Shown here: positions 1 through 25,376 of the stretch, piece after piece | Numbering within the stretch: position 1 is the stretch's first letter | Layout of the letters: the number at the start of each line of letters is the position of its first letter | Notes under the pieces: model-generated | Told to the model about the DNA's origin: nothing | The model's database searches: none | What the model saw: only the letters and a program-made list of their open reading frames with translations | Source of the DNA: a virus | Lineage: Duplodnaviria > Heunggongvirae > Uroviricota > Caudoviricetes | Strand: one strand, 5' to 3' | Length of the DNA stretch: 25,376 nt | IMG/VR virus record: IMGVR_UViG_648276644_000006 | Translations under genes and position numbers: made by a program

Positions 1-1053
1 TTACGGGGTAATGCCAACCGCTGCCGCCACTTTGTCGCCACTTGGCAGCGTTGCCAGAGGATTGAAACGGAGCGCCGTTTCCAGATGATCCGGTGCCAGA
101 TGTGCGTAACGCATAGTCATTTTTATATCGTGGTGTCCGAGAATTTTTTGTAAGGCCAGAATGTTTCCACCCGACATCATGAAGTGCGCCGCAAACGTAT
201 GGCGCAGAACGTGTGTGAGTTGACCGCGAGGGAGCACGATAGACGTTTTTTCCATCACGGATAAAAATTGAAAATAGCAGTCTGTGAAGAAATTGAACCC
301 ATCAAGCGCCATGATCTCTTCGTAAAGCTCTTTACTGATAGGGATGCTTCTGTTTTTCTTCCCCTTCGTTCTGACAAAGGTAATTCGGTATTTGGTCACC
401 TGTGAGCGAGTAAGATTTACGGCTTCACGCCAGCGTGCGCCTGTGCTTAAGCATATCTTAACTACCAGTGCCAGAATTGGGTCCTGACGTTTGCAATCAG
501 CCAGCAATTCAACAATCTGCTCATGGGTAAGCCATGCCATCTCTTTTTCTGCGATGGTGAATTTTCGCATGTTCTCCAGTGGGTTCGGATACGACCATTC
601 GCCCAGACGGGATAGTTCGCTAAAAACACTACTTAGATAGCTTTGCTCCAGGTTAATGGTGACCGGGCTTGCTCCTTTCTTCCATTTCTCGCTGAAGTAG
701 ATCTCGCCTGTCAGGCGTTTATCTCGATAGTGGGCAAACATTTTAGAGGTGAGATCGGTTGCAAGAGGATTGCCCAGAGCGTCAACCATCAACAGCAATT
801 TGTCATAGACATGCTGCCCAGCTGTCAGAGATTTACCATGTAGTTTGAACCATAGTTCAACCACGTCTTTCAGTGTTCGACGATCCACTGATTCACCCAG
901 CCAGGGCTTTGCTTCGGTTTCTTCCATCGTGTGACGCTCAAAAGCCAGAGCTTCGCCTTTGGTGGCGAATTGTTTACGCACACGACGTCCACTACGTCCG
1001 GCGGGGTAACATTCGCAAAGCCATTTTCCTGTGGTGAGTTTTCGTACTGCCAT
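1..1053 (-). CDS. int: Phage tyrosine integrase (P2/186 family), 350 aa, complete; stop codon at window bases 1-3
   Basis: Translation carries the conserved tyrosine-recombinase C-terminal region (CLSTGARWREA ... LRHTFAAHFMMSGGNILALQKILGHHDIKMTMRYAHLAP) and sits next to a leftward repressor gene as in P2-like prophages. Confidence 0.9.
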   Translation of the reverse strand: MAVRKLTTGKWLCECYPAGRSGRRVRKQFATKGEALAFERHTMEETEAKPWLGESVDRRTLKDVVELWFKLHGKSLTAGQHVYDKLLLMVDALGNPLATDLTSKMFAHYRDKRLTGEIYFSEKWKKGASPVTINLEQSYLSSVFSELSRLGEWSYPNPLENMRKFTIAEKEMAWLTHEQIVELLADCKRQDPILALVVKICLSTGARWREAVNLTRSQVTKYRITFVRTKGKKNRSIPISKELYEEIMALDGFNFFTDCYFQFLSVMEKTSIVLPRGQLTHVLRHTFAAHFMMSGGNILALQKILGHHDIKMTMRYAHLAPDHLETALRFNPLATLPSGDKVAAAVGITP

Positions 1054-1058
1054 AAAAA

Positions 1059-1078
1059 AGCCCTCATATCAGAGGGCT
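1059..1078 (-). terminator. Putative intrinsic terminator for the minus-strand cargo gene, immediately upstream of the int start codon
   Basis: Inverted repeat agccctc / gagggct (7-bp stem, 6-nt loop) at 1059-1078; on the minus strand it is followed by a T6 run (plus-strand A6 at 1054-1059) and then the int ATG. Confidence 0.4.
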
Positions 1079-1136
1079 AAATTTAACTGTATATACAACC
1101 AGTAATCAATGTGTGATTACTATGAAACATACATTG

Positions 1137-2813
1137 CTAAGCAACATGCAGTTCATCGTTGGCGGAAGTTGCTGCTTTGCGCTCTTGCTCAATCGCCAGT
1201 GACTCTCTATATTCTTTCGCTTCCGCAAACATTGTCCATTGTGCGTTGATGTTCATATCTTCAATAACAGACTTAATTTCTTTAATATTTACGTTGAAAA
1301 ACTCTTTTCGTGAGTTAATTTTATTGACCTGTTTTTCGTTGAAGACTTTATGCAGATGATTTTCTAATGATGGTGCATCATCACTATAAATCATCGCATG
1401 AACATCGAACGAAAAAGGAACACTAGCATCACCGAGTTCACGAACACGATCAAGTGGTTCAAGGCGGCGTGTCATTCCAATTTTATATACATCTTCGCCA
1501 AATGAGCCAATATTACTAATTATATAAACGTGGCCTGATCTAGTTTGTTGAGCCATAGAAATAGCTCGTTGGTTTTTAGCTTCAGCTTCTTCATATTTTA
1601 ACTGTAGTTCAGCTATTTTTTGCTCTAAAGCTAAGCGTTGTTCTTCATTTGCAAGCATAAGCTCTTTTGTTGCTTTATTTATAGCTTGCTGAATAGCTTT
1701 CTCTTCTTTTTCAGCTTCTTTTATCGCTTTTTCATACTCCCTACGAGCTCTTTCCTCTTCACGAAGTTGTTCTTTAATCCTTCTTTGCTCTTCTTTTTCT
1801 TCGAGCATAATTTCATTAACTGCAACTCCCCATTTTAGCTCGTTGAGTCGAGCTTGAAGATAGATGTCACTTATTTTTGCGGACCTAAAGGCAGAACCAT
1901 TGTAATTTACAAGTTGAAACGCATCTTTTATCTCTTGGGAAAGTTTTCCAAAATTGTTGTGTTTGACTTTTGATAAAATACTGTCAACTCTTCCATTGAA
2001 GGCATCTAAAACAAAGTTGATAGCAGTATTACGCCTGTTTTGTTCAACATAATCACACGAAGCAGCTTTATTAGTTTTTATTAATGATTTTGTTAACTCC
2101 CTGGCTTTTTGTAATTCCTTACCTGCATCTGTAAACTCATAATTTTCTGCCAATTCATCGAGAACGCTACGGTTAGGGATGATCCATTCATCACCATAAC
2201 CTTCAATTTTATTTTTCATTGATTTGGCAACTGCTTCATATTTTTCTGCAAACTCTTTAGCTTCATATGCTGAACCAGCAATCTCTTTTGCTCTTTCTTC
2301 TGCATCGGAAATAATTTTCACTGCATTGTCATTAGCATTTGAGATCAGCTCATTTGCTTTACTATTGGCATTATCAAGACGTTCTTTAGCTTTCAGGCGT
2401 GCATCGCGAGCGTCTTTAGTAATTGCTATAGCTTCGCTATTAGCGTTGCTTATTTTTATCTGAGCTTGATAATTTGCTTCGTTTACTGTCTTAGCAGCCT
2501 TTATTTGGGCTTCTTCTATTTTTTGCTTGGCTATTGAGTCTGCATTTTTTATCTTATTCTCTGCTTCCATCACTGCGCTGTGCAATTCTACGTATTGCCA
2601 TAATGGCGCAGCTCGTCCTTCAAGCTCTGATAGATCTCGTACAGTCTGTGCTAATTCTTCTTGATTTTCTTTCAGTTGGTTGGAAAGGGCTATGTTGTTA
2701 GCTGTCAAGGTATTTATAGCCGCTTTATATTTTTTGCTTTGCTTAAATAATATTACAGCTAGAATGGGGGCGAGAAATGCTAATAAGAATATAACGATGG
2801 AAAATGAATTCAT
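1137..2813 (-). CDS. Cargo protein, 558 aa: N-terminal transmembrane anchor, long coiled-coil/low-complexity region, C-terminal T5orf172 (GIY-YIG-like nuclease superfamily) domain; DUF4041-like architecture; candidate superinfection-exclusion/defence protein
   Basis: Hydrophobic N-terminus MNSFSIVIFLLAFLAPILAVILF; Ala/Lys/Glu/Asn-rich heptad-like repeats; C-terminal motif GHVYIISNIGSFGEDVYKIGMTRRLEPLDRVRELGDASVPFSFDVHAMIYSDDAPSLENHLHKVFNEKQVNKINSRKEFFNV typical of T5orf172/MUG113 domains. Gene is strongly AT-rich by eye and starts 20 bp after the cI stop, with an AAGGA Shine-Dalgarno upstream. Confidence 0.75.
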   Translation of the reverse strand: MNSFSIVIFLLAFLAPILAVILFKQSKKYKAAINTLTANNIALSNQLKENQEELAQTVRDLSELEGRAAPLWQYVELHSAVMEAENKIKNADSIAKQKIEEAQIKAAKTVNEANYQAQIKISNANSEAIAITKDARDARLKAKERLDNANSKANELISNANDNAVKIISDAEERAKEIAGSAYEAKEFAEKYEAVAKSMKNKIEGYGDEWIIPNRSVLDELAENYEFTDAGKELQKARELTKSLIKTNKAASCDYVEQNRRNTAINFVLDAFNGRVDSILSKVKHNNFGKLSQEIKDAFQLVNYNGSAFRSAKISDIYLQARLNELKWGVAVNEIMLEEKEEQRRIKEQLREEERARREYEKAIKEAEKEEKAIQQAINKATKELMLANEEQRLALEQKIAELQLKYEEAEAKNQRAISMAQQTRSGHVYIISNIGSFGEDVYKIGMTRRLEPLDRVRELGDASVPFSFDVHAMIYSDDAPSLENHLHKVFNEKQVNKINSRKEFFNVNIKEIKSVIEDMNINAQWTMFAEAKEYRESLAIEQERKAATSANDELHVA

Positions 2814-2833
2814 TTTTAAATCCTTTTACTATA

Positions 2834-3430
2834 TTAATTTGAAACTATTGTACTTCTTATACAAGCAACTACTTCAATATCAGAAAATGCACATTCAAAG
2901 CTATTCTCTGTACTTGTAATTTTAATCATACCTTTTGGAAGCTTTGTGATTTTTCGAATGGAATAGGTTCCGTCGATGTTGATTAACCAGTGCCCATCAA
3001 GTACTTCAGAAAATTTTTGATCACAAATGTATGTGACGAGCCCATCCTGAATAACAATTGGTGATGAAAGATTTGCAGGAAGAAATGATGAATCGAAGAC
3101 ATATGAACCATCTTCAATCATTTTGCCTGCGGTAAGGCGAAACTTGGCAAGCTCTTCTGTAGCTGCTGTCAGCGAGCTTTGCTTAAGGCCTTGCCCGGTG
3201 GTTAACCATTTCAGTGAGGTTCCTGTTTCAAGAGCACATTGGATTATCCAGTCTGCAGGAAACGTATCCCGCAAATACCTGTTCGCCAGAGTGCTTTTTG
3301 ATACTTCCAAGTGATCAGCTAAAGCCTGTCGTGTCGTAAAGCCATAAGCTTCGACTAATCGCTCAATCGCAGCCTTACCACCTTTATTGGGATTTATTTT
3401 GATCTCATTTGGGTACTTTGATGTTGACAT
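2834..3430 (-). CDS. cI: Phage CI repressor, 186-type (HTH N-terminal domain plus C-terminal oligomerisation domain), 198 aa
   Basis: ERLVEAYGFTTRQALADHLEVSKSTLANRYLRD ... CALETGTSLKWLTTGQG matches the 186 CI-type HTH domain family; leftward orientation next to int; divergent from the early operon. Confidence 0.85.
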   Translation of the reverse strand: MSTSKYPNEIKINPNKGGKAAIERLVEAYGFTTRQALADHLEVSKSTLANRYLRDTFPADWIIQCALETGTSLKWLTTGQGLKQSSLTAATEELAKFRLTAGKMIEDGSYVFDSSFLPANLSSPIVIQDGLVTYICDQKFSEVLDGHWLINIDGTYSIRKITKLPKGMIKITSTENSFECAFSDIEVVACIRSTIVSN

Positions 3431-3477
3431 ATCTCTTTTGCGATCCTAGTATCAATTTTGTCCCCATTTGGGTACTT
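3406..3477. promoter_or_regulatory. Lysogeny switch region: two identical 13-mers catttgggtactt (3406-3418 and 3465-3477) flanking a promoter-like element; candidate CI operator sites
   Basis: Exact 13-bp direct repeat 59 bp apart, one copy inside the first codons of cI and one just downstream of the predicted pR -10; a degenerate third copy (cattttgggata) lies at 3751-3762 between the Apl-like and CII-like genes. Confidence 0.4.
3424..3452 (+). promoter_or_regulatory. Putative early rightward promoter (pR-like): -35 TTGACA (3424-3429), 17-bp spacer, -10 TAGTAT (3447-3452)
   Basis: Perfect -35 hexamer with 17-bp spacing to a 4/6 -10 hexamer, about 70 bp upstream of the Apl-like start codon; the -35 overlaps the cI start codon on the other strand. 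Confidence 0.45.
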
Positions 3478-3525
3478 GTCACGATTACTACAGGCTCACC
3501 ACAAGCCAATAGGAGATGTTGCATC

Positions 3526-3747
3526 ATGACCCCTAACATTTCAATAACTCTGAATACGCCACATGTCACAATTGAGCGTTATAGCGAACTTACTGGTCTT
3601 TCTATCGACACCATCAACGATATGCTGGCTGATGGTCGCATCCCTCGCCATCGCCTTCGGAAAGACAAGAAAAGAGAAAAGGTAATGATCAACCTTGCTG
3701 CTCTTACCGTTGATGCACTTACTGATTGCAATGTTGTATTCAACTAG
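3526..3747 (+). CDS. Apl/Cox-like excisionase and switch regulator (small HTH protein), about 73 aa
   Basis: First gene of the rightward operon facing cI; AGGAGA Shine-Dalgarno 9 bp upstream of ATG 3526; small basic protein ([12 protein letters not shown]). Start chosen inside the longer ORF 3409-3747. Confidence 0.55.
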
Positions 3748-3779
3748 TTCCATTTTGGGATACATCAGGGGTGTCGACT

Positions 3780-4289
3780 ATGTTTGATTACCAAGTTTCC
3801 AAACATCCACATTTTGACGAAGCCTGTCGTGCATTCGCACTGCGCCACAACCTGGTGCAACTGGCAGAACGTGCAGGCATGAATGTACAGATTCTGCGGA
3901 ACAAGCTGAACCCAGCTCAACCTCATTTATTAACCGCACCAGAAATCTGGTTGCTTACCGATCTGACTGAAGATTCAACGCTGGTAGATGGCTTTCTGGC
4001 ACAGATTCACTGCCTGCCATGTGTACCGATTAATGAGGTGGCAAAAGAGAAACTGCCGCATTATGTCATGAGTGCAACCGCAGAGATCGGGCGTGTTGCT
4101 GCAGGTGCGGTATCCGGCGATGTAAAAACCAGTGCAGGTCGTCGTGATGCTATCAGCAGCATTAACTCTGTAACACGGCTGATGGCGCTGGCCGCTGTTT
4201 CATTGCAGGCCCGTTTACAGGCTAATCCTGCGATGGCGAGTGCAGTTGATACCGTTACTGGCCTCGGTGCTTCATTCGGTTTGCTGTGA
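3780..4289 (+). CDS. cII: CII-like transcriptional activator of lysogeny (186 CII family), 169 aa
   Basis: [45 protein letters not shown] ... [27 protein letters not shown] resembles 186 CII as I recall it; the length from ATG 3780 equals the 169 aa of 186 CII; position after the apl-like gene. Confidence 0.7.
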
Positions 4290-4296
4290 GGTGCTT

Positions 4297-4497
4297 ATGC
4301 TGACGAAAGAACCATCATTTGCATCGCTGCTGGTAAAACAAAGCCCGGCAATGCACTACGGTCACGGCTGGATCATGGGGGAGGATGGTAAACGCTGGCA
4401 TCCGTGCCGTTCACAGGATGAATTGCTGGCAGAACTATCTACGAAAAAACGGGGGAACAAATGGCTATTGAAGGCGCTGCGGCAACTGTTCCATTAA
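4297..4497 (+). CDS. Hypothetical early-operon protein, 66 aa
   Basis: ORF with GAGGTG Shine-Dalgarno-like sequence before ATG 4297; overlaps the next gene by 37 nt. No recognisable domain. Confidence 0.4.
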   Translation: MLTKEPSFASLLVKQSPAMHYGHGWIMGEDGKRWHPCRSQDELLAELSTKKRGNKWLLKALRQLFH

Positions 4498-4802
4498 GCC
4501 CCGGTGAACGCCTGAATGGACTTAATCACATTGCGGAGTTAAGGGCGAAAGTTTTTGGCCTGAATATTGAGTCAGAGCTTGAGCGGTTTATTAAAGATAT
4601 GCGTGATCCACGGGATATCAATAATGAACAAAATAAACGAGCACTGGCTGCCATATTCTTTATGGCAAAAATTCCAGCTGAACGTCATAGCATCAGCATT
4701 AATGAGCTGACCACTGACGAAAAGCGGGAGCTGATTAAAGCAATGAATCATTTTCGTGCAGTGGTGAGCTTATTTCCCAGACGGCTAACCATGCCGAATT
4801 AA
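4461..4802 (+). CDS. Hypothetical early-operon protein, 113 aa
   Basis: ORF with GGGGGA Shine-Dalgarno-like sequence upstream of ATG 4461; backbone-like composition. Confidence 0.55.
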   Translation: MAIEGAAATVPLSPGERLNGLNHIAELRAKVFGLNIESELERFIKDMRDPRDINNEQNKRALAAIFFMAKIPAERHSISINELTTDEKRELIKAMNHFRAVVSLFPRRLTMPN

Positions 4803-4869
4803 CCAACTAATGAAATTAATGGCGTAAACCCGCCGGGCATCCCTTTATCTAAATTCAGGAGAATTGATT

Positions 4870-5103
4870 ATGCGTAATATTGAAACCCTCACGACTAAAA
4901 CCGGACCGGATGACGCAGGGCTTAATATTTTACTGACAGAGGCTCGTCTGGAAGAACGCCGGGCAAGGGCTGAAGCAATGGCAGCTCGCCTTGATAGCCT
5001 GGCGTGTCATATATCATCCCGTCAGCTAAACCACGTGGAAGCGGCAGAACTGCTGCGTGTGACTGCTGAAGCAATCCAGAACGAAGCGCAGGAGATCCAC
5101 TAA
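4870..5103 (+). CDS. Hypothetical early-operon protein, 77 aa
   Basis: AGGAG Shine-Dalgarno 8 nt upstream of ATG 4870; stop overlaps the next start (TAATG). Confidence 0.55.
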   Translation: MRNIETLTTKTGPDDAGLNILLTEARLEERRARAEAMAARLDSLACHISSRQLNHVEAAELLRVTAEAIQNEAQEIH

Positions 5104-5330
5104 TGGCTGATGCAATGGATCTCGTACAGCAGCGCGTTGAAGAAGAACGCCAGCGCCATATCCGTGCTGCCCGTGCCAAAACGCCGGGCGTGTCCCGCGT
5201 GCTTTGCGTTGAGTGTGAAGCGCCAATTCCGCCAGCACGCCGCCGTGCCATTCCGGGTGTGCAGCTTTGCATTACATGTCAGGAAATCGCAGAGCTGAAA
5301 GGCAAACATTACAACGGAGGTGCTGTATGA
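5103..5330 (+). CDS. TraR/DksA-family C4 zinc-finger protein, 75 aa
   Basis: CVEC-x17-CITC four-cysteine spacing characteristic of the DksA/TraR zinc finger; translationally coupled to flanking genes. Confidence 0.75.
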   Translation: MADAMDLVQQRVEEERQRHIRAARAKTPGVSRVLCVECEAPIPPARRRAIPGVQLCITCQEIAELKGKHYNGGAV

Positions 5331-6184
5331 GCACCATCTTGAAATGGGCGGGAAATAAAACCGCCGTAATGTCCGAACTGAAAAAACATCTTCCTGCTGG
5401 TCCGCGACTAGTTGAACCTTTCGCGGGTTCCTGTGCTGTGATGATGGAGACGGATTATCCCTGCTATCTGGTTGCGGATATTAATCCTGATTTAATCAAC
5501 CTCTATAAAAAGGTTGCCGCTGATTGTGAATCGTTTATATCTCGCGCCAAAGTTTTATTTGAGATCGCAAACAGGGAGGTGGCTTATTACAACATAAGGC
5601 AGGAGTTTAATTACTCAACTGAAATTACTGATTTCATGAAAGCGGTATATTTCCTGTATCTCAATCGTCACGGTTACCGTGGGTTATGTCGCTATAACAA
5701 GAGCGGGCATTTCAACATTCCCTACGGTAATTATAAAAATCCGTATTTCCCTGAAAAAGAAATTCGCGCTTTTGCAGAAAAAGCCCAGCGAGCAACGTTT
5801 ATCTGCGCCAGCTTTGATGAAACGCTGGCGATGTTGAAGGCGGGGGATGTGGTGTATTGCGATCCGCCTTATGACGGTACGTTTTCCGGCTATCACGCTG
5901 ACGGCTTTACTGAAGATGACCAGTATCACCTGGCATCCGTTCTTGAACATCGGTCATCAGAAGGACATCCGGTCATTGTTTCTAACAGTGACACATCCCT
6001 GATCCGTTCGCTGTATCGCAATTTTACTCACCACTATATCAAGGTAAAACGCAGCATCGGCGTAGCAGCTGGTGAGAGTAAATCAGCAAAAGAAATCATT
6101 GCTGTTTCCGGGCCGCGCTGCTGGGTGGGATTTGATTATTCGCGTGGCGTGGATAGTTCTGCCGTGTACGGAGTACGTGCATGA
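5327..6184 (+). CDS. dam: Orphan DNA adenine (N6) methyltransferase, Dam family, 285 aa
   Basis: N-terminal SAM-binding region (LKWAGNK ... [10 protein letters not shown]) and the catalytic DPPY motif (VYCDPPYDG) line up with E. coli Dam; no adjacent restriction endonuclease gene; GGAGG Shine-Dalgarno before ATG 5327. Confidence 0.9.
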
Positions 6185-8034
6185 GCCATGCCGATATGAG
6201 CAACTGCTGCGGCTTTAACGAGGCTGCCGCATCGTTCTCATGGAACAGCCCGAAAAAGGCCATTAACCCTTATCTGGACCCGGCGGAAGTTGCGCCGGTT
6301 TCTGCGCTTTCAAACCTGATCACTCTGTACGCTGCCGATAACGAGCAGGAACAACTGCGCCGCGAGGCACTGAGTGATCAGGTCTGGGAGCGTTATTTCT
6401 TTAATGAATCCCGTGATCCTGTCCAACGCGAAATAGAGCAGGATAAGCTCATTAGCCGGGCAAAGTTGGCGCATGAGCAGCAGCGTTTTAACCCGGACAT
6501 GGTCATTCTGGCAGACGTCAGCGCCCAGCCCTCCCATATCAGCAAGCCGCTGATGCAACGTATTGAATACTTCAGCAGCCTGGGCAGGCCAAAGGCTTAT
6601 TCCCGCTATTTACGTGAGACGATTAAGCCATGTCTGGAACGACTGGAGCATGTACGCGACAGCCAGCTATCTGCATCTTTTCGTTTTATGGCAAGCCATG
6701 TAGGGCTGGACGGCCTGCTGATTCTGCCTGAAATGAGTCAGGATCAGGTGAAACGCCTGTCTACCCTTGTCGCTGCGCATATGAGCATGTGCCTTGATGC
6801 AGCTTGTGGTGATTTGTATGCCACCGATGACGTTAAGCCAGAAGAAATCCGCAAGACATGGGAAAAGGTGGCAGCGGAAACCCTGCGTCTGGATGTCATC
6901 CCGCCTGCGTTTGAGCAACTCCGTCGGAAAAGAAACCGCCGTAAACCCGTGCCCTATGAACTCATTCCGGGTTCGCTGGCGCGTATGTTGTGCGCCGACT
7001 GGTGGTACCGGAAATTATGGAAAATGCGTTGCGAATGGCGGGAAGAGCAGTTGCGTGCTGTCTGCCTGGTCAGCAAAAAAGCATCTCCCTATGTCAGCTA
7101 TGAAGCCGTGATGCATAAACGTGAGCAGCGCCGCAAGTCACTGGAGTTTTTCCGTTCTCATGAACTGGTGAACGAAGAGGGCGACACGCTGGATATGGAA
7201 GACGTGGTAAACGCCAGCAGCAGCAACCCGGCGCACCGCCGCAATGAGATGATGGCCTGTGTTAAAGGTCTGGAGCTTATCGCGGAAATGCGCGGTGACT
7301 GCGCCGTTTTCTACACCATTACCTGTCCGTCACGTTTCCATTCCACGCTCAATAACGGCAGACCAAACCCAACCTGGACAAATGCGACGGTAAGACAAAG
7401 CAGCGATTATCTGGTCGGCATGTTTGCTGCATTTCGTAAGGCGATGCACAAAGCCGGGTTGCGCTGGTATGGCGTGCGGGTGGCTGAGCCGCATCATGAC
7501 GGTACAGTTCACTGGCACCTGTTGTGTTTCATGCGCAAAAAAGACCGCCGCGCCATTACTGCATTGTTGCGTAAGTTTGCCATCCGTGAAGACCGCGAGG
7601 AACTGGGTAATAACACTGGTCCACGCTTTAAATCTGAGCTGATAAACCCGCGCAAAGGAACGCCGACAAGCTACATCGCGAAATACATCAGTAAGAACAT
7701 TGACGGGCGTGGTCTGGCTGGCGAGATCAGCAAGGAAACGGGTAAATCCCTGCGTGATAACGCTGAATACGTTAATGCCTGGGCGTCTCTGCATCGTGTT
7801 CAGCAATTCCGCTTCTTTGGTATTCCGGGACGTCAGGCTTACCGTGAACTTCGCTTGCTGGCTGGTCAGGCGGCAAGGCAACAGGGTGACAAAAAGCAGG
7901 TGCGCCGGTACTGGATAACCCGCGTCTTGATGCCATTCTGGCTGCTGCTGATGCTGGTGTTTTGCCACCTACATCATGAAGCAGGGCGGCGTACTGGTTC
8001 CCCGCAAATATCACCTCATCAGAACCGCTTATGA
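6181..8034 (+). CDS. A: Replication initiation endonuclease A (P2 gpA / 186 A family, rolling-circle initiator), N-terminal and central part; reading frame is lost near 7895
   Basis: 617-aa ORF in the A position after dam, with the gpA-like catalytic region (HWHLLCF, tyrosine-rich YIAKYISKN segment). The last roughly 45 codons ([26 protein letters not shown]...) look like out-of-frame translation. Confidence 0.8.
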
Positions 8035-8593
8035 AATCAACGAAGAGCCAACCGCCTATGGCGATCACGGTATTCGTATTTATGGCATCTGGTCACCCAT
8101 TGCAGAGGGCAAGATCTGCACTCATGCAGTGAAGTGGAAAATGGTTCGTAAGGCCGTTGACGTTCAGGAGGCGGCAGCCGACCAGGGCGCTTGCGCCCCT
8201 TGGACTCGTGGCAATAACTGTCCCCTTGCTGAAAATTTGAACCAACAGGAGAAAGATAAATCAGCTGATGGGGACCCCAGAACGGACATTACCAGCATGG
8301 ATGACAAGGAGTTGCACGATTACCTGCACAGTATGAGCAAAAAAGAGCGCCGGGAACTGGCAGCAAGGTTACGCCTGGTGAAACCGAAACGGCGTAAAGA
8401 CTACAAACAGCGAATTACAGACCATCAGCGACTGCAGCTCGTGTATGAGCTGAAGTCCAGAGGATTTGATGGCAGCGAGAAAGAGGTTGATTTACTCCTT
8501 CGCGGAGGCAGTATTCCGTCAGGAGCAGGCCTGCGTATCTTCTATCGGAACCAGCGTTTGCAGGAAGATGATCAGTGGCGGAACCTGTATTAA
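7976..8593 (+). CDS. A: C-terminal portion of replication protein A, encoded in a different frame from the upstream A ORF (frameshifted gene or sequencing error)
   Basis: 205-aa ORF overlapping the end of the 6181-8034 ORF in another frame; combined length of the two pieces is in the range of intact A proteins; the third frame across 7890-7976 is also open and protein-like. Confidence 0.6.
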
Positions 8594-8685
8594 TTACGCG
8601 GGTTAACAATTCGTGCTCTTAATAATACCAGGCATATCAGGCTGATGAACGTAAAAAAACGTTTTACATCAGTAAGATTATTATA

Positions 8686-8705
8686 TACTGTAAATATAAA
8701 CAGTG
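8686..8705 (+). promoter_or_regulatory. LexA (SOS) box overlapping an AT-rich promoter-like region
   Basis: TACTGTAAATATAAACAGTG matches the CTGT-N8-ACAG SOS box consensus with the AT-rich centre; lies about 45 bp upstream of the small ORF and DinI-like gene. Confidence 0.6.
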
Positions 8706-8746
8706 GTTATGGATACAGTATTGCGTGTGGTGTCATAGGAGGAAAG

Positions 8747-8935
8747 ATGCAGGACTATTTTTTGGAGTCTTTGAAGCTCCAGCGCATTGATTTTTTTCTT
8801 AAGCTTGTAGCGGCTAGTGAGTGTAGTGATGAAGAGAAGGGGCTGGCTTTGCAGTGGGTTTCTGAACTAACAGATGAACTCATGGCAAAAATCAGAACCC
8901 ACGAATACAACCGCTCAATGGATGTCATCAGTTGA
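8747..8935 (+). CDS. Small SOS-regulated hypothetical protein, 62 aa (possible Tum-like antirepressor position)
   Basis: Strong AGGAGGA Shine-Dalgarno 4-6 nt upstream of ATG 8747, downstream of the LexA box; the longer 96-aa ORF from 8645 would start upstream of the box and is less likely. Confidence 0.45.
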   Translation: MQDYFLESLKLQRIDFFLKLVAASECSDEEKGLALQWVSELTDELMAKIRTHEYNRSMDVIS

Positions 8936-8945
8936 GGTGACTTTT

Positions 8946-9179
8946 ATGCGCATTGAAATAATGATCGATAAAGAGCAGAAGATTAGCCAGTCTATCCTGG
9001 ACGCCCTTGAATCCGAGCTTTACCGCAATCTGCGCCCCCTGTATCCCAAAACGGTAATCCGTATCCGTAAAGGTAGCTCTAACGGTGTGGAACTTACCGG
9101 ACTGCAACTGGACGAAGAAAGAAAACAAGTGATGAAAATTATGCAGAAAGTGTGGGAAGACGACAGCTGGCTGCATTAA
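8946..9179 (+). CDS. DinI-family protein (SOS-response modulator of RecA), 77 aa
   Basis: MRIEIMIDKEQKISQSILDALESELYRNL ... VWEDDSWL resembles DinI/MsgA (MRIEV..., acidic WxxxDxW tail); GAGGTG Shine-Dalgarno before ATG 8946. Confidence 0.8.
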   Translation: MRIEIMIDKEQKISQSILDALESELYRNLRPLYPKTVIRIRKGSSNGVELTGLQLDEERKQVMKIMQKVWEDDSWLH

Positions 9180-9371
9180 GAAACGTTGCCCCCAAGAGGA
9201 TTCATTCGAATGGGGGCTAGTTTGGGCAATGAGTGAAATAAGGCGTAAGGCGTAAGGTGGGGGGGCATTTTGATAAATGATCGTCCGCTTTGTGCCAGAA
9301 GCGAACGTTTCTTCTGCTATCTTTCGTCAATTAACGAATGGCAGACTAATTTGCAACGGATAATCTGAATT

Positions 9372-9399
9372 TTGTAAGATTATGGGTATTCCTATAATA
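9372..9399 (+). promoter_or_regulatory. Putative sigma70 promoter for the KAP NTPase gene: -35 TTGTAA, 16-bp spacer, -10 TATAAT
   Basis: Perfect -10 hexamer at 9394-9399 with a 4/6 -35 at 9372-9377, about 100 bp upstream of the first in-frame ATG of the KAP gene. Confidence 0.35.
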
Positions 9400-9507
9400 T
9401 TTACCAATAATAACCTTACAATGTACACTACCTATTGAATTTTCCATAGTTGGCCTTTGGCTCTACTTACCATCTATGTTTATGTATTTTATCAAAATGG
9501 ACTAAAA

Positions 9508-11400
9508 ATGCACAATACGTACATCAAAGACTATATAGAATATTACCTTAGCCTTAAAACTGAACCTCAATACGCCATTATGCTTAAAGGTGCTTGGGGA
9601 TCAGGTAAAACTTGGTTCATTGAACGAGTTCTTGAAGAATATAAGCAAAAGCATTCAGAGTTCAAATTTCTTAAAGTGAGTTTGTATGGCGTCAACTCTA
9701 TTGAGCAGATTGAAGATGAGTTCTATCGTCAACTTCATCCTATTCTATCAAACAAAGCCCTTATCTTTGGTGCAAATGTACTAAAAAATACGCTTAAGGC
9801 TACTTTCAAGATCGATTTCAATGGCGATAATAAGTCTGACGTAGATGTCAATGCCAGTGTCCCCACCATTAATCTTAGCGACTTTAGCAGAGAACCAGAT
9901 GGTTTTGTGCTGGTCTTTGATGATATCGAGAGAGCTGGTATAGATTTACCAATCTTATTTGGATATATAAATCACTTTGTAGAAGTAAACGGATACAAAG
10001 CGATCCTGGTTGCCAATGAAGAAGAAATAATCAACAGAGAAAAGCGAATAAATAATGATGATGAGAAATCTAGCAGTGAATACATAAGAACAAAAGAAAA
10101 GCTTGTAGGTAAAACATTTGAAGTAACGTCAGATTTACCTAGTGCTTGTAATGTTTTCTTGGGCGTAATTAGTAGTTTACACGTAGCTAATATATTTAAA
10201 GAAGATATGCAGACCATAGAACACCTCTATGTGTCGGCGAAATATAATAATCTAAGACATTTGAGGCAGTTCTTTCTTGATGTACAACGCATCATTTCCC
10301 TTTTGGGAGATAAATATGTCAGCAACGACGATTTTATGAAAGTATTTTTCCAGCAGTTATTAATTTTCTCGATGGAGTACCGGGGAGGGAACCTTAACTA
10401 CGAGGATTTCAATTCAATCGGCAATGTAAATTATAGTATGTTTTTAGATAAAGGGCGTACCAAAACTAAGTATGACATGATCGTCGAGAAATATTCATCA
10501 CCTGTATTAACCGAGACGTTACTGGATGGTGCGTACTGGAGAGAGCTAATCTGTGATGGAAAGGTAACGCATGATCTTCTCGCTCAGCTGGATATTACGC
10601 GATTTTTTAGAAGCACCGATGCCCAAGCATGGGAGTATTTGTGGAACTATCGAGAACTTAATGAAACTATGCTTAATGAACAGTACGCCATTGCCAAGGA
10701 TAATCTATTTTCAGGTAAGATCACTTCCTTAGGTGAACTCCTGATGACCGCGAGTATTTTGCTGGCATTGGCGAAAGAAGGTTTAACCACAGATGCTGTT
10801 GATGACATTATAAATGAGACAAAACATCATATAGATATTTATTACAATGGATTAGGACCTGAAGATATACATCAGGAGTATGCGCAAAGACATTATAATG
10901 AGTTAATGGCATGGCGTGGCTTTGGTTTTCTTGACAGGGATAGCGATGAATTCAAACTCATTATTGAGCATATTAAGATAGCGCAGAAGAAACGGTTTGA
11001 TGAATCAATTCCGGAGTTTGCATTGAAGTTCAGCGATGAGTTGCAAAGAGGGAATTTATCGTTTGTATCTGAATTGTGTCATTCTAATAATAGGCAGCTA
11101 AATCTTCATAACGTGCCTTTTTTACACTTGGTTTCTCCTGAAGTTTTCATTGAAAGCTATAGGAAACTTGACCCAATCATCATGAGGAAACTGGCATTTA
11201 GCTTGAGGGATCGTTATTCTGATAGGGATGCCAGAACCAGACTGACCGAAGAATACAACTGGTTGATTAGCCTAAAAGAGATAGCTGTAGATTTCACTCA
11301 AAACGCAGCCAATAACTCCTTTCAGGTTTTTCATGTAAAGTTTTTTATTGACTATGCACTAACTAATGCAATCAAATTATTTACTGAGGGAACTGATTAA
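9508..11400 (+). CDS. KAP-family P-loop NTPase, about 630 aa (start uncertain; an alternative TTG lies at 9457); candidate defence/cargo gene
   Basis: N-terminal Walker A in the KAP-type form GAWGSGKT (LKGAWGSGKTWFIERV); a hydrophobic stretch followed by two acidic residues (FVLVFDDIERAG), Walker B-like; large size; gene and flanks are conspicuously AT-rich compared with the phage backbone. Confidence 0.65.
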   Translation: MHNTYIKDYIEYYLSLKTEPQYAIMLKGAWGSGKTWFIERVLEEYKQKHSEFKFLKVSLYGVNSIEQIEDEFYRQLHPILSNKALIFGANVLKNTLKATFKIDFNGDNKSDVDVNASVPTINLSDFSREPDGFVLVFDDIERAGIDLPILFGYINHFVEVNGYKAILVANEEEIINREKRINNDDEKSSSEYIRTKEKLVGKTFEVTSDLPSACNVFLGVISSLHVANIFKEDMQTIEHLYVSAKYNNLRHLRQFFLDVQRIISLLGDKYVSNDDFMKVFFQQLLIFSMEYRGGNLNYEDFNSIGNVNYSMFLDKGRTKTKYDMIVEKYSSPVLTETLLDGAYWRELICDGKVTHDLLAQLDITRFFRSTDAQAWEYLWNYRELNETMLNEQYAIAKDNLFSGKITSLGELLMTASILLALAKEGLTTDAVDDIINETKHHIDIYYNGLGPEDIHQEYAQRHYNELMAWRGFGFLDRDSDEFKLIIEHIKIAQKKRFDESIPEFALKFSDELQRGNLSFVSELCHSNNRQLNLHNVPFLHLVSPEVFIESYRKLDPIIMRKLAFSLRDRYSDRDARTRLTEEYNWLISLKEIAVDFTQNAANNSFQVFHVKFFIDYALTNAIKLFTEGTD

Positions 11401-11462
11401 CATTTTGTTGATTAACATAGGTAATATTATTAGAAGTACTAGACATGGTCAGTAAAATTATT

Positions 11463-11490
11463 AAAGTCCGCTTCGCTCGAAGCGGACTTT
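11463..11490. terminator. Hairpin terminator downstream of the KAP NTPase gene (perfect 13-bp inverted repeat)
   Basis: aaagtccgcttcg ct cgaagcggacttt; GC-rich stem with T-rich flanks on both strands, so it could terminate in either direction. Confidence 0.5.
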
Positions 11491-11685
11491 GTGCTTTATA
11501 AAAACGAGAGTTTTGTTTTTCAAGCGGTCATTCGGTTACGGGATTTCACTTCCCCCGTAAGTGCATGACTATGCCGCATGAGATCGCATGATCGTTTGCG
11601 GATCGTTTTTGCTAAGGTCCGCCAGAACTGGCGGGCTTTTGCGTAGATCATGCAGGTGCATGAAAACCACTACATAAAGTGGGCA

Positions 11686-11704
11686 GGCGTGGCGGGGATA
11701 CGAG
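11686..11704 (+). other. cos-like motif (putative cohesive-end site of a P2/186-type genome)
   Basis: GGCGTGGCGGGGATACGAG shares its first 13 nt with the 186 cohesive-end sequence GGCGTGGCGGGGAAAGCAT as I recall it (P2: GGCGAGGCGGGGAAAGCAC); lies in the expected interval between the right-arm cargo and portal gene Q. Confidence 0.3.
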
Positions 11705-11834
11705 CGCGCGCTAACTCTTGGCTTTGTTTCATAATCAAAAATGTGATCATTGAGATTATTCTTAATTTTATGTTTGTCTATGAAATATCATTTCGCTTAA
11801 CATTGTTTGAGTTAGGACTACATGAGAATAAAGA

Positions 11835-12410
11835 ATGCTTTTACCCGTAAGTGTTACATCGTGTGGCTTGTATCACCCCTACTGGCATTTGGGAGAGCGC
11901 AACCCTCATAGCGATGAACTATCAAGGCAGATGATGGATTTTAAGGATGAAAATAATCGTAATCATCAAAGGGCTATTAACCGTTTTTCTCGATTAGCTA
12001 TAGATAAGGTTGGGCGGTTAGTAATCAGAGGTGGCGGTGGGCGTTTTGTTGAGTCTCCTTTTTCGATAGCAGTCGTCCCATCTCACACTGAAGGCAGAAT
12101 TTCACCGGCTTTGATTGAGGTCGCCGAGCGAATCGTAAATGTTCACCGTCGGGGCATTGTTGATTGCTGTTTGGAAAGAACACGCACTGTTCCTAGCGCA
12201 CATCGTGAAGGAGGAGATCGCTCAATTACTGGTCACATGTCTAGTATCAGAGTTAGGGGTGGTAACCTCATGGGGCGAAATGTGTTACTACTAGATGATG
12301 TTAAAACAACAGGCGGTAGTTTGTCTGCGTGTTTTTATTTACTGGAGTCTGCAGGAGCTGGAGTTATAATGCCATTAGCTCTGCTAGAAACTGCAAACTA
12401 TGAGGAGTAG
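11835..12410 (+). CDS. Phosphoribosyltransferase (PRTase) domain protein, ComF-like, 191 aa (start uncertain; in-frame ATGs also at 11931 and 11934)
   Basis: Canonical PRPP-binding loop VLLLDDVKTTGGSLSAC near the C-terminus; glycine-rich loop RGGGGR upstream; stop overlaps the start of the next gene. Confidence 0.7.
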   Translation: MLLPVSVTSCGLYHPYWHLGERNPHSDELSRQMMDFKDENNRNHQRAINRFSRLAIDKVGRLVIRGGGGRFVESPFSIAVVPSHTEGRISPALIEVAERIVNVHRRGIVDCCLERTRTVPSAHREGGDRSITGHMSSIRVRGGNLMGRNVLLLDDVKTTGGSLSACFYLLESAGAGVIMPLALLETANYEE

Positions 12411-13374
12411 CAAAGTGCACTCAGAAGAATTAAAAAATACACTTGGATTAGCTATTCAAATCGGGAAGCTAGCATCTGATCAAAGTGTATTGAAATTCTT
12501 TGAGCTTATTGATTTTGATGTTATTCGTGATATACGCGACTTAACTGAGATGGTTAATAGCCACGGGTTTCTAAAAGATAAAATATCTGAGACTGATTTT
12601 CTAATAGCGAATGCTGAATTGGAGAACCACCATGTTAATGGTGTGGAGCTAATACCATATGGGTCTGAATTCTATCCTCTTAGTTTAGCGTTTACTCCTA
12701 ATCCACCATCAATTCTCTACATAAAAGGGGATAAAAGTATACTAAAAGAATTGCCGGGTGTCGCAATTGTAGGATCCCGTGATACTTCCCCTGCAGGGGA
12801 AGAAATAACGAGGCGAATCACTAATCAGATAGTGTCTGCTGGGTATATTGTTGTAAGTGGGTTAGCAATAGGCACTGATGCGAATGCTCATAAGGCAACG
12901 TTACAAGCAAAAGGAAAAACCATTGCTGTCTTGGCGCATGGTCTTGAGGAGGCTAAGCCGAAGCAAAACAGTCGACTTGCTCAAGAGATTCTGGATAAAG
13001 GTGGTGCATGGATTTCTGAGTATCCTATGGGGCGACCGGCCCAGAAACAATCATTTGTACAAAGAAATCGGATACAAGTTGGATTATCTGCAGGTTCAAT
13101 TTTAATCGAGGCTGCGTTAAATAGCGGAACGATAACTCAAGCTGAGTTTGCAAATAAGGCGAAAAGACCAGTGTTTGCGGTTGTACCTCACCTACCTAAT
13201 AATCCGCTTAATCTTAATTGTGAGGGAACAGTTGATTTAGTTAAGAGCAACATGGCTAGAGCGTTAAAAACAAAACGGGATTATGATGATGTGATTATGA
13301 TCATAAATGAGTCTCGGGAGTATTTGTTAGAGCTAAAATGGCCAGGGAAACAGAGTACATTAGACTTGATTTAA
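12400..13374 (+). CDS. DprA/Smf-like (SLOG/Rossmann-fold DNA-processing protein A family) protein, 324 aa
   Basis: YPLSLAFTPNPPSILYIKGDKSILKELPGVAIVGSRDTSPAGEE ... VVSGLAIGTDANAHKATLQAKGKTIAVLAHGLEE ... QRNRIQVGLSAGSILIEAALNSGTITQAEFANKAKRPVFAV follows the DprA domain pattern (PP-LF-GxxxxL; VAIVGSR; SGxAxGxDxxAH; TIAVLxxGL; RNRI; SGTxxTAxxA). ATG 12400 overlaps the PRTase stop by 11 nt (ATGAGGAGTAG); an alternative GTG at 12415 has a GAGGAG Shine-Dalgarno. Confidence 0.8.
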   Translation: MRSSKVHSEELKNTLGLAIQIGKLASDQSVLKFFELIDFDVIRDIRDLTEMVNSHGFLKDKISETDFLIANAELENHHVNGVELIPYGSEFYPLSLAFTPNPPSILYIKGDKSILKELPGVAIVGSRDTSPAGEEITRRITNQIVSAGYIVVSGLAIGTDANAHKATLQAKGKTIAVLAHGLEEAKPKQNSRLAQEILDKGGAWISEYPMGRPAQKQSFVQRNRIQVGLSAGSILIEAALNSGTITQAEFANKAKRPVFAVVPHLPNNPLNLNCEGTVDLVKSNMARALKTKRDYDDVIMIINESREYLLELKWPGKQSTLDLI

Positions 13375-13375
13375 A

Positions 13376-13392
13376 GCGCCTCTTTTAGAGGC
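13376..13392. terminator. Short hairpin between the convergent DprA-like and portal genes
   Basis: gcctct ttt agaggc inverted repeat between stop codons at 13374 (plus) and 13399 (minus). Confidence 0.35.
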
Positions 13393-13398
13393 ACTTTG

Positions 13399-14424
13399 CT
13401 AAATTTGATATCTCTCGAATTTTATAATTTCTTCACCGCTCCAATGATTAAATTCTTTCATTCTTTTTTGTAATGGTAATAATTCATTTTTCACAAATAC
13501 CTTACTAGCTTTTTCTACATCCCCAAATCCCCCAACATTATTAGGCATTATCCCCATCATCTGTGGCGGAACGCGATGTGCTGCCATCATGTCATCCCGG
13601 CTCACGTTCTTGATATTTAGAAACTCATCCTTCGCCGCAACTTCTGACAAAGGGATGATCTGAAGGCCGTCCTTTTTGCCGTTAGGCGAGTACATAAACA
13701 GGTTGCGGAAGTTACCCGGACCTTTGGCACTTTTCATTGCATTGCGGAGGTTGTTCACGTCCTCCTGGTTCTGCGCAGCATCGGTCATGTACATGATGAA
13801 GCCTGCATGACTACCGTTAATGTAATACTTGCGGCGGAACAGCGTGGCGGACTCATTGAGCAGGGCGGACGGAATGGCAGAAAGATAGCCGGGCAGGCCG
13901 TAGATCTCCTGGTTAATGTCCGGTTCCATCAGATGAAAAATGCTGCCTTTCGTGAACTGATACGGCTGGGTTGTCATACCGTATTGCACAAACCAGTAGG
14001 TATCCAGGTCTAACCCGCGTCGGGTGTATTTTGCCAGAGCAGGCTCAAGGGCGATAACTTCACCGAAGCGGTTCGTGCGTTTCTCCAGGTAGGCGTTACC
14101 AAATACCAGATAGTCCTGCACAAAACGTGAAAAAGCCTGCTGGCTGAGCAGCGGGTGAGGGATGTAGGTACTGGTCAGAATGTTGCATTTTACTGCAATT
14201 GGTGAGCTGTGATGCACGGCAGCGCGGAAGGTTCGTGCCAGTCCGTCAAAGCTGACGGGCGGCTCATACCAGCGGTCCATCTGTACGCATTCCACATAGT
14301 CCAGCAGTTCACGGCGGTCCAGAACAGGAACGGGATCGCCAAAGCTGAATGCTTCGGCTGAAGTCTGGCTTTTATGCTTGAGCTGATTCGTCGCCGCAGC
14401 GCGGTTTTTCTTACTCTTTCCCAT
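13399..14424 (-). CDS. Q: Portal protein (P2 gpQ homologue), 341 aa from ATG (ORF track extends 1 codon to a TTG)
   Basis: Size, position and orientation match P2 Q; translation is portal-like; start ATG overlaps the stop of the terminase gene by 1 nt. Confidence 0.9.
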   Translation of the reverse strand: MGKSKKNRAAATNQLKHKSQTSAEAFSFGDPVPVLDRRELLDYVECVQMDRWYEPPVSFDGLARTFRAAVHHSSPIAVKCNILTSTYIPHPLLSQQAFSRFVQDYLVFGNAYLEKRTNRFGEVIALEPALAKYTRRGLDLDTYWFVQYGMTTQPYQFTKGSIFHLMEPDINQEIYGLPGYLSAIPSALLNESATLFRRKYYINGSHAGFIMYMTDAAQNQEDVNNLRNAMKSAKGPGNFRNLFMYSPNGKKDGLQIIPLSEVAAKDEFLNIKNVSRDDMMAAHRVPPQMMGIMPNNVGGFGDVEKASKVFVKNELLPLQKRMKEFNHWSGEEIIKFERYQI

Positions 14425-16190
14425 CAAAAAATCTCCACAATATTGCTGGTATTGGCGGATTCGCCCTGCAGCGGTTCGTTAAACAGTGCGTGCATCGTTG
14501 CCCAGGCCAGATCGGCGTGGCTGGCTTCTTCGCTGCGGCTGGCTTCATAGGTCGGGCGGTTGCCGCTGGCGGTGGTGGCGCGACGGATTGCCATGAATGA
14601 CTGCGCAATGTCGGTGTGCCCGGCGTCAAACTCCAGACGGCGGTGGCTGATAATGTCGTAGGCCTTGAGTACCAGGGCGTTTTTAACATTGGGGTTGTAG
14701 ACAAACTCCCGGACGGCAGGAAAGAACGCTTTCACGTTCTCATAAACCCCGTGACCAACGCCGGTTGAGTCGATACCGATATAGGTCACGTTGTACTGTT
14801 CGGTGAGTTTTTTGATGGCGTCAGCCTGGGCGCGGAAGTCCATCCCGCGCCACTGGTGACGCTCAAGAATGCGGAACTTACCACCCGGCACGGCTGGCGG
14901 AGCCACCACCACGCATCCGGCACTGTCGCCGTTCTGCGTACCTTTTGCCGGGTCATAACCGATCCACACTTCGCGCCAGCCAAACGGGCGCAGGGCCAGT
15001 GCATGAAAGTCGGTCCAGACTTCCCAGCTGTCCACCATGCACGCCTGCAGTTCGCTGAGCGGGAACACGGACGCGAGATCGTCCACGAACTCGCACATCA
15101 GCAGGTTCTGGTATTCGTCCGGGCTGTACTCCATGCGTAGCTGGTCGAGGTCGAACAGGTTACAGCCGCCGCGCACCGCATCTTCTACGGTGACTATCTG
15201 GCGGTATTGCCCGTCTGCGCACAGCAGGCCGGGGGCCAAATTGCTGTGGGACAGGTCGATGTCCACCTTGTCAGCTTTGTTGCGTCCACGGTTGAACAGC
15301 GCACCGGACCAGAACGGATAAGCACTGTGGGTCAGGCTGGATGGCGTGGAAAAATAGGTTTGTCGCCATTTTTTGTGAATAGCCATCCCGGAAGCCACTT
15401 TGCGCAGCTCCTGGAATTTCGGTATCCAGAAATATTCATCCAGATACAGGTTGCCGTGATAACTCTGGGCCGTGCGGGCATTGGTGCCGAGGAAGTAAAG
15501 CGTGGCTCCGTTAGGAAGCACCATCGGATCGCCTTTTAGCTCCACCTCGACTTCTTTGGCGAAGTCGATGATGTATTGTTTAAAGACGTGGGCCTGAGCC
15601 TTACTGGCAGAAAGGAAAATCTGGTTACGTCCGGTAAGCAGGGCGTCAATCAGGGCTTCACGGGCAAAATAGAAGGTCGCGCCGATCTGGCGTGACTTCA
15701 GCAGGTTGCGGATGCGGTTGGTTTTTCCGGCTTCCCACCAGTGGCGCTGGTAGTTGAACATGGAGGAATGGAAGATTTCTTCCAGCTTCTCAATCTGCTC
15801 ATCGGTGAAAACATTCTTTTCCGGCTGACGGCGTGGGCCTTTATTGCGGTTGGCGACGTTAGGGTTTAAGTCGGCTTCGTTGCCGCCATTGTTAAACTTG
15901 CCGATCCGCGCGTGGCGCTCAGACTGGCGCGCCAGCAGGTCAATCTCTTTGAAATCTTTCCCTTCTTTGTGCTCCTTCATAATGAGCTGGCAGTAGCGTG
16001 CGGCGGTGGTGAGCTGCATCTGATCCAGCGGCCCATAGTCACCCCACTTGTCGCGTTTTTTCCAGCTGTGAACGGTTGCAACTTTCTCGCCCAGCATTTC
16101 AGCAATGCGGGCTACGCGGTATCCCTGAAAGTACAGCAGCATGGCCTGCCGACGGGGATCGAGATCTGCGGGTGTCAGTGTGGTGTTCAT
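14424..16190 (-). CDS. P: Terminase large (ATPase) subunit (P2 gpP homologue), 588 aa
   Basis: Length matches P2 P (590 aa); leftward Q-P pair divergent from the O-N-M-L operon, as in P2. Confidence 0.9.
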   Translation of the reverse strand: MNTTLTPADLDPRRQAMLLYFQGYRVARIAEMLGEKVATVHSWKKRDKWGDYGPLDQMQLTTAARYCQLIMKEHKEGKDFKEIDLLARQSERHARIGKFNNGGNEADLNPNVANRNKGPRRQPEKNVFTDEQIEKLEEIFHSSMFNYQRHWWEAGKTNRIRNLLKSRQIGATFYFAREALIDALLTGRNQIFLSASKAQAHVFKQYIIDFAKEVEVELKGDPMVLPNGATLYFLGTNARTAQSYHGNLYLDEYFWIPKFQELRKVASGMAIHKKWRQTYFSTPSSLTHSAYPFWSGALFNRGRNKADKVDIDLSHSNLAPGLLCADGQYRQIVTVEDAVRGGCNLFDLDQLRMEYSPDEYQNLLMCEFVDDLASVFPLSELQACMVDSWEVWTDFHALALRPFGWREVWIGYDPAKGTQNGDSAGCVVVAPPAVPGGKFRILERHQWRGMDFRAQADAIKKLTEQYNVTYIGIDSTGVGHGVYENVKAFFPAVREFVYNPNVKNALVLKAYDIISHRRLEFDAGHTDIAQSFMAIRRATTASGNRPTYEASRSEEASHADLAWATMHALFNEPLQGESANTSNIVEIF

Positions 16191-16236
16191 GGCACAAACC
16201 TACAGCCTTGAATGACGGCTTTCCCCGCCTGCGGTT

Positions 16237-16254
16237 TGTGTGGTTGTCGGTACA
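16237..16254. promoter_or_regulatory. Late-promoter activator site (TGT-N12-ACA dyad, Ogr/B/Delta type) in the P-O divergent intergenic region
   Basis: TGTgtggttgtcggtACA; the P2-family late promoter signature, about 87 bp upstream of the O start codon. Confidence 0.45.
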
Positions 16255-16332
16255 AATACCGCGCATTGTTTCACTGCCCCCATCACCGCAACCATAAGGC
16301 TCCAGTAAGTTTTTTCTAACGGAGCACGGCTC

Positions 16333-17166
16333 ATGACAGTGAAAGCAAAGCGTTTTCGCATCGGGGTGGAAGGTGCCACCACCGACGGACGCGAAATCCA
16401 GCGTGAATGGCTGGAACAGATGGCAGCCAGCTACAACCCGGCGGTGTATACCGCGCTGATTAACCTTGAGCACATCAAGTCTTATCTGCCGGACAGCACC
16501 TTTAACCGCTACGGCAAGGTGACGGCGCTGTTTGCTGAAGAAATCATGGAAGGTCCGCTGGCAGGCAAGATGGCGCTGTATGCCGACGTTGAGCCAACGG
16601 AGTCCCTGGTGGAGCTGGTGAAAAAAGGCCAGAAATTATTCACCTCTATGGAAGTCAGCCCGAAGTTCGCTGATACGGGCAAAGCCTACCTGGTCGGCCT
16701 GGCAGCCACTGATGACCCTGCCAGTCTGGGCACTGAAATGCTGACATTCAGCGCCAGTGCAGCCCATAACCCACTGGCAAACCGCAAGCAGAATCCTGCC
16801 AATCTCTTTACCGCTGCAGAGGAAACGGTGATCGAACTGGAAGAAATCCAGGACGACAAACCGTCCCTGTTTGCCCGTGTCACGGCGCTGTTTACCAAAA
16901 AAGAGCAGTCCGATGACGCCCGGTTCTCTGATGTGCATAAGGCCGTGGAGCTGGTCGCCACTGAGCAGCAGAACCTGAGCGCACGCACCGAAAAATCCCT
17001 GTCTGAGCAGGAAGAACGCCTGTCTGAGCTGGAGACTGCCCTGCAGGCACAGCAAACCGCCTTTAACGAACTGGTGGACAAGCTGAGTCATGAAGACTGC
17101 CGCCAGGACTACCGCCAGCGTGCAACAGGCGGTAACGCCCCCGCTGACACTCTGACCAATTGCTGA
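16333..17166 (+). CDS. O: Capsid scaffolding protein (P2 gpO homologue), 277 aa
   Basis: Position and size match P2 O; coiled-coil-rich C-terminus; GGAG Shine-Dalgarno upstream. Confidence 0.85.
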   Translation: MTVKAKRFRIGVEGATTDGREIQREWLEQMAASYNPAVYTALINLEHIKSYLPDSTFNRYGKVTALFAEEIMEGPLAGKMALYADVEPTESLVELVKKGQKLFTSMEVSPKFADTGKAYLVGLAATDDPASLGTEMLTFSASAAHNPLANRKQNPANLFTAAEETVIELEEIQDDKPSLFARVTALFTKKEQSDDARFSDVHKAVELVATEQQNLSARTEKSLSEQEERLSELETALQAQQTAFNELVDKLSHEDCRQDYRQRATGGNAPADTLTNC

Positions 17167-17182
17167 TGGAGCACAAAACCCG

Positions 17183-18241
17183 ATGAAGAAGAATACCCGA
17201 TTTGCTTTTAACGCTTACCTGCAGCAGCTGGCGCGTCTGAACGGTGTGGCAGTTGAAGAACTGTCCAGCAAGTTCACCGTGGAGCCGTCTGTACAGCAGA
17301 CGCTGGAAGACCAGATCCAGCAGTCCGCCGCTTTCCTGACGCTGATTAACGTCACGCCAGTGACTGAGCAGTCCGGTCAGCTGCTGGGGTTGGGTGTTGG
17401 CAGCACCATTGCCGGAACCACTGACACCACCGCGAAAGAGCGTGAACCTGTCGATCCTACGCTGATGGTCGATGTGGAATACAAATGCGAGCAGACCAAC
17501 TTTGACACGGTACTGACCTACGCGAAGCTGGACCTGTGGGCGAAGTTTCAGGATTTCCAGGTGCGTATCCGTGACGCCATCGTGAAACGTCAGGCACTGG
17601 ACCGCATCATGATCGGCTTTAACGGCGTGAAGCGTGCGAAAACCTCCAACCGTAGCGAAAACCCGCTGCTGCAGGATGTGAACAAAGGCTGGTTACAGAA
17701 AATCCGTGAGGATGCACCGGATCACGTCATGGGCAGCAGCACCACGGGCGGTGAAACCACACCGCGTGCGGTGAAAGTCGGTAAAGGTGGCGAATATGCC
17801 AACCTGGACGCCGTGGTGATGGATGCCGTCAATGAGCTTATCGACGTTGTCTACCAGGACGATGACGATCTGGTGGTGATTTGCGGGCGTGAACTGCTGT
17901 CTGACAAGTATTTCCCGCTGGTCAACAAAGAGCAGGAAAACAGTGAAAAACTGGCTGCCGATATGATCATCAGTCAGAAACGCATGGGTGGCCTGCAGGC
18001 GGTGCGTGCGCCGTTCTTCCCGCCGAATGCGCTGTTGATCACCCGTCTGGATAACCTGTCCATCTACTGGCAGGAAGATACCCGCCGCCGTTCAGTTATC
18101 GACAACCCGAAACGTGACCGGATTGAAAATTTTGAATCCGTTAACGAAGCCTATGTGGTTGAGGACTATCGCTGCGCTGCACTGGTGGAAAACATCCAGA
18201 TTGGTGACTTCAGCGCCGCCGCAGCAGAAACCGGAGCGTAA
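17183..18241 (+). CDS. N: Major capsid protein (P2 gpN homologue), 352 aa
   Basis: Translation closely resembles P2 N as I recall it (FNAYL ... TVEPSVQQTL ... DLWAKFQDFQVRIRDAIVKRQALD ... KGGEYANLDA). Confidence 0.9.
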   Translation: MKKNTRFAFNAYLQQLARLNGVAVEELSSKFTVEPSVQQTLEDQIQQSAAFLTLINVTPVTEQSGQLLGLGVGSTIAGTTDTTAKEREPVDPTLMVDVEYKCEQTNFDTVLTYAKLDLWAKFQDFQVRIRDAIVKRQALDRIMIGFNGVKRAKTSNRSENPLLQDVNKGWLQKIREDAPDHVMGSSTTGGETTPRAVKVGKGGEYANLDAVVMDAVNELIDVVYQDDDDLVVICGRELLSDKYFPLVNKEQENSEKLAADMIISQKRMGGLQAVRAPFFPPNALLITRLDNLSIYWQEDTRRRSVIDNPKRDRIENFESVNEAYVVEDYRCAALVENIQIGDFSAAAAETGA

Positions 18242-18244
18242 TTC

Positions 18245-18895
18245 ATGAGCCTGAGTCCCGCACGGCAGCATCGCCTGCGCGTTCAGGCTGAACAGGCCGC
18301 TCGCGAGGGTGGTAGTGTTCGCCACGCGTCGGGCTATGACCTGATGCTGCTGCAACTGGCGGAAGACCGCCGCCGTCTCAAGGGCGTTCAGTCCACGGTC
18401 AAAAAAGCGGAAATCAAGGTGGAGCTGCTGCCGAAATATGCCGCCTGGGCGGAGGGCGTTCTGGCTGCCGGAGGCGCTCAACAGGATGACGTGCTGATGT
18501 ACGTGATGCTGTGGCGCATTGATGCCGGAGATTATGCCGGGGCGCTGGAGATCGGGCGTCATGCCCTGCGTCATGGCTGGGTGATGCCGCTGGGTAACCG
18601 CAACGTGCAGACCGTGCTGGCAGAGGAAATGGCAGATGCAGCCCAGAGCGCAATGCTTGCCGCCACCGGCTTTGATGCCGACCTGTTGCTGCAGACGCTG
18701 GAGCTGACAGACGGTCTGGATATGCCGGACCAGTCACGGGCGCGTCTGCATAAAGCGATTGGCGCTGTCCTGAGTGAAAGCAACCCGGCTTCCGCCCTTA
18801 ATCATCTCAACCATGCGTTACAGCTCGATCCTCGCTGTGGCGTGAAAAAAGACAAACAGCAGCTGGAGCGCAGACTGCGCAATGACAGCCGCTGA
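18245..18895 (+). CDS. M: Terminase small/endonuclease subunit (P2 gpM homologue), 216 aa
   Basis: Resembles P2 M (HRLRVQAEQAA ... DDVLMYVMLWRIDAGDYAGALEIGRHAL) and follows N. Confidence 0.85.
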   Translation: MSLSPARQHRLRVQAEQAAREGGSVRHASGYDLMLLQLAEDRRRLKGVQSTVKKAEIKVELLPKYAAWAEGVLAAGGAQQDDVLMYVMLWRIDAGDYAGALEIGRHALRHGWVMPLGNRNVQTVLAEEMADAAQSAMLAATGFDADLLLQTLELTDGLDMPDQSRARLHKAIGAVLSESNPASALNHLNHALQLDPRCGVKKDKQQLERRLRNDSR

Positions 18896-18990
18896 CAGAA
18901 CGTGCCCCCGCGCACGGGCGGCACGGGGTGGCGAAAGGCACTGCCACATCAAAACCCCGTCCACCGCCCTCTATTTCAGGAGAAAGCAGC

Positions 18991-19455
18991 ATGAAGTTTG
19001 TTGCGCCAGAACAGGCACCGGAACAGGCGGAAATCATCAGGAATACGCCGTTCTGGCCTGATGTGGACCTGTCGGAGTTTCGCAGCGTGATGCGCACTGA
19101 CGGCACGGTGACGCAGCCGCGTTTAAAGCAGGTTGCGCTGTCGGCAATTTCGGAGGTCAACGCAGAGCTGTATGAGTTTCGCAGACGCCAGCAGATGCTG
19201 GGGTATGCCTCGCTGGCAGAGGTTCCGGCGGAACAGCTGGACAGCAAAAGTGAGCGCATTCAGCACTATTTCAACGCGGTTTACTGCTGGGCACGCGCCA
19301 TGCTCAACGAACGTTACCAGGACTATGACGCCACGGCGTCCGGTGTGAAGCGGGGCGAGGAACTGGCGGAAGCAAGCGGTGATTTGTGGCGTGACGCCCG
19401 CTGGGCCATCAGCCGGGTGCAGGATGCGCCGCACTGCACAGTGGAGCTTATCTGA
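18991..19455 (+). CDS. L: Head completion/stabilisation protein (P2 gpL homologue), about 154 aa
   Basis: CAGGAG Shine-Dalgarno 8 nt upstream of ATG 18991; position after M; stop overlaps the X start. Confidence 0.8.
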   Translation: MKFVAPEQAPEQAEIIRNTPFWPDVDLSEFRSVMRTDGTVTQPRLKQVALSAISEVNAELYEFRRRQQMLGYASLAEVPAEQLDSKSERIQHYFNAVYCWARAMLNERYQDYDATASGVKRGEELAEASGDLWRDARWAISRVQDAPHCTVELI

Positions 19456-19658
19456 TGAAAGTGCGTGCGCATCAGTATGACACGGTGGACGCGCTTTGCT
19501 GGCGTCATTACGGGCGCACGCAGGGTGTCACGGAGCAGGTACTGAAGGCAAATCCGGGGCTTGCCGAATACGGCCCCTTTTTACCTCACGGGCTGCAGGT
19601 GGAGCTGCCGGACATTCCGACCACCACCACCGTGCAGACCGTCCAGCTATGGGACTGA
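19455..19658 (+). CDS. X: Tail protein X (P2 gpX homologue), 67 aa
   Basis: Same length and position as P2 X. Confidence 0.8.
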   Translation: MKVRAHQYDTVDALCWRHYGRTQGVTEQVLKANPGLAEYGPFLPHGLQVELPDIPTTTTVQTVQLWD

Positions 19659-19661
19659 ATT

Positions 19662-19877
19662 ATGACGCTTGAGCGAATCAGCGCCTTTATCACGTATTGC
19701 ATCGCCGTCGTGCTGGCCTGGCTGGGCGATTTGTCCATCAAGGATGCCTCAACGCTGGGCGGCCTGATGATTGGTGTGCTGATGCTGGCTATCAACTGGT
19801 ACTACAAACACAAAGCCTACCAGCTTCTGCGCGACGGGCAGATCTCGCGGGAGGACTATGAATCCATCAATCGTTAA
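19662..19877 (+). CDS. Holin, small two-helix class (pinholin-like), 71 aa
   Basis: Two hydrophobic helices (FITYCIAVVLAWLG and LGGLMIGVLMLAINWYY) followed by a charged C-terminus; immediately precedes the endolysin. Confidence 0.7.
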   Translation: MTLERISAFITYCIAVVLAWLGDLSIKDASTLGGLMIGVLMLAINWYYKHKAYQLLRDGQISREDYESINR

Positions 19878-20370
19878 ACGCTGCCTTGTCGGGGCCGTGC
19901 TGGCTATTGCTGCCACGCTGCCGGGTTTTCAGCAGCTTCACACCTCCGTGGAGGGGCTGAAACTGATTGCTGATTACGAAGGCTGTCGTCTGCAGCCGTA
20001 TCAGTGCAGCGCGGGTGTCTGGACCGACGGCATTGGTAATACATCGGGCGTTATTCCCGGCAAAACAATCACGGAACGACAGGCAGCAGAAGGGCTGATC
20101 TCCAACGTGCTGCGTGTGGAGCGGGCACTGAAAAGGTGTGTGAAGCAACAGCCACCGCAGAAGGTGTATGACGCTGCGGTGTCGTTTGCCTTCAACGTGG
20201 GGACGGGCAATGCCTGCAGCTCCACGCTGGTGAAATTGCTCAATCAGCGGCGCTGGGCGGATGCGTGCCGACAGTTGCAGCGCTGGGTTTATGTAAAAGG
20301 TGTGTTTAATCAGGGGCTGGATAACCGCCGTGCGCGGGAGATGGCCTGGTGTTTACAGGGAGCAAACTGA
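19858..20370 (+). CDS. SAR endolysin (signal-anchor-release lysozyme, phage 21 R-like), 170 aa
   Basis: N-terminal hydrophobic SAR segment (CLVGAVLAIAATLPGF) followed by a lysozyme catalytic region (EGLKLIADYEG ... GVWTDGIGNT) and a C-terminal LQRWVYVKG ... AWCLQG region that resembles the phage 21 R lysozyme. Confidence 0.85.
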   Translation: MNPSIVKRCLVGAVLAIAATLPGFQQLHTSVEGLKLIADYEGCRLQPYQCSAGVWTDGIGNTSGVIPGKTITERQAAEGLISNVLRVERALKRCVKQQPPQKVYDAAVSFAFNVGTGNACSSTLVKLLNQRRWADACRQLQRWVYVKGVFNQGLDNRRAREMAWCLQGAN

Positions 20371-20371
20371 A

Positions 20372-20749
20372 ATGAAAAAGAAATTAATCAGCGGACTGTT
20401 TCTGATGTTATGGATGGCGCTGTTAATCGCAGCAATAGTGTATCCGCAGGGGATTTTTCCGGTACTGGCAGCGTCCGGCGTTTGGGTAGCCGGTTTGCTG
20501 ACATGGGCGGTAATTCCGGTAGCACTGGCTGCGTTAATTAAGAATGGCCCGCTCTGGCAGGAGTTAAGGGCATCTTTACTGAAGACAATTACCCGAAAAG
20601 AAAACGTATTTATCAGTTGGGTGATGCGATTGCTGATTGTTGTAAGTCTCGCCTGGACGGGGTGGGCTATTACCCTGGTCTTTTATCTACTGACCGTTAT
20701 TGCCTTCTGGATCACCCGTAACCAGATGGCGCAACAAGTAGCAGCATGA
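20372..20749 (+). CDS. lysA: LysA-like multi-pass membrane protein (lysis timing), about 125 aa
   Basis: Four predicted hydrophobic helices; position between the endolysin and lysB as in P2. Confidence 0.65.
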   Translation: MKKKLISGLFLMLWMALLIAAIVYPQGIFPVLAASGVWVAGLLTWAVIPVALAALIKNGPLWQELRASLLKTITRKENVFISWVMRLLIVVSLAWTGWAITLVFYLLTVIAFWITRNQMAQQVAA

Positions 20750-21174
20750 ACCGGTTGCTGCTGGTTGTGCTGGCGTTATTACTGGCGGCGCTGGGCTGGC
20801 AGACGTGGCGGCTGGCTGATGCCAGCCAGACCATTAGCACGCAGGCAGACGAGCTGCAGAGCAAAAGCCAGGCACTGGCAAAGAGCAACAGCCAGCTTAT
20901 CAGCCTGTCCATTCTGACTGAAACCAATAACCGGGAGCAGGCGCGGCTCTATGCCGAAGCAGAACAGACCAGCGCGCTGCTGAGACAACGACAACACCGG
21001 ATCGAGGAACTGAAACGTGAGAACGAGGATTTACGCCGCTGGGCTGATACTCCTTTGCCTGCTGACATTATCCGGCTGCGGGAACGTCCGACGCTCACCG
21101 GAGGTGCAGCTTACCGTCAGTGGTTGTCCGCGAGTGACGCCGTGTTGGCTGGATCAGGCAGCGCCGCGCACTAA
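20746..21174 (+). CDS. lysB: LysB, Rz-like inner-membrane spanin, 142 aa
   Basis: N-terminal transmembrane helix (LLLVVLALLLAALGW) followed by a coiled-coil periplasmic region; contains the start of lysC in another frame. Confidence 0.7.
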   Translation: MNRLLLVVLALLLAALGWQTWRLADASQTISTQADELQSKSQALAKSNSQLISLSILTETNNREQARLYAEAEQTSALLRQRQHRIEELKRENEDLRRWADTPLPADIIRLRERPTLTGGAAYRQWLSASDAVLAGSGSAAH

Positions 21175-21307
21175 CGGTGATCTGAACGCGTTGCTGGATG
21201 AAACGGAGGCCGCCTGGGCGGTCTGTGCAGACAAAGTGGACATGATTATTGCGTGTCAGGAGCGAAACAGTGAACAAACCACAATCCCTGCGCCACGCCC
21301 TCAATAA
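21017..21307 (+). CDS. lysC: LysC, Rz1-like outer-membrane lipoprotein spanin, 96 aa, starting inside lysB in another frame
   Basis: GTG start; lipobox LTLSGC with Cys at about residue 21; same length as P2 LysC; overlapped arrangement typical of spanin pairs. Confidence 0.65.
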   Translation: MRTRIYAAGLILLCLLTLSGCGNVRRSPEVQLTVSGCPRVTPCWLDQAAPRTNGDLNALLDETEAAWAVCADKVDMIIACQERNSEQTTIPAPRPQ

Positions 21308-21701
21308 AGCGGTGCCTTATGTCCGCAATAACCCGGACAAACTGCATCTGTTTGTGGATAACGGTTCGCTGGTTGCCACGGGGGCCAGCTCCATGTCGTG
21401 GGAGTACCGTTACACCCTGAACGCGGTGATTGAGGATTTCAGCGGCGACCAGAATCTGCTGATGGCCCCGGTTTTGCTGTGGCTGAGGGATAACCAGCCC
21501 GATGCCATCAATAACCCGGCGTTACGGGAAAAACTATTCACCTTTGAGGTGGATATTCTGCGCAACGATGTCTGTGATATCAGCCTGAACCTGCAACTGA
21601 CGGAGCGTGTGCTGGTCAGCACTGACGGTAGTGTGTCGAGTGTTGAAGCTATAGCGGAACCTGATGAACCTGAAGAAATGTGGACGGTGAAACGTGGCTG
21701 A
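21270..21701 (+). CDS. R: Tail completion protein (P2 gpR homologue), about 143 aa from GTG 21270
   Basis: Translation resembles P2 R (LRHALNKAVPYVRNNPDKLHLFVDNGSLVATGA ... YTLNAVIEDFSGDQNLLMAPVLLWLRDNQPD); AGGAG Shine-Dalgarno 7 nt upstream of the GTG. Confidence 0.8.
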   Translation: MNKPQSLRHALNKAVPYVRNNPDKLHLFVDNGSLVATGASSMSWEYRYTLNAVIEDFSGDQNLLMAPVLLWLRDNQPDAINNPALREKLFTFEVDILRNDVCDISLNLQLTERVLVSTDGSVSSVEAIAEPDEPEEMWTVKRG

Positions 21702-22140
21702 ACTGCAGAAAGTGGACGACTGGCTGAGTGCCTTGCTGGCGAATCTGGAACCAGCCGCCAGAAGCCGCATGATGCGCCAGCTGGCGCAGGAACTGCGACG
21801 GACACAGCAGCAGAACATCAGGATGCAACGCAATCCTGATGGCAGCAGCTATGAACCGAGGCGAGTAACAGCACGCAGTAAAAAAGGCCGTATCAAACGG
21901 CAGATGTTTACAAAACTTCGCACCACAAAATACCTGAAAACTGCCGCCAGCGCCGACTCTGCCAGCGTGCAGTTTGAAGGTAAGGTGCAGCGCATTGCCC
22001 GTGTTCACCATTACGGCTTGCGCGATCGCGTCAGTCGCAAAGGACCTGAGGTCCGTTACGCAGAGCGTCGCCTTCTGGGTGTAAATGATGATGTTGAGGC
22101 AATGACCCGCGACATGATTCTGCAATGGCTGGCGGGGTGA
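21694..22140 (+). CDS. S: Tail completion/virion morphogenesis protein (P2 gpS homologue), 148 aa
   Basis: Size and position match P2 S; GTG start overlapping the R stop. Confidence 0.8.
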   Translation: MAELQKVDDWLSALLANLEPAARSRMMRQLAQELRRTQQQNIRMQRNPDGSSYEPRRVTARSKKGRIKRQMFTKLRTTKYLKTAASADSASVQFEGKVQRIARVHHYGLRDRVSRKGPEVRYAERRLLGVNDDVEAMTRDMILQWLAG

Positions 22141-22144
22141 TCTT

Positions 22145-22162
22145 TGTATCAGCACTGATACA
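22145..22162. promoter_or_regulatory. Late-promoter activator site (TGT-N12-ACA) upstream of V, embedded in a 20-bp perfect palindrome
   Basis: ttgtatcagcactgatacaa (22144-22163) is a perfect inverted repeat containing TGT-N12-ACA, about 50 bp upstream of the V start codon. Confidence 0.5.
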
Positions 22163-22208
22163 AGTTGCAGCACTGCCGCCTTTCTTCCCCTGATGGCAAC
22201 CTTTCCCT

Positions 22209-22787
22209 ATGAACGCACAATTAACCGAAATCATGCGCCTTATCACCAACCTGATCCGCACAGGTGTAGTCACCGAAGTGGACAGGGCAAACTGGTTGTG
22301 TCGGGTGAAAACTGGCGACCTCGAAACCAACTGGATTAACTGGCTGACACTGCGCGCGGGCAAATCGCGCACCTGGTGGAAACCGTCTGTGGGTGAGCAG
22401 GTTGTGCTGTTCAGCCTTGGCGGCAATCTGGAAACCGCGTTTGCCCTGCCTGCGGTCTACTCAAACCAGTTTCCGCCACCTTCAGGCTCTGAGGACGGCA
22501 ACGTGACGGAATACCCGGACGGCGGCTGGTTTGAATACGAACCCGCCACCGGGCGCTGGTATGTCAGGGGCATCAAATCAATGGTCATTGAGGCCGCTGA
22601 CAATATCACCCTGAAAACCAGTGAGTTTGTGCTGGAGGCTGACCGCACGCGTATTAACAGCGAAGTGGTGATCAATGGTGGCGTTACCCAGGGCGGCGGA
22701 GCGATGAGCTCTAACGGGATTGTGGTTGATGCGCATCAGCATACTGGCGTCCTGAAAGGCGGCGATACAACCGGAGGCCCGGTATGA
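22209..22787 (+). CDS. V: Baseplate spike/assembly protein (P2 gpV homologue), 192 aa
   Basis: Position and size; first gene after the late-promoter dyad; stop overlaps the W start (ATGA). Confidence 0.85.
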   Translation: MNAQLTEIMRLITNLIRTGVVTEVDRANWLCRVKTGDLETNWINWLTLRAGKSRTWWKPSVGEQVVLFSLGGNLETAFALPAVYSNQFPPPSGSEDGNVTEYPDGGWFEYEPATGRWYVRGIKSMVIEAADNITLKTSEFVLEADRTRINSEVVINGGVTQGGGAMSSNGIVVDAHQHTGVLKGGDTTGGPV

Positions 22788-23143
22788 CGCTTTATAGCGG
22801 GATGAACAATACCAGCGGCAAAGTCATTACTGATATTGATCATCTGCGCCAGTCGGTGCGGGACATTCTGCTGACACCGCAGGGTAGCCGCATTGCCCGC
22901 CGGGAATATGGTTCCCTCCTGTCGGTTTTAATAGATCAGCCACAAAATCCGGCATTACGCCTGCAGGTCATGTCGGCAGTGTATGTGGCGCTGAGTCGCT
23001 GGGAGCCACGGCTGACGCTGGATTCCATCACCATCAACAGCAACTTTGACGGTTCTATGGTGGTGGAGCTGACCGGGCGGCGGAATAACGGTGTGCCTGT
23101 GTCCCTTTCCGTATCAACAGGAGCAGAGAATGGCAGTGATTGA
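22784..23143 (+). CDS. W: Baseplate wedge protein (P2 gpW / GPW-gp25 family), 119 aa
   Basis: Size and position match P2 W (115 aa). Confidence 0.85.
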   Translation: MTLYSGMNNTSGKVITDIDHLRQSVRDILLTPQGSRIARREYGSLLSVLIDQPQNPALRLQVMSAVYVALSRWEPRLTLDSITINSNFDGSMVVELTGRRNNGVPVSLSVSTGAENGSD

Positions 23144-24038
23144 CCTTTCGCAGTTGCCTGCACCGCAGATTGTGGATGTGCCGGACTTTGAGACGCTGCT
23201 TGCCGAACGCAAGGCCCAATTTGTTGCGCTTCATCCGAAAGATGAGCAGGAAGCCGTGATCCGCACGCTGGAACTGGAATCTGAACCCGTCACTAAATTG
23301 TTGCAGGAGAGCGCTTACCGTGAGTTGCTTCTGCGCCAGCGCATTAACGAAGCCGCGCAGGCGGTGATGGTGGCTTACGCGATGGGCGGCGATCTTGACC
23401 AGCTCGCTGCCAACTACAACGTGACACGCCTGACGGTGACGCCTGCTGATAATGATGCTGTGCCGCCCGTTGCAGCTGTGATGGAAAGCGATGAAGCGTT
23501 ACGCCTGCGTGTGCCTGCAGCCTTTGAAGGGCTTTCTGTTGCGGGGCCAACTGCAGCTTATGAATTTCATGCCCGAAGCGCCGACGGTCGGGTAGCGGAT
23601 GCCAGTGCAACCAGCCCGGCACCTGCAGAGGTGGTGCTGACTGTCCTTAGCCGCGAAGGCGATGGAACTGCAGAAAAAGACCTGCTGGACGTGGTGGAAA
23701 AAGCTCTGAACAGTGAGAACGTCCGCCCGGTGGCTGACCGTCTTACGGTTCGCAGCGCAGAAATCATCCCGTATCGCGTGGAAGCCACCATTTTTCTCTA
23801 TCCGGGACCGGAAGCAGAGCCGGTAATGGCAGCGGCAAAAGCCAGTCTGCAGAAGTACATTGCCAGCCAGACGAGGCTTGGTCGGGATATTCGCCGTAGC
23901 GCCATCTTTGCTGCTCTGCATGTTGAGGGTGTTCAACGTGTGGAACTGGCTTCTCCGCTGGCGGATGTGCTCCTGAACAAAACACAGGCGGCATCATGTA
24001 CGCAGTGGAGCGTAACCAACGGAGGAACGGATGAATAG
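23130..24038 (+). CDS. J: Baseplate assembly protein J (P2 gpJ homologue), 302 aa from ATG 23130
   Basis: Length from the internal ATG (AGGAGCA Shine-Dalgarno upstream) equals P2 J (302 aa); the longer ORF from 23091 overlaps W. Confidence 0.9.
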   Translation: MAVIDLSQLPAPQIVDVPDFETLLAERKAQFVALHPKDEQEAVIRTLELESEPVTKLLQESAYRELLLRQRINEAAQAVMVAYAMGGDLDQLAANYNVTRLTVTPADNDAVPPVAAVMESDEALRLRVPAAFEGLSVAGPTAAYEFHARSADGRVADASATSPAPAEVVLTVLSREGDGTAEKDLLDVVEKALNSENVRPVADRLTVRSAEIIPYRVEATIFLYPGPEAEPVMAAAKASLQKYIASQTRLGRDIRRSAIFAALHVEGVQRVELASPLADVLLNKTQAASCTQWSVTNGGTDE

Positions 24039-24636
24039 TCTGCTGCCACCGGGTTCAACTTCACTGGAGCGCCGACTGGCGCAAACCTGTAGCGGGATTT
24101 CTGATCTGCAGGTGCCGCTGCGTGACTTGTGGAATCCGGCTACCTGTCCGGTCAGCTTCCTGCCTTATCTCGCCTGGGCGTTCTCTGTGGATCGCTGGGA
24201 CGAGGGCTGGACAGAAAGCGTCAAACGCCAGGTAGTGAAGGATGCTTTTTATATTCATCAGCATAAAGGAACTACCAGTGCCGTGCGGCGGGTGGTGGAA
24301 CCGTTCGGATTCCTGATCCGCATTATTGAGTGGTGGCAGACCGGAGAAACACCGGGCACGTTTCGCCTGGATATCGGCGTGCAGGACCATGGCATCACTG
24401 AAGATACCTATCTGGAACTTGAGCGACTGATAAGCGATGCCAAACCATGTAGCCGCCACATGATCGGCATGTCCATCAATCTGCAGACCAGCGGCCCGCA
24501 TTGGGTGGGAGCCGCCAGCTATCTTGGCGAAGAAATCACGATCTATCCGTATATCAACGAAACGATTATTTCCGGTGGCACCGCGCATGAAGGCGGGGCG
24601 GTCCATGTTATTGACACAATGAGAGTGAATCCATGA
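24031..24636 (+). CDS. I: Baseplate/tail protein I (P2 gpI homologue), 201 aa
   Basis: Position between J and H; GGAGGA Shine-Dalgarno upstream of ATG 24031. Confidence 0.8.
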   Translation: MNSLLPPGSTSLERRLAQTCSGISDLQVPLRDLWNPATCPVSFLPYLAWAFSVDRWDEGWTESVKRQVVKDAFYIHQHKGTTSAVRRVVEPFGFLIRIIEWWQTGETPGTFRLDIGVQDHGITEDTYLELERLISDAKPCSRHMIGMSINLQTSGPHWVGAASYLGEEITIYPYINETIISGGTAHEGGAVHVIDTMRVNP

Positions 24637-25376
24637 GCACAAAATTTTATACCCTGCTGACGGATATTGGCGCGGCGAAACTTGCCAGCGCCGCCGCGCT
24701 CGGTGTGCCGCTAAAAATTACCCATATGGCGGTGGGCGATGGCGGCGGAGTATTGCCAACGCCGGACGCAAAGCAGACGGCACTGGTAAATGAGAAACGC
24801 CGGGCTGCGCTGAATATGCTTTATATCGACCCGCAGAACAGCAGCCAGATTATTGCTGAACAGGTGATCCCTGAAAACGAGGGCGGTTGGTGGATACGTG
24901 AAGTGGGCCTGTTTGATGAGTCCGGGGCATTGATTGCCGTGGGAAACTGCCCGGAAAGCTATAAGCCGCAACTGGCTGAAGGCAGCGGGCGTACCCAGAC
25001 CGTGCGCATGGTGCTGATTACCAGCAGCACGGACAATATCACCCTGAAAATCGACCCTGCTGTAGTGCTGGCAACCCGTAAATACGTGGATGATAAAGTC
25101 CTGGAATTAAAGCTGTATGTGGATGACCAGATGAGAAACCACATTGCCGCACAAGATCCTCATACCCAGTATGCGCAGAAACATAATCCGACATTTACCG
25201 GAGAACCAAAAGCGCCGACGCCTGCAGCAGGAAATAACACCACGCGGATTGCGACCACTGAGTTTGTTCAGGCCGCTATTACTGCTCTGATTAACGGTGC
25301 GCCAGCCACGCTGGACACACTGAAAGAAATTGCCGCAGCCATTAACAATGACCCGAAATTCAGTACCACCGATTAA
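24633..25376 (+). CDS. H: Tail fibre protein H, conserved N-terminal (baseplate-attachment) region only; ORF ends with TAA at the last bases of the window after 247 codons
   Basis: N-terminus resembles P2 H (MAVGDGGG ... AVGNCPESYKPQLAEGSGRTQTVRMV ... TTEFVQAAITALINGAPATLDTLKEIAAAINNDPKFSTT). P2 H is about 669 aa, so this product is short. Confidence 0.75.
   Translation: MSTKFYTLLTDIGAAKLASAAALGVPLKITHMAVGDGGGVLPTPDAKQTALVNEKRRAALNMLYIDPQNSSQIIAEQVIPENEGGWWIREVGLFDESGALIAVGNCPESYKPQLAEGSGRTQTVRMVLITSSTDNITLKIDPAVVLATRKYVDDKVLELKLYVDDQMRNHIAAQDPHTQYAQKHNPTFTGEPKAPTPAAGNNTTRIATTEFVQAAITALINGAPATLDTLKEIAAAINNDPKFSTTD

Follow-up and report, generated by a model that had tools for sequence, protein, structure and literature searches.

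PD-λ-1 is a single-protein anti-phage defence that Saxton et al. (Nature 2026, PMC13190303) characterised and that now goes by the name SNIPE; its reference is the E. coli ECOR26 protein RCP76574.1, treated in the same paper and by Vassallo et al. (2022, PMC9519451). The ECOR26 protein resides in the inner membrane, in a topology that was shown experimentally, and cuts siphovirus DNA during injection; it contacts the tape measure protein and ManYZ, and its DUF4041 domain accounts for DNA binding as well as for the contact with the tape measure protein (PMC13190303). Substitution E414A abolishes both defence and nuclease toxicity, while SNIPE without its transmembrane (TM) helix is toxic and cuts the chromosome (PMC13190303). 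The full-length protein acts directly and is non-abortive, with cells surviving at high MOI, unlike those carrying the abortive-infection (Abi) control PD-λ-3 (PMC13190303). Among SNIPE homologues, 59% have one TM helix and 7% have two, located in the first 70 residues (PMC13190303).

In the window, i.e. the whole 25,376-nt stretch of DNA that was analysed, we have identified between cI and int of a P2/186-like prophage a cargo gene whose product very probably belongs to this SNIPE (PD-λ-1) family of single-protein anti-phage defences. The defence system itself is already known, named and mechanistically solved, and the window protein is an uncharacterised member of it. The locus comprises the following features:

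1..1053, minus strand: P2-family tyrosine integrase (int), the downstream flank of the slot (Pfam Int_N and Phage_integrase)
1059..1078, minus strand: terminator-like hairpin between the defence gene and the int ATG (AGCCCTC-TGATAT-GAGGGCT, then T6)
1137..2813, minus strand: candidate SNIPE-family (PD-λ-1-like) defence gene, an ORF of 558 aa with an ATG start (PADLOC, Pfam)
2814..2833, minus strand: 20-nt spacer between cI and the defence gene, with an AAAGGA Shine-Dalgarno-like motif as ribosome-binding site
2834..3430, minus strand: 186-type CI immunity repressor (cI), the upstream gene of the presumed operon (Pfam)

The family assignment is carried by two PADLOC PD-Lambda-1 models, PDLC03976 (E = 5e-120, residues 98-550) and PDLC03977 (E = 2e-116), which together match residues 98-551, and by BLASTP against a 500-aa SNIPE-type protein (L001) with 49% identity (E = 2e-76) over the 291 residues 265-555. 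The latter protein, from strain 730V1, is a near-identical stand-in for the ECOR26 protein; it starts with MTQTPLLLAI and carries E414 within PSLEKK, matching primers oDS30 and oDS93, although the 30-mer of oDS30 matches its DNA inexactly and, of the final ten residues, two differ. Identity is unevenly spread, at 73% in the nuclease, 48% in the linker, ~25% in TM helix plus stalk and 14 of 56 residues in DUF4041. The catalytic Glu is conserved, E414 of SNIPE being aligned with E484 of the window protein.

The window protein is built, in this order, of a TM helix, a helical stalk, DUF4041, a helical linker and a T5orf172/GIY-YIG module, and these parts map to the DNA as follows:

2745..2804, minus strand: single N-terminal TM helix, residues 4-23 (Kyte-Doolittle)
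2205..2744, minus strand: N-terminal helical stalk rich in Ala/Lys/Glu/Asn, residues 24-203 (AF2)
1848..2015, minus strand: DUF4041 / 'SNIPE' Pfam domain, residues 267-322 (PF13250, E = 3.1e-12)
1542..1847, minus strand: long α-helical linker between DUF4041 and the nuclease, residues 323-424 (AF2)
1254..1535, minus strand: GIY-YIG-type nuclease module, residues 427-520 (Pfam T5orf172/MUG113)
1362..1364, minus strand: codon of E484, aligned with the SNIPE catalytic E414 (alignment and codon check)

A first-pass annotation of this DNA had already proposed one N-terminal TM helix, a central region resembling DUF4041 and a C-terminal T5orf172/GIY-YIG-like module, all of which agree with our results. 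Residues 4-23 form the sole 19-residue Kyte-Doolittle segment above 1.6 in the protein (maximum KD19 = 2.99), so that the TM helix is borne out by prediction, and the 3 residues that precede it together with KQSKKYK behind it predict an N-out/C-in topology. A hydrophobic segment at the N-terminus was found in 107 of the 125 diverse family representatives compared; the family as a whole counts roughly 3,400 representatives. The Pfam matches all exceed the gathering thresholds: DUF4041 at residues 267-322 (E = 3e-12 when rounded; 46.6 bits, cut-off 27), T5orf172 at residues 427-520 (E = 1e-16) and MUG113 at residues 443-520 (E = 1.6e-19). Every position that is at least 90% conserved in the 125 representatives is kept in the window protein, including Y430, G446, R449, R450, E484 and N497, and the basic residues R238, K242, K284 and R322, conserved in at least 80% of representatives, are present as well. 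The Pfam entry DUF4041 now carries the name 'SNIPE'.

The same annotation had described about 300 residues of coiled coil, of which the long helices stood and the coiled coil did not. According to DSSP on the AF2 model, two helical stretches, ~24-203 and 317-424, flank DUF4041, and we speak of long helices rather than of coiled coil because heptad periodicity is weak in both. AF2, run on a 29-sequence alignment whose members are at least 81% identical, gave an unbroken helix over residues 3-203 and linker helices at 317-387 and 390-424 (pLDDT 64-78). For the stalk, mean pLDDT in 10-residue blocks was ~60-86 up to residue 170 and 38-46 over residues 171-200. Mean pLDDT of the whole model was 52.8 and the globular domains fell below 50; thus, the GIY-YIG fold and a putative basic DNA-binding face on DUF4041 rest on sequence only. 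A sequence search of the PDB with the C-terminal domain returned chance matches only (E ~0.5).

The gene is real and under strong purifying selection. dN/dS (ω) was 0.05-0.07 for the whole gene, 0.01 for the core and 0.14-0.19 for TM helix plus stalk, and the value of 0.05 holds across genera. Mean pairwise identity within the subfamily is 78% in the stalk versus 94-95% in the core. The stalk reads as a fast-evolving 'adapter' region, and the weaker constraint on the N-terminus agrees with the hypervariable N-terminal adapter of the published SNIPE pattern (PMC13190303). A 477-aa 'variant' (P0053, 164 members) was considered as a natural TM-less form and rejected as an artefact, since those contigs begin within the 5′ end of the gene, ~200 nt before the called start. 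As to distribution, the gene was found in 165 of 5,426 complete E. coli genomes (~3%), and the subfamily extends to Klebsiella, Citrobacter, Salmonella and Enterobacter; E. coli L73 has a copy identical to the window gene. In two genomes, standalone copies lie between housekeeping genes, and such copies outside prophages indicate that the gene needs no phage partners.

What the first-pass annotation had said of the locus was confirmed in each particular: a 558-aa AT-rich gene on the cI strand (1137..2813, minus; GC 36.7%, versus 49.6% for the window and 55.7% for the late genes), situated 20 bp past the cI stop (exactly 20 nt from the stop to the ATG), at a position where P2 and 186 have no gene (cI and int abut in 186; the P2 C–int interval of 115 nt is gene-free). 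The upstream ORF matches Phage_CI_repr (E = 8e-32) and Phage_CI_C (E = 4e-27) in Pfam, which identifies it as a 186-type CI. The cI and int genes of 186 belong to a single pL/pE operon. Judging by its length, the 20-nt spacer after cI leaves no room for a promoter, and our sequence scan found neither a promoter-like nor a terminator-like site on the minus strand between cI and the defence gene. Co-transcription of the two genes fits the sequence, as the gap is only 20 nt, holds a ribosome-binding site and lacks such sites, while a hairpin follows the gene; with this spacing and with no consensus signals in between, the defence gene is predicted to be expressed in the lysogen off the cI transcript. 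The hairpin at 1059..1078 was matched by the terminator scan (RNA fold z = -3.9) and is kept, with compensatory variants, in loci with other cargo; it is the right border of the cargo slot.

Across 80 IMG/VR loci, between 15 nt and ~3 kb separate cI from int, and the cargo found in this gap falls into at least 12 classes, among them HEC-01 A+B, PDC-M18 A+B, PDC-M11 A+B, an OLD/AriA-like ATPase and PDC-S31. Many close relatives lack the defence gene and carry other cargo instead. In related prophages the cargo goes with the CI immunity type and int stays near-constant, its identity being 90% or more in nearly every locus with different cargo and 83-88% in three; the sole cargo-free loci have a different int type (53% identity). 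The slot ends at a conserved ~85-nt element upstream of int, composed of a LexA-box-like palindrome and the hairpin, of which we found no description in the literature consulted. With its fixed position and its varied, mostly defensive cargo, the cI–int slot belongs to a type of prophage defence hotspot that is already known.

Taking the SNIPE work as a guide (PMC13190303), the protein would be made in the lysogen off the repressor transcript and would reside auto-inhibited in the inner membrane; except for its first 3 residues, it would be cytoplasmic. On injection by a tailed phage, most likely a siphovirus, the DUF4041 region would bind both the DNA as it enters and the complex of the tape measure protein, the stalk and TM helix would help to position the protein at the entry site, and the GIY-YIG domain would cut the incoming DNA; the cell would survive, so that the defence would be direct rather than abortive. 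As the target is confined to DNA in passage across the membrane, neither host DNA nor the resident prophage would be attacked. A lysogen defence or superinfection-exclusion function, exerted by a membrane-tethered nuclease at the envelope, was also the earlier interpretation of the gene, and it is supported by the placement in the SNIPE family (PADLOC, Pfam and 49% identity), being the same as the published SNIPE/PD-λ-1 mechanism (PMC13190303). The regions presumed to govern specificity diverge strongly from SNIPE, and the targets, and even the class of phage that would be recognised, are extrapolated from it.

Many prophage cargo nucleases act as abortive effectors, and the gene had alternatively been proposed to be one of them. 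Such a toxin, set free or activated once a phage infects, would degrade the host DNA and kill the cell, thereby stopping the spread of the phage, and the toxicity and chromosome cutting of TM-less SNIPE (PMC13190303), together with a stalk and a DUF4041 that differ from those of SNIPE, would be in keeping with it. Yet the window protein retains the TM anchor and the whole architecture, and full-length SNIPE was shown to be a direct, non-abortive defence with survival at high MOI, against the Abi control PD-λ-3; we do not favour the abortive alternative and regard it as improbable. T5orf172 and GIY-YIG modules of the GIY-YIG clan also occur in homing endonucleases and phage DNA-binding proteins, and this, with the AT-richness of the gene relative to the backbone, could suggest a selfish homing endonuclease or a DNA-binding regulator that inserted between cI and int without any role in defence. 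However, the match to the defence family extends over ~450 residues, including DUF4041 and the linker and not the nuclease alone; a TM anchor is present, ω is 0.05 across genera, and in relatives the slot holds other defence systems rather than an empty or filled homing site. We give this explanation very little credence.

Deposited names point in yet another direction, to a structural or housekeeping phage protein: the phage records KP12 and vB_EcoM-813R9 label the protein 'chromosome segregation ATPase', names at JGI include V-type ATPase subunit H, and weak NCBIfam matches to DivIVA (DivIVA_Wag31), SMC and V-ATPase E were obtained. These matches, at 15-24 bits versus cut-offs of 240-730, lie in helical regions, and the corresponding identities were rejected as composition-driven and sub-threshold. 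Moreover, the window protein contains no Walker A motif, the gene is missing from P2, 186 and many close relatives that carry other cargo, and copies exist outside prophages, all of which leaves a housekeeping role with next to no probability. Newer RefSeq annotation reads "SNIPE associated domain-containing protein", and phage genomes deposited with 'chromosome segregation ATPase' should be relabelled.

With the reading that we prefer, a SNIPE-family defence, a family for which a mechanism became available only in 2026 gains a subfamily that is widespread in enterobacteria. A conserved nuclease and linker, combined with a diverged anchor, stalk and DUF4041, offer a ready comparison for the determinants of specificity and of the membrane partner. 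Perhaps, and we put this forward tentatively, the long-stalk subfamily is not a simple copy of SNIPE and is directed at an inner-membrane entry route other than ManYZ, or at other injection machinery. Such machinery may consist of other tape-measure types or of non-siphovirus ejection proteins. If so, the long-stalk subfamily would be a natural specificity variant, useful for mapping how SNIPE-type nucleases discriminate 'entering' from resident DNA. Linked to this, the layout of the slot, in which cI, cargo and terminator would be followed by int behind its own LexA-box-like promoter element, possibly represents a distinct design for wiring cargo to the lysogenic unit. Furthermore, enterobacterial 186-like prophages use the cI–int slot for defence cargo tied to immunity type, which bears on predictions of how susceptible clinical E. 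coli and Klebsiella lysogens are to phages.

Defence hotspots of P2-like prophages have been described at the GpA–GpQ (old/tin) and Z/fun loci (Rousset 2022; Vassallo 2022, PMC9519451), a cI–int hotspot is known in K139-like Vibrio phages (Rousset 2022), and an 'integrase–primase' defence hotspot was reported as well (NAR 2026, PMC13586616). Like these hotspots, the present slot is a variable interval between conserved phage genes that holds known and candidate defence systems; unlike them, it lies inside the lysogenic (cI→int) unit and belongs to an enterobacterial 186-like lineage.

At the level of the protein, the window gene resembles SNIPE in being a single, prophage-borne gene whose product has an N-terminal TM helix (residues 5-24 in SNIPE), a basic cluster, a stalk, DUF4041, a linker and a GIY-YIG nuclease. 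It differs in length (558 aa versus 500 aa), the stalk being ~70 aa longer, and at positions of SNIPE whose mutation strengthened protection from Bas14, where K327 corresponds to W257 (W257R being enhancing) and S292 to E223. The genomic setting differs too, as the SNIPE-type copy that we examined is part of a lambdoid prophage, next to ren and nin genes, whereas in the window it is a P2/186-like prophage that carries the gene, between cI and int. TM helix, stalk and DUF4041 are only ~25% identical to those of SNIPE. Phage range and membrane partner are probably not the same as for SNIPE (λ, ManYZ). Phages also encode classical membrane superinfection-exclusion proteins, such as Imm and Sp of T4, gp15 of HK97 and SieA of P22, which block DNA entry by blocking or misrouting injection and have no nuclease. 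The window protein would share with these a phage-encoded block at the inner membrane where DNA enters, and with some of them expression in the lysogen; unlike them, it has a GIY-YIG nuclease and, by homology with SNIPE, would destroy the entering DNA.

The gene under study lies on the minus strand between genes for a P2-family integrase and a CI repressor that is of the 186 type, since it carries both Pfam CI domains:

2834..3430, minus strand, CI repressor (cI; 198 aa; Pfam Phage_CI_repr and Phage_CI_C)
1137..2813, minus strand, SNIPE-type gene (ORF call; 558 aa, ATG start)
1..1053, minus strand, P2-family integrase (int; ORF call)

The ORF call and the sequence bear out the first-pass annotation, which had placed an AT-rich 558-aa gene between int and cI on the same strand; the cI stop is exactly 20 nt from its ATG, with AAAGGA 7 nt ahead of the latter, and its GC content is 36.7% against 49.6% in the window and 55.7% in the late-gene half. 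Comparison with copies from further prophages gave dN/dS values of 0.05-0.07 for the whole gene, 0.01 for residues 196-520 and 0.14-0.19 for residues 1-195, and on these values the ORF is a real gene.

PADLOC PD-Lambda-1 models matched residues 98-551 of the protein (E = 5e-120 and 2e-116), as did PHROG 1847, of unknown function, the protein (E = 4e-132). With this family match to PD-λ-1, later named SNIPE, what had been deduced from raw sequence proved notably accurate.

Predicted anatomy of the 558-aa protein
Residues 4-23, transmembrane (TM) segment, the only hydrophobic one, with 3 residues ahead and KQSKKYK behind
Residues 3-203, N-terminal helix, single and unbroken in AF2 (block-mean pLDDT ~60-86 up to 170, lower after)
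Residues ~204-316, mixed region, including Pfam DUF4041 (267-322, E = 3e-12)
Residues 317-424, second helix (AF2)
Residues 427-520, nuclease module (T5orf172, E = 1e-16; MUG113, E = 1.6e-19)

The single N-terminal TM helix proposed earlier thus stands as a predicted segment, and the Pfam check returned both DUF4041 and T5orf172. As for the proposed ~300 residues of coiled coil, long helices are present, but as two helices either side of DUF4041 and not one stretch; because heptad periodicity is weak, a coiled coil is not demonstrated.

PD-λ-1 came from a functional selection in E. coli ECOR26 (PMC9519451) and corresponds to RCP76574.1, whose 500 aa include DUF4041 (197-252) and T5orf172 (357-448) (PMC9519451 supplement). 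It was named SNIPE and characterised in Nature in 2026 as a protein of the inner membrane whose N-terminus is periplasmic, whose cytoplasmic DUF4041 binds DNA and whose GIY-YIG nuclease loses its activity with E414A (PMC13190303). It cuts λ DNA during injection, leaving prophage induction and plasmid transformation unaffected, and its partners are ManYZ and the λ tape measure protein; escape mutations were found in the Bas14 tape measure protein, gain-of-function mutations map to DUF4041 and the linker, and protection is weak against most siphoviruses and nil against BASEL myoviruses or podoviruses (PMC13190303).

As comparator we used the 500-aa SNIPE-type protein of E. coli 730V1 (locus L001:4984-6486), which begins MTQTPLLLAI, has E414 within DAPSLEKKLHDVFDKKRVNL and agrees with primers oDS30 and oDS93 of PMC13190303. 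BLASTP aligned residues 265-555 of our protein to it at 49% identity (E = 2e-76) and gave no match upstream of residue 265. Identity was 8/24 in the TM segment, 25% in the stalk (~70 aa shorter in SNIPE), 14/56 in DUF4041, 48% in the linker and 73% in the nuclease, where E414 pairs with E484 (codon 1362-1364). An exhaustive search, clustered at 50%, brought the family to 3,387 representatives; 1,412 have E ≤ 1e-30. In an alignment with 125 representatives, the protein agrees at all columns conserved at ≥90%, including Y430, G446, R449, R450, E484 and N497; it also keeps the conserved basic residues R238, K242, K284 and R322, and an N-terminal hydrophobic segment is found in 107 of the 125. Inside the 558-aa subfamily, mean identity is 73-78% for TM and stalk vs 94-95% for the core, a pattern that repeats the published variability of the SNIPE N-terminal 'adapter' (PMC13190303).

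The best explanation, which these comparisons make highly probable, is a SNIPE-type membrane nuclease that would destroy incoming phage DNA where it enters; its specificity probably differs from that of SNIPE, given how far its TM, stalk and DUF4041 have diverged. That the protein kills its host as an abortive-infection toxin is unlikely; the published SNIPE defence is direct and non-abortive (PMC13190303). A selfish homing-type endonuclease, for which the nuclease module could speak, is very improbable in a protein with this predicted membrane segment. Least credible of all is what the annotations imply, an ATPase or a structural protein: the labels 'chromosome segregation ATPase' (phage records KP12 and vB_EcoM-813R9) and 'vacuolar-type H+-ATPase subunit H' (JGI) are coiled-coil artefacts, and no Walker A motif was found in the protein.

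The cI–int slot was surveyed in 80 IMG/VR loci, anchored on CI, and measures 15 nt to ~3 kb. A CI 84-100% identical to the window's goes with a SNIPE-type gene, and one at ≤81% (48-81% in the loci examined) with other cargo: HEC-01 A+B, PDC-M18 A+B, PDC-M11 A+B, an OLD/AriA-like ATPase (662 aa) and, with no PADLOC match, a 394-aa Tle1-like phospholipase, a 339-aa ATP-grasp-like protein, 359-aa and 334-aa membrane proteins, a protein of 381 aa that combines a CNN-repeat with C-terminal TM helices, and proteins of 286 and 309 aa without family. The unmatched cargo (L045, L046, L052/L053, L069/L076/L084, L074, L033 and L032) represents candidate uncharacterised defence genes. In loci that carry cargo, int identity is nearly always ≥90% (three loci have 83-88%), and some loci have a second gene, e.g. 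PDC-S31, behind the SNIPE-type gene.

Full-length copies occur in 165 of 5,426 complete E. coli genomes, and copies 82-99% identical in Klebsiella, Citrobacter, Salmonella, Enterobacter, Raoultella and others. KP12 (OM835953) and vB_EcoM-813R9 (ON470620) carry the gene at ~96% DNA identity; KP12 is classed in Vequintavirinae, yet its segment with the gene is P2/186-like. The 558-aa type is present in 11 genomes representing enterobacterial species; the gene sits in the cI–int slot in at least seven of them and alone among housekeeping genes in two:

L092 (Pseudenterobacter timonensis), 3001-4677, standalone full-length 558-aa copy
L094 (Enterobacteriaceae UBA7338), 3001-4677, standalone full-length 558-aa copy

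These two copies are 80-83% identical, flanked by polyprenyl synthetase, MFS transporters and Asp-Al_Ex permease, with no CI or integrase nearby; since they stand among housekeeping genes, the gene needs no phage partners to work, or at least to persist. An apparent TM-less form (P0053 cluster, 477 aa, 164 members; L086, L087) was rejected as an artefact of contigs that start within the gene's 5′ end, where several assemblies end.

Scanning the minus strand from the cI start region to the SNIPE-type gene revealed no promoter-like or terminator-like site; the strand's only terminator-like hairpin lies past the gene at 1078..1059, just ahead of the int ATG (RNA fold of 1059-1078, z = -3.9). As the spacer is only 20 nt, the simplest reading is that the gene would be made from a cI–gene transcript in the lysogen. 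Directly upstream of int, and independent of the slot cargo, we have identified a conserved element:

1054-1140, minus strand, element of ~85 nt, in three parts
part 1, ATGTAT…CATACATTGAC
part 2, 1086-1103, palindrome ACTGGTTGTATATACAGT (CTG-N10-CAG, near the LexA SOS-box consensus)
part 3, 1059-1078, GC hairpin and T6, reaching the int ATG and including the GAGG of the likely RBS

The ACTGGTTGTATATACAGT palindrome is flanked by a TTGAC-type -35 and a TAAATT-type -10, the hairpin has compensatory variants at other loci, and both cargo-free loci lack the element, of which we found no description in the literature consulted. It may end the cI–cargo transcript and supply int with an SOS-controlled promoter. 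A second LexA-box-like palindrome, ACTGTAAATATAAACAGT (8687-8704, plus strand), lies upstream of a 62-codon ORF (8747-8935) and a DinI-family ORF (8946-9179, plus strand; Pfam E = 1e-22), an arrangement like that of the tum operon in phage 186, which is under SOS control. ACTG-N9-ACAGT occurs at just these two sites in the window (0.06 expected by chance), counted as three strand-wise matches, the second site being palindromic.

Elsewhere in the prophage, replication gene A comes as two ORFs (6181-8034 and 7976-8593, plus strand). Compared with the intact 804-aa version in E. coli L73, one base is missing from each of two homopolymer runs (A-run ~7890, T-run ~7957), which reflects either sequencing error or a prophage unable to replicate any more. 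The classical P2 GpA–GpQ defence hotspot, from gene A to the portal gene, is also filled, with AT-rich cargo (39% GC; 9457-13374, plus strand):

9457-11400, plus strand, KAP-family P-loop NTPase (PADLOC candidate PDC-S49, E = 5e-161)
11835-12410, plus strand, ShosT-like member of a Shosta-like pair
12400-13374, plus strand, DprA-like ShosA of the same pair (E = 3e-70)
13399-14427, minus strand, portal gene

In L73, the SNIPE-type gene is 99.9% identical, whereas the GpA–GpQ cargo is an HNH endonuclease and a dsDNA nuclease-domain protein. The early region encodes a D12-class N6-adenine DNA methyltransferase (Dam-like, Pfam E = 9e-75; 5267-6184, plus strand); the same non-essential stretch of phage 186 has other genes, including a PAPS-reductase-like one.

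The family, the SNIPE mechanism and the hotspot concept are already published, and databases already tag the gene (RefSeq calls it 'DUF4041 domain-containing protein' or, in its newer entries, 'SNIPE associated domain-containing protein'). A cI–int hotspot has been described in K139-like P2-related Vibrio phages (PMC9122126). P2 and 186 were correctly said to have no gene here: in 186, cI and int adjoin inside the pL/pE lysogenic operon, and in P2, C and int are separated by 115 nt, whereas in the window the SNIPE-type gene stands between cI and int.

What the first reader, a model, noticed from the sequence alone, without database searches (positions are those of the whole stretch)
7885..7980. 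Replication gene A is broken by two frame changes located at homopolymer runs
The long A ORF (frame 1) decays into implausible sequence after about 7897 ([26 protein letters not shown]). Frame 3 is open and protein-like from 7890 to the TGA at 7977 ([23 protein letters not shown]...). The clearly A-like C-terminus ([28 protein letters not shown]...) runs in frame 2 from 7976. Restoring a single continuous protein needs a +1 base at the A5 run (7891-7895) and a +1 base at the T4 run (7959-7962). This means either two genuine slipped-strand mutations, giving a replication-defective, domesticated prophage that still keeps intact cargo and structural genes, or homopolymer sequencing errors.
Basis: partly seen in the sequence, partly recalled or inferred. 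Interest (0 to 1): 0.5.

Follow-up and report, generated by a model that had tools for sequence, protein, structure and literature searches.

The report
Two missing bases split phage gene A
The replication gene of a P2-like prophage in the draft genome of E. coli H591 is split by two single-base gaps, which are most likely base-calling errors of an old draft assembly and not a truly disabled virus, so the finding is ordinary.

Summary
The window is E. coli H591 scaffold GL884434.1. Its P2/186-like replication gene A is written as two ORFs, 6181-8034 and 7976-8593. All intact homologues are one 2415-nt, 804-aa gene. The window lacks two bases. The other is a T of GGTTG (single T at 7958), not of the T4 run at 7960-7963. 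Restoring both gives a protein identical to gpA of near-identical prophages in three independent assemblies. Over 9.8-13.7 kb those assemblies differ from H591 only by these two bases and one SNP.

Site 1 looks like a recurrent miscall. The same A5 call, or a GAC-to-GC call, turns up only in assemblies that carry other homopolymer errors. A second assembly of H591-type reads places the missing A differently. Site 2 was found nowhere else but is in both H591 assemblies.

I put about 0.72 on both gaps being sequencing artefacts. I put about 0.2 on gene A being truly broken, most likely at site 2. Programmed frameshifting and a conserved split gene are rejected. Interest is low. Reads or Sanger sequencing across 7850-8000 would settle it.

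The parts
6181..8593 (+). Whole replication gene A (gpA, an HUH rolling-circle initiator) as it would read with the two missing bases restored: 2415 nt, 804 aa.
   Evidence: Homologues are a single 2415-nt CDS. The repaired translation is identical to L033 gpA. Pfam Phage_GPA matches residues 188-510 with E about 1e-127.
6181..8034 (+). 5' ORF as deposited (617 aa, EGI46584.1). Authentic gpA sequence runs up to codon about 571. The last 46 or so residues are out-of-frame read-through.
   Evidence: The HWH motif at residue 444 and YIAKY at 498 lie upstream of the break.
7889..7896 (+). Site 1: GACAAAAAG. The A run 7891-7895 is A5 here and A6 in homologues (GACAAAAAAG).
   Evidence: The Logan assembly of SRR024321 instead writes GCAAAAAAG at this place.
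7896..7958 (+). Segment between the two gaps. The authentic gpA frame is the third frame here ([21 protein letters not shown]).
7956..7959 (+). Site 2: GGTG here, GGTTG (or GGCTG) in all homologues. One T is missing next to T7958.
   Evidence: The variant is absent from IMG/VR and JGI metagenome contigs, while at least 120 IMG/VR contigs carry the wild-type string.
7960..7963 (+). It is unchanged and is T4 in every homologue.
7976..8593 (+). 3' ORF as deposited (205 aa, EGI46585.1). It corresponds to gpA residues 600-804 and begins at an internal Met codon of the intact gene.
   Evidence: It has no Pfam family. Among homologues, synonymous changes outnumber non-synonymous ones in this frame.

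Best explanation
The split of gene A is most likely an artefact of the H591 draft sequence and not a property of the strain. The true gene is probably the intact 804-aa P2/186-type replication initiator: an HUH nuclease that nicks the phage origin and starts rolling-circle replication.

Both gaps sit in the same kind of context. A short run of a base is followed by one different base and then a longer run of the first base: A-C-AAAAAA at site 1 and TT-G-TTTT at site 2. In flow-based sequencing (pyrosequencing), the signals of two successive flows of the same nucleotide are then easily shared out wrongly or under-called.

Shown here:
- the two gaps and their exact positions;
- the intact state in near-identical prophages;
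- the disagreement between two assemblies at site 1;
- the recurrence of site-1 miscalls in error-prone assemblies.

Inferred or from memory:
- that H591 was sequenced by 454 (from memory; supported only by the homopolymer disagreements seen here);
- the flow cross-talk mechanism;
- that site 2 is also an error.
For: (1) The window is GL884434.1 of GCA_000176675.2, E. coli H591. H591 is an Australian human isolate of a Broad Institute genome series (PMC4422515).

(2) Three independent assemblies carry the same prophage at the same chromosomal site: L033 (GCA_016970435.1, with 12 similar places not shown), L035 (Logan SRR3993794) and L036 (Logan ERR6160678). All three carry A6 and GGTTG at the two sites. 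Gene calls give an 804-aa gpA in L033 and L036; the L035 contig ends inside the gene. Over 9.8-13.7 kb they differ from H591 only by the two missing bases and one substitution. At that divergence, two independent real 1-bp deletions 67 nt apart are very improbable.

(3) The repaired gene is identical in protein to L033 gpA. It is identical at all 2413 aligned bases to strain MS20657.

(4) All 103 sampled full-length matches in complete E. coli genomes span 2415 nt.

(5) L014 is the Logan assembly of SRR024321. It shares every SNP and the 7-bp repeat that mark the H591 variant. It writes site 1 as GTG-C-AAAAAA where the deposit has GTG-AC-AAAAA. It also disagrees with the deposit at two other homopolymers, T7 against T6 at 8757 and A6 against A5 at 9503. 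Each version of site 1 is one flow call away from the wild type GAC-A6, but two flow calls away from the other version.

(6) Elsewhere, the A5 call occurs only in contigs that also carry other single-base homopolymer undercalls: L007, L013 and L039, with 8, 2 and more than 20 of them. The GC-A6 call occurs in two IMG/VR contigs from isolate genomes, L049 and L064, which carry other homopolymer differences.

(7) No other frameshifting indel appears in about 20 kb of the window that can be aligned to MS20657.
Against: - Site 2 is a TT-to-T loss, which is not a typical homopolymer error.
- Site 2 is present in both the deposited assembly and the Logan assembly. The Logan assembly discards 31-mers seen only once (PMC12424806), so at least two reads carry it.
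- Site 2 does not recur in any other noisy assembly.
- The rest of the H591 sequence compared here is clean. In window 1-8813, all 36 runs of five bases, 13 of six and 2 of seven agree with the clone-mates. Two errors 67 nt apart therefore need a local cause that I could not show. There are no Ns or contig ends nearby.
- Both assemblies agree that one base is missing at site 1.
- The sequencing platform of H591 was not verified with the tools.
Confidence: 0.72

Rival explanations
1. Gene A of H591 is truly broken by the TT-to-T deletion at 7958, and the A-run gap is a sequencing miscall. The prophage would make a 599-aa protein that keeps the nuclease domain but lacks the last 211 authentic residues. 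It could probably not replicate after induction, while its defence cargo and structural genes stay intact.
For: Site 2 is not a homopolymer of four or more and is in both H591 assemblies with at least two reads. It recurs in no error-prone assembly. Site 1 alone behaves like a recurrent miscall. Real loss of gpA does occur in this phage family, through large deletions (L009-L011; partial copies in BL21 and other strains).
Against: Clone-mates with only one SNP of difference over 13.7 kb have the intact gene, so the mutation would have to be very recent. None of 103 sampled complete genomes shows a net 1-bp change in this gene. The site has the same run / other base / longer run context as site 1, 67 nt away, which suits a shared technical cause.
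Confidence: 0.17
2. Both deletions are real. They arose either one after the other, or in a single error-prone repair or replication event, giving a replication-dead domesticated prophage.
For: Both assemblies of H591-type reads lack one base at each site. Homopolymer slippage at an A6 run is a classic real mutation. The prophage carries defence cargo that a host could profit from keeping.
Against: A second frameshift brings no benefit once the first has broken the gene. With only one SNP of difference from clone-mates over 13.7 kb, two independent indels within 68 nt are extremely unlikely. The two assemblies disagree on what the site-1 lesion is. The imperfect inverted repeat that links the two sites folds no better than shuffled sequence (z = -0.29), and the changes do not make it more perfect, so a templated double mutation has no support.
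Confidence: 0.06
3. The gene is expressed across the gaps by programmed ribosomal frameshifting or transcriptional slippage. Alternatively, it is a natural two-gene arrangement of nuclease plus a separate C-terminal protein.
For: An ATG at 7976 opens the 205-aa ORF. The same 205-aa ORF is also called alone in some degraded prophages (L009-L011).
Against: None of the intact homologues examined has the gaps. Expression would need two +1 shifts. An A5 run is too short for known transcriptional slippage (established knowledge). The stand-alone 205-aa ORFs in L009-L011 result from a 2.45-kb deletion that fuses dam to gpA, not from a conserved gene boundary. No Shine-Dalgarno-like sequence precedes 7976 (sequence).
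Confidence: 0.01

Closest known systems
Replication initiator gpA of P2/186-like phages (Pfam PF05840 Phage_GPA; for example Escherichia phage Cartapus CAH1234778.1 and Salmonella phage RE-2010 YP_007003504.1)
   Same: It is 95.9-96.8% identical in DNA over the whole gene. It has the same gene order, dam then gpA then a 62-aa ORF then a DinI-like gene. The Phage_GPA domain covers residues 188-510. An HUH-type motif VHWHLL and a YIAKY double-tyrosine motif are present. That these motifs are catalytic is established knowledge for phiX174 and P2 A proteins and was not tested here.
   Different: The deposited H591 sequence lacks two bases, so it reads as ORFs of 617 and 205 aa and not as one 804-aa ORF.
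Consensus indel errors of flow-based (pyrosequencing-type) draft assemblies
   Same: The changes are single-base losses beside runs of the same base. Two assemblies of the same kind of reads disagree at this site and at two other homopolymers. The same site is miscalled in other error-prone assemblies.
   Different: The second gap is in a TT dinucleotide, which is unusual for this error class. It was not seen in any other noisy assembly.
Defective P2-like prophages of E. coli (for example the partial copy in E. coli B/BL21, and the dam-gpA deletion remnants L009-L011)
   Same: These are P2-family prophages in which gene A is no longer intact while other genes remain.
   Different: Those cases are large deletions or truncations seen in many independent assemblies. 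The H591 lesions are two single bases seen only in H591 data, in an otherwise complete prophage.

Membership tests
P2-type replication initiator gpA (Phage_GPA, HUH endonuclease) | Phage_GPA domain | tested here: met
   PF05840 matches with E 1.1e-127 over residues 188-510 of the 617-aa ORF and gives the same match in the intact homologue.
P2-type replication initiator gpA (Phage_GPA, HUH endonuclease) | HUH metal-binding motif and a pair of active-site tyrosines (YxxxY) | tested here: met
   VHWHLL lies at residue 444 and YIAKY at 498, both upstream of the break. Their catalytic role is taken from established knowledge of phiX174 and P2 A proteins and was not tested.
P2-type replication initiator gpA (Phage_GPA, HUH endonuclease) | One uninterrupted ORF of about 800 aa | tested here: not met
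   The deposited sequence reads as 617 aa plus 205 aa. The feature is met only after an A and a T are added.
P2-type replication initiator gpA (Phage_GPA, HUH endonuclease) | Conserved neighbourhood in the early operon (CII, Fil, DUF5347, DUF2732, TraR-like, Dam, gpA, DinI-like) | tested here: met
   Gene calls of L006 compared with phages and other prophages.
Genuine pseudogene (real frameshift mutations) | The lesion is reproducible in independent sequence data of the strain or in related isolates | tested here: inconclusive
   The exact 617-aa product is on one contig only. The clone-mates L033, L035 and L036 are intact. The Logan assembly of SRR024321 repeats site 2, but it writes site 1 differently and is probably built from the same reads. 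Raw reads could not be inspected.
Sequencing/assembly artefact of flow-based reads | Different assemblies of the same kind of data disagree at the site | tested here: met
   At site 1 the deposit has GAC-A5 and Logan L014 has GC-A6. There are two further homopolymer disagreements within 4.5 kb.
Sequencing/assembly artefact of flow-based reads | The same miscall recurs in unrelated error-prone assemblies and is absent from finished genomes | tested here: inconclusive
   Met for site 1: L007, L013, L039, L049 and L064, against 0 of 103 complete genomes. Not met for site 2: no other occurrence was found.
Sequencing/assembly artefact of flow-based reads | The genome was produced on a homopolymer-error-prone platform | not testable with these tools
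   I recall that this Broad series was sequenced by 454. The tools carry no platform metadata. Only the homopolymer disagreements support it.
Programmed frameshift / recoding site | The frame change is conserved among homologues | tested here: not met
   All 18 translated homologues are in frame with A6 (or an equivalent) and GGTTG or GGCTG. So are at least 110 IMG/VR contigs.

The most novel reading that the evidence does not exclude
H591 really carries a very recently inactivated gene A. The prophage is otherwise complete and 186-like, and it holds three defence loci: PD-Lambda-1, a PDC-S49 KAP NTPase and Shosta. It would have been caught at the first step of domestication, with the nuclease domain still expressed as a truncated protein.
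Probability: 0.2. Interest if true: 0.3.

Novelty: not a real feature. Interest (0 to 1): 0.1.

Why it matters
If the gaps are artefacts, the value is only in curation. The two CDS EGI46584.1 and EGI46585.1 should be read as one gene. The string A-C-AAAAAA in this gene can be flagged as a spot where flow-based and other homopolymer-error-prone assemblies repeatedly create false frameshifts.

If the TT-to-T change were real, H591 would hold a freshly replication-disabled P2-like prophage with intact defence cargo. That would be a minor but clean example of early prophage domestication, a process that is already well known.

Tried and rejected
- **Conserved split gene.** Rejected. Every intact homologue is one 804-aa ORF. 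The 205-aa ORF stands alone only in deletion remnants.
- **Programmed frameshift or slippage.** Rejected. The gaps are not conserved and there is no suitable signal.
- **Other isolates with the same lesions.** Nothing was found beyond H591-type data. I used an exact-protein look-up of both ORFs, look-ups of neighbouring cargo proteins, and exact DNA scans of IMG/VR and JGI metagenomes.
- **Recurrent real slippage at the A run.** Rejected as evidence for a real mutation. Every other A5 or GC-A6 instance lies in a contig that carries other homopolymer errors.
- **Templated double mutation in a quasi-palindrome.** The two sites lie in complementary arms, GGTG.CAAAA and TTTTG.CACC, and the minimum-energy fold pairs them. 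The fold is no better than shuffled sequence (z = -0.29). The repeat finder reports no such inverted repeat. The changes do not improve the pairing.
- **General sloppiness of the H591 assembly.** Not seen. No other frameshifting indel appears in about 20 kb against MS20657 or in 13.7 kb against the clone-mates. The clustering of the two gaps therefore stays unexplained in detail.
- **Solved structures.** A sequence search for gpA against the PDB gave no match.
- **Literature on P2 gpA, ori and cis-action.** The full-text search returned nothing useful. Statements on P2 gpA biology rest on my own knowledge.
- One of my fold inputs (the L033 coordinates) covered the wrong stretch, and I ignore it.

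Full report
**What is in the sequence**

The window matches scaffold GL884434.1 of GCA_000176675.2, E. coli H591, base for base. H591 is an Australian human isolate from a Broad Institute genome series (PMC4422515).

The region is a complete P2/186-like prophage inserted next to rcdA/ybjJ. Its gene order is integrase, a cargo gene, CI, CII, Fil, DUF5347, DUF2732, a TraR-like gene, Dam, gene A, a 62-aa ORF, a DinI-like gene, more cargo, then portal, terminase, capsid, lysis and tail genes.

Gene A is written as two ORFs:
- 6181-8034 (617 aa, EGI46584.1);
- 7976-8593 (205 aa, EGI46585.1).

Frame 1 decays into ...[29 protein letters not shown].... The next frame reads [21 protein letters not shown] up to the TGA at 7977. 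The C-terminal part runs from the ATG at 7976.

**Comparison with intact genes**

The best phage matches annotate one CDS over this span, of 2415 nt in Cartapus, RE-2010 and 4LV2017 and 2412 nt in vB_EcoM-813R9. All 60 best matches and all 44 full-length matches of a spread sample among complete E. coli genomes span 2415 nt against the window's 2413. That is 103 distinct records.

The alignment places the two missing bases as follows:
1. One is in the A run: GACAAAAAAG in homologues, GACAAAAAG at 7889-7896 here.
2. The other is in GGTTG (GGCTG in two homologues), which here is GGTG with a single T at 7958.

The T4 run at 7960-7963 is unchanged in every homologue.

Adding the A and the T gives an 804-aa ORF identical to gpA of L033. 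Apart from the two gaps, the gene matches strain MS20657 at all 2413 bases. There is no substitution between window positions 5714 and 8711.

The Phage_GPA domain (residues 188-510), the HUH-type motif VHWHLL (residue 444) and the YIAKY tyrosine pair (residue 498) all lie upstream of the breaks at codons 571 and 593. In the C-terminal third, synonymous changes outnumber non-synonymous ones among homologues in the authentic frame, for example 17:6 and 19:10. It is therefore coding sequence of the same gene.

**Is the lesion real?**

Three lines of evidence bear on this.

*Clone-mates.* An exact look-up of the cargo nuclease next to the integrase found the same prophage at the same chromosomal site in three independent assemblies: GCA_016970435.1 (L033, with 12 similar places not shown), Logan SRR3993794 (L035) and Logan ERR6160678 (L036). 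All three carry the intact sequence at both sites. Gene calls give an 804-aa gpA in L033 and L036; the L035 contig ends inside the gene. Over 9.8-13.7 kb they differ from H591 only by the two missing bases and one SNP at window 4652. At so small a divergence, two independent real 1-bp deletions 67 nt apart in one gene are very unlikely. A second frameshift also brings no advantage once the first has broken the gene.

*A second assembly of H591-type reads.* L014 is the Logan assembly of SRR024321. It shares all the SNPs and the 7-bp repeat copy that distinguish the H591 variant. It disagrees with the deposit at four places in 4.5 kb:
- T7 against T6 at 8757;
- A6 against A5 at 9503;
- two adjacent positions at site 1, where it writes GTG-C-AAAAAA and the deposit writes GTG-AC-AAAAA.

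The reads therefore carry homopolymer-length noise. This fits my recollection, not verified here, that this Broad series was sequenced by 454. Each version of site 1 is one flow call away from the wild-type GAC-A6, but two flow calls away from the other version.

*Recurrence elsewhere.* The A5 call occurs in L007, L013 and the IMG/VR contig L039. Each carries further single-base undercalls at homopolymers: 8, 2 and more than 20. The GC-A6 call occurs in two IMG/VR contigs from isolate genomes, L049 and L064, which also carry other homopolymer differences. None of the 103 complete genomes shows either call. Site 1 therefore behaves as a recurrent miscall spot.

**What does not fit so neatly**

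Site 2 is a TT-to-T loss. It is present in the deposit and in the Logan contig. The Logan contig keeps only 31-mers seen at least twice (PMC12424806). Site 2 was found nowhere else: 0 IMG/VR contigs and 0 JGI metagenome contigs, against at least 120 IMG/VR contigs with the wild-type string. The noisy assemblies that miscall site 1 have it intact.

The rest of the H591 sequence I could compare is clean. No other frameshifting indel appears in about 20 kb against MS20657. In the first 8.8 kb, all other runs of five to seven bases agree with the clone-mates. There is no gap or N nearby. Two errors 67 nt apart therefore call for a local cause.

One shared feature is visible. Both sites have the pattern short run / one other base / longer run of the same base: A-C-AAAAAA and TT-G-TTTT. 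In flow-based chemistry this puts two positive flows of the same nucleotide in successive cycles. I offer signal cross-talk between those flows as the likely mechanism. This is inference. There are 124 such contexts in the window, and the others are correct.

**Weighing the readings**

I put about 0.72 on both gaps being artefacts. I put about 0.17 on site 2 being real with site 1 an artefact, about 0.06 on both being real, and about 0.01 on recoding or a natural split gene.

The stand-alone 205-aa ORFs in L009-L011 come from a 2.45-kb deletion that joins dam to gpA at a TAC microhomology, inside degraded prophages.

A templated double mutation was considered because the two sites lie in complementary arms (GGTG.CAAAA and TTTTG.CACC). 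The fold is no better than shuffled sequence (z = -0.29), and the changes do not improve the pairing.

**If the lesion were real**

The product would keep the whole nuclease domain but lose the last 211-233 authentic residues. From what is known of P2, late gene expression depends on replication, and gpA acts in cis at an origin inside its own gene (my knowledge). The prophage would then probably neither replicate nor lyse after induction, while its defence cargo would stay in place. That would be an early step of domestication, a well-known process, so even this reading is of modest interest.

**Verdict**

The novelty class is 'not a real feature' and interest is low. Inspection of the reads or Sanger sequencing across 7850-8000 would settle it.

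Noticed in passing
L009:3900-4010, L010, L011 (Logan SRR31412737, SRR17847162, SRR9139843): A 2.45-kb deletion joins codon 66 or so of dam to gpA at a TAC microhomology (GATTAC|TGGATAAC). It leaves only the 205-aa C-terminal ORF, inside prophages that also have truncated portal and terminase genes. This is a real, recurring way in which this phage family loses gene A.
   Followed up: partly
window 1137-2813 (-), 9508-11400 (+), 11835-13374 (+): The prophage carries three defence-type cargo loci at the usual P2 variable spots. They are a PD-Lambda-1 (SNIPE/T5orf172) nuclease (E 5e-120), a KAP-family P-loop NTPase matching the candidate system PDC-S49 (E 6e-161), and a ShosT/ShosA (Shosta) pair (E 4e-14 and 3e-70). 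All are intact.
   Followed up: partly
window 9233-9252: An intergenic 7-bp unit TAAGGCG is present in three tandem copies here and in L014, against two copies in strain MS20657.
   Followed up: no
L014:3757 and L014:4504 (window 8757 and 9503): The Logan assembly of SRR024321 calls T7 and A6 where the deposited H591 sequence and its relatives have T6 and A5. This shows homopolymer-length noise in that read set.
   Followed up: yes
L012:1805-1820 (Logan ERR13326773): This contig has another single-base loss a few bases upstream of site 1: GGGGAC where relatives have GGGTGAC or GGGGGAC. It also splits gpA into 599 aa plus 205 aa.
   Followed up: partly
window 7885-7969: The two gap sites lie in the two arms of an imperfect inverted repeat (GGTGACAAAA ... 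TTTTGCCACC), and the missing A and T would pair with each other. The fold energy is ordinary (z = -0.29), so I treat this as a coincidence of an A run and a T run.
   Followed up: yes
window 6181-8593; GenBank EGI46584.1 and EGI46585.1: Both fragments are named 'putative replication endonuclease from retron EC67' in the source record. The gene is the ordinary P2-type gpA, and no retron is evident next to it.
   Followed up: no
NZ_CP053601.1 (E. coli BL21) 845645-846765, hit H158: BL21 holds only the last 46% of this gene at 95% identity. This fits the long-known defective P2-like prophage of E. coli B (my knowledge).
   Followed up: no
window 4652: This is the only substitution between H591 and its clone-mates L033, L035 and L036 over up to 13.7 kb. 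It lies in the DUF5347 gene, and H591 shares its base with strain MS20657.
   Followed up: no

Follow-up and report, generated by a model that had tools for sequence, protein, structure and literature searches.

A putative LexA-controlled split-tum operon in a Fels-2/186-like prophage

Phage 186 is induced via its LexA-regulated promoter p95 and the Tum protein, which sequesters the CI repressor in a reversible manner (PMC7708051). In the annotation of the 186 record, p95 consists of the hexamers TTCACA and TACTGT separated by 18 nt, and the -10 hexamer lies inside the LexA site, just after gene A. Tum is a single protein of 146 aa in which an N-terminal antirepressor domain is joined to a DinI-like domain, and its gene also yields in-frame shorter products. 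The record places the DinI homology inside tum, states that the in-frame C-terminal products "modulate SOS induction", and gives orf97, the gene after tum, as unrelated. A passage in Lemire et al. 2011 (PMC3121763), citing Bunny et al. 2002, reports that tum is split in two in Fels-2 and PSP3. For PSP3, a passage of the same paper quotes a personal communication from G. E. Christie, according to which the antirepressor activity resides in the upstream gene. Fels-2 has also been linked to lexA-null lethality (PMC3121763). The Gifsy GfoA/GftA systems follow the same logic, with a LexA-repressed operon that encodes a small antirepressor and a DinI-like protein, and with a non-cleavable repressor (PMC3121763). 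They differ in that dinI comes first in the operon and in that the antirepressor and repressor families appear to be unrelated. The split-tum arrangement is already published, and the module described here is this known Fels-2/186-type DNA-damage switch.

The stretch of DNA analyzed here (the window; 25.4 kb) is a Fels-2/186-like prophage of the P2 family (Peduoviridae). The genes were found in the order integrase, PD-Lambda-1 gene, 186-type CI, CII, Fil-like gene, DksA-like gene, Dam methylase, gene A, SOS module, cargo and late genes. The late genes, 3' of the cargo island, include portal, terminase, scaffold, capsid and others. The gene between CII and the DksA-like gene is putatively Fil-like, an assignment made by synteny with close relatives. 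An earlier note on this DNA had proposed that a 186-like prophage has its SOS module here, in the place corresponding to that of p95-tum in 186, and this holds, as the module was found directly 3' of gene A. The landmarks outside the module are the following:

1-1053, minus strand: integrase
1137-2813, minus strand: PD-Lambda-1 defence gene, 558 aa, with DUF4041 and T5orf172/MUG113 (PADLOC, E 5e-120)
2834-3430, minus strand: CI immunity repressor of the 186 type (Pfam), 198 aa, presumed target of TumA
6181-8593, directly 5' of the SOS module: replication gene A

The module itself and the hairpin behind it comprise these elements:

8663-8668, plus strand: putative -35 hexamer TTTACA, invariant in 8 diverged Fels-2-like loci with variable flanks
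8686-8691, plus strand: -10 hexamer TACTGT, inferred by comparison with 186 p95; left arm of LexA box 1, invariant in the same alignment
8686-8705, plus strand: LexA box 1 (distal), TACTGTAAATATAAACAGTG
8701-8720, plus strand: LexA box 2 (proximal, degenerate), CAGTGGTTATGGATACAGTA, conserved in relatives
8737-8742, plus strand: Shine-Dalgarno sequence AGGAGG of the tumA-like gene, invariant in 8 relatives
8747-8935, plus strand: tumA-like gene, 62 aa, ATG at 8747 and TGA at 8933-8935, predicted CI antirepressor
8934-8940, plus strand: tumB Shine-Dalgarno sequence GAGGTGA, which shares bases with the stop codon of tumA
8946-9179, plus strand: tumB, 77 aa, DinI-like
9188-9217, plus strand: GC-rich hairpin after tumB, fold of -17.8 kcal/mol with a z of only -1.6

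We read this region as the split-tum SOS operon of a Fels-2/186-like prophage, in which LexA would control a TumA antirepressor and an accessory protein, TumB, and we put the probability of this reading at roughly 0.8. We infer LexA binding, SOS inducibility and the binding of TumA to CI from 186, PSP3 and Fels-2.

The LexA operator that had been proposed at 8686-8705 was borne out. Compared with TACTG(TA)5CAGTA, box 1 has 3 mismatches, and its CTGT-N8-ACAG core is intact. No other LexA-like site occurs in the window, and 100 dinucleotide shuffles yielded no 20-mer match at 3 or fewer mismatches. The 16-mer core is also unique in the window, where 0.28 occurrences would be expected by chance. 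In the promoter-like region that overlaps the operator, the hexamers TTTACA and TACTGT are separated by 17 nt and have the architecture of 186 p95, and they are conserved. In contrast, a generic sigma-70 promoter scan called no promoter at the LexA box, because the -10 hexamer is weak (3/6). The operators of 8 Fels-2-like relatives with diverged flanks were aligned, and the conserved islands were AAAAA..TTTTACA, TACTGTA, the right arm of the box, GGTTAT..TACAGT, the Shine-Dalgarno sequence and the ATG.

Written as 16-mers, box 1 covers 8688-8703 and box 2, a GTG-N10-CAG sequence, covers 8703-8718, so that the two overlap by one base. The left arm of box 2 is GTG where CTG would be expected; TACAG at 8714-8718 is invariant in the 8 relatives. 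Colicin-type double operators are defined by two CTG-N10-CAG-type 16-mers with an overlap of 1-2 bases and a degenerate proximal one, and this is what was found. The operator thus looks like a colicin-type double SOS box, and a second LexA dimer would probably sit on box 2. Since 186, PSP3 and three distant relatives have a single LexA box each, the double operator is a feature of the Fels-2 promoter-tumA block.

Double overlapping SOS boxes are known from colicin N, cloacin DF13 and the ColE1 type. The tumA operator, TACTGTA..ACAGTGGTTATG..TACAGTATT, aligns with those upstream of the colicin N and cloacin genes at ~84-86% over about 35-42 nt. The operator match was found on small plasmids, and the two examined sit upstream of a colicin N gene (L012 1201-1243) and a cloacin gene (L013 58-99), respectively. 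Many other plasmids were matched in the same search, including 48 from Yersinia. Like the colicin N and cloacin operators, that of tumA has an unusual left arm, GTGG, in its proximal box, and its two 16-mers share one base. In colicin N, the distal box is the stronger and the proximal box the weaker one (PMC2994835). Unlike in the bacteriocin operons, the controlled gene here is a prophage antirepressor gene and the -35 position is different. The likeness suggests that a promoter-operator cassette was exchanged between Col plasmids and Fels-2-like phages, or else strong convergence.

The operator is followed by the small ORF of 62 aa with a strong Shine-Dalgarno sequence that had been described, AGGAGG at 8737-8742 preceding the ATG at 8747. 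An alignment of its product to Tum, as asked for in the earlier note, was obtained with profiles and not pairwise. Pairwise BLASTP gave no alignment for the ORF with 186 Tum, for the ORF with PSP3 TumA, or for TumA with Tum, because the proteins are too short and too diverged, and therefore profiles were needed. Searched against the PHROGs, the 62-aa ORF matched phrog_698 (E 3.6e-38), phrog_8554 (2.4e-8) and phrog_1993 (0.002). The N-terminal 70 aa of 186 Tum matched phrog_1993 (1.5e-23), phrog_8554 (3.4e-12) and phrog_698 (5.9e-6), with Tum residues 6-44 aligned in register to positions 6-44 of phrog_698. PSP3 TumA is a member of phrog_1993. A first hhalign comparison with a narrow alignment (Neff 1.4) gave a probability of 38%. 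Addition of relatives at 29-45% identity from an exhaustive profile search raised this to 95.8% (E 7e-9) for the broad ORF-family alignment against the Tum N-terminal alignment, columns 4-45 pairing with columns 4-45 without gaps. The ORF family and Tum have a common motif, E-x5-[QE]R[IV]-[DE]-hh-x-[KR]L, followed by a Cys-containing turn and [DE][KR]-x2-A-x3-h-x-E-[LI]. In an AlphaFold2 model (pLDDT 87), the 62-aa protein is a helical hairpin of helices 2-23 and 28-61 with the conserved Cys in the loop. Foldseek searches with this hairpin returned generic helical hairpins alone (E > 0.7), and a sequence search of the PDB found nothing for TumA and DinI alone for the C-terminal half. Judged by the profile comparisons, the 62-aa ORF is a homologue of the Tum N-terminal domain (about residues 4-45) that is encoded as a separate gene.

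The presence of a DinI-family gene downstream was likewise confirmed. The tumB product matched Pfam DinI (PF06183) with an E value of 1.3e-22 and 80.4 bits (cut-off 24.2) over the full model, positions 1-63 of 63. Against PRK10597, the NCBIfam equivalog of chromosomal DinI, it reached 42 bits and remained below the cut-off of 111. By these scores, TumB is a DinI-like phage paralogue and not an orthologue of host DinI. It is 41% identical to residues 71-145 of 186 Tum and 77% identical to PSP3 TumB. Based on the N-terminal and C-terminal Tum homologies of the two ORFs, the locus is tum split into tumA and tumB. Two statements of the earlier note have to be corrected accordingly. It had the LexA-repressed promoter of 186 drive Tum together with a DinI homologue, whereas what resembles DinI in 186 is the C-terminal half of Tum, and orf97 is unrelated. 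It had also taken the 62-aa ORF for a possibly novel or truncated antirepressor. The ORF is neither, because the Tum N-terminal domain is encoded as its own gene and the DinI-like gene is the other half, a split that is published.

The closest described relative is the Fels-2 pair STM2728/STM2726.1, located after gpA. Its DNA is 96.9% identical, and TumA is identical at 61/62 and TumB at 76/77 positions. The two modules also agree in promoter, double LexA operator, spacing and the +1 frame offset of the genes. The Fels-2 record itself ties its DinI gene to PSP3 TumB. Fels-2 differs in that an orf97-like gene lies downstream, where PDC-S49 and ShosTA are found here, in that its CI is 42% identical, and in that gene A is frameshifted in the window. 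The 186 locus p95-tum-orf97 shares the LexA box over the promoter -10 just after gene A, and its N-terminal antirepressor domain, its DinI-like domain and its 186-type CI, in which no peptidase domain was detected, all have counterparts here. It differs in that both domains reside in one protein, compared with two ORFs here, in its single LexA box and in the presence of orf97, which is absent here. The N-terminal domain is similar at the profile level only. In PSP3, tumA and tumB are two separate genes behind a LexA box, as here. In contrast to the operon described here, PSP3 has a single LexA box and a TumA that belongs to the 186-like phrog_1993, which the present ORF matched only at E 0.002.

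In PSP3 (L003 5135-5554), one reading frame contains both tumA and tumB, which a single TAG codon separates (TAG-ATT before the tumB ATG). Read-through of this TAG would recreate a 186-like fused Tum. Such a read-through fusion is not conserved, because the genes of the Fels-2 group are separated by 10-13 nt and their frames are offset by 1 or 2. In the window, tumA and tumB are two ORFs in different frames, 10 nt apart. A hairpin at 8924-8941, covering the tumA stop codon and the tumB Shine-Dalgarno sequence, was considered as a translational-coupling device and dropped. We make no claim of coupling or of a programmed frameshift, because this hairpin is not conserved in SEN8, SopEphi or the Klebsiella relatives, and the offset in frame is 1 in some phages and 2 in others.

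The small ORF is conserved across related prophages. At the DNA level, the module is 97-98% identical to that of many Klebsiella, Salmonella and E. coli phages, and it was found in 1125 of 5426 complete E. coli genomes (about 21%). Both proteins are 100% identical in E. coli 22AR0118 and ML35, the two close relatives examined. Synonymous to nonsynonymous codon differences in tumA against six diverged relatives were 17:7, 18:7, 18:10, 17:7, 4:0 and 3:1, and by this measure the 62-aa ORF is under purifying selection. The TumA family comprises 482 protein clusters (90% identity), predominantly stand-alone proteins of about 60-70 aa, from the Enterobacterales genera Escherichia, Salmonella, Klebsiella, Enterobacter, Citrobacter, Kosakonia, Pectobacterium and Lonsdalea. 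The exhaustive profile search gave 87 representatives, nearly all stand-alone proteins of 55-75 aa. No phrog_698-DinI fusion was found among them; longer matches were mis-called starts or chimeric ORFs.

Three distant TumA homologues (34%, 45% and 29% identity) each lie directly after gene A and behind the canonical LexA boxes TACTGTATATGCATACAGTG, TACTGTACACATATACAGTT and TACTGTATATTAATACAGTA. The two with enough flanking sequence belong to prophages with a Phage_CI_repr plus Phage_CI_C repressor. In two of the three distant contexts the DinI gene is absent, and thus the LexA box and TumA form the conserved core, with TumB as an accessory. SOS modules with tumA alone (29-34% identity) were seen at L016 6001-6207, L017 6001-6207 and L020 449-643, where the next gene is ogr/portal or AbiC-like.

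These distributions bear on an alternative in which Tum would consist of two subunits. Neither TumA nor TumB would then act alone, and antirepression would require both, the DinI-like half included, in a Tum-like heterodimer. In favour of this, 186 makes both halves as one polypeptide, inhibition of CI is annotated for full-length Tum, and the spacing of tumA and tumB is always 10-13 nt in the Fels-2-like phages. However, the distant TumA homologues of L016, L017 and L020 lie behind LexA boxes without any DinI gene. In phage Cartapus, TumA is identical at 62/62 positions and TumB at just 65/77, showing that tumA and tumB recombine independently rather than co-evolve. In addition, a passage in PMC3121763 reports the upstream gene of PSP3 alone as the antirepressor. 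We therefore regard an obligate two-subunit Tum as improbable. Slightly less probable again is that the 62-aa ORF encodes an SOS-induced small protein with another job, such as control of host cell division or replication, or modulation of RecA or LexA, and that the prophage is induced otherwise. Such a role would fit with the family's label of unknown or hypothetical in the PHROGs and RefSeq, with the generic nature of the helical-hairpin fold, and with the pairing of an identical protein with rather different CI alleles. Against it speak the profile homology to the Tum N-terminal domain, the invariant place 3' of gene A and downstream of a LexA box, and a CI that has the two 186-type Pfam domains alone and no peptidase domain. 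That a once-fused tum decayed into a non-functional fragment and a DinI gene, as the ORF's length of less than half of Tum and the frameshift in the adjoining gene A might suggest, is effectively refuted by conservation, namely by a Shine-Dalgarno sequence for each ORF, the synonymous excess, the many stand-alone clusters across the Enterobacterales and the identical sequence found in further E. coli prophages whose gene A is intact.

Under the preferred reading of a split-tum antirepressor operon, LexA would be bound in the undamaged lysogen to an operator lying across the -10 and start region of the p95-like promoter. One LexA dimer would occupy the distal box at 8686-8705 and probably a second one the overlapping proximal box at 8701-8720, as in the colicin operators. 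Upon DNA damage, activated RecA would promote self-cleavage of LexA and the promoter would be turned on, giving two small proteins from closely spaced genes. TumA would then bind the 186-type CI (2834-3430) and block its binding to the operator, in a stoichiometric and reversible manner that leaves CI uncleaved. Sequestration of CI would derepress the early lytic promoter. TumB may act as an accessory that tunes the response, probably via RecA filaments, like DinI.

The CI protein is full length and matched Phage_CI_repr (8e-32) and Phage_CI_C (4e-27). Searched against Pfam at E 0.001, it matched no further family, and hence no peptidase domain through which RecA might act on it directly. We aligned this CI with that of 186 and with those of relatives (L004 3270-3839, L005 2986-3555, L014 3492-4124), in all of which relatives TumA is identical or near-identical. 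The CI is 55% identical to those of the E. coli relatives and 42% identical to that of Fels-2, with the N-terminal DNA-binding domain better conserved than the C-terminal one. Either TumA recognises a conserved surface of CI, or recognition of the present CI should not be taken for granted. Because the same TumA accompanies CIs that are 42-55% identical, allele-specific recognition of the CI in the window is assumed. The pairing hints at a broad antirepressor specificity of TumA. Two further proposals, that the colicin-type double box is shared with Col plasmids by recombination and that the nearly invariant TumA is a generalist antirepressor of heteroimmune CI alleles, are tentative, and we think them possible with the odds against them. 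If the double box were true, induction in the Fels-2-like lineage would be late and all-or-none, unlike in the single-box phages 186 and PSP3. If TumA were a generalist, the induction of co-resident 186-like prophages would be coupled.

In sequence, the promoter and the operator are intact, as are the genes tumA, tumB and cI. With the SOS trigger in this state, DNA damage should still derepress the prophage. Gene A carries two 1-nt deletions relative to Fels-2 and the E. coli relatives, A6 to A5 near 7890 and GGTTG to GGTG near 7957, which split the gene into ORFs of 617 aa and 205 aa. None of the 1256 E. coli genomes with the gene has these deletions, the best matches having 503 nt compared with 501 nt. 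The two deletions may be private mutations that inactivate the gene, or else sequencing errors. Should they be real, replication and hence phage yield would be expected to fail despite derepression. Any defect would then stem from the frameshifted replication gene and not from the switch.

The main value of the analysis lies in the annotation of the 62-aa protein. Its database labels are inconsistent and include "hypothetical protein", "unknown function" (PHROGs) and, in some Klebsiella phage and UniRef entries, "levan regulatory (domain) protein". Database versions of 84-101 aa start at upstream ATGs 5' of the promoter. The evidence supports naming phrog_698/WP_001154434 TumA, SOS antirepressor. 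For damage sensing by P2/186-like prophages, the colicin-like double operator and the relatives with TumA alone add small points that can be tested.

Just past the stop codon of the DinI-like gene, at about 9177-9189, the phage homology breaks off and variable cargo begins. The GC-rich hairpin at 9188-9217 may be a terminator, weak or partial; in 186, the partial terminator t95a occupies the corresponding position. In a terminator scan, the terminator-like hairpins were weak, and an Rfam scan of 8300-9600 gave nothing credible. Between tumB and portal lies a hotspot in which defence cargo takes the place of 186 orf97 (9508-11400, 11835-12410 and 12400-13374). The cargo includes a KAP-family P-loop NTPase that matches PADLOC PDC-S49 (E 6e-161) and, again by PADLOC, a ShosT/ShosA (Shosta) pair, ShosA being a DprA-like protein (E 3e-70). 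PADLOC matched neither TumA nor TumB. As a weaker extension of the split-tum reading, read-through of the poor terminator might put PDC-S49 and ShosTA under SOS control, as is the case for orf97 in 186. A second defence gene position is the interval between int and cI, where close E. coli relatives have a small YdcA-family or hypothetical gene instead of PD-Lambda-1.

Follow-up and report, generated by a model that had tools for sequence, protein, structure and literature searches.

The window studied here, by which we mean the whole stretch of 25,376 nucleotides that was analysed, carries in a P2/186/Fels-2-type prophage a single gene for a KAP-family P-loop NTPase, located close to the cos site. 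The locus raises two questions, namely whether this gene travels as a self-contained piece of cargo, and which function it confers on the lysogen. Part of the setting has been described before: the gpA-gpQ interval beside cos is a published defence hotspot with rapid cargo turnover, where P2 itself carries old and tin (PMC9122126, Rousset et al. 2022), and Table S5 of that study lists WP_000552034 as 'KAP_NTPase' hotspot cargo with varying neighbours (PMC9122126). The hotspot, the family and the exact protein are already present in published catalogues, and the cassette is real and well delimited, and not new. The term 'KAP' is absent from Table S2 of the same work (PMC9122126), and the systems that Rousset et al. 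cloned do not include the gene; 'PDC-S49', the PADLOC family to which the protein belongs, is named in no searchable paper, and we found no published phage test of this family.

The cos-proximal hotspot and its two slots

The KAP gene is flanked by gpA/DinI on one side and by a cos-like core (GGCGTGGCGGGGATACGAG, at 11686) on the other, the distance from gene to core being about 290 bp, and the site is indeed equivalent to that of old and tin, as the first-pass annotation had proposed. Although it occupies the same gpA-gpQ interval as these P2 genes, the KAP gene has no sequence relationship to either old, which encodes an OLD nuclease, or tin. Windowed GC and GC3 comparisons agreed with the description of an AT-rich block with one ORF: GC is 0.371 in 9190-11559 (0.563 in the late genes), and GC3 is 0.37 in the KAP gene versus 0.57-0.70 in the late genes. 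The claimed return to backbone composition after the downstream hairpin had to be abandoned, as the recovery is limited to the cos box (11560-11717, GC 0.544) and the next 1.7 kb, corresponding to ShosTA, have a GC of 0.41; backbone-level GC is regained only past about 13,500, and the orf/DinI segment to the left of 9190 has a low GC too (0.42).

In blastn comparisons with L002 and L004, homology to the window ends at 9189 and restarts at 11560-11563, and an 'empty' relative carries 68 bp where the window has 9190-11559. The cos box that follows is 88-97% identical among loci whose cargo is unrelated on either side. Across this box the partner of the KAP gene varies among E. coli prophages, including ShosTA, a 223-aa hypothetical protein, ParA together with SIR2, and RES, and published tables contain AIPR as a further partner (PMC9122126); the same KAP gene is combined with at least five different cargos beyond cos. 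Furthermore, in its identity profile the window matches one strain to the left of cos and a different strain to the right, which marks the window itself as recombinant, the breakpoint lying at cos. What the present analysis adds to the published hotspot is that it consists of two slots, split by the 158-bp cos box, which recombine independently (Table 1). Other occupants of the first slot are of defence type (TIR, LA2681 HEPN, HNH, DUF4145 and DUF2971). About one quarter of the P2 hotspot loci hold non-defence cargo, such as partition systems (PMC9122126), and therefore the location by itself is no proof of defence.

Table 1. Features of the KAP cassette and its surroundings, in window coordinates.
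Feature	Position	Strand	Basis or remark
Variable slot 1 of the cos-proximal hotspot	9190..11559	.	blastn against L002 and L004; GC 0.371
Left hairpin motif GTCCGCTT-TGTGCCAG-AAGCGAAC	9283..9306	+	Motif search; left edge of the unit moving with the KAP gene
Best-conserved upstream non-coding block AATTAACGAATGGCAGAC	9329..9346	+	Candidate regulatory site
Promoter-like site: TTGTAA (9372), 15 bp, TATAAT (9393)	9372..9398	+	Plausible
Leader upstream of the ATG	9399..9507	+	Allele comparison
KAP-family P-loop NTPase gene (630 aa, WP_000552034, PADLOC PDC-S49)	9508..11400	+	ORF, profiles
Walker A GAWGSGKT, aa 28-35	9589..9612	+	Read from the sequence
Insert within the NTPase domain, aa 76-122	9733..9873	+	Polar, conserved, modelled as disordered
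Walker B VLVFDDIER, aa 134-142	9907..9933	+	Homologue alignment
C-terminal all-alpha, solenoid-like domain, aa 263-630 (368 aa)	10294..11397	+	Putative sensor or partner-binding domain
Perfect 13-bp inverted repeat, then T-rich tract; second copy of the GTCCGCTT...AAGCGGAC motif	11463..11490	.	Repeat, fold and motif searches
Conserved cos box (158 bp), cos-like core at 11686-11704; between slot 1 (KAP) and slot 2 (ShosTA)	11560..11717	.	Context, outside the cassette

Extent and flanking elements of the cassette

The KAP gene also occurs in lambdoid prophages, as homologues 76-78% identical, and non-coding DNA on both sides has stayed with it (about 220 bp before and about 90 bp after the gene), the conserved upstream portion being retained in cross-species copies. 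Sites of the gene and its flanks include lambdoid prophages (beside int or within early regions), a plasmid/ICE-like leading region and a Providencia nin region, and the neighbours differ across all the contexts looked at, without any constant partner. The proposal of an independent cargo cassette was thus borne out by comparative genomics, that is, by the empty site, the change of partners across cos, the recombinant window and the lambdoid copies, and we read the stretch between about 9283 and 11490 as a self-contained accessory cassette ('moron') in the first of two variable slots flanking cos. Distant IMG/VR relatives located at contig ends were considered as possible cos-terminal copies, and this was rejected, since in both of the two that were checked the gene lies directly downstream of int, at the prophage end.

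Each edge of the unit carries a hairpin with a shared motif. At the left one, junctions with other cargos were located at 9295 (L003) and 9302 (L098), and homology with the Serratia copy begins at this same hairpin, which is weakly terminator-like (fold -10.4 kcal/mol, z -1.7) and may end the transcription of the early operon. At the right edge, the perfect inverted repeat reported earlier was recovered, with 13-nt arms that are 100% complementary and separated by a 2-nt gap; its fold of -20 kcal/mol (z = -5.7) was equalled in stability by none of 200 shuffles, it is terminator-like on either strand, and it is kept in degenerate form 3' of the gene in the Serratia and Edwardsiella lambdoid copies. 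This predicted terminator hairpin would provide the cassette with the terminator of its own that is expected of a moron. At a seed length of 9, a repeat search revealed neither att-like sites nor flanking direct repeats; the paired 8-nt motif of the hairpins came from a later pattern search. A query in which the two hairpin halves were fused into an artificial empty site had no uninterrupted counterpart in 5426 E. coli genomes, and the best matches carry a DUF8087-type cargo of about 580 bp.

Upstream of the gene, the block at 9329-9346 shows only one or two changes, whether in E. coli alleles or in the lambdoid copies of Serratia and Edwardsiella. As for the promoter, initially described as TTGTAA-16-TATAAT, both hexamers are present and the spacer is 15 bp instead of 16, a sub-optimal length; a consensus promoter scan, which demands a spacer of 16-18 bp, made no call at this site, and the region has no excess of promoter-like sites (10 observed versus 14.1 expected in the scan). 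The hexamers differ among alleles (TTGTTA in L012, TATAAA in L011) and are missing from the equivalent position in the Serratia and Edwardsiella copies. Since the hexamers of this candidate promoter are not conserved, expression in the lysogen is an assumption of the present work. The leader is much better conserved than the synonymous sites of the gene, displaying just 2-3 differences per about 110 nt between alleles with a dS of 0.13-0.31; no stable fold was predicted for the leader RNA, which scored no better than shuffles (z -0.05), and an Rfam scan of 9100-11900 produced sub-threshold noise only, leaving the leader with no match.

The KAP protein: family, architecture and conservation

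The single ORF, previously estimated at roughly 630 aa, begins with the ATG at 9508, stops at 11400 and codes for exactly 630 aa, identical to WP_000552034. Initiation at an upstream TTG (9457), with 17 additional, hydrophobic N-terminal residues, was discarded because the N-termini of the homologues align to the ATG and the RefSeq start is the same. Membership in the KAP family, proposed at the outset from the Walker A motif, was confirmed by Pfam KAP_NTPase (PF07693; E 2e-21, 76.9 bits versus a gathering cut-off of 20, aa 4-262, profile positions 3-289 of 293), and the motif itself, GAWGSGKT, was confirmed at aa 28-35; it follows the Walker A pattern GxxGxGKT, as LVFDDIER at aa 135-142 follows the Walker B pattern hhhhDDxxR. 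Across 47 homologues W30, G31, G33 and K34 of Walker A and F137, D138, D139, E141 and R142 of Walker B are invariant, and N170 and R250 are invariant as well.

Profile searches returned a defence candidate and no core phage gene, in agreement with the cargo status first assigned to the ORF: the PADLOC PDC-S49 profile PDLC05031 matched with E 5.6e-161 (profile positions 5-615 of 624) and PDLC05029 with E 7.5e-153, while the PHROGs match, phrog_4740 (E 1.6e-65), is annotated as unknown function. As a stand-alone gene with a full-length profile match and no obligate partner, the KAP gene does not differ from PDC-S49, because its protein is a member. This family is a bioinformatic candidate only, the candidate (PDC) status in PADLOC denoting association with defence islands. 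No NCBIfam family covers the KAP protein, and a PDB sequence search with the 47-sequence profile gave no match at E up to 1.

The KAP protein is best read as soluble, with an N-terminal KAP-family AAA+/STAND-like P-loop ATPase followed by a C-terminal alpha-solenoid. Two or four transmembrane helices are typical of KAP proteins, though not universal, as PifA has none; here, no transmembrane helix was detected (Kyte-Doolittle, 19-residue maximum 1.49), nor any hydrophobic stretch between Walker A and Walker B. At the position where classical KAP proteins have these helices there is an insert whose conserved residues are L76, H77, P78, K83, K97, D103, D107 and P119, and the structure model assigns a pLDDT < 50 to residues 80-122.

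The C-terminal solenoid domain, which may act in sensing or in binding a partner, is found solely together with this ATPase, and by itself it has matches in 693 or more protein clusters at 50% identity. Judged by distant homologues, it evolves faster than the ATPase (about 20% versus about 30% identity). A Pfam search of the C-terminal half (aa 263-630) at E up to 10 yielded nothing, and no recognisable effector domain was found, be it a nuclease, protease, NADase or membrane domain. With the full model, Foldseek against PDB gave weak and generic AAA+/STAND matches (E of about 1e-3 to 1e-2), and the weak fold likenesses comprise ORC, Cdc6, DnaA, RFC, RADAR RdrA and NLRs (NLRC4, NLRP9).

Among 5426 complete E. 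coli genomes, 46 carry the gene, every copy being intact and full length, and these represent only a small part of the approximately 1268 E. coli genomes with this prophage flank type. The KAP gene is under purifying selection, with a dN/dS of 0.21-0.29 in both domains among the E. coli alleles. Neighbours of the homologues are repeatedly of defence type, including HNH restriction-like, DUF3800/PDC-M04A-like, DUF2971 and BrnTA genes; some distant homologues lie in settings that are not plainly defensive, as in Burkholderia, between MarR and GST genes.

Proposed function, related systems and alternatives

We consider that the gene probably encodes a lysogen-expressed, ATP-dependent anti-phage protein, that is, a single-protein sensor or switch for defence against superinfection, a function that we infer. 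The lysogen would express the KAP protein from the prophage cassette, and the C-terminal solenoid would recognise a protein or complex made by the incoming phage. ATP binding and hydrolysis, through Walker A, Walker B and the conserved arginines, would then power a conformational or oligomeric switch, which could block infection either by sequestering or remodelling the phage target, or by a PifA-like effect on the envelope or the nucleotide pool. As the protein lacks effector and membrane domains of the kinds listed above, the block would probably proceed without a fused enzymatic effector.

Several characterised systems offer partial likenesses. PifA from the F plasmid, a KAP protein with no transmembrane helices, excludes phage T7 and acts through membrane depolarisation and nucleotide leakage (PMC13001434). 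The present protein resembles it as a single KAP ATPase devoid of transmembrane helices and located on a mobile element, but the PifA profile matches only the P-loop here (E 0.005, aa 18-57), and the C-terminal domain is unlike. KAP NTPases fused to uncharacterised C-terminal regions defend Enterococcus, Walker B and the C-terminal region both being needed, and one of them, EF_KAP, protects equally at low and high MOI (PMC13552941). The likeness to EF_KAP and its metagenomic relatives consists in one gene coding for a KAP ATPase and then a 300-370-aa region with no known fold; however, EF_KAP has two transmembrane helices versus none here, belongs to another host, and was discovered by means of a small serine recombinase as marker. 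Protection of E. coli is also conferred by Reve (pFD425), a KAP-like single-gene system of the P4 hotspot (PMC13586616); its layout is the same, and the best structural matches of both proteins are to the ORC ATPase module, a comparison made by fold and not by sequence.

With STAND/NLR proteins (Avs) and RADAR RdrA the KAP protein shares an ATPase core followed by helical repeats, as reflected in the weak matches to NLRC4, NLRP9 and RdrA rings, but it has neither an N- nor a C-terminal effector, no RdrB-type partner accompanies it, and its Pfam family is KAP, not NACHT/NB-ARC. The tripartite STAND/Avs architecture is absent, as Walker A starts at aa 28, leaving no N-terminal effector. In the qatABCD operon, QatC is QueC-like and QatD TatD-like; neither the window nor the related loci examined have qatB, qatC or qatD neighbours, and the QatA profile gave no match at E up to 0.01.

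Among the alternatives, it is conceivable, although unlikely, that the protein acts by abortive infection, the ATPase being a latent toxin that, once triggered, causes host death or arrest, for example by ATP depletion or PifA-like membrane leakage; this would still be defence, of an altruistic type. PifA sets a precedent as a KAP member that depolarises the membrane and leaks nucleotides with no transmembrane helices (PMC13001434), the lack of a fused effector means that the NTPase itself could be the effector, and two neighbouring cargos, ShosTA and PD-Lambda-1, are systems of the toxin type. Nevertheless, the PifA profile match is restricted to the P-loop, the KAP protein has no membrane segment, and EF_KAP, the only mechanistically probed single-gene KAP defence, is not abortive given its equal protection at both MOIs (PMC13552941). 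We give a similarly small chance to a bolder form of the sensor reading, in which the protein would be an effector-less NLR-like sensor with a new KAP mechanism, for example by using ATP to capture or take apart a phage complex for replication or packaging, and the paired GTCCGCTT...AAGCGRAC hairpins bracketing the slot would be crossover points of cassettes between P2-like and lambdoid phages.

A role in the life cycle of the phage itself or in counter-defence, for instance as a replication or packaging ATPase, by acting against satellites (P4) or by inhibiting host immunity, appears quite improbable. The resemblance of the fold to initiator and loader AAA+ proteins (ORC, Cdc6, DnaA, RFC), the nearby cos core, and the DNA binding and multimerisation of QatA, itself a KAP protein, all point in that direction; against this, just 46 of the roughly 1268 flank-type genomes carry the gene, the slot can hold nothing but 68 bp or unrelated genes, the PHROGs annotation is unknown function, and the gene also resides in lambdoid prophages and non-phage islands, with other replication and packaging systems. 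KAP proteins of eukaryotes reportedly act as signalling scaffolds, which speaks for cargo unrelated to phages; the repeatedly defence-type neighbours of the homologues and the PADLOC candidate status, a reflection of defence-island association, speak against it. Even with partition systems and a cytolethal distending toxin known from the P2 hotspot (PMC9122126), lysogenic-conversion cargo of that kind (stress, signalling or virulence) or a selfish passenger without benefit is the least probable reading, and purifying selection with 46 of 46 copies intact argues against a functionless passenger.

These findings leave the current understanding unchanged. The two-slot layout bears on how prophages shuffle their immune cargo. 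If the defence function that we favour were confirmed, the gene would represent a compact (1.9 kb) and widespread KAP ATPase working alone and without a membrane anchor, and, if true, this would make it a handy model for phage sensing and blocking by KAP NTPases, a field opened lately through PifA, EF_KAP, QatA and Reve.

Gene order and composition around the KAP gene

The window displays the gene order of a P2/186/Fels-2-type prophage (see the table below). Because gpA, the DinI-like gene, the KAP ORF, the cos core and gpQ follow each other in this order, the ORF lies, as the first-pass annotation had proposed, at the site that old and tin occupy in P2. The single ORF of about 630 codons was confirmed; its product is identical to the RefSeq protein WP_000552034, carries the KAP-type Walker A motif GAWGSGKT at aa 28-35, and matches the Pfam KAP_NTPase profile with 76.9 bits (cut-off 20).

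Features of the prophage around the KAP cassette
Feature	Position	Strand	Remarks
Integrase	1-1053	-	gene order
PD-Lambda-1 (T5orf172/DUF4041) gene	1137-2813	-	
CI repressor	2834-3430	-	
Dam methylase, then replication protein gpA	between CI repressor and DinI-like segment		
Small conserved ORF and DinI-like gene	DinI-like end at 9179		
Left hairpin copy	9283-9306		GTCCGCTT-TGTGCCAG-AAGCGAAC
KAP ORF	9508-11400	+	ATG to stop, 630 aa
Right hairpin copy	11466-11487		GTCCGCTT-CGCTCG-AAGCGGAC
cos-like core	11686		GGCGTGGCGGGGATACGAG
ShosT and ShosA	11835-13374		initially described as a PRTase/DprA pair
Portal gpQ, terminase gpP, late genes	downstream of ShosTA	- (gpQ, gpP)	

The composition of 9190-11559 is clearly foreign, with a GC content of 0.371 vs 0.563 in the late genes, and a GC3 of 0.37 in the KAP gene vs 0.57-0.70. 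The AT-rich island originally described is therefore real, but its return to backbone GC after the hairpin at 11463-11490 was overstated: GC rises to 0.544 only within the 158-bp cos box, falls back to 0.41 in ShosTA, and reaches backbone values after ~13,500. In the inverted repeat at 11463-11490, the two 13-bp arms indeed match perfectly, and its hairpin (-20 kcal/mol, z -5.7; 0 of 200 shuffles equally stable) is terminator-like on either strand. Regarding the proposed near-consensus promoter, TTGTAA (9372) and TATAAT (9393) exist, but with a spacer of 15 bp instead of 16. A promoter scan did not call this candidate, promoter-like sites were not enriched in the region (10 found, 14.1 expected), each hexamer is changed in one E. 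coli allele, and neither was found in the homologous copies of Serratia or Edwardsiella. Overall, a real and delimited cargo cassette was recognized at first reading, with a promoter that is still putative.

The non-coding DNA upstream of the gene (9329-9346 and 9399-9507) is more conserved than the gene's own synonymous sites; 9457-9507 shows no differences among three alleles with dS of 0.13-0.31, and the block AATTAACGAATGGCAGAC (9329-9346) is still kept in the copies from Serratia and Edwardsiella. Neither a stable RNA fold nor an Rfam match was found in this upstream DNA.

Two further loci carry cargo. The gene between integrase and CI repressor is AT-rich (GC 0.367, GC3 0.27), and its product, with T5orf172/MUG113 and DUF4041 domains, is a match to PADLOC PD-Lambda-1 (E 5e-120); hence, three separate defence-type cargos reside in one prophage. 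The pair beyond cos matches ShosT (E 3.6e-14) and ShosA (E 2.8e-70), a DprA+PRTase system validated from the P2 hotspot (PMC9122126); in the RefSeq record of the near-identical prophage locus L017, the DprA gene is annotated and the PRTase ORF is missing. The gpA gene is broken into two ORFs (6181-8034 and 7976-8593), compared with the intact 805-aa homologue of the related locus L001, by two single-base deletions at ~7890 and ~7957 (A6 to A5, and TT to T), reflecting either a replication-defective prophage or homopolymer sequencing errors.

Cargo slots at cos and the mobile unit

Prophages with matching flanks occur in ~1268 of 5426 complete E. coli genomes, and comparison of the A-to-Q interval across relatives yielded the insertion limits: in a cargo-free locus, homology to the window extends up to 9189 and resumes from 11560, with 68 bp between. 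In other relatives, the occupants of this slot are TIR, HEPN, HNH, DUF4145, DUF2971 or DUF8087-type genes. A second homology break lies at 11711-11717, just beyond the cos core; the interval thus consists of two slots with a conserved cos box between them. Across cos from the KAP gene are found ShosTA (window and L017), a 223-aa hypothetical protein (L001), ParA+SIR2 (L011), a RES-domain protein (L012) and, in published tables, AIPR (PMC9122126). Such clean limits and changing partners bear out the description of the ORF as a cargo cassette. Since positions 8851-11600 are 100% identical to E. coli strain 22AR0118, and those from 11851 on are 99.6-100% identical to strain DETEC-E601, whose left arm shows only 89-96% identity, the window is a recombinant whose two arms meet at the cos box (breakpoint within 11560-11850).

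Lambdoid prophages of Serratia and Edwardsiella carry KAP homologues with 76-78% protein identity, the former adjoining int at icd alongside an HNH gene, and the latter in the early-left region adjoining a DUF2971 gene. In both, non-coding homology to the window starts near 9287 and stops near 11490; therefore, the moving unit spans ~9283-11490, close to the limits of 9300-11500 first drawn. Both ends of this unit carry a copy of the same hairpin motif, GTCCGCTT-N6-8-AAGCGRAC. The junctions of TIR and DUF8087-type cargos in other strains lie within these hairpins or next to them (9295 and 11471 in L003; 9302 and 11467 in L098). The paired hairpins may be merely insulating terminators, or crossover points as well; no uninterrupted single hairpin site was found among the 5426 complete E. 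coli genomes. A further hairpin, GCCCCC...GGGGGC at 9188-9217 (-17.8 kcal/mol, z -3.0), directly follows the DinI stop; it is common to loci with KAP, TIR and DUF8087-type cargo, is missing from the empty-site type, and may be an early-operon terminator.

Protein family, architecture and prevalence

A database search retrieved 333 homologues at E up to 1e-3, from Enterobacterales, Burkholderia, Pseudomonas, Methylobacter and metagenomes, which stay full length (~610-650 aa) down to ~28% identity. Across 47 homologues, the invariant residues are W30, G31, G33 and K34 in Walker A, F137, D138, D139, E141 and R142 in Walker B, and E197, K198, N248, L249, R250, E290, W375, L378, W379, R569, Y570 and E582; N170 is kept in ≥90% of them. 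Classical KAP proteins carry membrane helices at the stretch equivalent to aa 76-122; here, this stretch is polar and conserved (pLDDT <50), and no transmembrane helix was detected in the protein (top 19-residue hydropathy 1.49). The AlphaFold2 model (pLDDT 83) weakly resembles ORC4, Cdc6, DnaA, RADAR RdrA and NLRs (E ~1e-3), which points to an AAA+/STAND-like ATPase core. The C-terminal domain alone (aa 263-630) retrieved at least 693 clusters among 1.84 billion representatives; in the best 150 of these 693 it always lay behind the same KAP domain or in fragments, with no sign of domain shuffling or effector fusion, and the architecture is thus fixed.

Of 5426 complete E. coli genomes, 46 carry the gene, each time as one full-length copy on the chromosome; its alleles form three classes (≥99%, ~94% and ~90% identity). 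Its dN/dS is 0.21-0.29 overall, 0.20-0.24 in the ATPase half and 0.20-0.36 in the C-terminal half; IMG/VR holds 131 viral contigs encoding relatives.

More distant KAP proteins were also observed. In E. coli WCHEC020031 (L005, 5017-6861), the cos-to-gpQ slot encodes WP_023147874 (24% identity across the N-terminal 176 aa; PDC-S49 match E 7e-28), adjoining the gene of an HsdR-N-terminal-domain protein. Two IMG/VR contigs from CI-int P2/186-like prophages (L061, 5965-7758; L086, 5989-7755) encode KAP-like NTPases of ~590 aa (22-24% identity) directly 3' of the integrase, where the prophage ends, in what appears to be the lysogenic operon.

Known systems and proposed function

The cos-proximal gpA-gpQ interval is a published P2 defence hotspot, and WP_000552034 is listed there in Table S5 as 'KAP_NTPase', outside the set of systems cloned (PMC9122126). 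The protein matches PADLOC candidate PDC-S49 (E 5.6e-161), a name with no mention in the searchable literature. As family, hotspot and exact protein were already catalogued, novelty is low. KAP NTPases fused to uncharacterised C-terminal regions protect Enterococcus in a non-abortive manner requiring Walker B and the C-terminal region (PMC13552941). Reve, a P4-hotspot system that resembles the window protein by its description as single-gene and KAP-like, confers strong protection on E. coli, e.g., against Drexlerviridae (PMC13586616). QatA also belongs to the KAP proteins; it forms multimers and binds DNA, and its profile does not match the window protein.

The evidence leans modestly towards a defence gene. 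One sub-case would be abortive action resembling that of PifA, which belongs to the KAP family, lacks transmembrane helices and excludes T7 (PMC13001434); the PifA profile, however, matches the window protein at the P-loop only. Non-phage lysogenic conversion is another rival reading. A further rival has the protein serve the phage itself, in replication or packaging, or act in counter-defence; a core phage role is opposed by the patchy distribution of the gene, its replaceability and its presence on unrelated mobile elements. On the best-supported reading, the lysogen expresses the protein as an anti-phage factor that acts alone and depends on ATP, in which the private C-terminal alpha-solenoid would serve as the sensor or binding module and the KAP ATPase as the switch, and phage would be blocked without a fused enzymatic effector.

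Follow-up and report, generated by a model that had tools for sequence, protein, structure and literature searches.

A Shosta-family toxin-antitoxin pair with a short-form toxin, probable anti-phage cargo of an E. coli P2-like prophage

The locus between the cos site and the portal gene

We consider a pair of genes in a 25,376-nt stretch of viral DNA (IMG/VR record IMGVR_UViG_648276644_000006, here called the window), which an earlier note, made from the letters alone, had described as a PRTase gene and a DprA-like gene lying between a cos-like site and the portal gene. This description is confirmed. Both ORFs are found in the window, intact and on the plus strand (Table 1), and the cos site to their left is of the P2 type: the window has GGCGTGGCGGGGATACGAG and P2 cosL is GGCGAGGCGGGGAAAGCAC, with 15 of 19 positions identical and with both flanks aligning too. 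The Pectobacterium homologue of the pair has the same cos motif upstream.

The pair consists of non-core genes placed between gpA (6181-8593) and gpQ and adjoining the cos site of a P2-like prophage. It is wedged in the roughly 170-nt spacer that separates cos from the portal gene Q (whose end is at 13399), and not between A and cos. The GC content of the two genes (0.45 and 0.40) is lower than that of the portal and terminase genes (0.54), which agrees with the earlier reading of the pair as cargo, foreign to the P2/186 core, in the cos-proximal variable region. The leader in front of the first gene is likewise cargo-specific and gives no alignment with P2; a consensus promoter scan found no plus-strand sigma-70 match in it. 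At the other end, a tentative hairpin occupies the place at which P2 carries its tQ terminator, and the terminator scan of the region did not report it.

A KAP NTPase gene (9457-11400) neighbours the pair. We considered it as a third component and rejected it: a strong terminator and the cos site intervene, E2348/69 and other hosts of the pair lack the gene, and it is a PADLOC candidate of its own (PDC-S49). The earlier note saw no partner gene next to the pair, and that none is needed is supported by E2348/69, which carries the pair without this neighbour.

Table 1. Features of the cargo region, in window coordinates
Feature	Position	Strand	Remarks
P2-type cos (cohesive-end) site	11685..11703	.	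Left boundary of the cargo
AT-rich leader, presumed native promoter region	11704..11834	+	Read from the sequence; upstream of the toxin gene
shosT-like toxin gene, single-domain PRTase	11835..12410	+	191 aa; PADLOC ShosT PDLC03962, family alignment, AF2 model, Foldseek
shosA-like antitoxin gene, DprA family	12400..13374	+	319 aa if begun at GTG 12415 (the likelier start), 324 aa if begun at ATG 12400
Shine-Dalgarno GAGGAG for the antitoxin gene	12402..12407	+	Inside the last toxin codons (..YEE*); conserved junction
Short hairpin (tentative)	13376..13394	.	By eye; antitoxin and portal genes converge on it

The PRTase gene

The first protein had been called a PRTase with a canonical PRPP loop. 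The motif (VLLLDDVKTTGGSLSAC, residues 149-165) is present and a PRTase fold is modelled, but the match to Pfam Pribosyltran is weak, at 18.6 bits under a gathering cut-off of 26.3 bits. We assign the protein as a PRTase because it matches the PADLOC ShosT model PDLC03962 (3.6e-14, covering profile positions 62-211 of 237), because it belongs to a conserved family of about 190 aa, and because its AlphaFold (AF2) model is a confident single PRTase domain (pLDDT 90.6). In the family alignment the PRPP-binding loops are invariant: D155 is invariant and D154 nearly so, and PSH (82-84) and GDRS...H (127-134) are conserved.

When the model is compared with solved structures by Foldseek, the top three are ShosT (8zvc, 8zvd and 8zvb; E 2.8e-6 to 1.9e-5, rmsd 2.6-3.4 A); ComF (7p0h) comes fourth, and ComF and the metabolic PRTases rank behind ShosT. 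In sequence, the toxin resembles APEC O1 ShosT only in the neighbourhood of the PRPP loop, over about 45 residues (BLASTP, 16/44; hhalign, 47 columns at a probability of 87%). A phmmer search of the PDB with the toxin returned weak generic PRTase matches only and did not retrieve ShosT; the match took structure prediction with Foldseek. The toxin has no match to the long-type-specific PADLOC toxin model PDLC03012, and profile searches gave no HAD/Hydrolase match in the 191 aa, that is, no N-terminal pyrophosphatase domain. Since BLASTP and hhalign align the PRPP loop only, we dropped the possibility that the short toxin arose recently by truncation of the long ShosT.

The start at M1 is supported by residues 1-33, which are conserved among homologues of 49-89% identity and contain one near-invariant cysteine (C10); a start at M33/M34, as in PHROG family 7188, which begins at residue 34, was rejected on the same ground. 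In RefSeq the DprA gene is often annotated alone, and the pair could for that reason be taken for a remnant in decay, in which a DprA-like gene is orphaned behind a non-functional ORF. In DETEC-E601 and E2348/69 the PRTase ORF indeed has no PGAP annotation, and the gpA gene of the window has two homopolymer frameshifts, so that the prophage may be degenerating. Nevertheless, all genomes checked have the PRTase ORF intact, at 99-100% identity, with identical copies in other E. coli; its family is conserved over the full length down to 40% identity with the catalytic loops invariant; and it is annotated in ECCHD184 (WP_001316964.1) and present in the phage record of SopEPhi. This explanation is largely refuted, and we give it next to no credence.

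The DprA-like gene and the gene junction

That the second protein has a DprA-like Rossmann/SLOG domain, as first proposed, is borne out by its match to Pfam DNA_processg_A (1.4e-60) and by its AF2 model (pLDDT 92.6), in which a helical N-terminal domain is followed by the Rossmann/SLOG domain, a C-terminal helix and a disordered tail, as in ShosA. The protein is identical to WP_001324531.1. It matches the PADLOC ShosA model PDLC03961 (2.8e-70), is 36% identical to APEC O1 ShosA, and its model aligns with ShosA 8zva over 308/308 columns (Foldseek, 2.8e-20), while its similarity to a canonical DprA (3maj) equals that to ShosA. Its match to the long-type PADLOC model PDLC02997 is weak, at 113.5 bits against 765 bits for APEC O1 ShosA. 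The ssDNA-binding arginines R139 and R234 of ShosA, both essential, and its RecA contact K200 (PMC12961424) are retained as R127, R222 and K188. Unlike these, the dimer-interface residues L181/F182 and the RecA-contact residue R206 are not conserved, Q169/A170 and A194 standing in their places.

The two genes had been taken as a translationally coupled two-component unit, on the strength of an 11-nt overlap. Many genomes keep the two genes paired and the junction is tight, but the overlap is real only with the antitoxin start at ATG 12400; otherwise there is a gap of 4 nt. We find the start at GTG 12415 better supported, because the junction GAGGAG-stop-4 nt-GTG/TTG is conserved in E. coli, SopEPhi, Hafnia, Pectobacterium and Atlantibacter (the enterobacterial homologues having ...TATGAGGAG-stop-4 nt-GTG/TTG in common), because Atlantibacter is without the ATG, and because other gene callers begin the homologous DprA-like genes 4 nt past the toxin stop. 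Judged from this junction, toxin and antitoxin genes remain tightly coupled, probably without overlapping.

Distribution, pairing and selection

Whether such a pair recurs elsewhere had been posed as a question, and it does. The toxin gene followed by the antitoxin gene is found in a P4-like satellite of Hafnia, a P2-like prophage of Pectobacterium, Mu-like prophages of Shewanella and Aeromonas, a Vibrio island and the Salmonella phage SopEPhi, which carries the same cassette as orf14/orf15, annotated 'unknown'. A megablast of phage records with the region gave the cos block only, and SopEPhi surfaced by a protein-level search. The short toxin and its DprA-like partner are also conserved in many bacteria and archaea. 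The two genes are thus adjacent and co-oriented, recurrently, across several types of mobile element, and the pair is mobile between unrelated ones.

In a species-level genome scan, a DprA-like ORF lies directly downstream of the toxin gene in 27 of 39 near-full-length toxin relatives and of none of 40 weaker PRTase matches. Among complete E. coli genomes, the pair is present in 33 of 5,426. Synonymous and non-synonymous changes relative to E2348/69 number 14 and 0 in the antitoxin gene and 3 and 1 in the toxin gene; the pair is under purifying selection.

Comparison with known systems

The founding ShosTA paper is that of Kimelman, 2012. We use as comparators the systems of E. coli APEC O1 and KTE181 (Rousset 2022, where the system is called 'DprA+PRTase', pFR105; Millman 2022) and the structures of Pu 2025 (PDB 8zva-8zvd) and Yang 2026 (PDB 9vzo); the mechanism and structures of ShosTA were published in 2025-26 (PMC11961720, PMC12961424). 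Like these systems, the locus has two genes, for a PRTase toxin and a DprA-like antitoxin, and is cargo of the same kind in the P2 hotspot of E. coli. Both proteins match the broad PADLOC Shosta models, on which the APEC O1 archetypes score 180 and 285 bits. The suspicion in the earlier note that the pair is a conflict-system component is thereby upheld. Its view of the pair as uncharacterised, and as not assignable to any named system from sequence alone, is overturned: the profile search that it proposed leads to one, and the hotspot system is validated (PMC9122126). The pair has in common with ShosTA the homology of both proteins, the architecture, the conserved pairing and gene order and the tight arrangement. 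It belongs to an already described family, and its sole unusual point is the minimal, short-form toxin.

This toxin, whose fold is closest to ShosT and which keeps the DD of the PRPP loop (D154/D155), is 191 aa long against 424 aa and is without the N-terminal HAD/pyrophosphatase domain. Its flexible-loop motif differs (SAHxEGGDRSxxGHM), and a small beta-hairpin segment (SCGxYHPY) is conserved at its N-terminus. Relative to cos, the pair is on the Q side and the APEC O1 system on the old/tin side. In ShosT, toxicity is abolished by D331A/D332A but hardly lowered by the PPase mutation R56A (PMC11961720). The HAD/pyrophosphatase domain can be regarded as accessory to Shosta toxins and not as defining them, because the R56A mutant stays toxic; with the DD retained, these mutant effects make a PRTase-only toxin plausible.

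PsyrTA/RqlHI, in which a DprA-like antitoxin goes with a RecQ-like helicase-PRTase toxin, is similar in having a toxin with a PRTase domain, and the PADLOC models match (PsyrA, 1e-30; PsyrT, 4.9e-6 over the PRTase region). The toxin here, however, is without the RecQ helicase domain, and the scores are far below those of the Shosta models.

The competence pairing of ComF with DprA had been offered as an analogy for the pair. ComFC is a PRTase-fold protein functionally paired with a DprA-family ssDNA/RecA mediator, and the structural likeness is real, yet ShosT and not ComF is the best match. The toxin scores 25.5 bits (1e-5) on ComF TIGR00201 against a cut-off of 233.55; the antitoxin scores 186.4 bits on the dprA equivalog TIGR00732, just under the cut-off of 191.15, and 168.6 on PRK10736 (E. 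coli-type DprA), where the cut-off is 495. By these profiles the two proteins are neither a ComF nor a canonical DprA. ComFC has an N-terminal multi-Cys Zn-finger, in place of which the toxin has its single conserved N-terminal Cys. The antitoxin is without the C-terminal extension of the 382-aa R. palustris DprA (3maj) and has a single C-terminal helix instead. E. coli has its own smf/dprA, and the pair is adjacent on mobile elements and not in competence regulons.

These comparisons bear on whether the pair could benefit the phage by handling ssDNA as ComFC and DprA do, the PRTase binding or handing over ssDNA and the DprA-like protein loading RecA to aid recombination of phage or host, with no killing. 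The ComF matches in sequence and structure, the near-threshold dprA score and the retained ssDNA-binding arginines would fit such a role. Set against it are the better fit of the ShosT structures, the ComF score far under its cut-off, the single N-terminal Cys, the invariant PRPP-binding loops, which point to catalysis, and the accessory, patchy occurrence of a pair that moves between unrelated elements. We consider this role very improbable.

Finally, the locus resembles P2 old/tin and the other cos-proximal cargo (Rousset 2022) in its position in the gpA-gpQ hotspot by cos, its low GC content and its candidate defence neighbours. It differs from them in its unrelated proteins and mechanism and in sitting in the cos-Q spacer.

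Interpretation and proposed mechanism

The pair is, we conclude, probably a type IV toxin-antitoxin module of the Shosta (ShosTA) family that an E. coli P2-like prophage carries as cargo against phages. A DprA+PRTase system of the same P2 hotspot defends against T7 and lambda (Rousset 2022, PMC9122126). Table S5A of that paper lists loci with WP_001324531, the protein identical to the DprA-like protein here, some of them beside a Pribosyltran protein, WP_001324530. Toxicity and neutralisation have been demonstrated for the APEC O1 and KTE181 proteins, and protection against T7 and lambda for the long form; in a literature search we found no report of the short form (191-aa type) being tested.

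The pair could instead be an addiction module, which stabilises the prophage or satellite by post-segregational killing and offers no real protection against phages. ShosTA entered the literature as a TA system and behaves as one of type IV (PMC11961720), and the pair is always on mobile elements, as this explanation would have it. The hotspot, though, is enriched for validated defence systems (PMC9122126), the neighbouring KAP NTPase is itself a defence candidate, and characterised relatives cut T7 plating 10^6-fold (PMC11961720). Addiction and defence are also compatible with each other, and addiction to the exclusion of defence seems to us distinctly unlikely.

For the toxicity, neutralisation, defence phenotype and trigger of the ShosTA-type module, we infer the following by homology with the characterised ShosTA of E. 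coli. The PRTase would be the toxin, binding PRPP via its PPi, flexible and PRPP loops and transferring phosphoribosyl to an acceptor. This transfer would perturb nucleotide (purine) metabolism and lead, through effects on replication and DNA damage, to arrest or death of the cell. As the toxin has no pyrophosphatase domain, the removal of PPi would fall to host enzymes. The ShosTA antitoxin does not bind its toxin (PMC11961720); the DprA-like protein here would likewise not do so, but would bind ssDNA and engage RecA-dependent recombination and repair, offsetting the damage. [quoted passage not shown] Phage ssDNA or replication intermediates may, alternatively or in addition, titrate it away from RecA. 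The toxin would then abort the infection.

Significance and the short toxin form

The value of this analysis is mainly corrective: what looked like prophage cargo without an explanation can be recognised as a Shosta-type module, in a hotspot already published. With the toxin often unannotated in RefSeq and the antitoxin named 'DprA', surveys under-count Shosta and over-count competence genes. The PRTase-only toxin provides a natural way to test whether ShosT can do without its pyrophosphatase domain, and a smaller model for finding the acceptor substrate. SopEPhi is a well-studied, inducible P2-like phage, and on that footing would be a ready experimental system for the cassette.

The short PRTase may also be the form from which the family arose and the one most widely spread in it, with an acceptor or target different from the purine route proposed for the long ShosT. 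In that case a nucleic acid or nucleotide might be modified directly, for example via the invariant GGDRS..H loop and the N-terminal hairpin, and the DprA-like partner might be an ssDNA sensor. Taken jointly, we think these propositions unlikely.

A cyanobacterial relative of 294 aa and relatives in ANME-2 archaea are without a DprA partner and were placed outside the paired clade. The solitary short PRTases of the toxin family in ANME-2 archaea stand in housekeeping contexts, and the PRTase fold is therefore not necessarily toxic.

Assignment of the gene pair

The two genes between the cos-like site and the portal gene Q are intact and co-oriented, as the earlier note had read them. Pfam places the second product in the DprA family unambiguously (DNA_processg_A, 1.4e-60), also in line with that reading, and scores the first weakly against Pribosyltran (18.6 bits, under the gathering score). 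We scan both with the PADLOC models, which gives an assignment at the profile level: the PRTase matches ShosT (PDLC03962, 3.6e-14) and the DprA-like protein matches ShosA (PDLC03961, 2.8e-70). The earlier statement that the pair could not be assigned to a named defence system therefore falls, since both proteins match Shosta models and ShosTA is published. The APEC O1 archetype proteins score 180 and 285 bits with these models and additionally match the long-type-specific pair PDLC03012 and PDLC02997. The window toxin gives no match to PDLC03012, and the window antitoxin matches PDLC02997 weakly, at 113.5 bits where the APEC O1 protein reaches 765 bits.

Positions of the features discussed, in window coordinates
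Feature	Position	Strand	Remarks
Integrase	1-1053
DUF4041 + T5orf172/MUG113 protein	1137-2813	-	558 aa; PADLOC PD-Lambda-1, E 5e-120
CI repressor	2834-3430
D12-class N6-adenine DNA methyltransferase	5267-6184	+	PADLOC orphan methyltransferase, E 6e-111
gpA	6181-8593		617-aa + 205-aa ORFs
KAP-family P-loop NTPase	9457-11400	+	likely start ATG 9505; PADLOC candidate PDC-S49, E 4.7e-161
Bidirectional terminator hairpin	11462-11491		strong, 13-bp; after KAP NTPase
cos-like site	11685-11703		GGCGTGGCGGGGATACGAG; 15/19 identical to P2 cosL
ORF1, PRTase (toxin)	11835-12410	same as ORF2	intact, 191 aa
ORF2, DprA-like (antitoxin)	12400-13374	same as ORF1	intact, 324 aa

The AlphaFold model of the toxin (pLDDT 90.6) has its best PDB matches in three crystal structures of ShosT (8zvc, 8zvd and 8zvb; rmsd 2.6-3.4 Å, 140-164 columns), with ComF and metabolic PRTases ranking below. 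In the antitoxin model (pLDDT 92.6) a helical domain at the N-terminus and a Rossmann domain are followed by a single additional C-terminal helix and a disordered tail, as published for ShosA. The model aligns with 8zva over all 308 columns and is about as similar to canonical DprA (3maj). Identity to APEC O1 ShosA is 36%. The essential ssDNA-binding residues R139 and R234 of ShosA are conserved as R127 and R222, and the RecA contact K200 as K188. Conservation does not extend to R206, the L181/F182 dimer contact or R261, the last of which ShosA can do without.

The APEC O1 DprA and PRTase system was cloned by Rousset et al. 2022 and protects against T7 and lambda (PMC9122126); according to Millman et al. 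2022 it is the toxin-antitoxin pair ShosTA. Structures and a proposed mechanism are available from Pu et al. 2025 (PMC11961720) and Yang et al. 2026 (PMC12961424), in which the PRPP-dependent PRTase upsets purine metabolism and harms DNA replication, the DprA-like antitoxin binds ssDNA and RecA without binding the toxin, and the trigger is a T7 gp0.7-mediated transcription shut-off and/or phage ssDNA. By analogy, the best explanation of the window pair is a type IV toxin-antitoxin, abortive-infection defence module; beyond the homology itself, its toxicity, neutralisation, trigger and phage range would be as in ShosTA. A rival reading, a pure addiction module, does not exclude such a defence role. 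A ComFC/DprA-like handling of ssDNA to the benefit of the phage is disfavoured, because ShosT is the better structural match, the ComF and DprA scores are sub-threshold, the catalytic loops are invariant and the distribution is accessory.

The short toxin

Characterised ShosT has 424 residues, with an N-terminal HAD-type pyrophosphatase and a C-terminal PRTase, whereas the window toxin is PRTase-only (residues 149-165 are VLLLDDVKTTGGSLSAC). Sequence likeness between the two is confined to the surroundings of the PRPP loop (BLASTP 16/44; hhalign 47 columns), for which reason we reject a recent truncation of long ShosT. A PRTase-only toxin is nonetheless credible by analogy, because the published ShosT mutant D331A/D332A loses toxicity and the PPase mutant R56A is barely affected (PMC11961720); the DD pair is kept as D154/D155. 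The short toxin has invariant features of its own, namely SCGxYHPY near the N-terminus, PSH at 82-84 and the flexible-loop SAHxEGGDRSxxGHM. Alignment A1 shows its family (42 homologues, 189-193 aa) to be well conserved from end to end, residues 1-33 among them, so the M1 start is right and the shorter, PHROG-style start at M34 is rejected. Our literature search, of incomplete coverage, found no report testing the short form.

Where the two genes meet, E. coli, SopEPhi, Hafnia, Pectobacterium and Atlantibacter share the pattern ...(T)A(T/C)GAGGAG-stop-4 nt-GTG/TTG. Atlantibacter has no in-frame ATG, and homologues of the antitoxin begin 4 nt past the stop in independent gene calls. GTG 12415 is thus the better-supported antitoxin start. 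The 11-nt overlap proposed earlier is purely formal, and the tight translational coupling proposed with it stays plausible. The Shine-Dalgarno GAGGAG of this GTG sits within the last codons of the toxin gene, which accounts for the conservation of the toxin's disordered C-terminal ..YEE.

RefSeq frequently omits the intact toxin ORF. The 191-aa frame is unannotated by RefSeq/PGAP in DETEC-E601 (L001 14436-15011) and E2348/69 (L091 3320-3895), with the partner named 'DNA-processing protein DprA', and is likewise missing in a Vibrio assembly (L097). Annotation-based surveys will overlook this gene.

Genomic setting and distribution

The cos-like site, whose flanks can both be aligned with the P2 ends, is real as judged from its sequence, as first proposed. 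Since it matches cosL, the pair takes the place of a spacer that in P2 separates cosL from the stop codon of Q by roughly 170 nt. Its GC content is 0.40-0.45, against 0.54 for portal and terminase, and we identified no promoter for it. The cos-adjacent gpA-gpQ hotspot of E. coli P2-like prophages was defined by Rousset et al. 2022, whose Table S5A contains loci with WP_001324531, identical to the window DprA-like protein; in some it adjoins a Pribosyltran protein listed as WP_001324530, and one locus has KAP_NTPase and DNA_processg_A arranged as in the window (PMC9122126). For this pair, both the kind of system and the hotspot are already known; the minimal-toxin form is new, under-annotated and putative in function.

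The recurrence outside this prophage that the earlier note proposed to survey is found in several types of mobile element. The order, short PRTase first and DprA-like gene second, is kept in a Hafnia P4-like satellite, in Pectobacterium P2-like prophages (there too between cos and Q), in Shewanella and Aeromonas Mu-like prophages and in a Vibrio genomic island. When one genome per species is scanned, 27 of the 39 near-full-length toxin relatives have a DprA-like ORF directly downstream (Proteobacteria, Cyanobacteria, Bacteroidota, Firmicutes, Acidobacteriota and several archaeal orders) and a further 2 have one adjacent on the opposite strand, against 0/40 with one downstream among the weaker, generic PRTase hits. 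Full-length relatives in ANME-2/Methanogaster contigs (L021, L023-L025, L028, L031) are solitary in housekeeping contexts, with no DprA-like neighbour, and the fold may have a non-toxic role there; the L024 copy is flanked by a MATE-like transporter and an aminotransferase. Much longer open frames, up to 417-507 aa, extend upstream of the PRTase region in Pedobacter (L017), Methanomassiliicoccales (L029) and Anoxybacillus (L038), so some paired members may have additional domains at the N-terminus, as long ShosT does.

The cassette is present in 33 of 5,426 complete E. coli genomes, including EPEC E2348/69, where no KAP NTPase neighbours it. Compared with that strain, the antitoxin gene has 14 synonymous differences and 0 non-synonymous ones. 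Among phage records the pair occurs only in Salmonella phage SopEPhi (AY319521), whose orf14/orf15 (3489-5037; toxin identity 49.5%), both labelled 'unknown', lie just before the portal gene as in the window. A decaying remnant is refuted by the conservation of the pair.

Other features of the prophage

The KAP NTPase, on the opposite side of cos from the pair, differs very little from 'system 8, KAP_NTPase', which has 306 loci in Table S5B of Rousset 2022, and is absent from the tested constructs of Table S2. The DUF4041 gene, between integrase and CI repressor, marks a second defence cargo site in this prophage; in DETEC-E601, the nearest relative in E. coli, another gene occupies that place. 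The gpA frame is broken because of two single-base homopolymer deletions relative to DETEC-E601, near 7891 and 7958 (A6 to A5; GGTT to GGT), which reflect either a replication-defective prophage or sequencing errors. The methyltransferase gene directly upstream of gpA is typical of 186-like phages, and its role is probably anti-restriction or regulatory.
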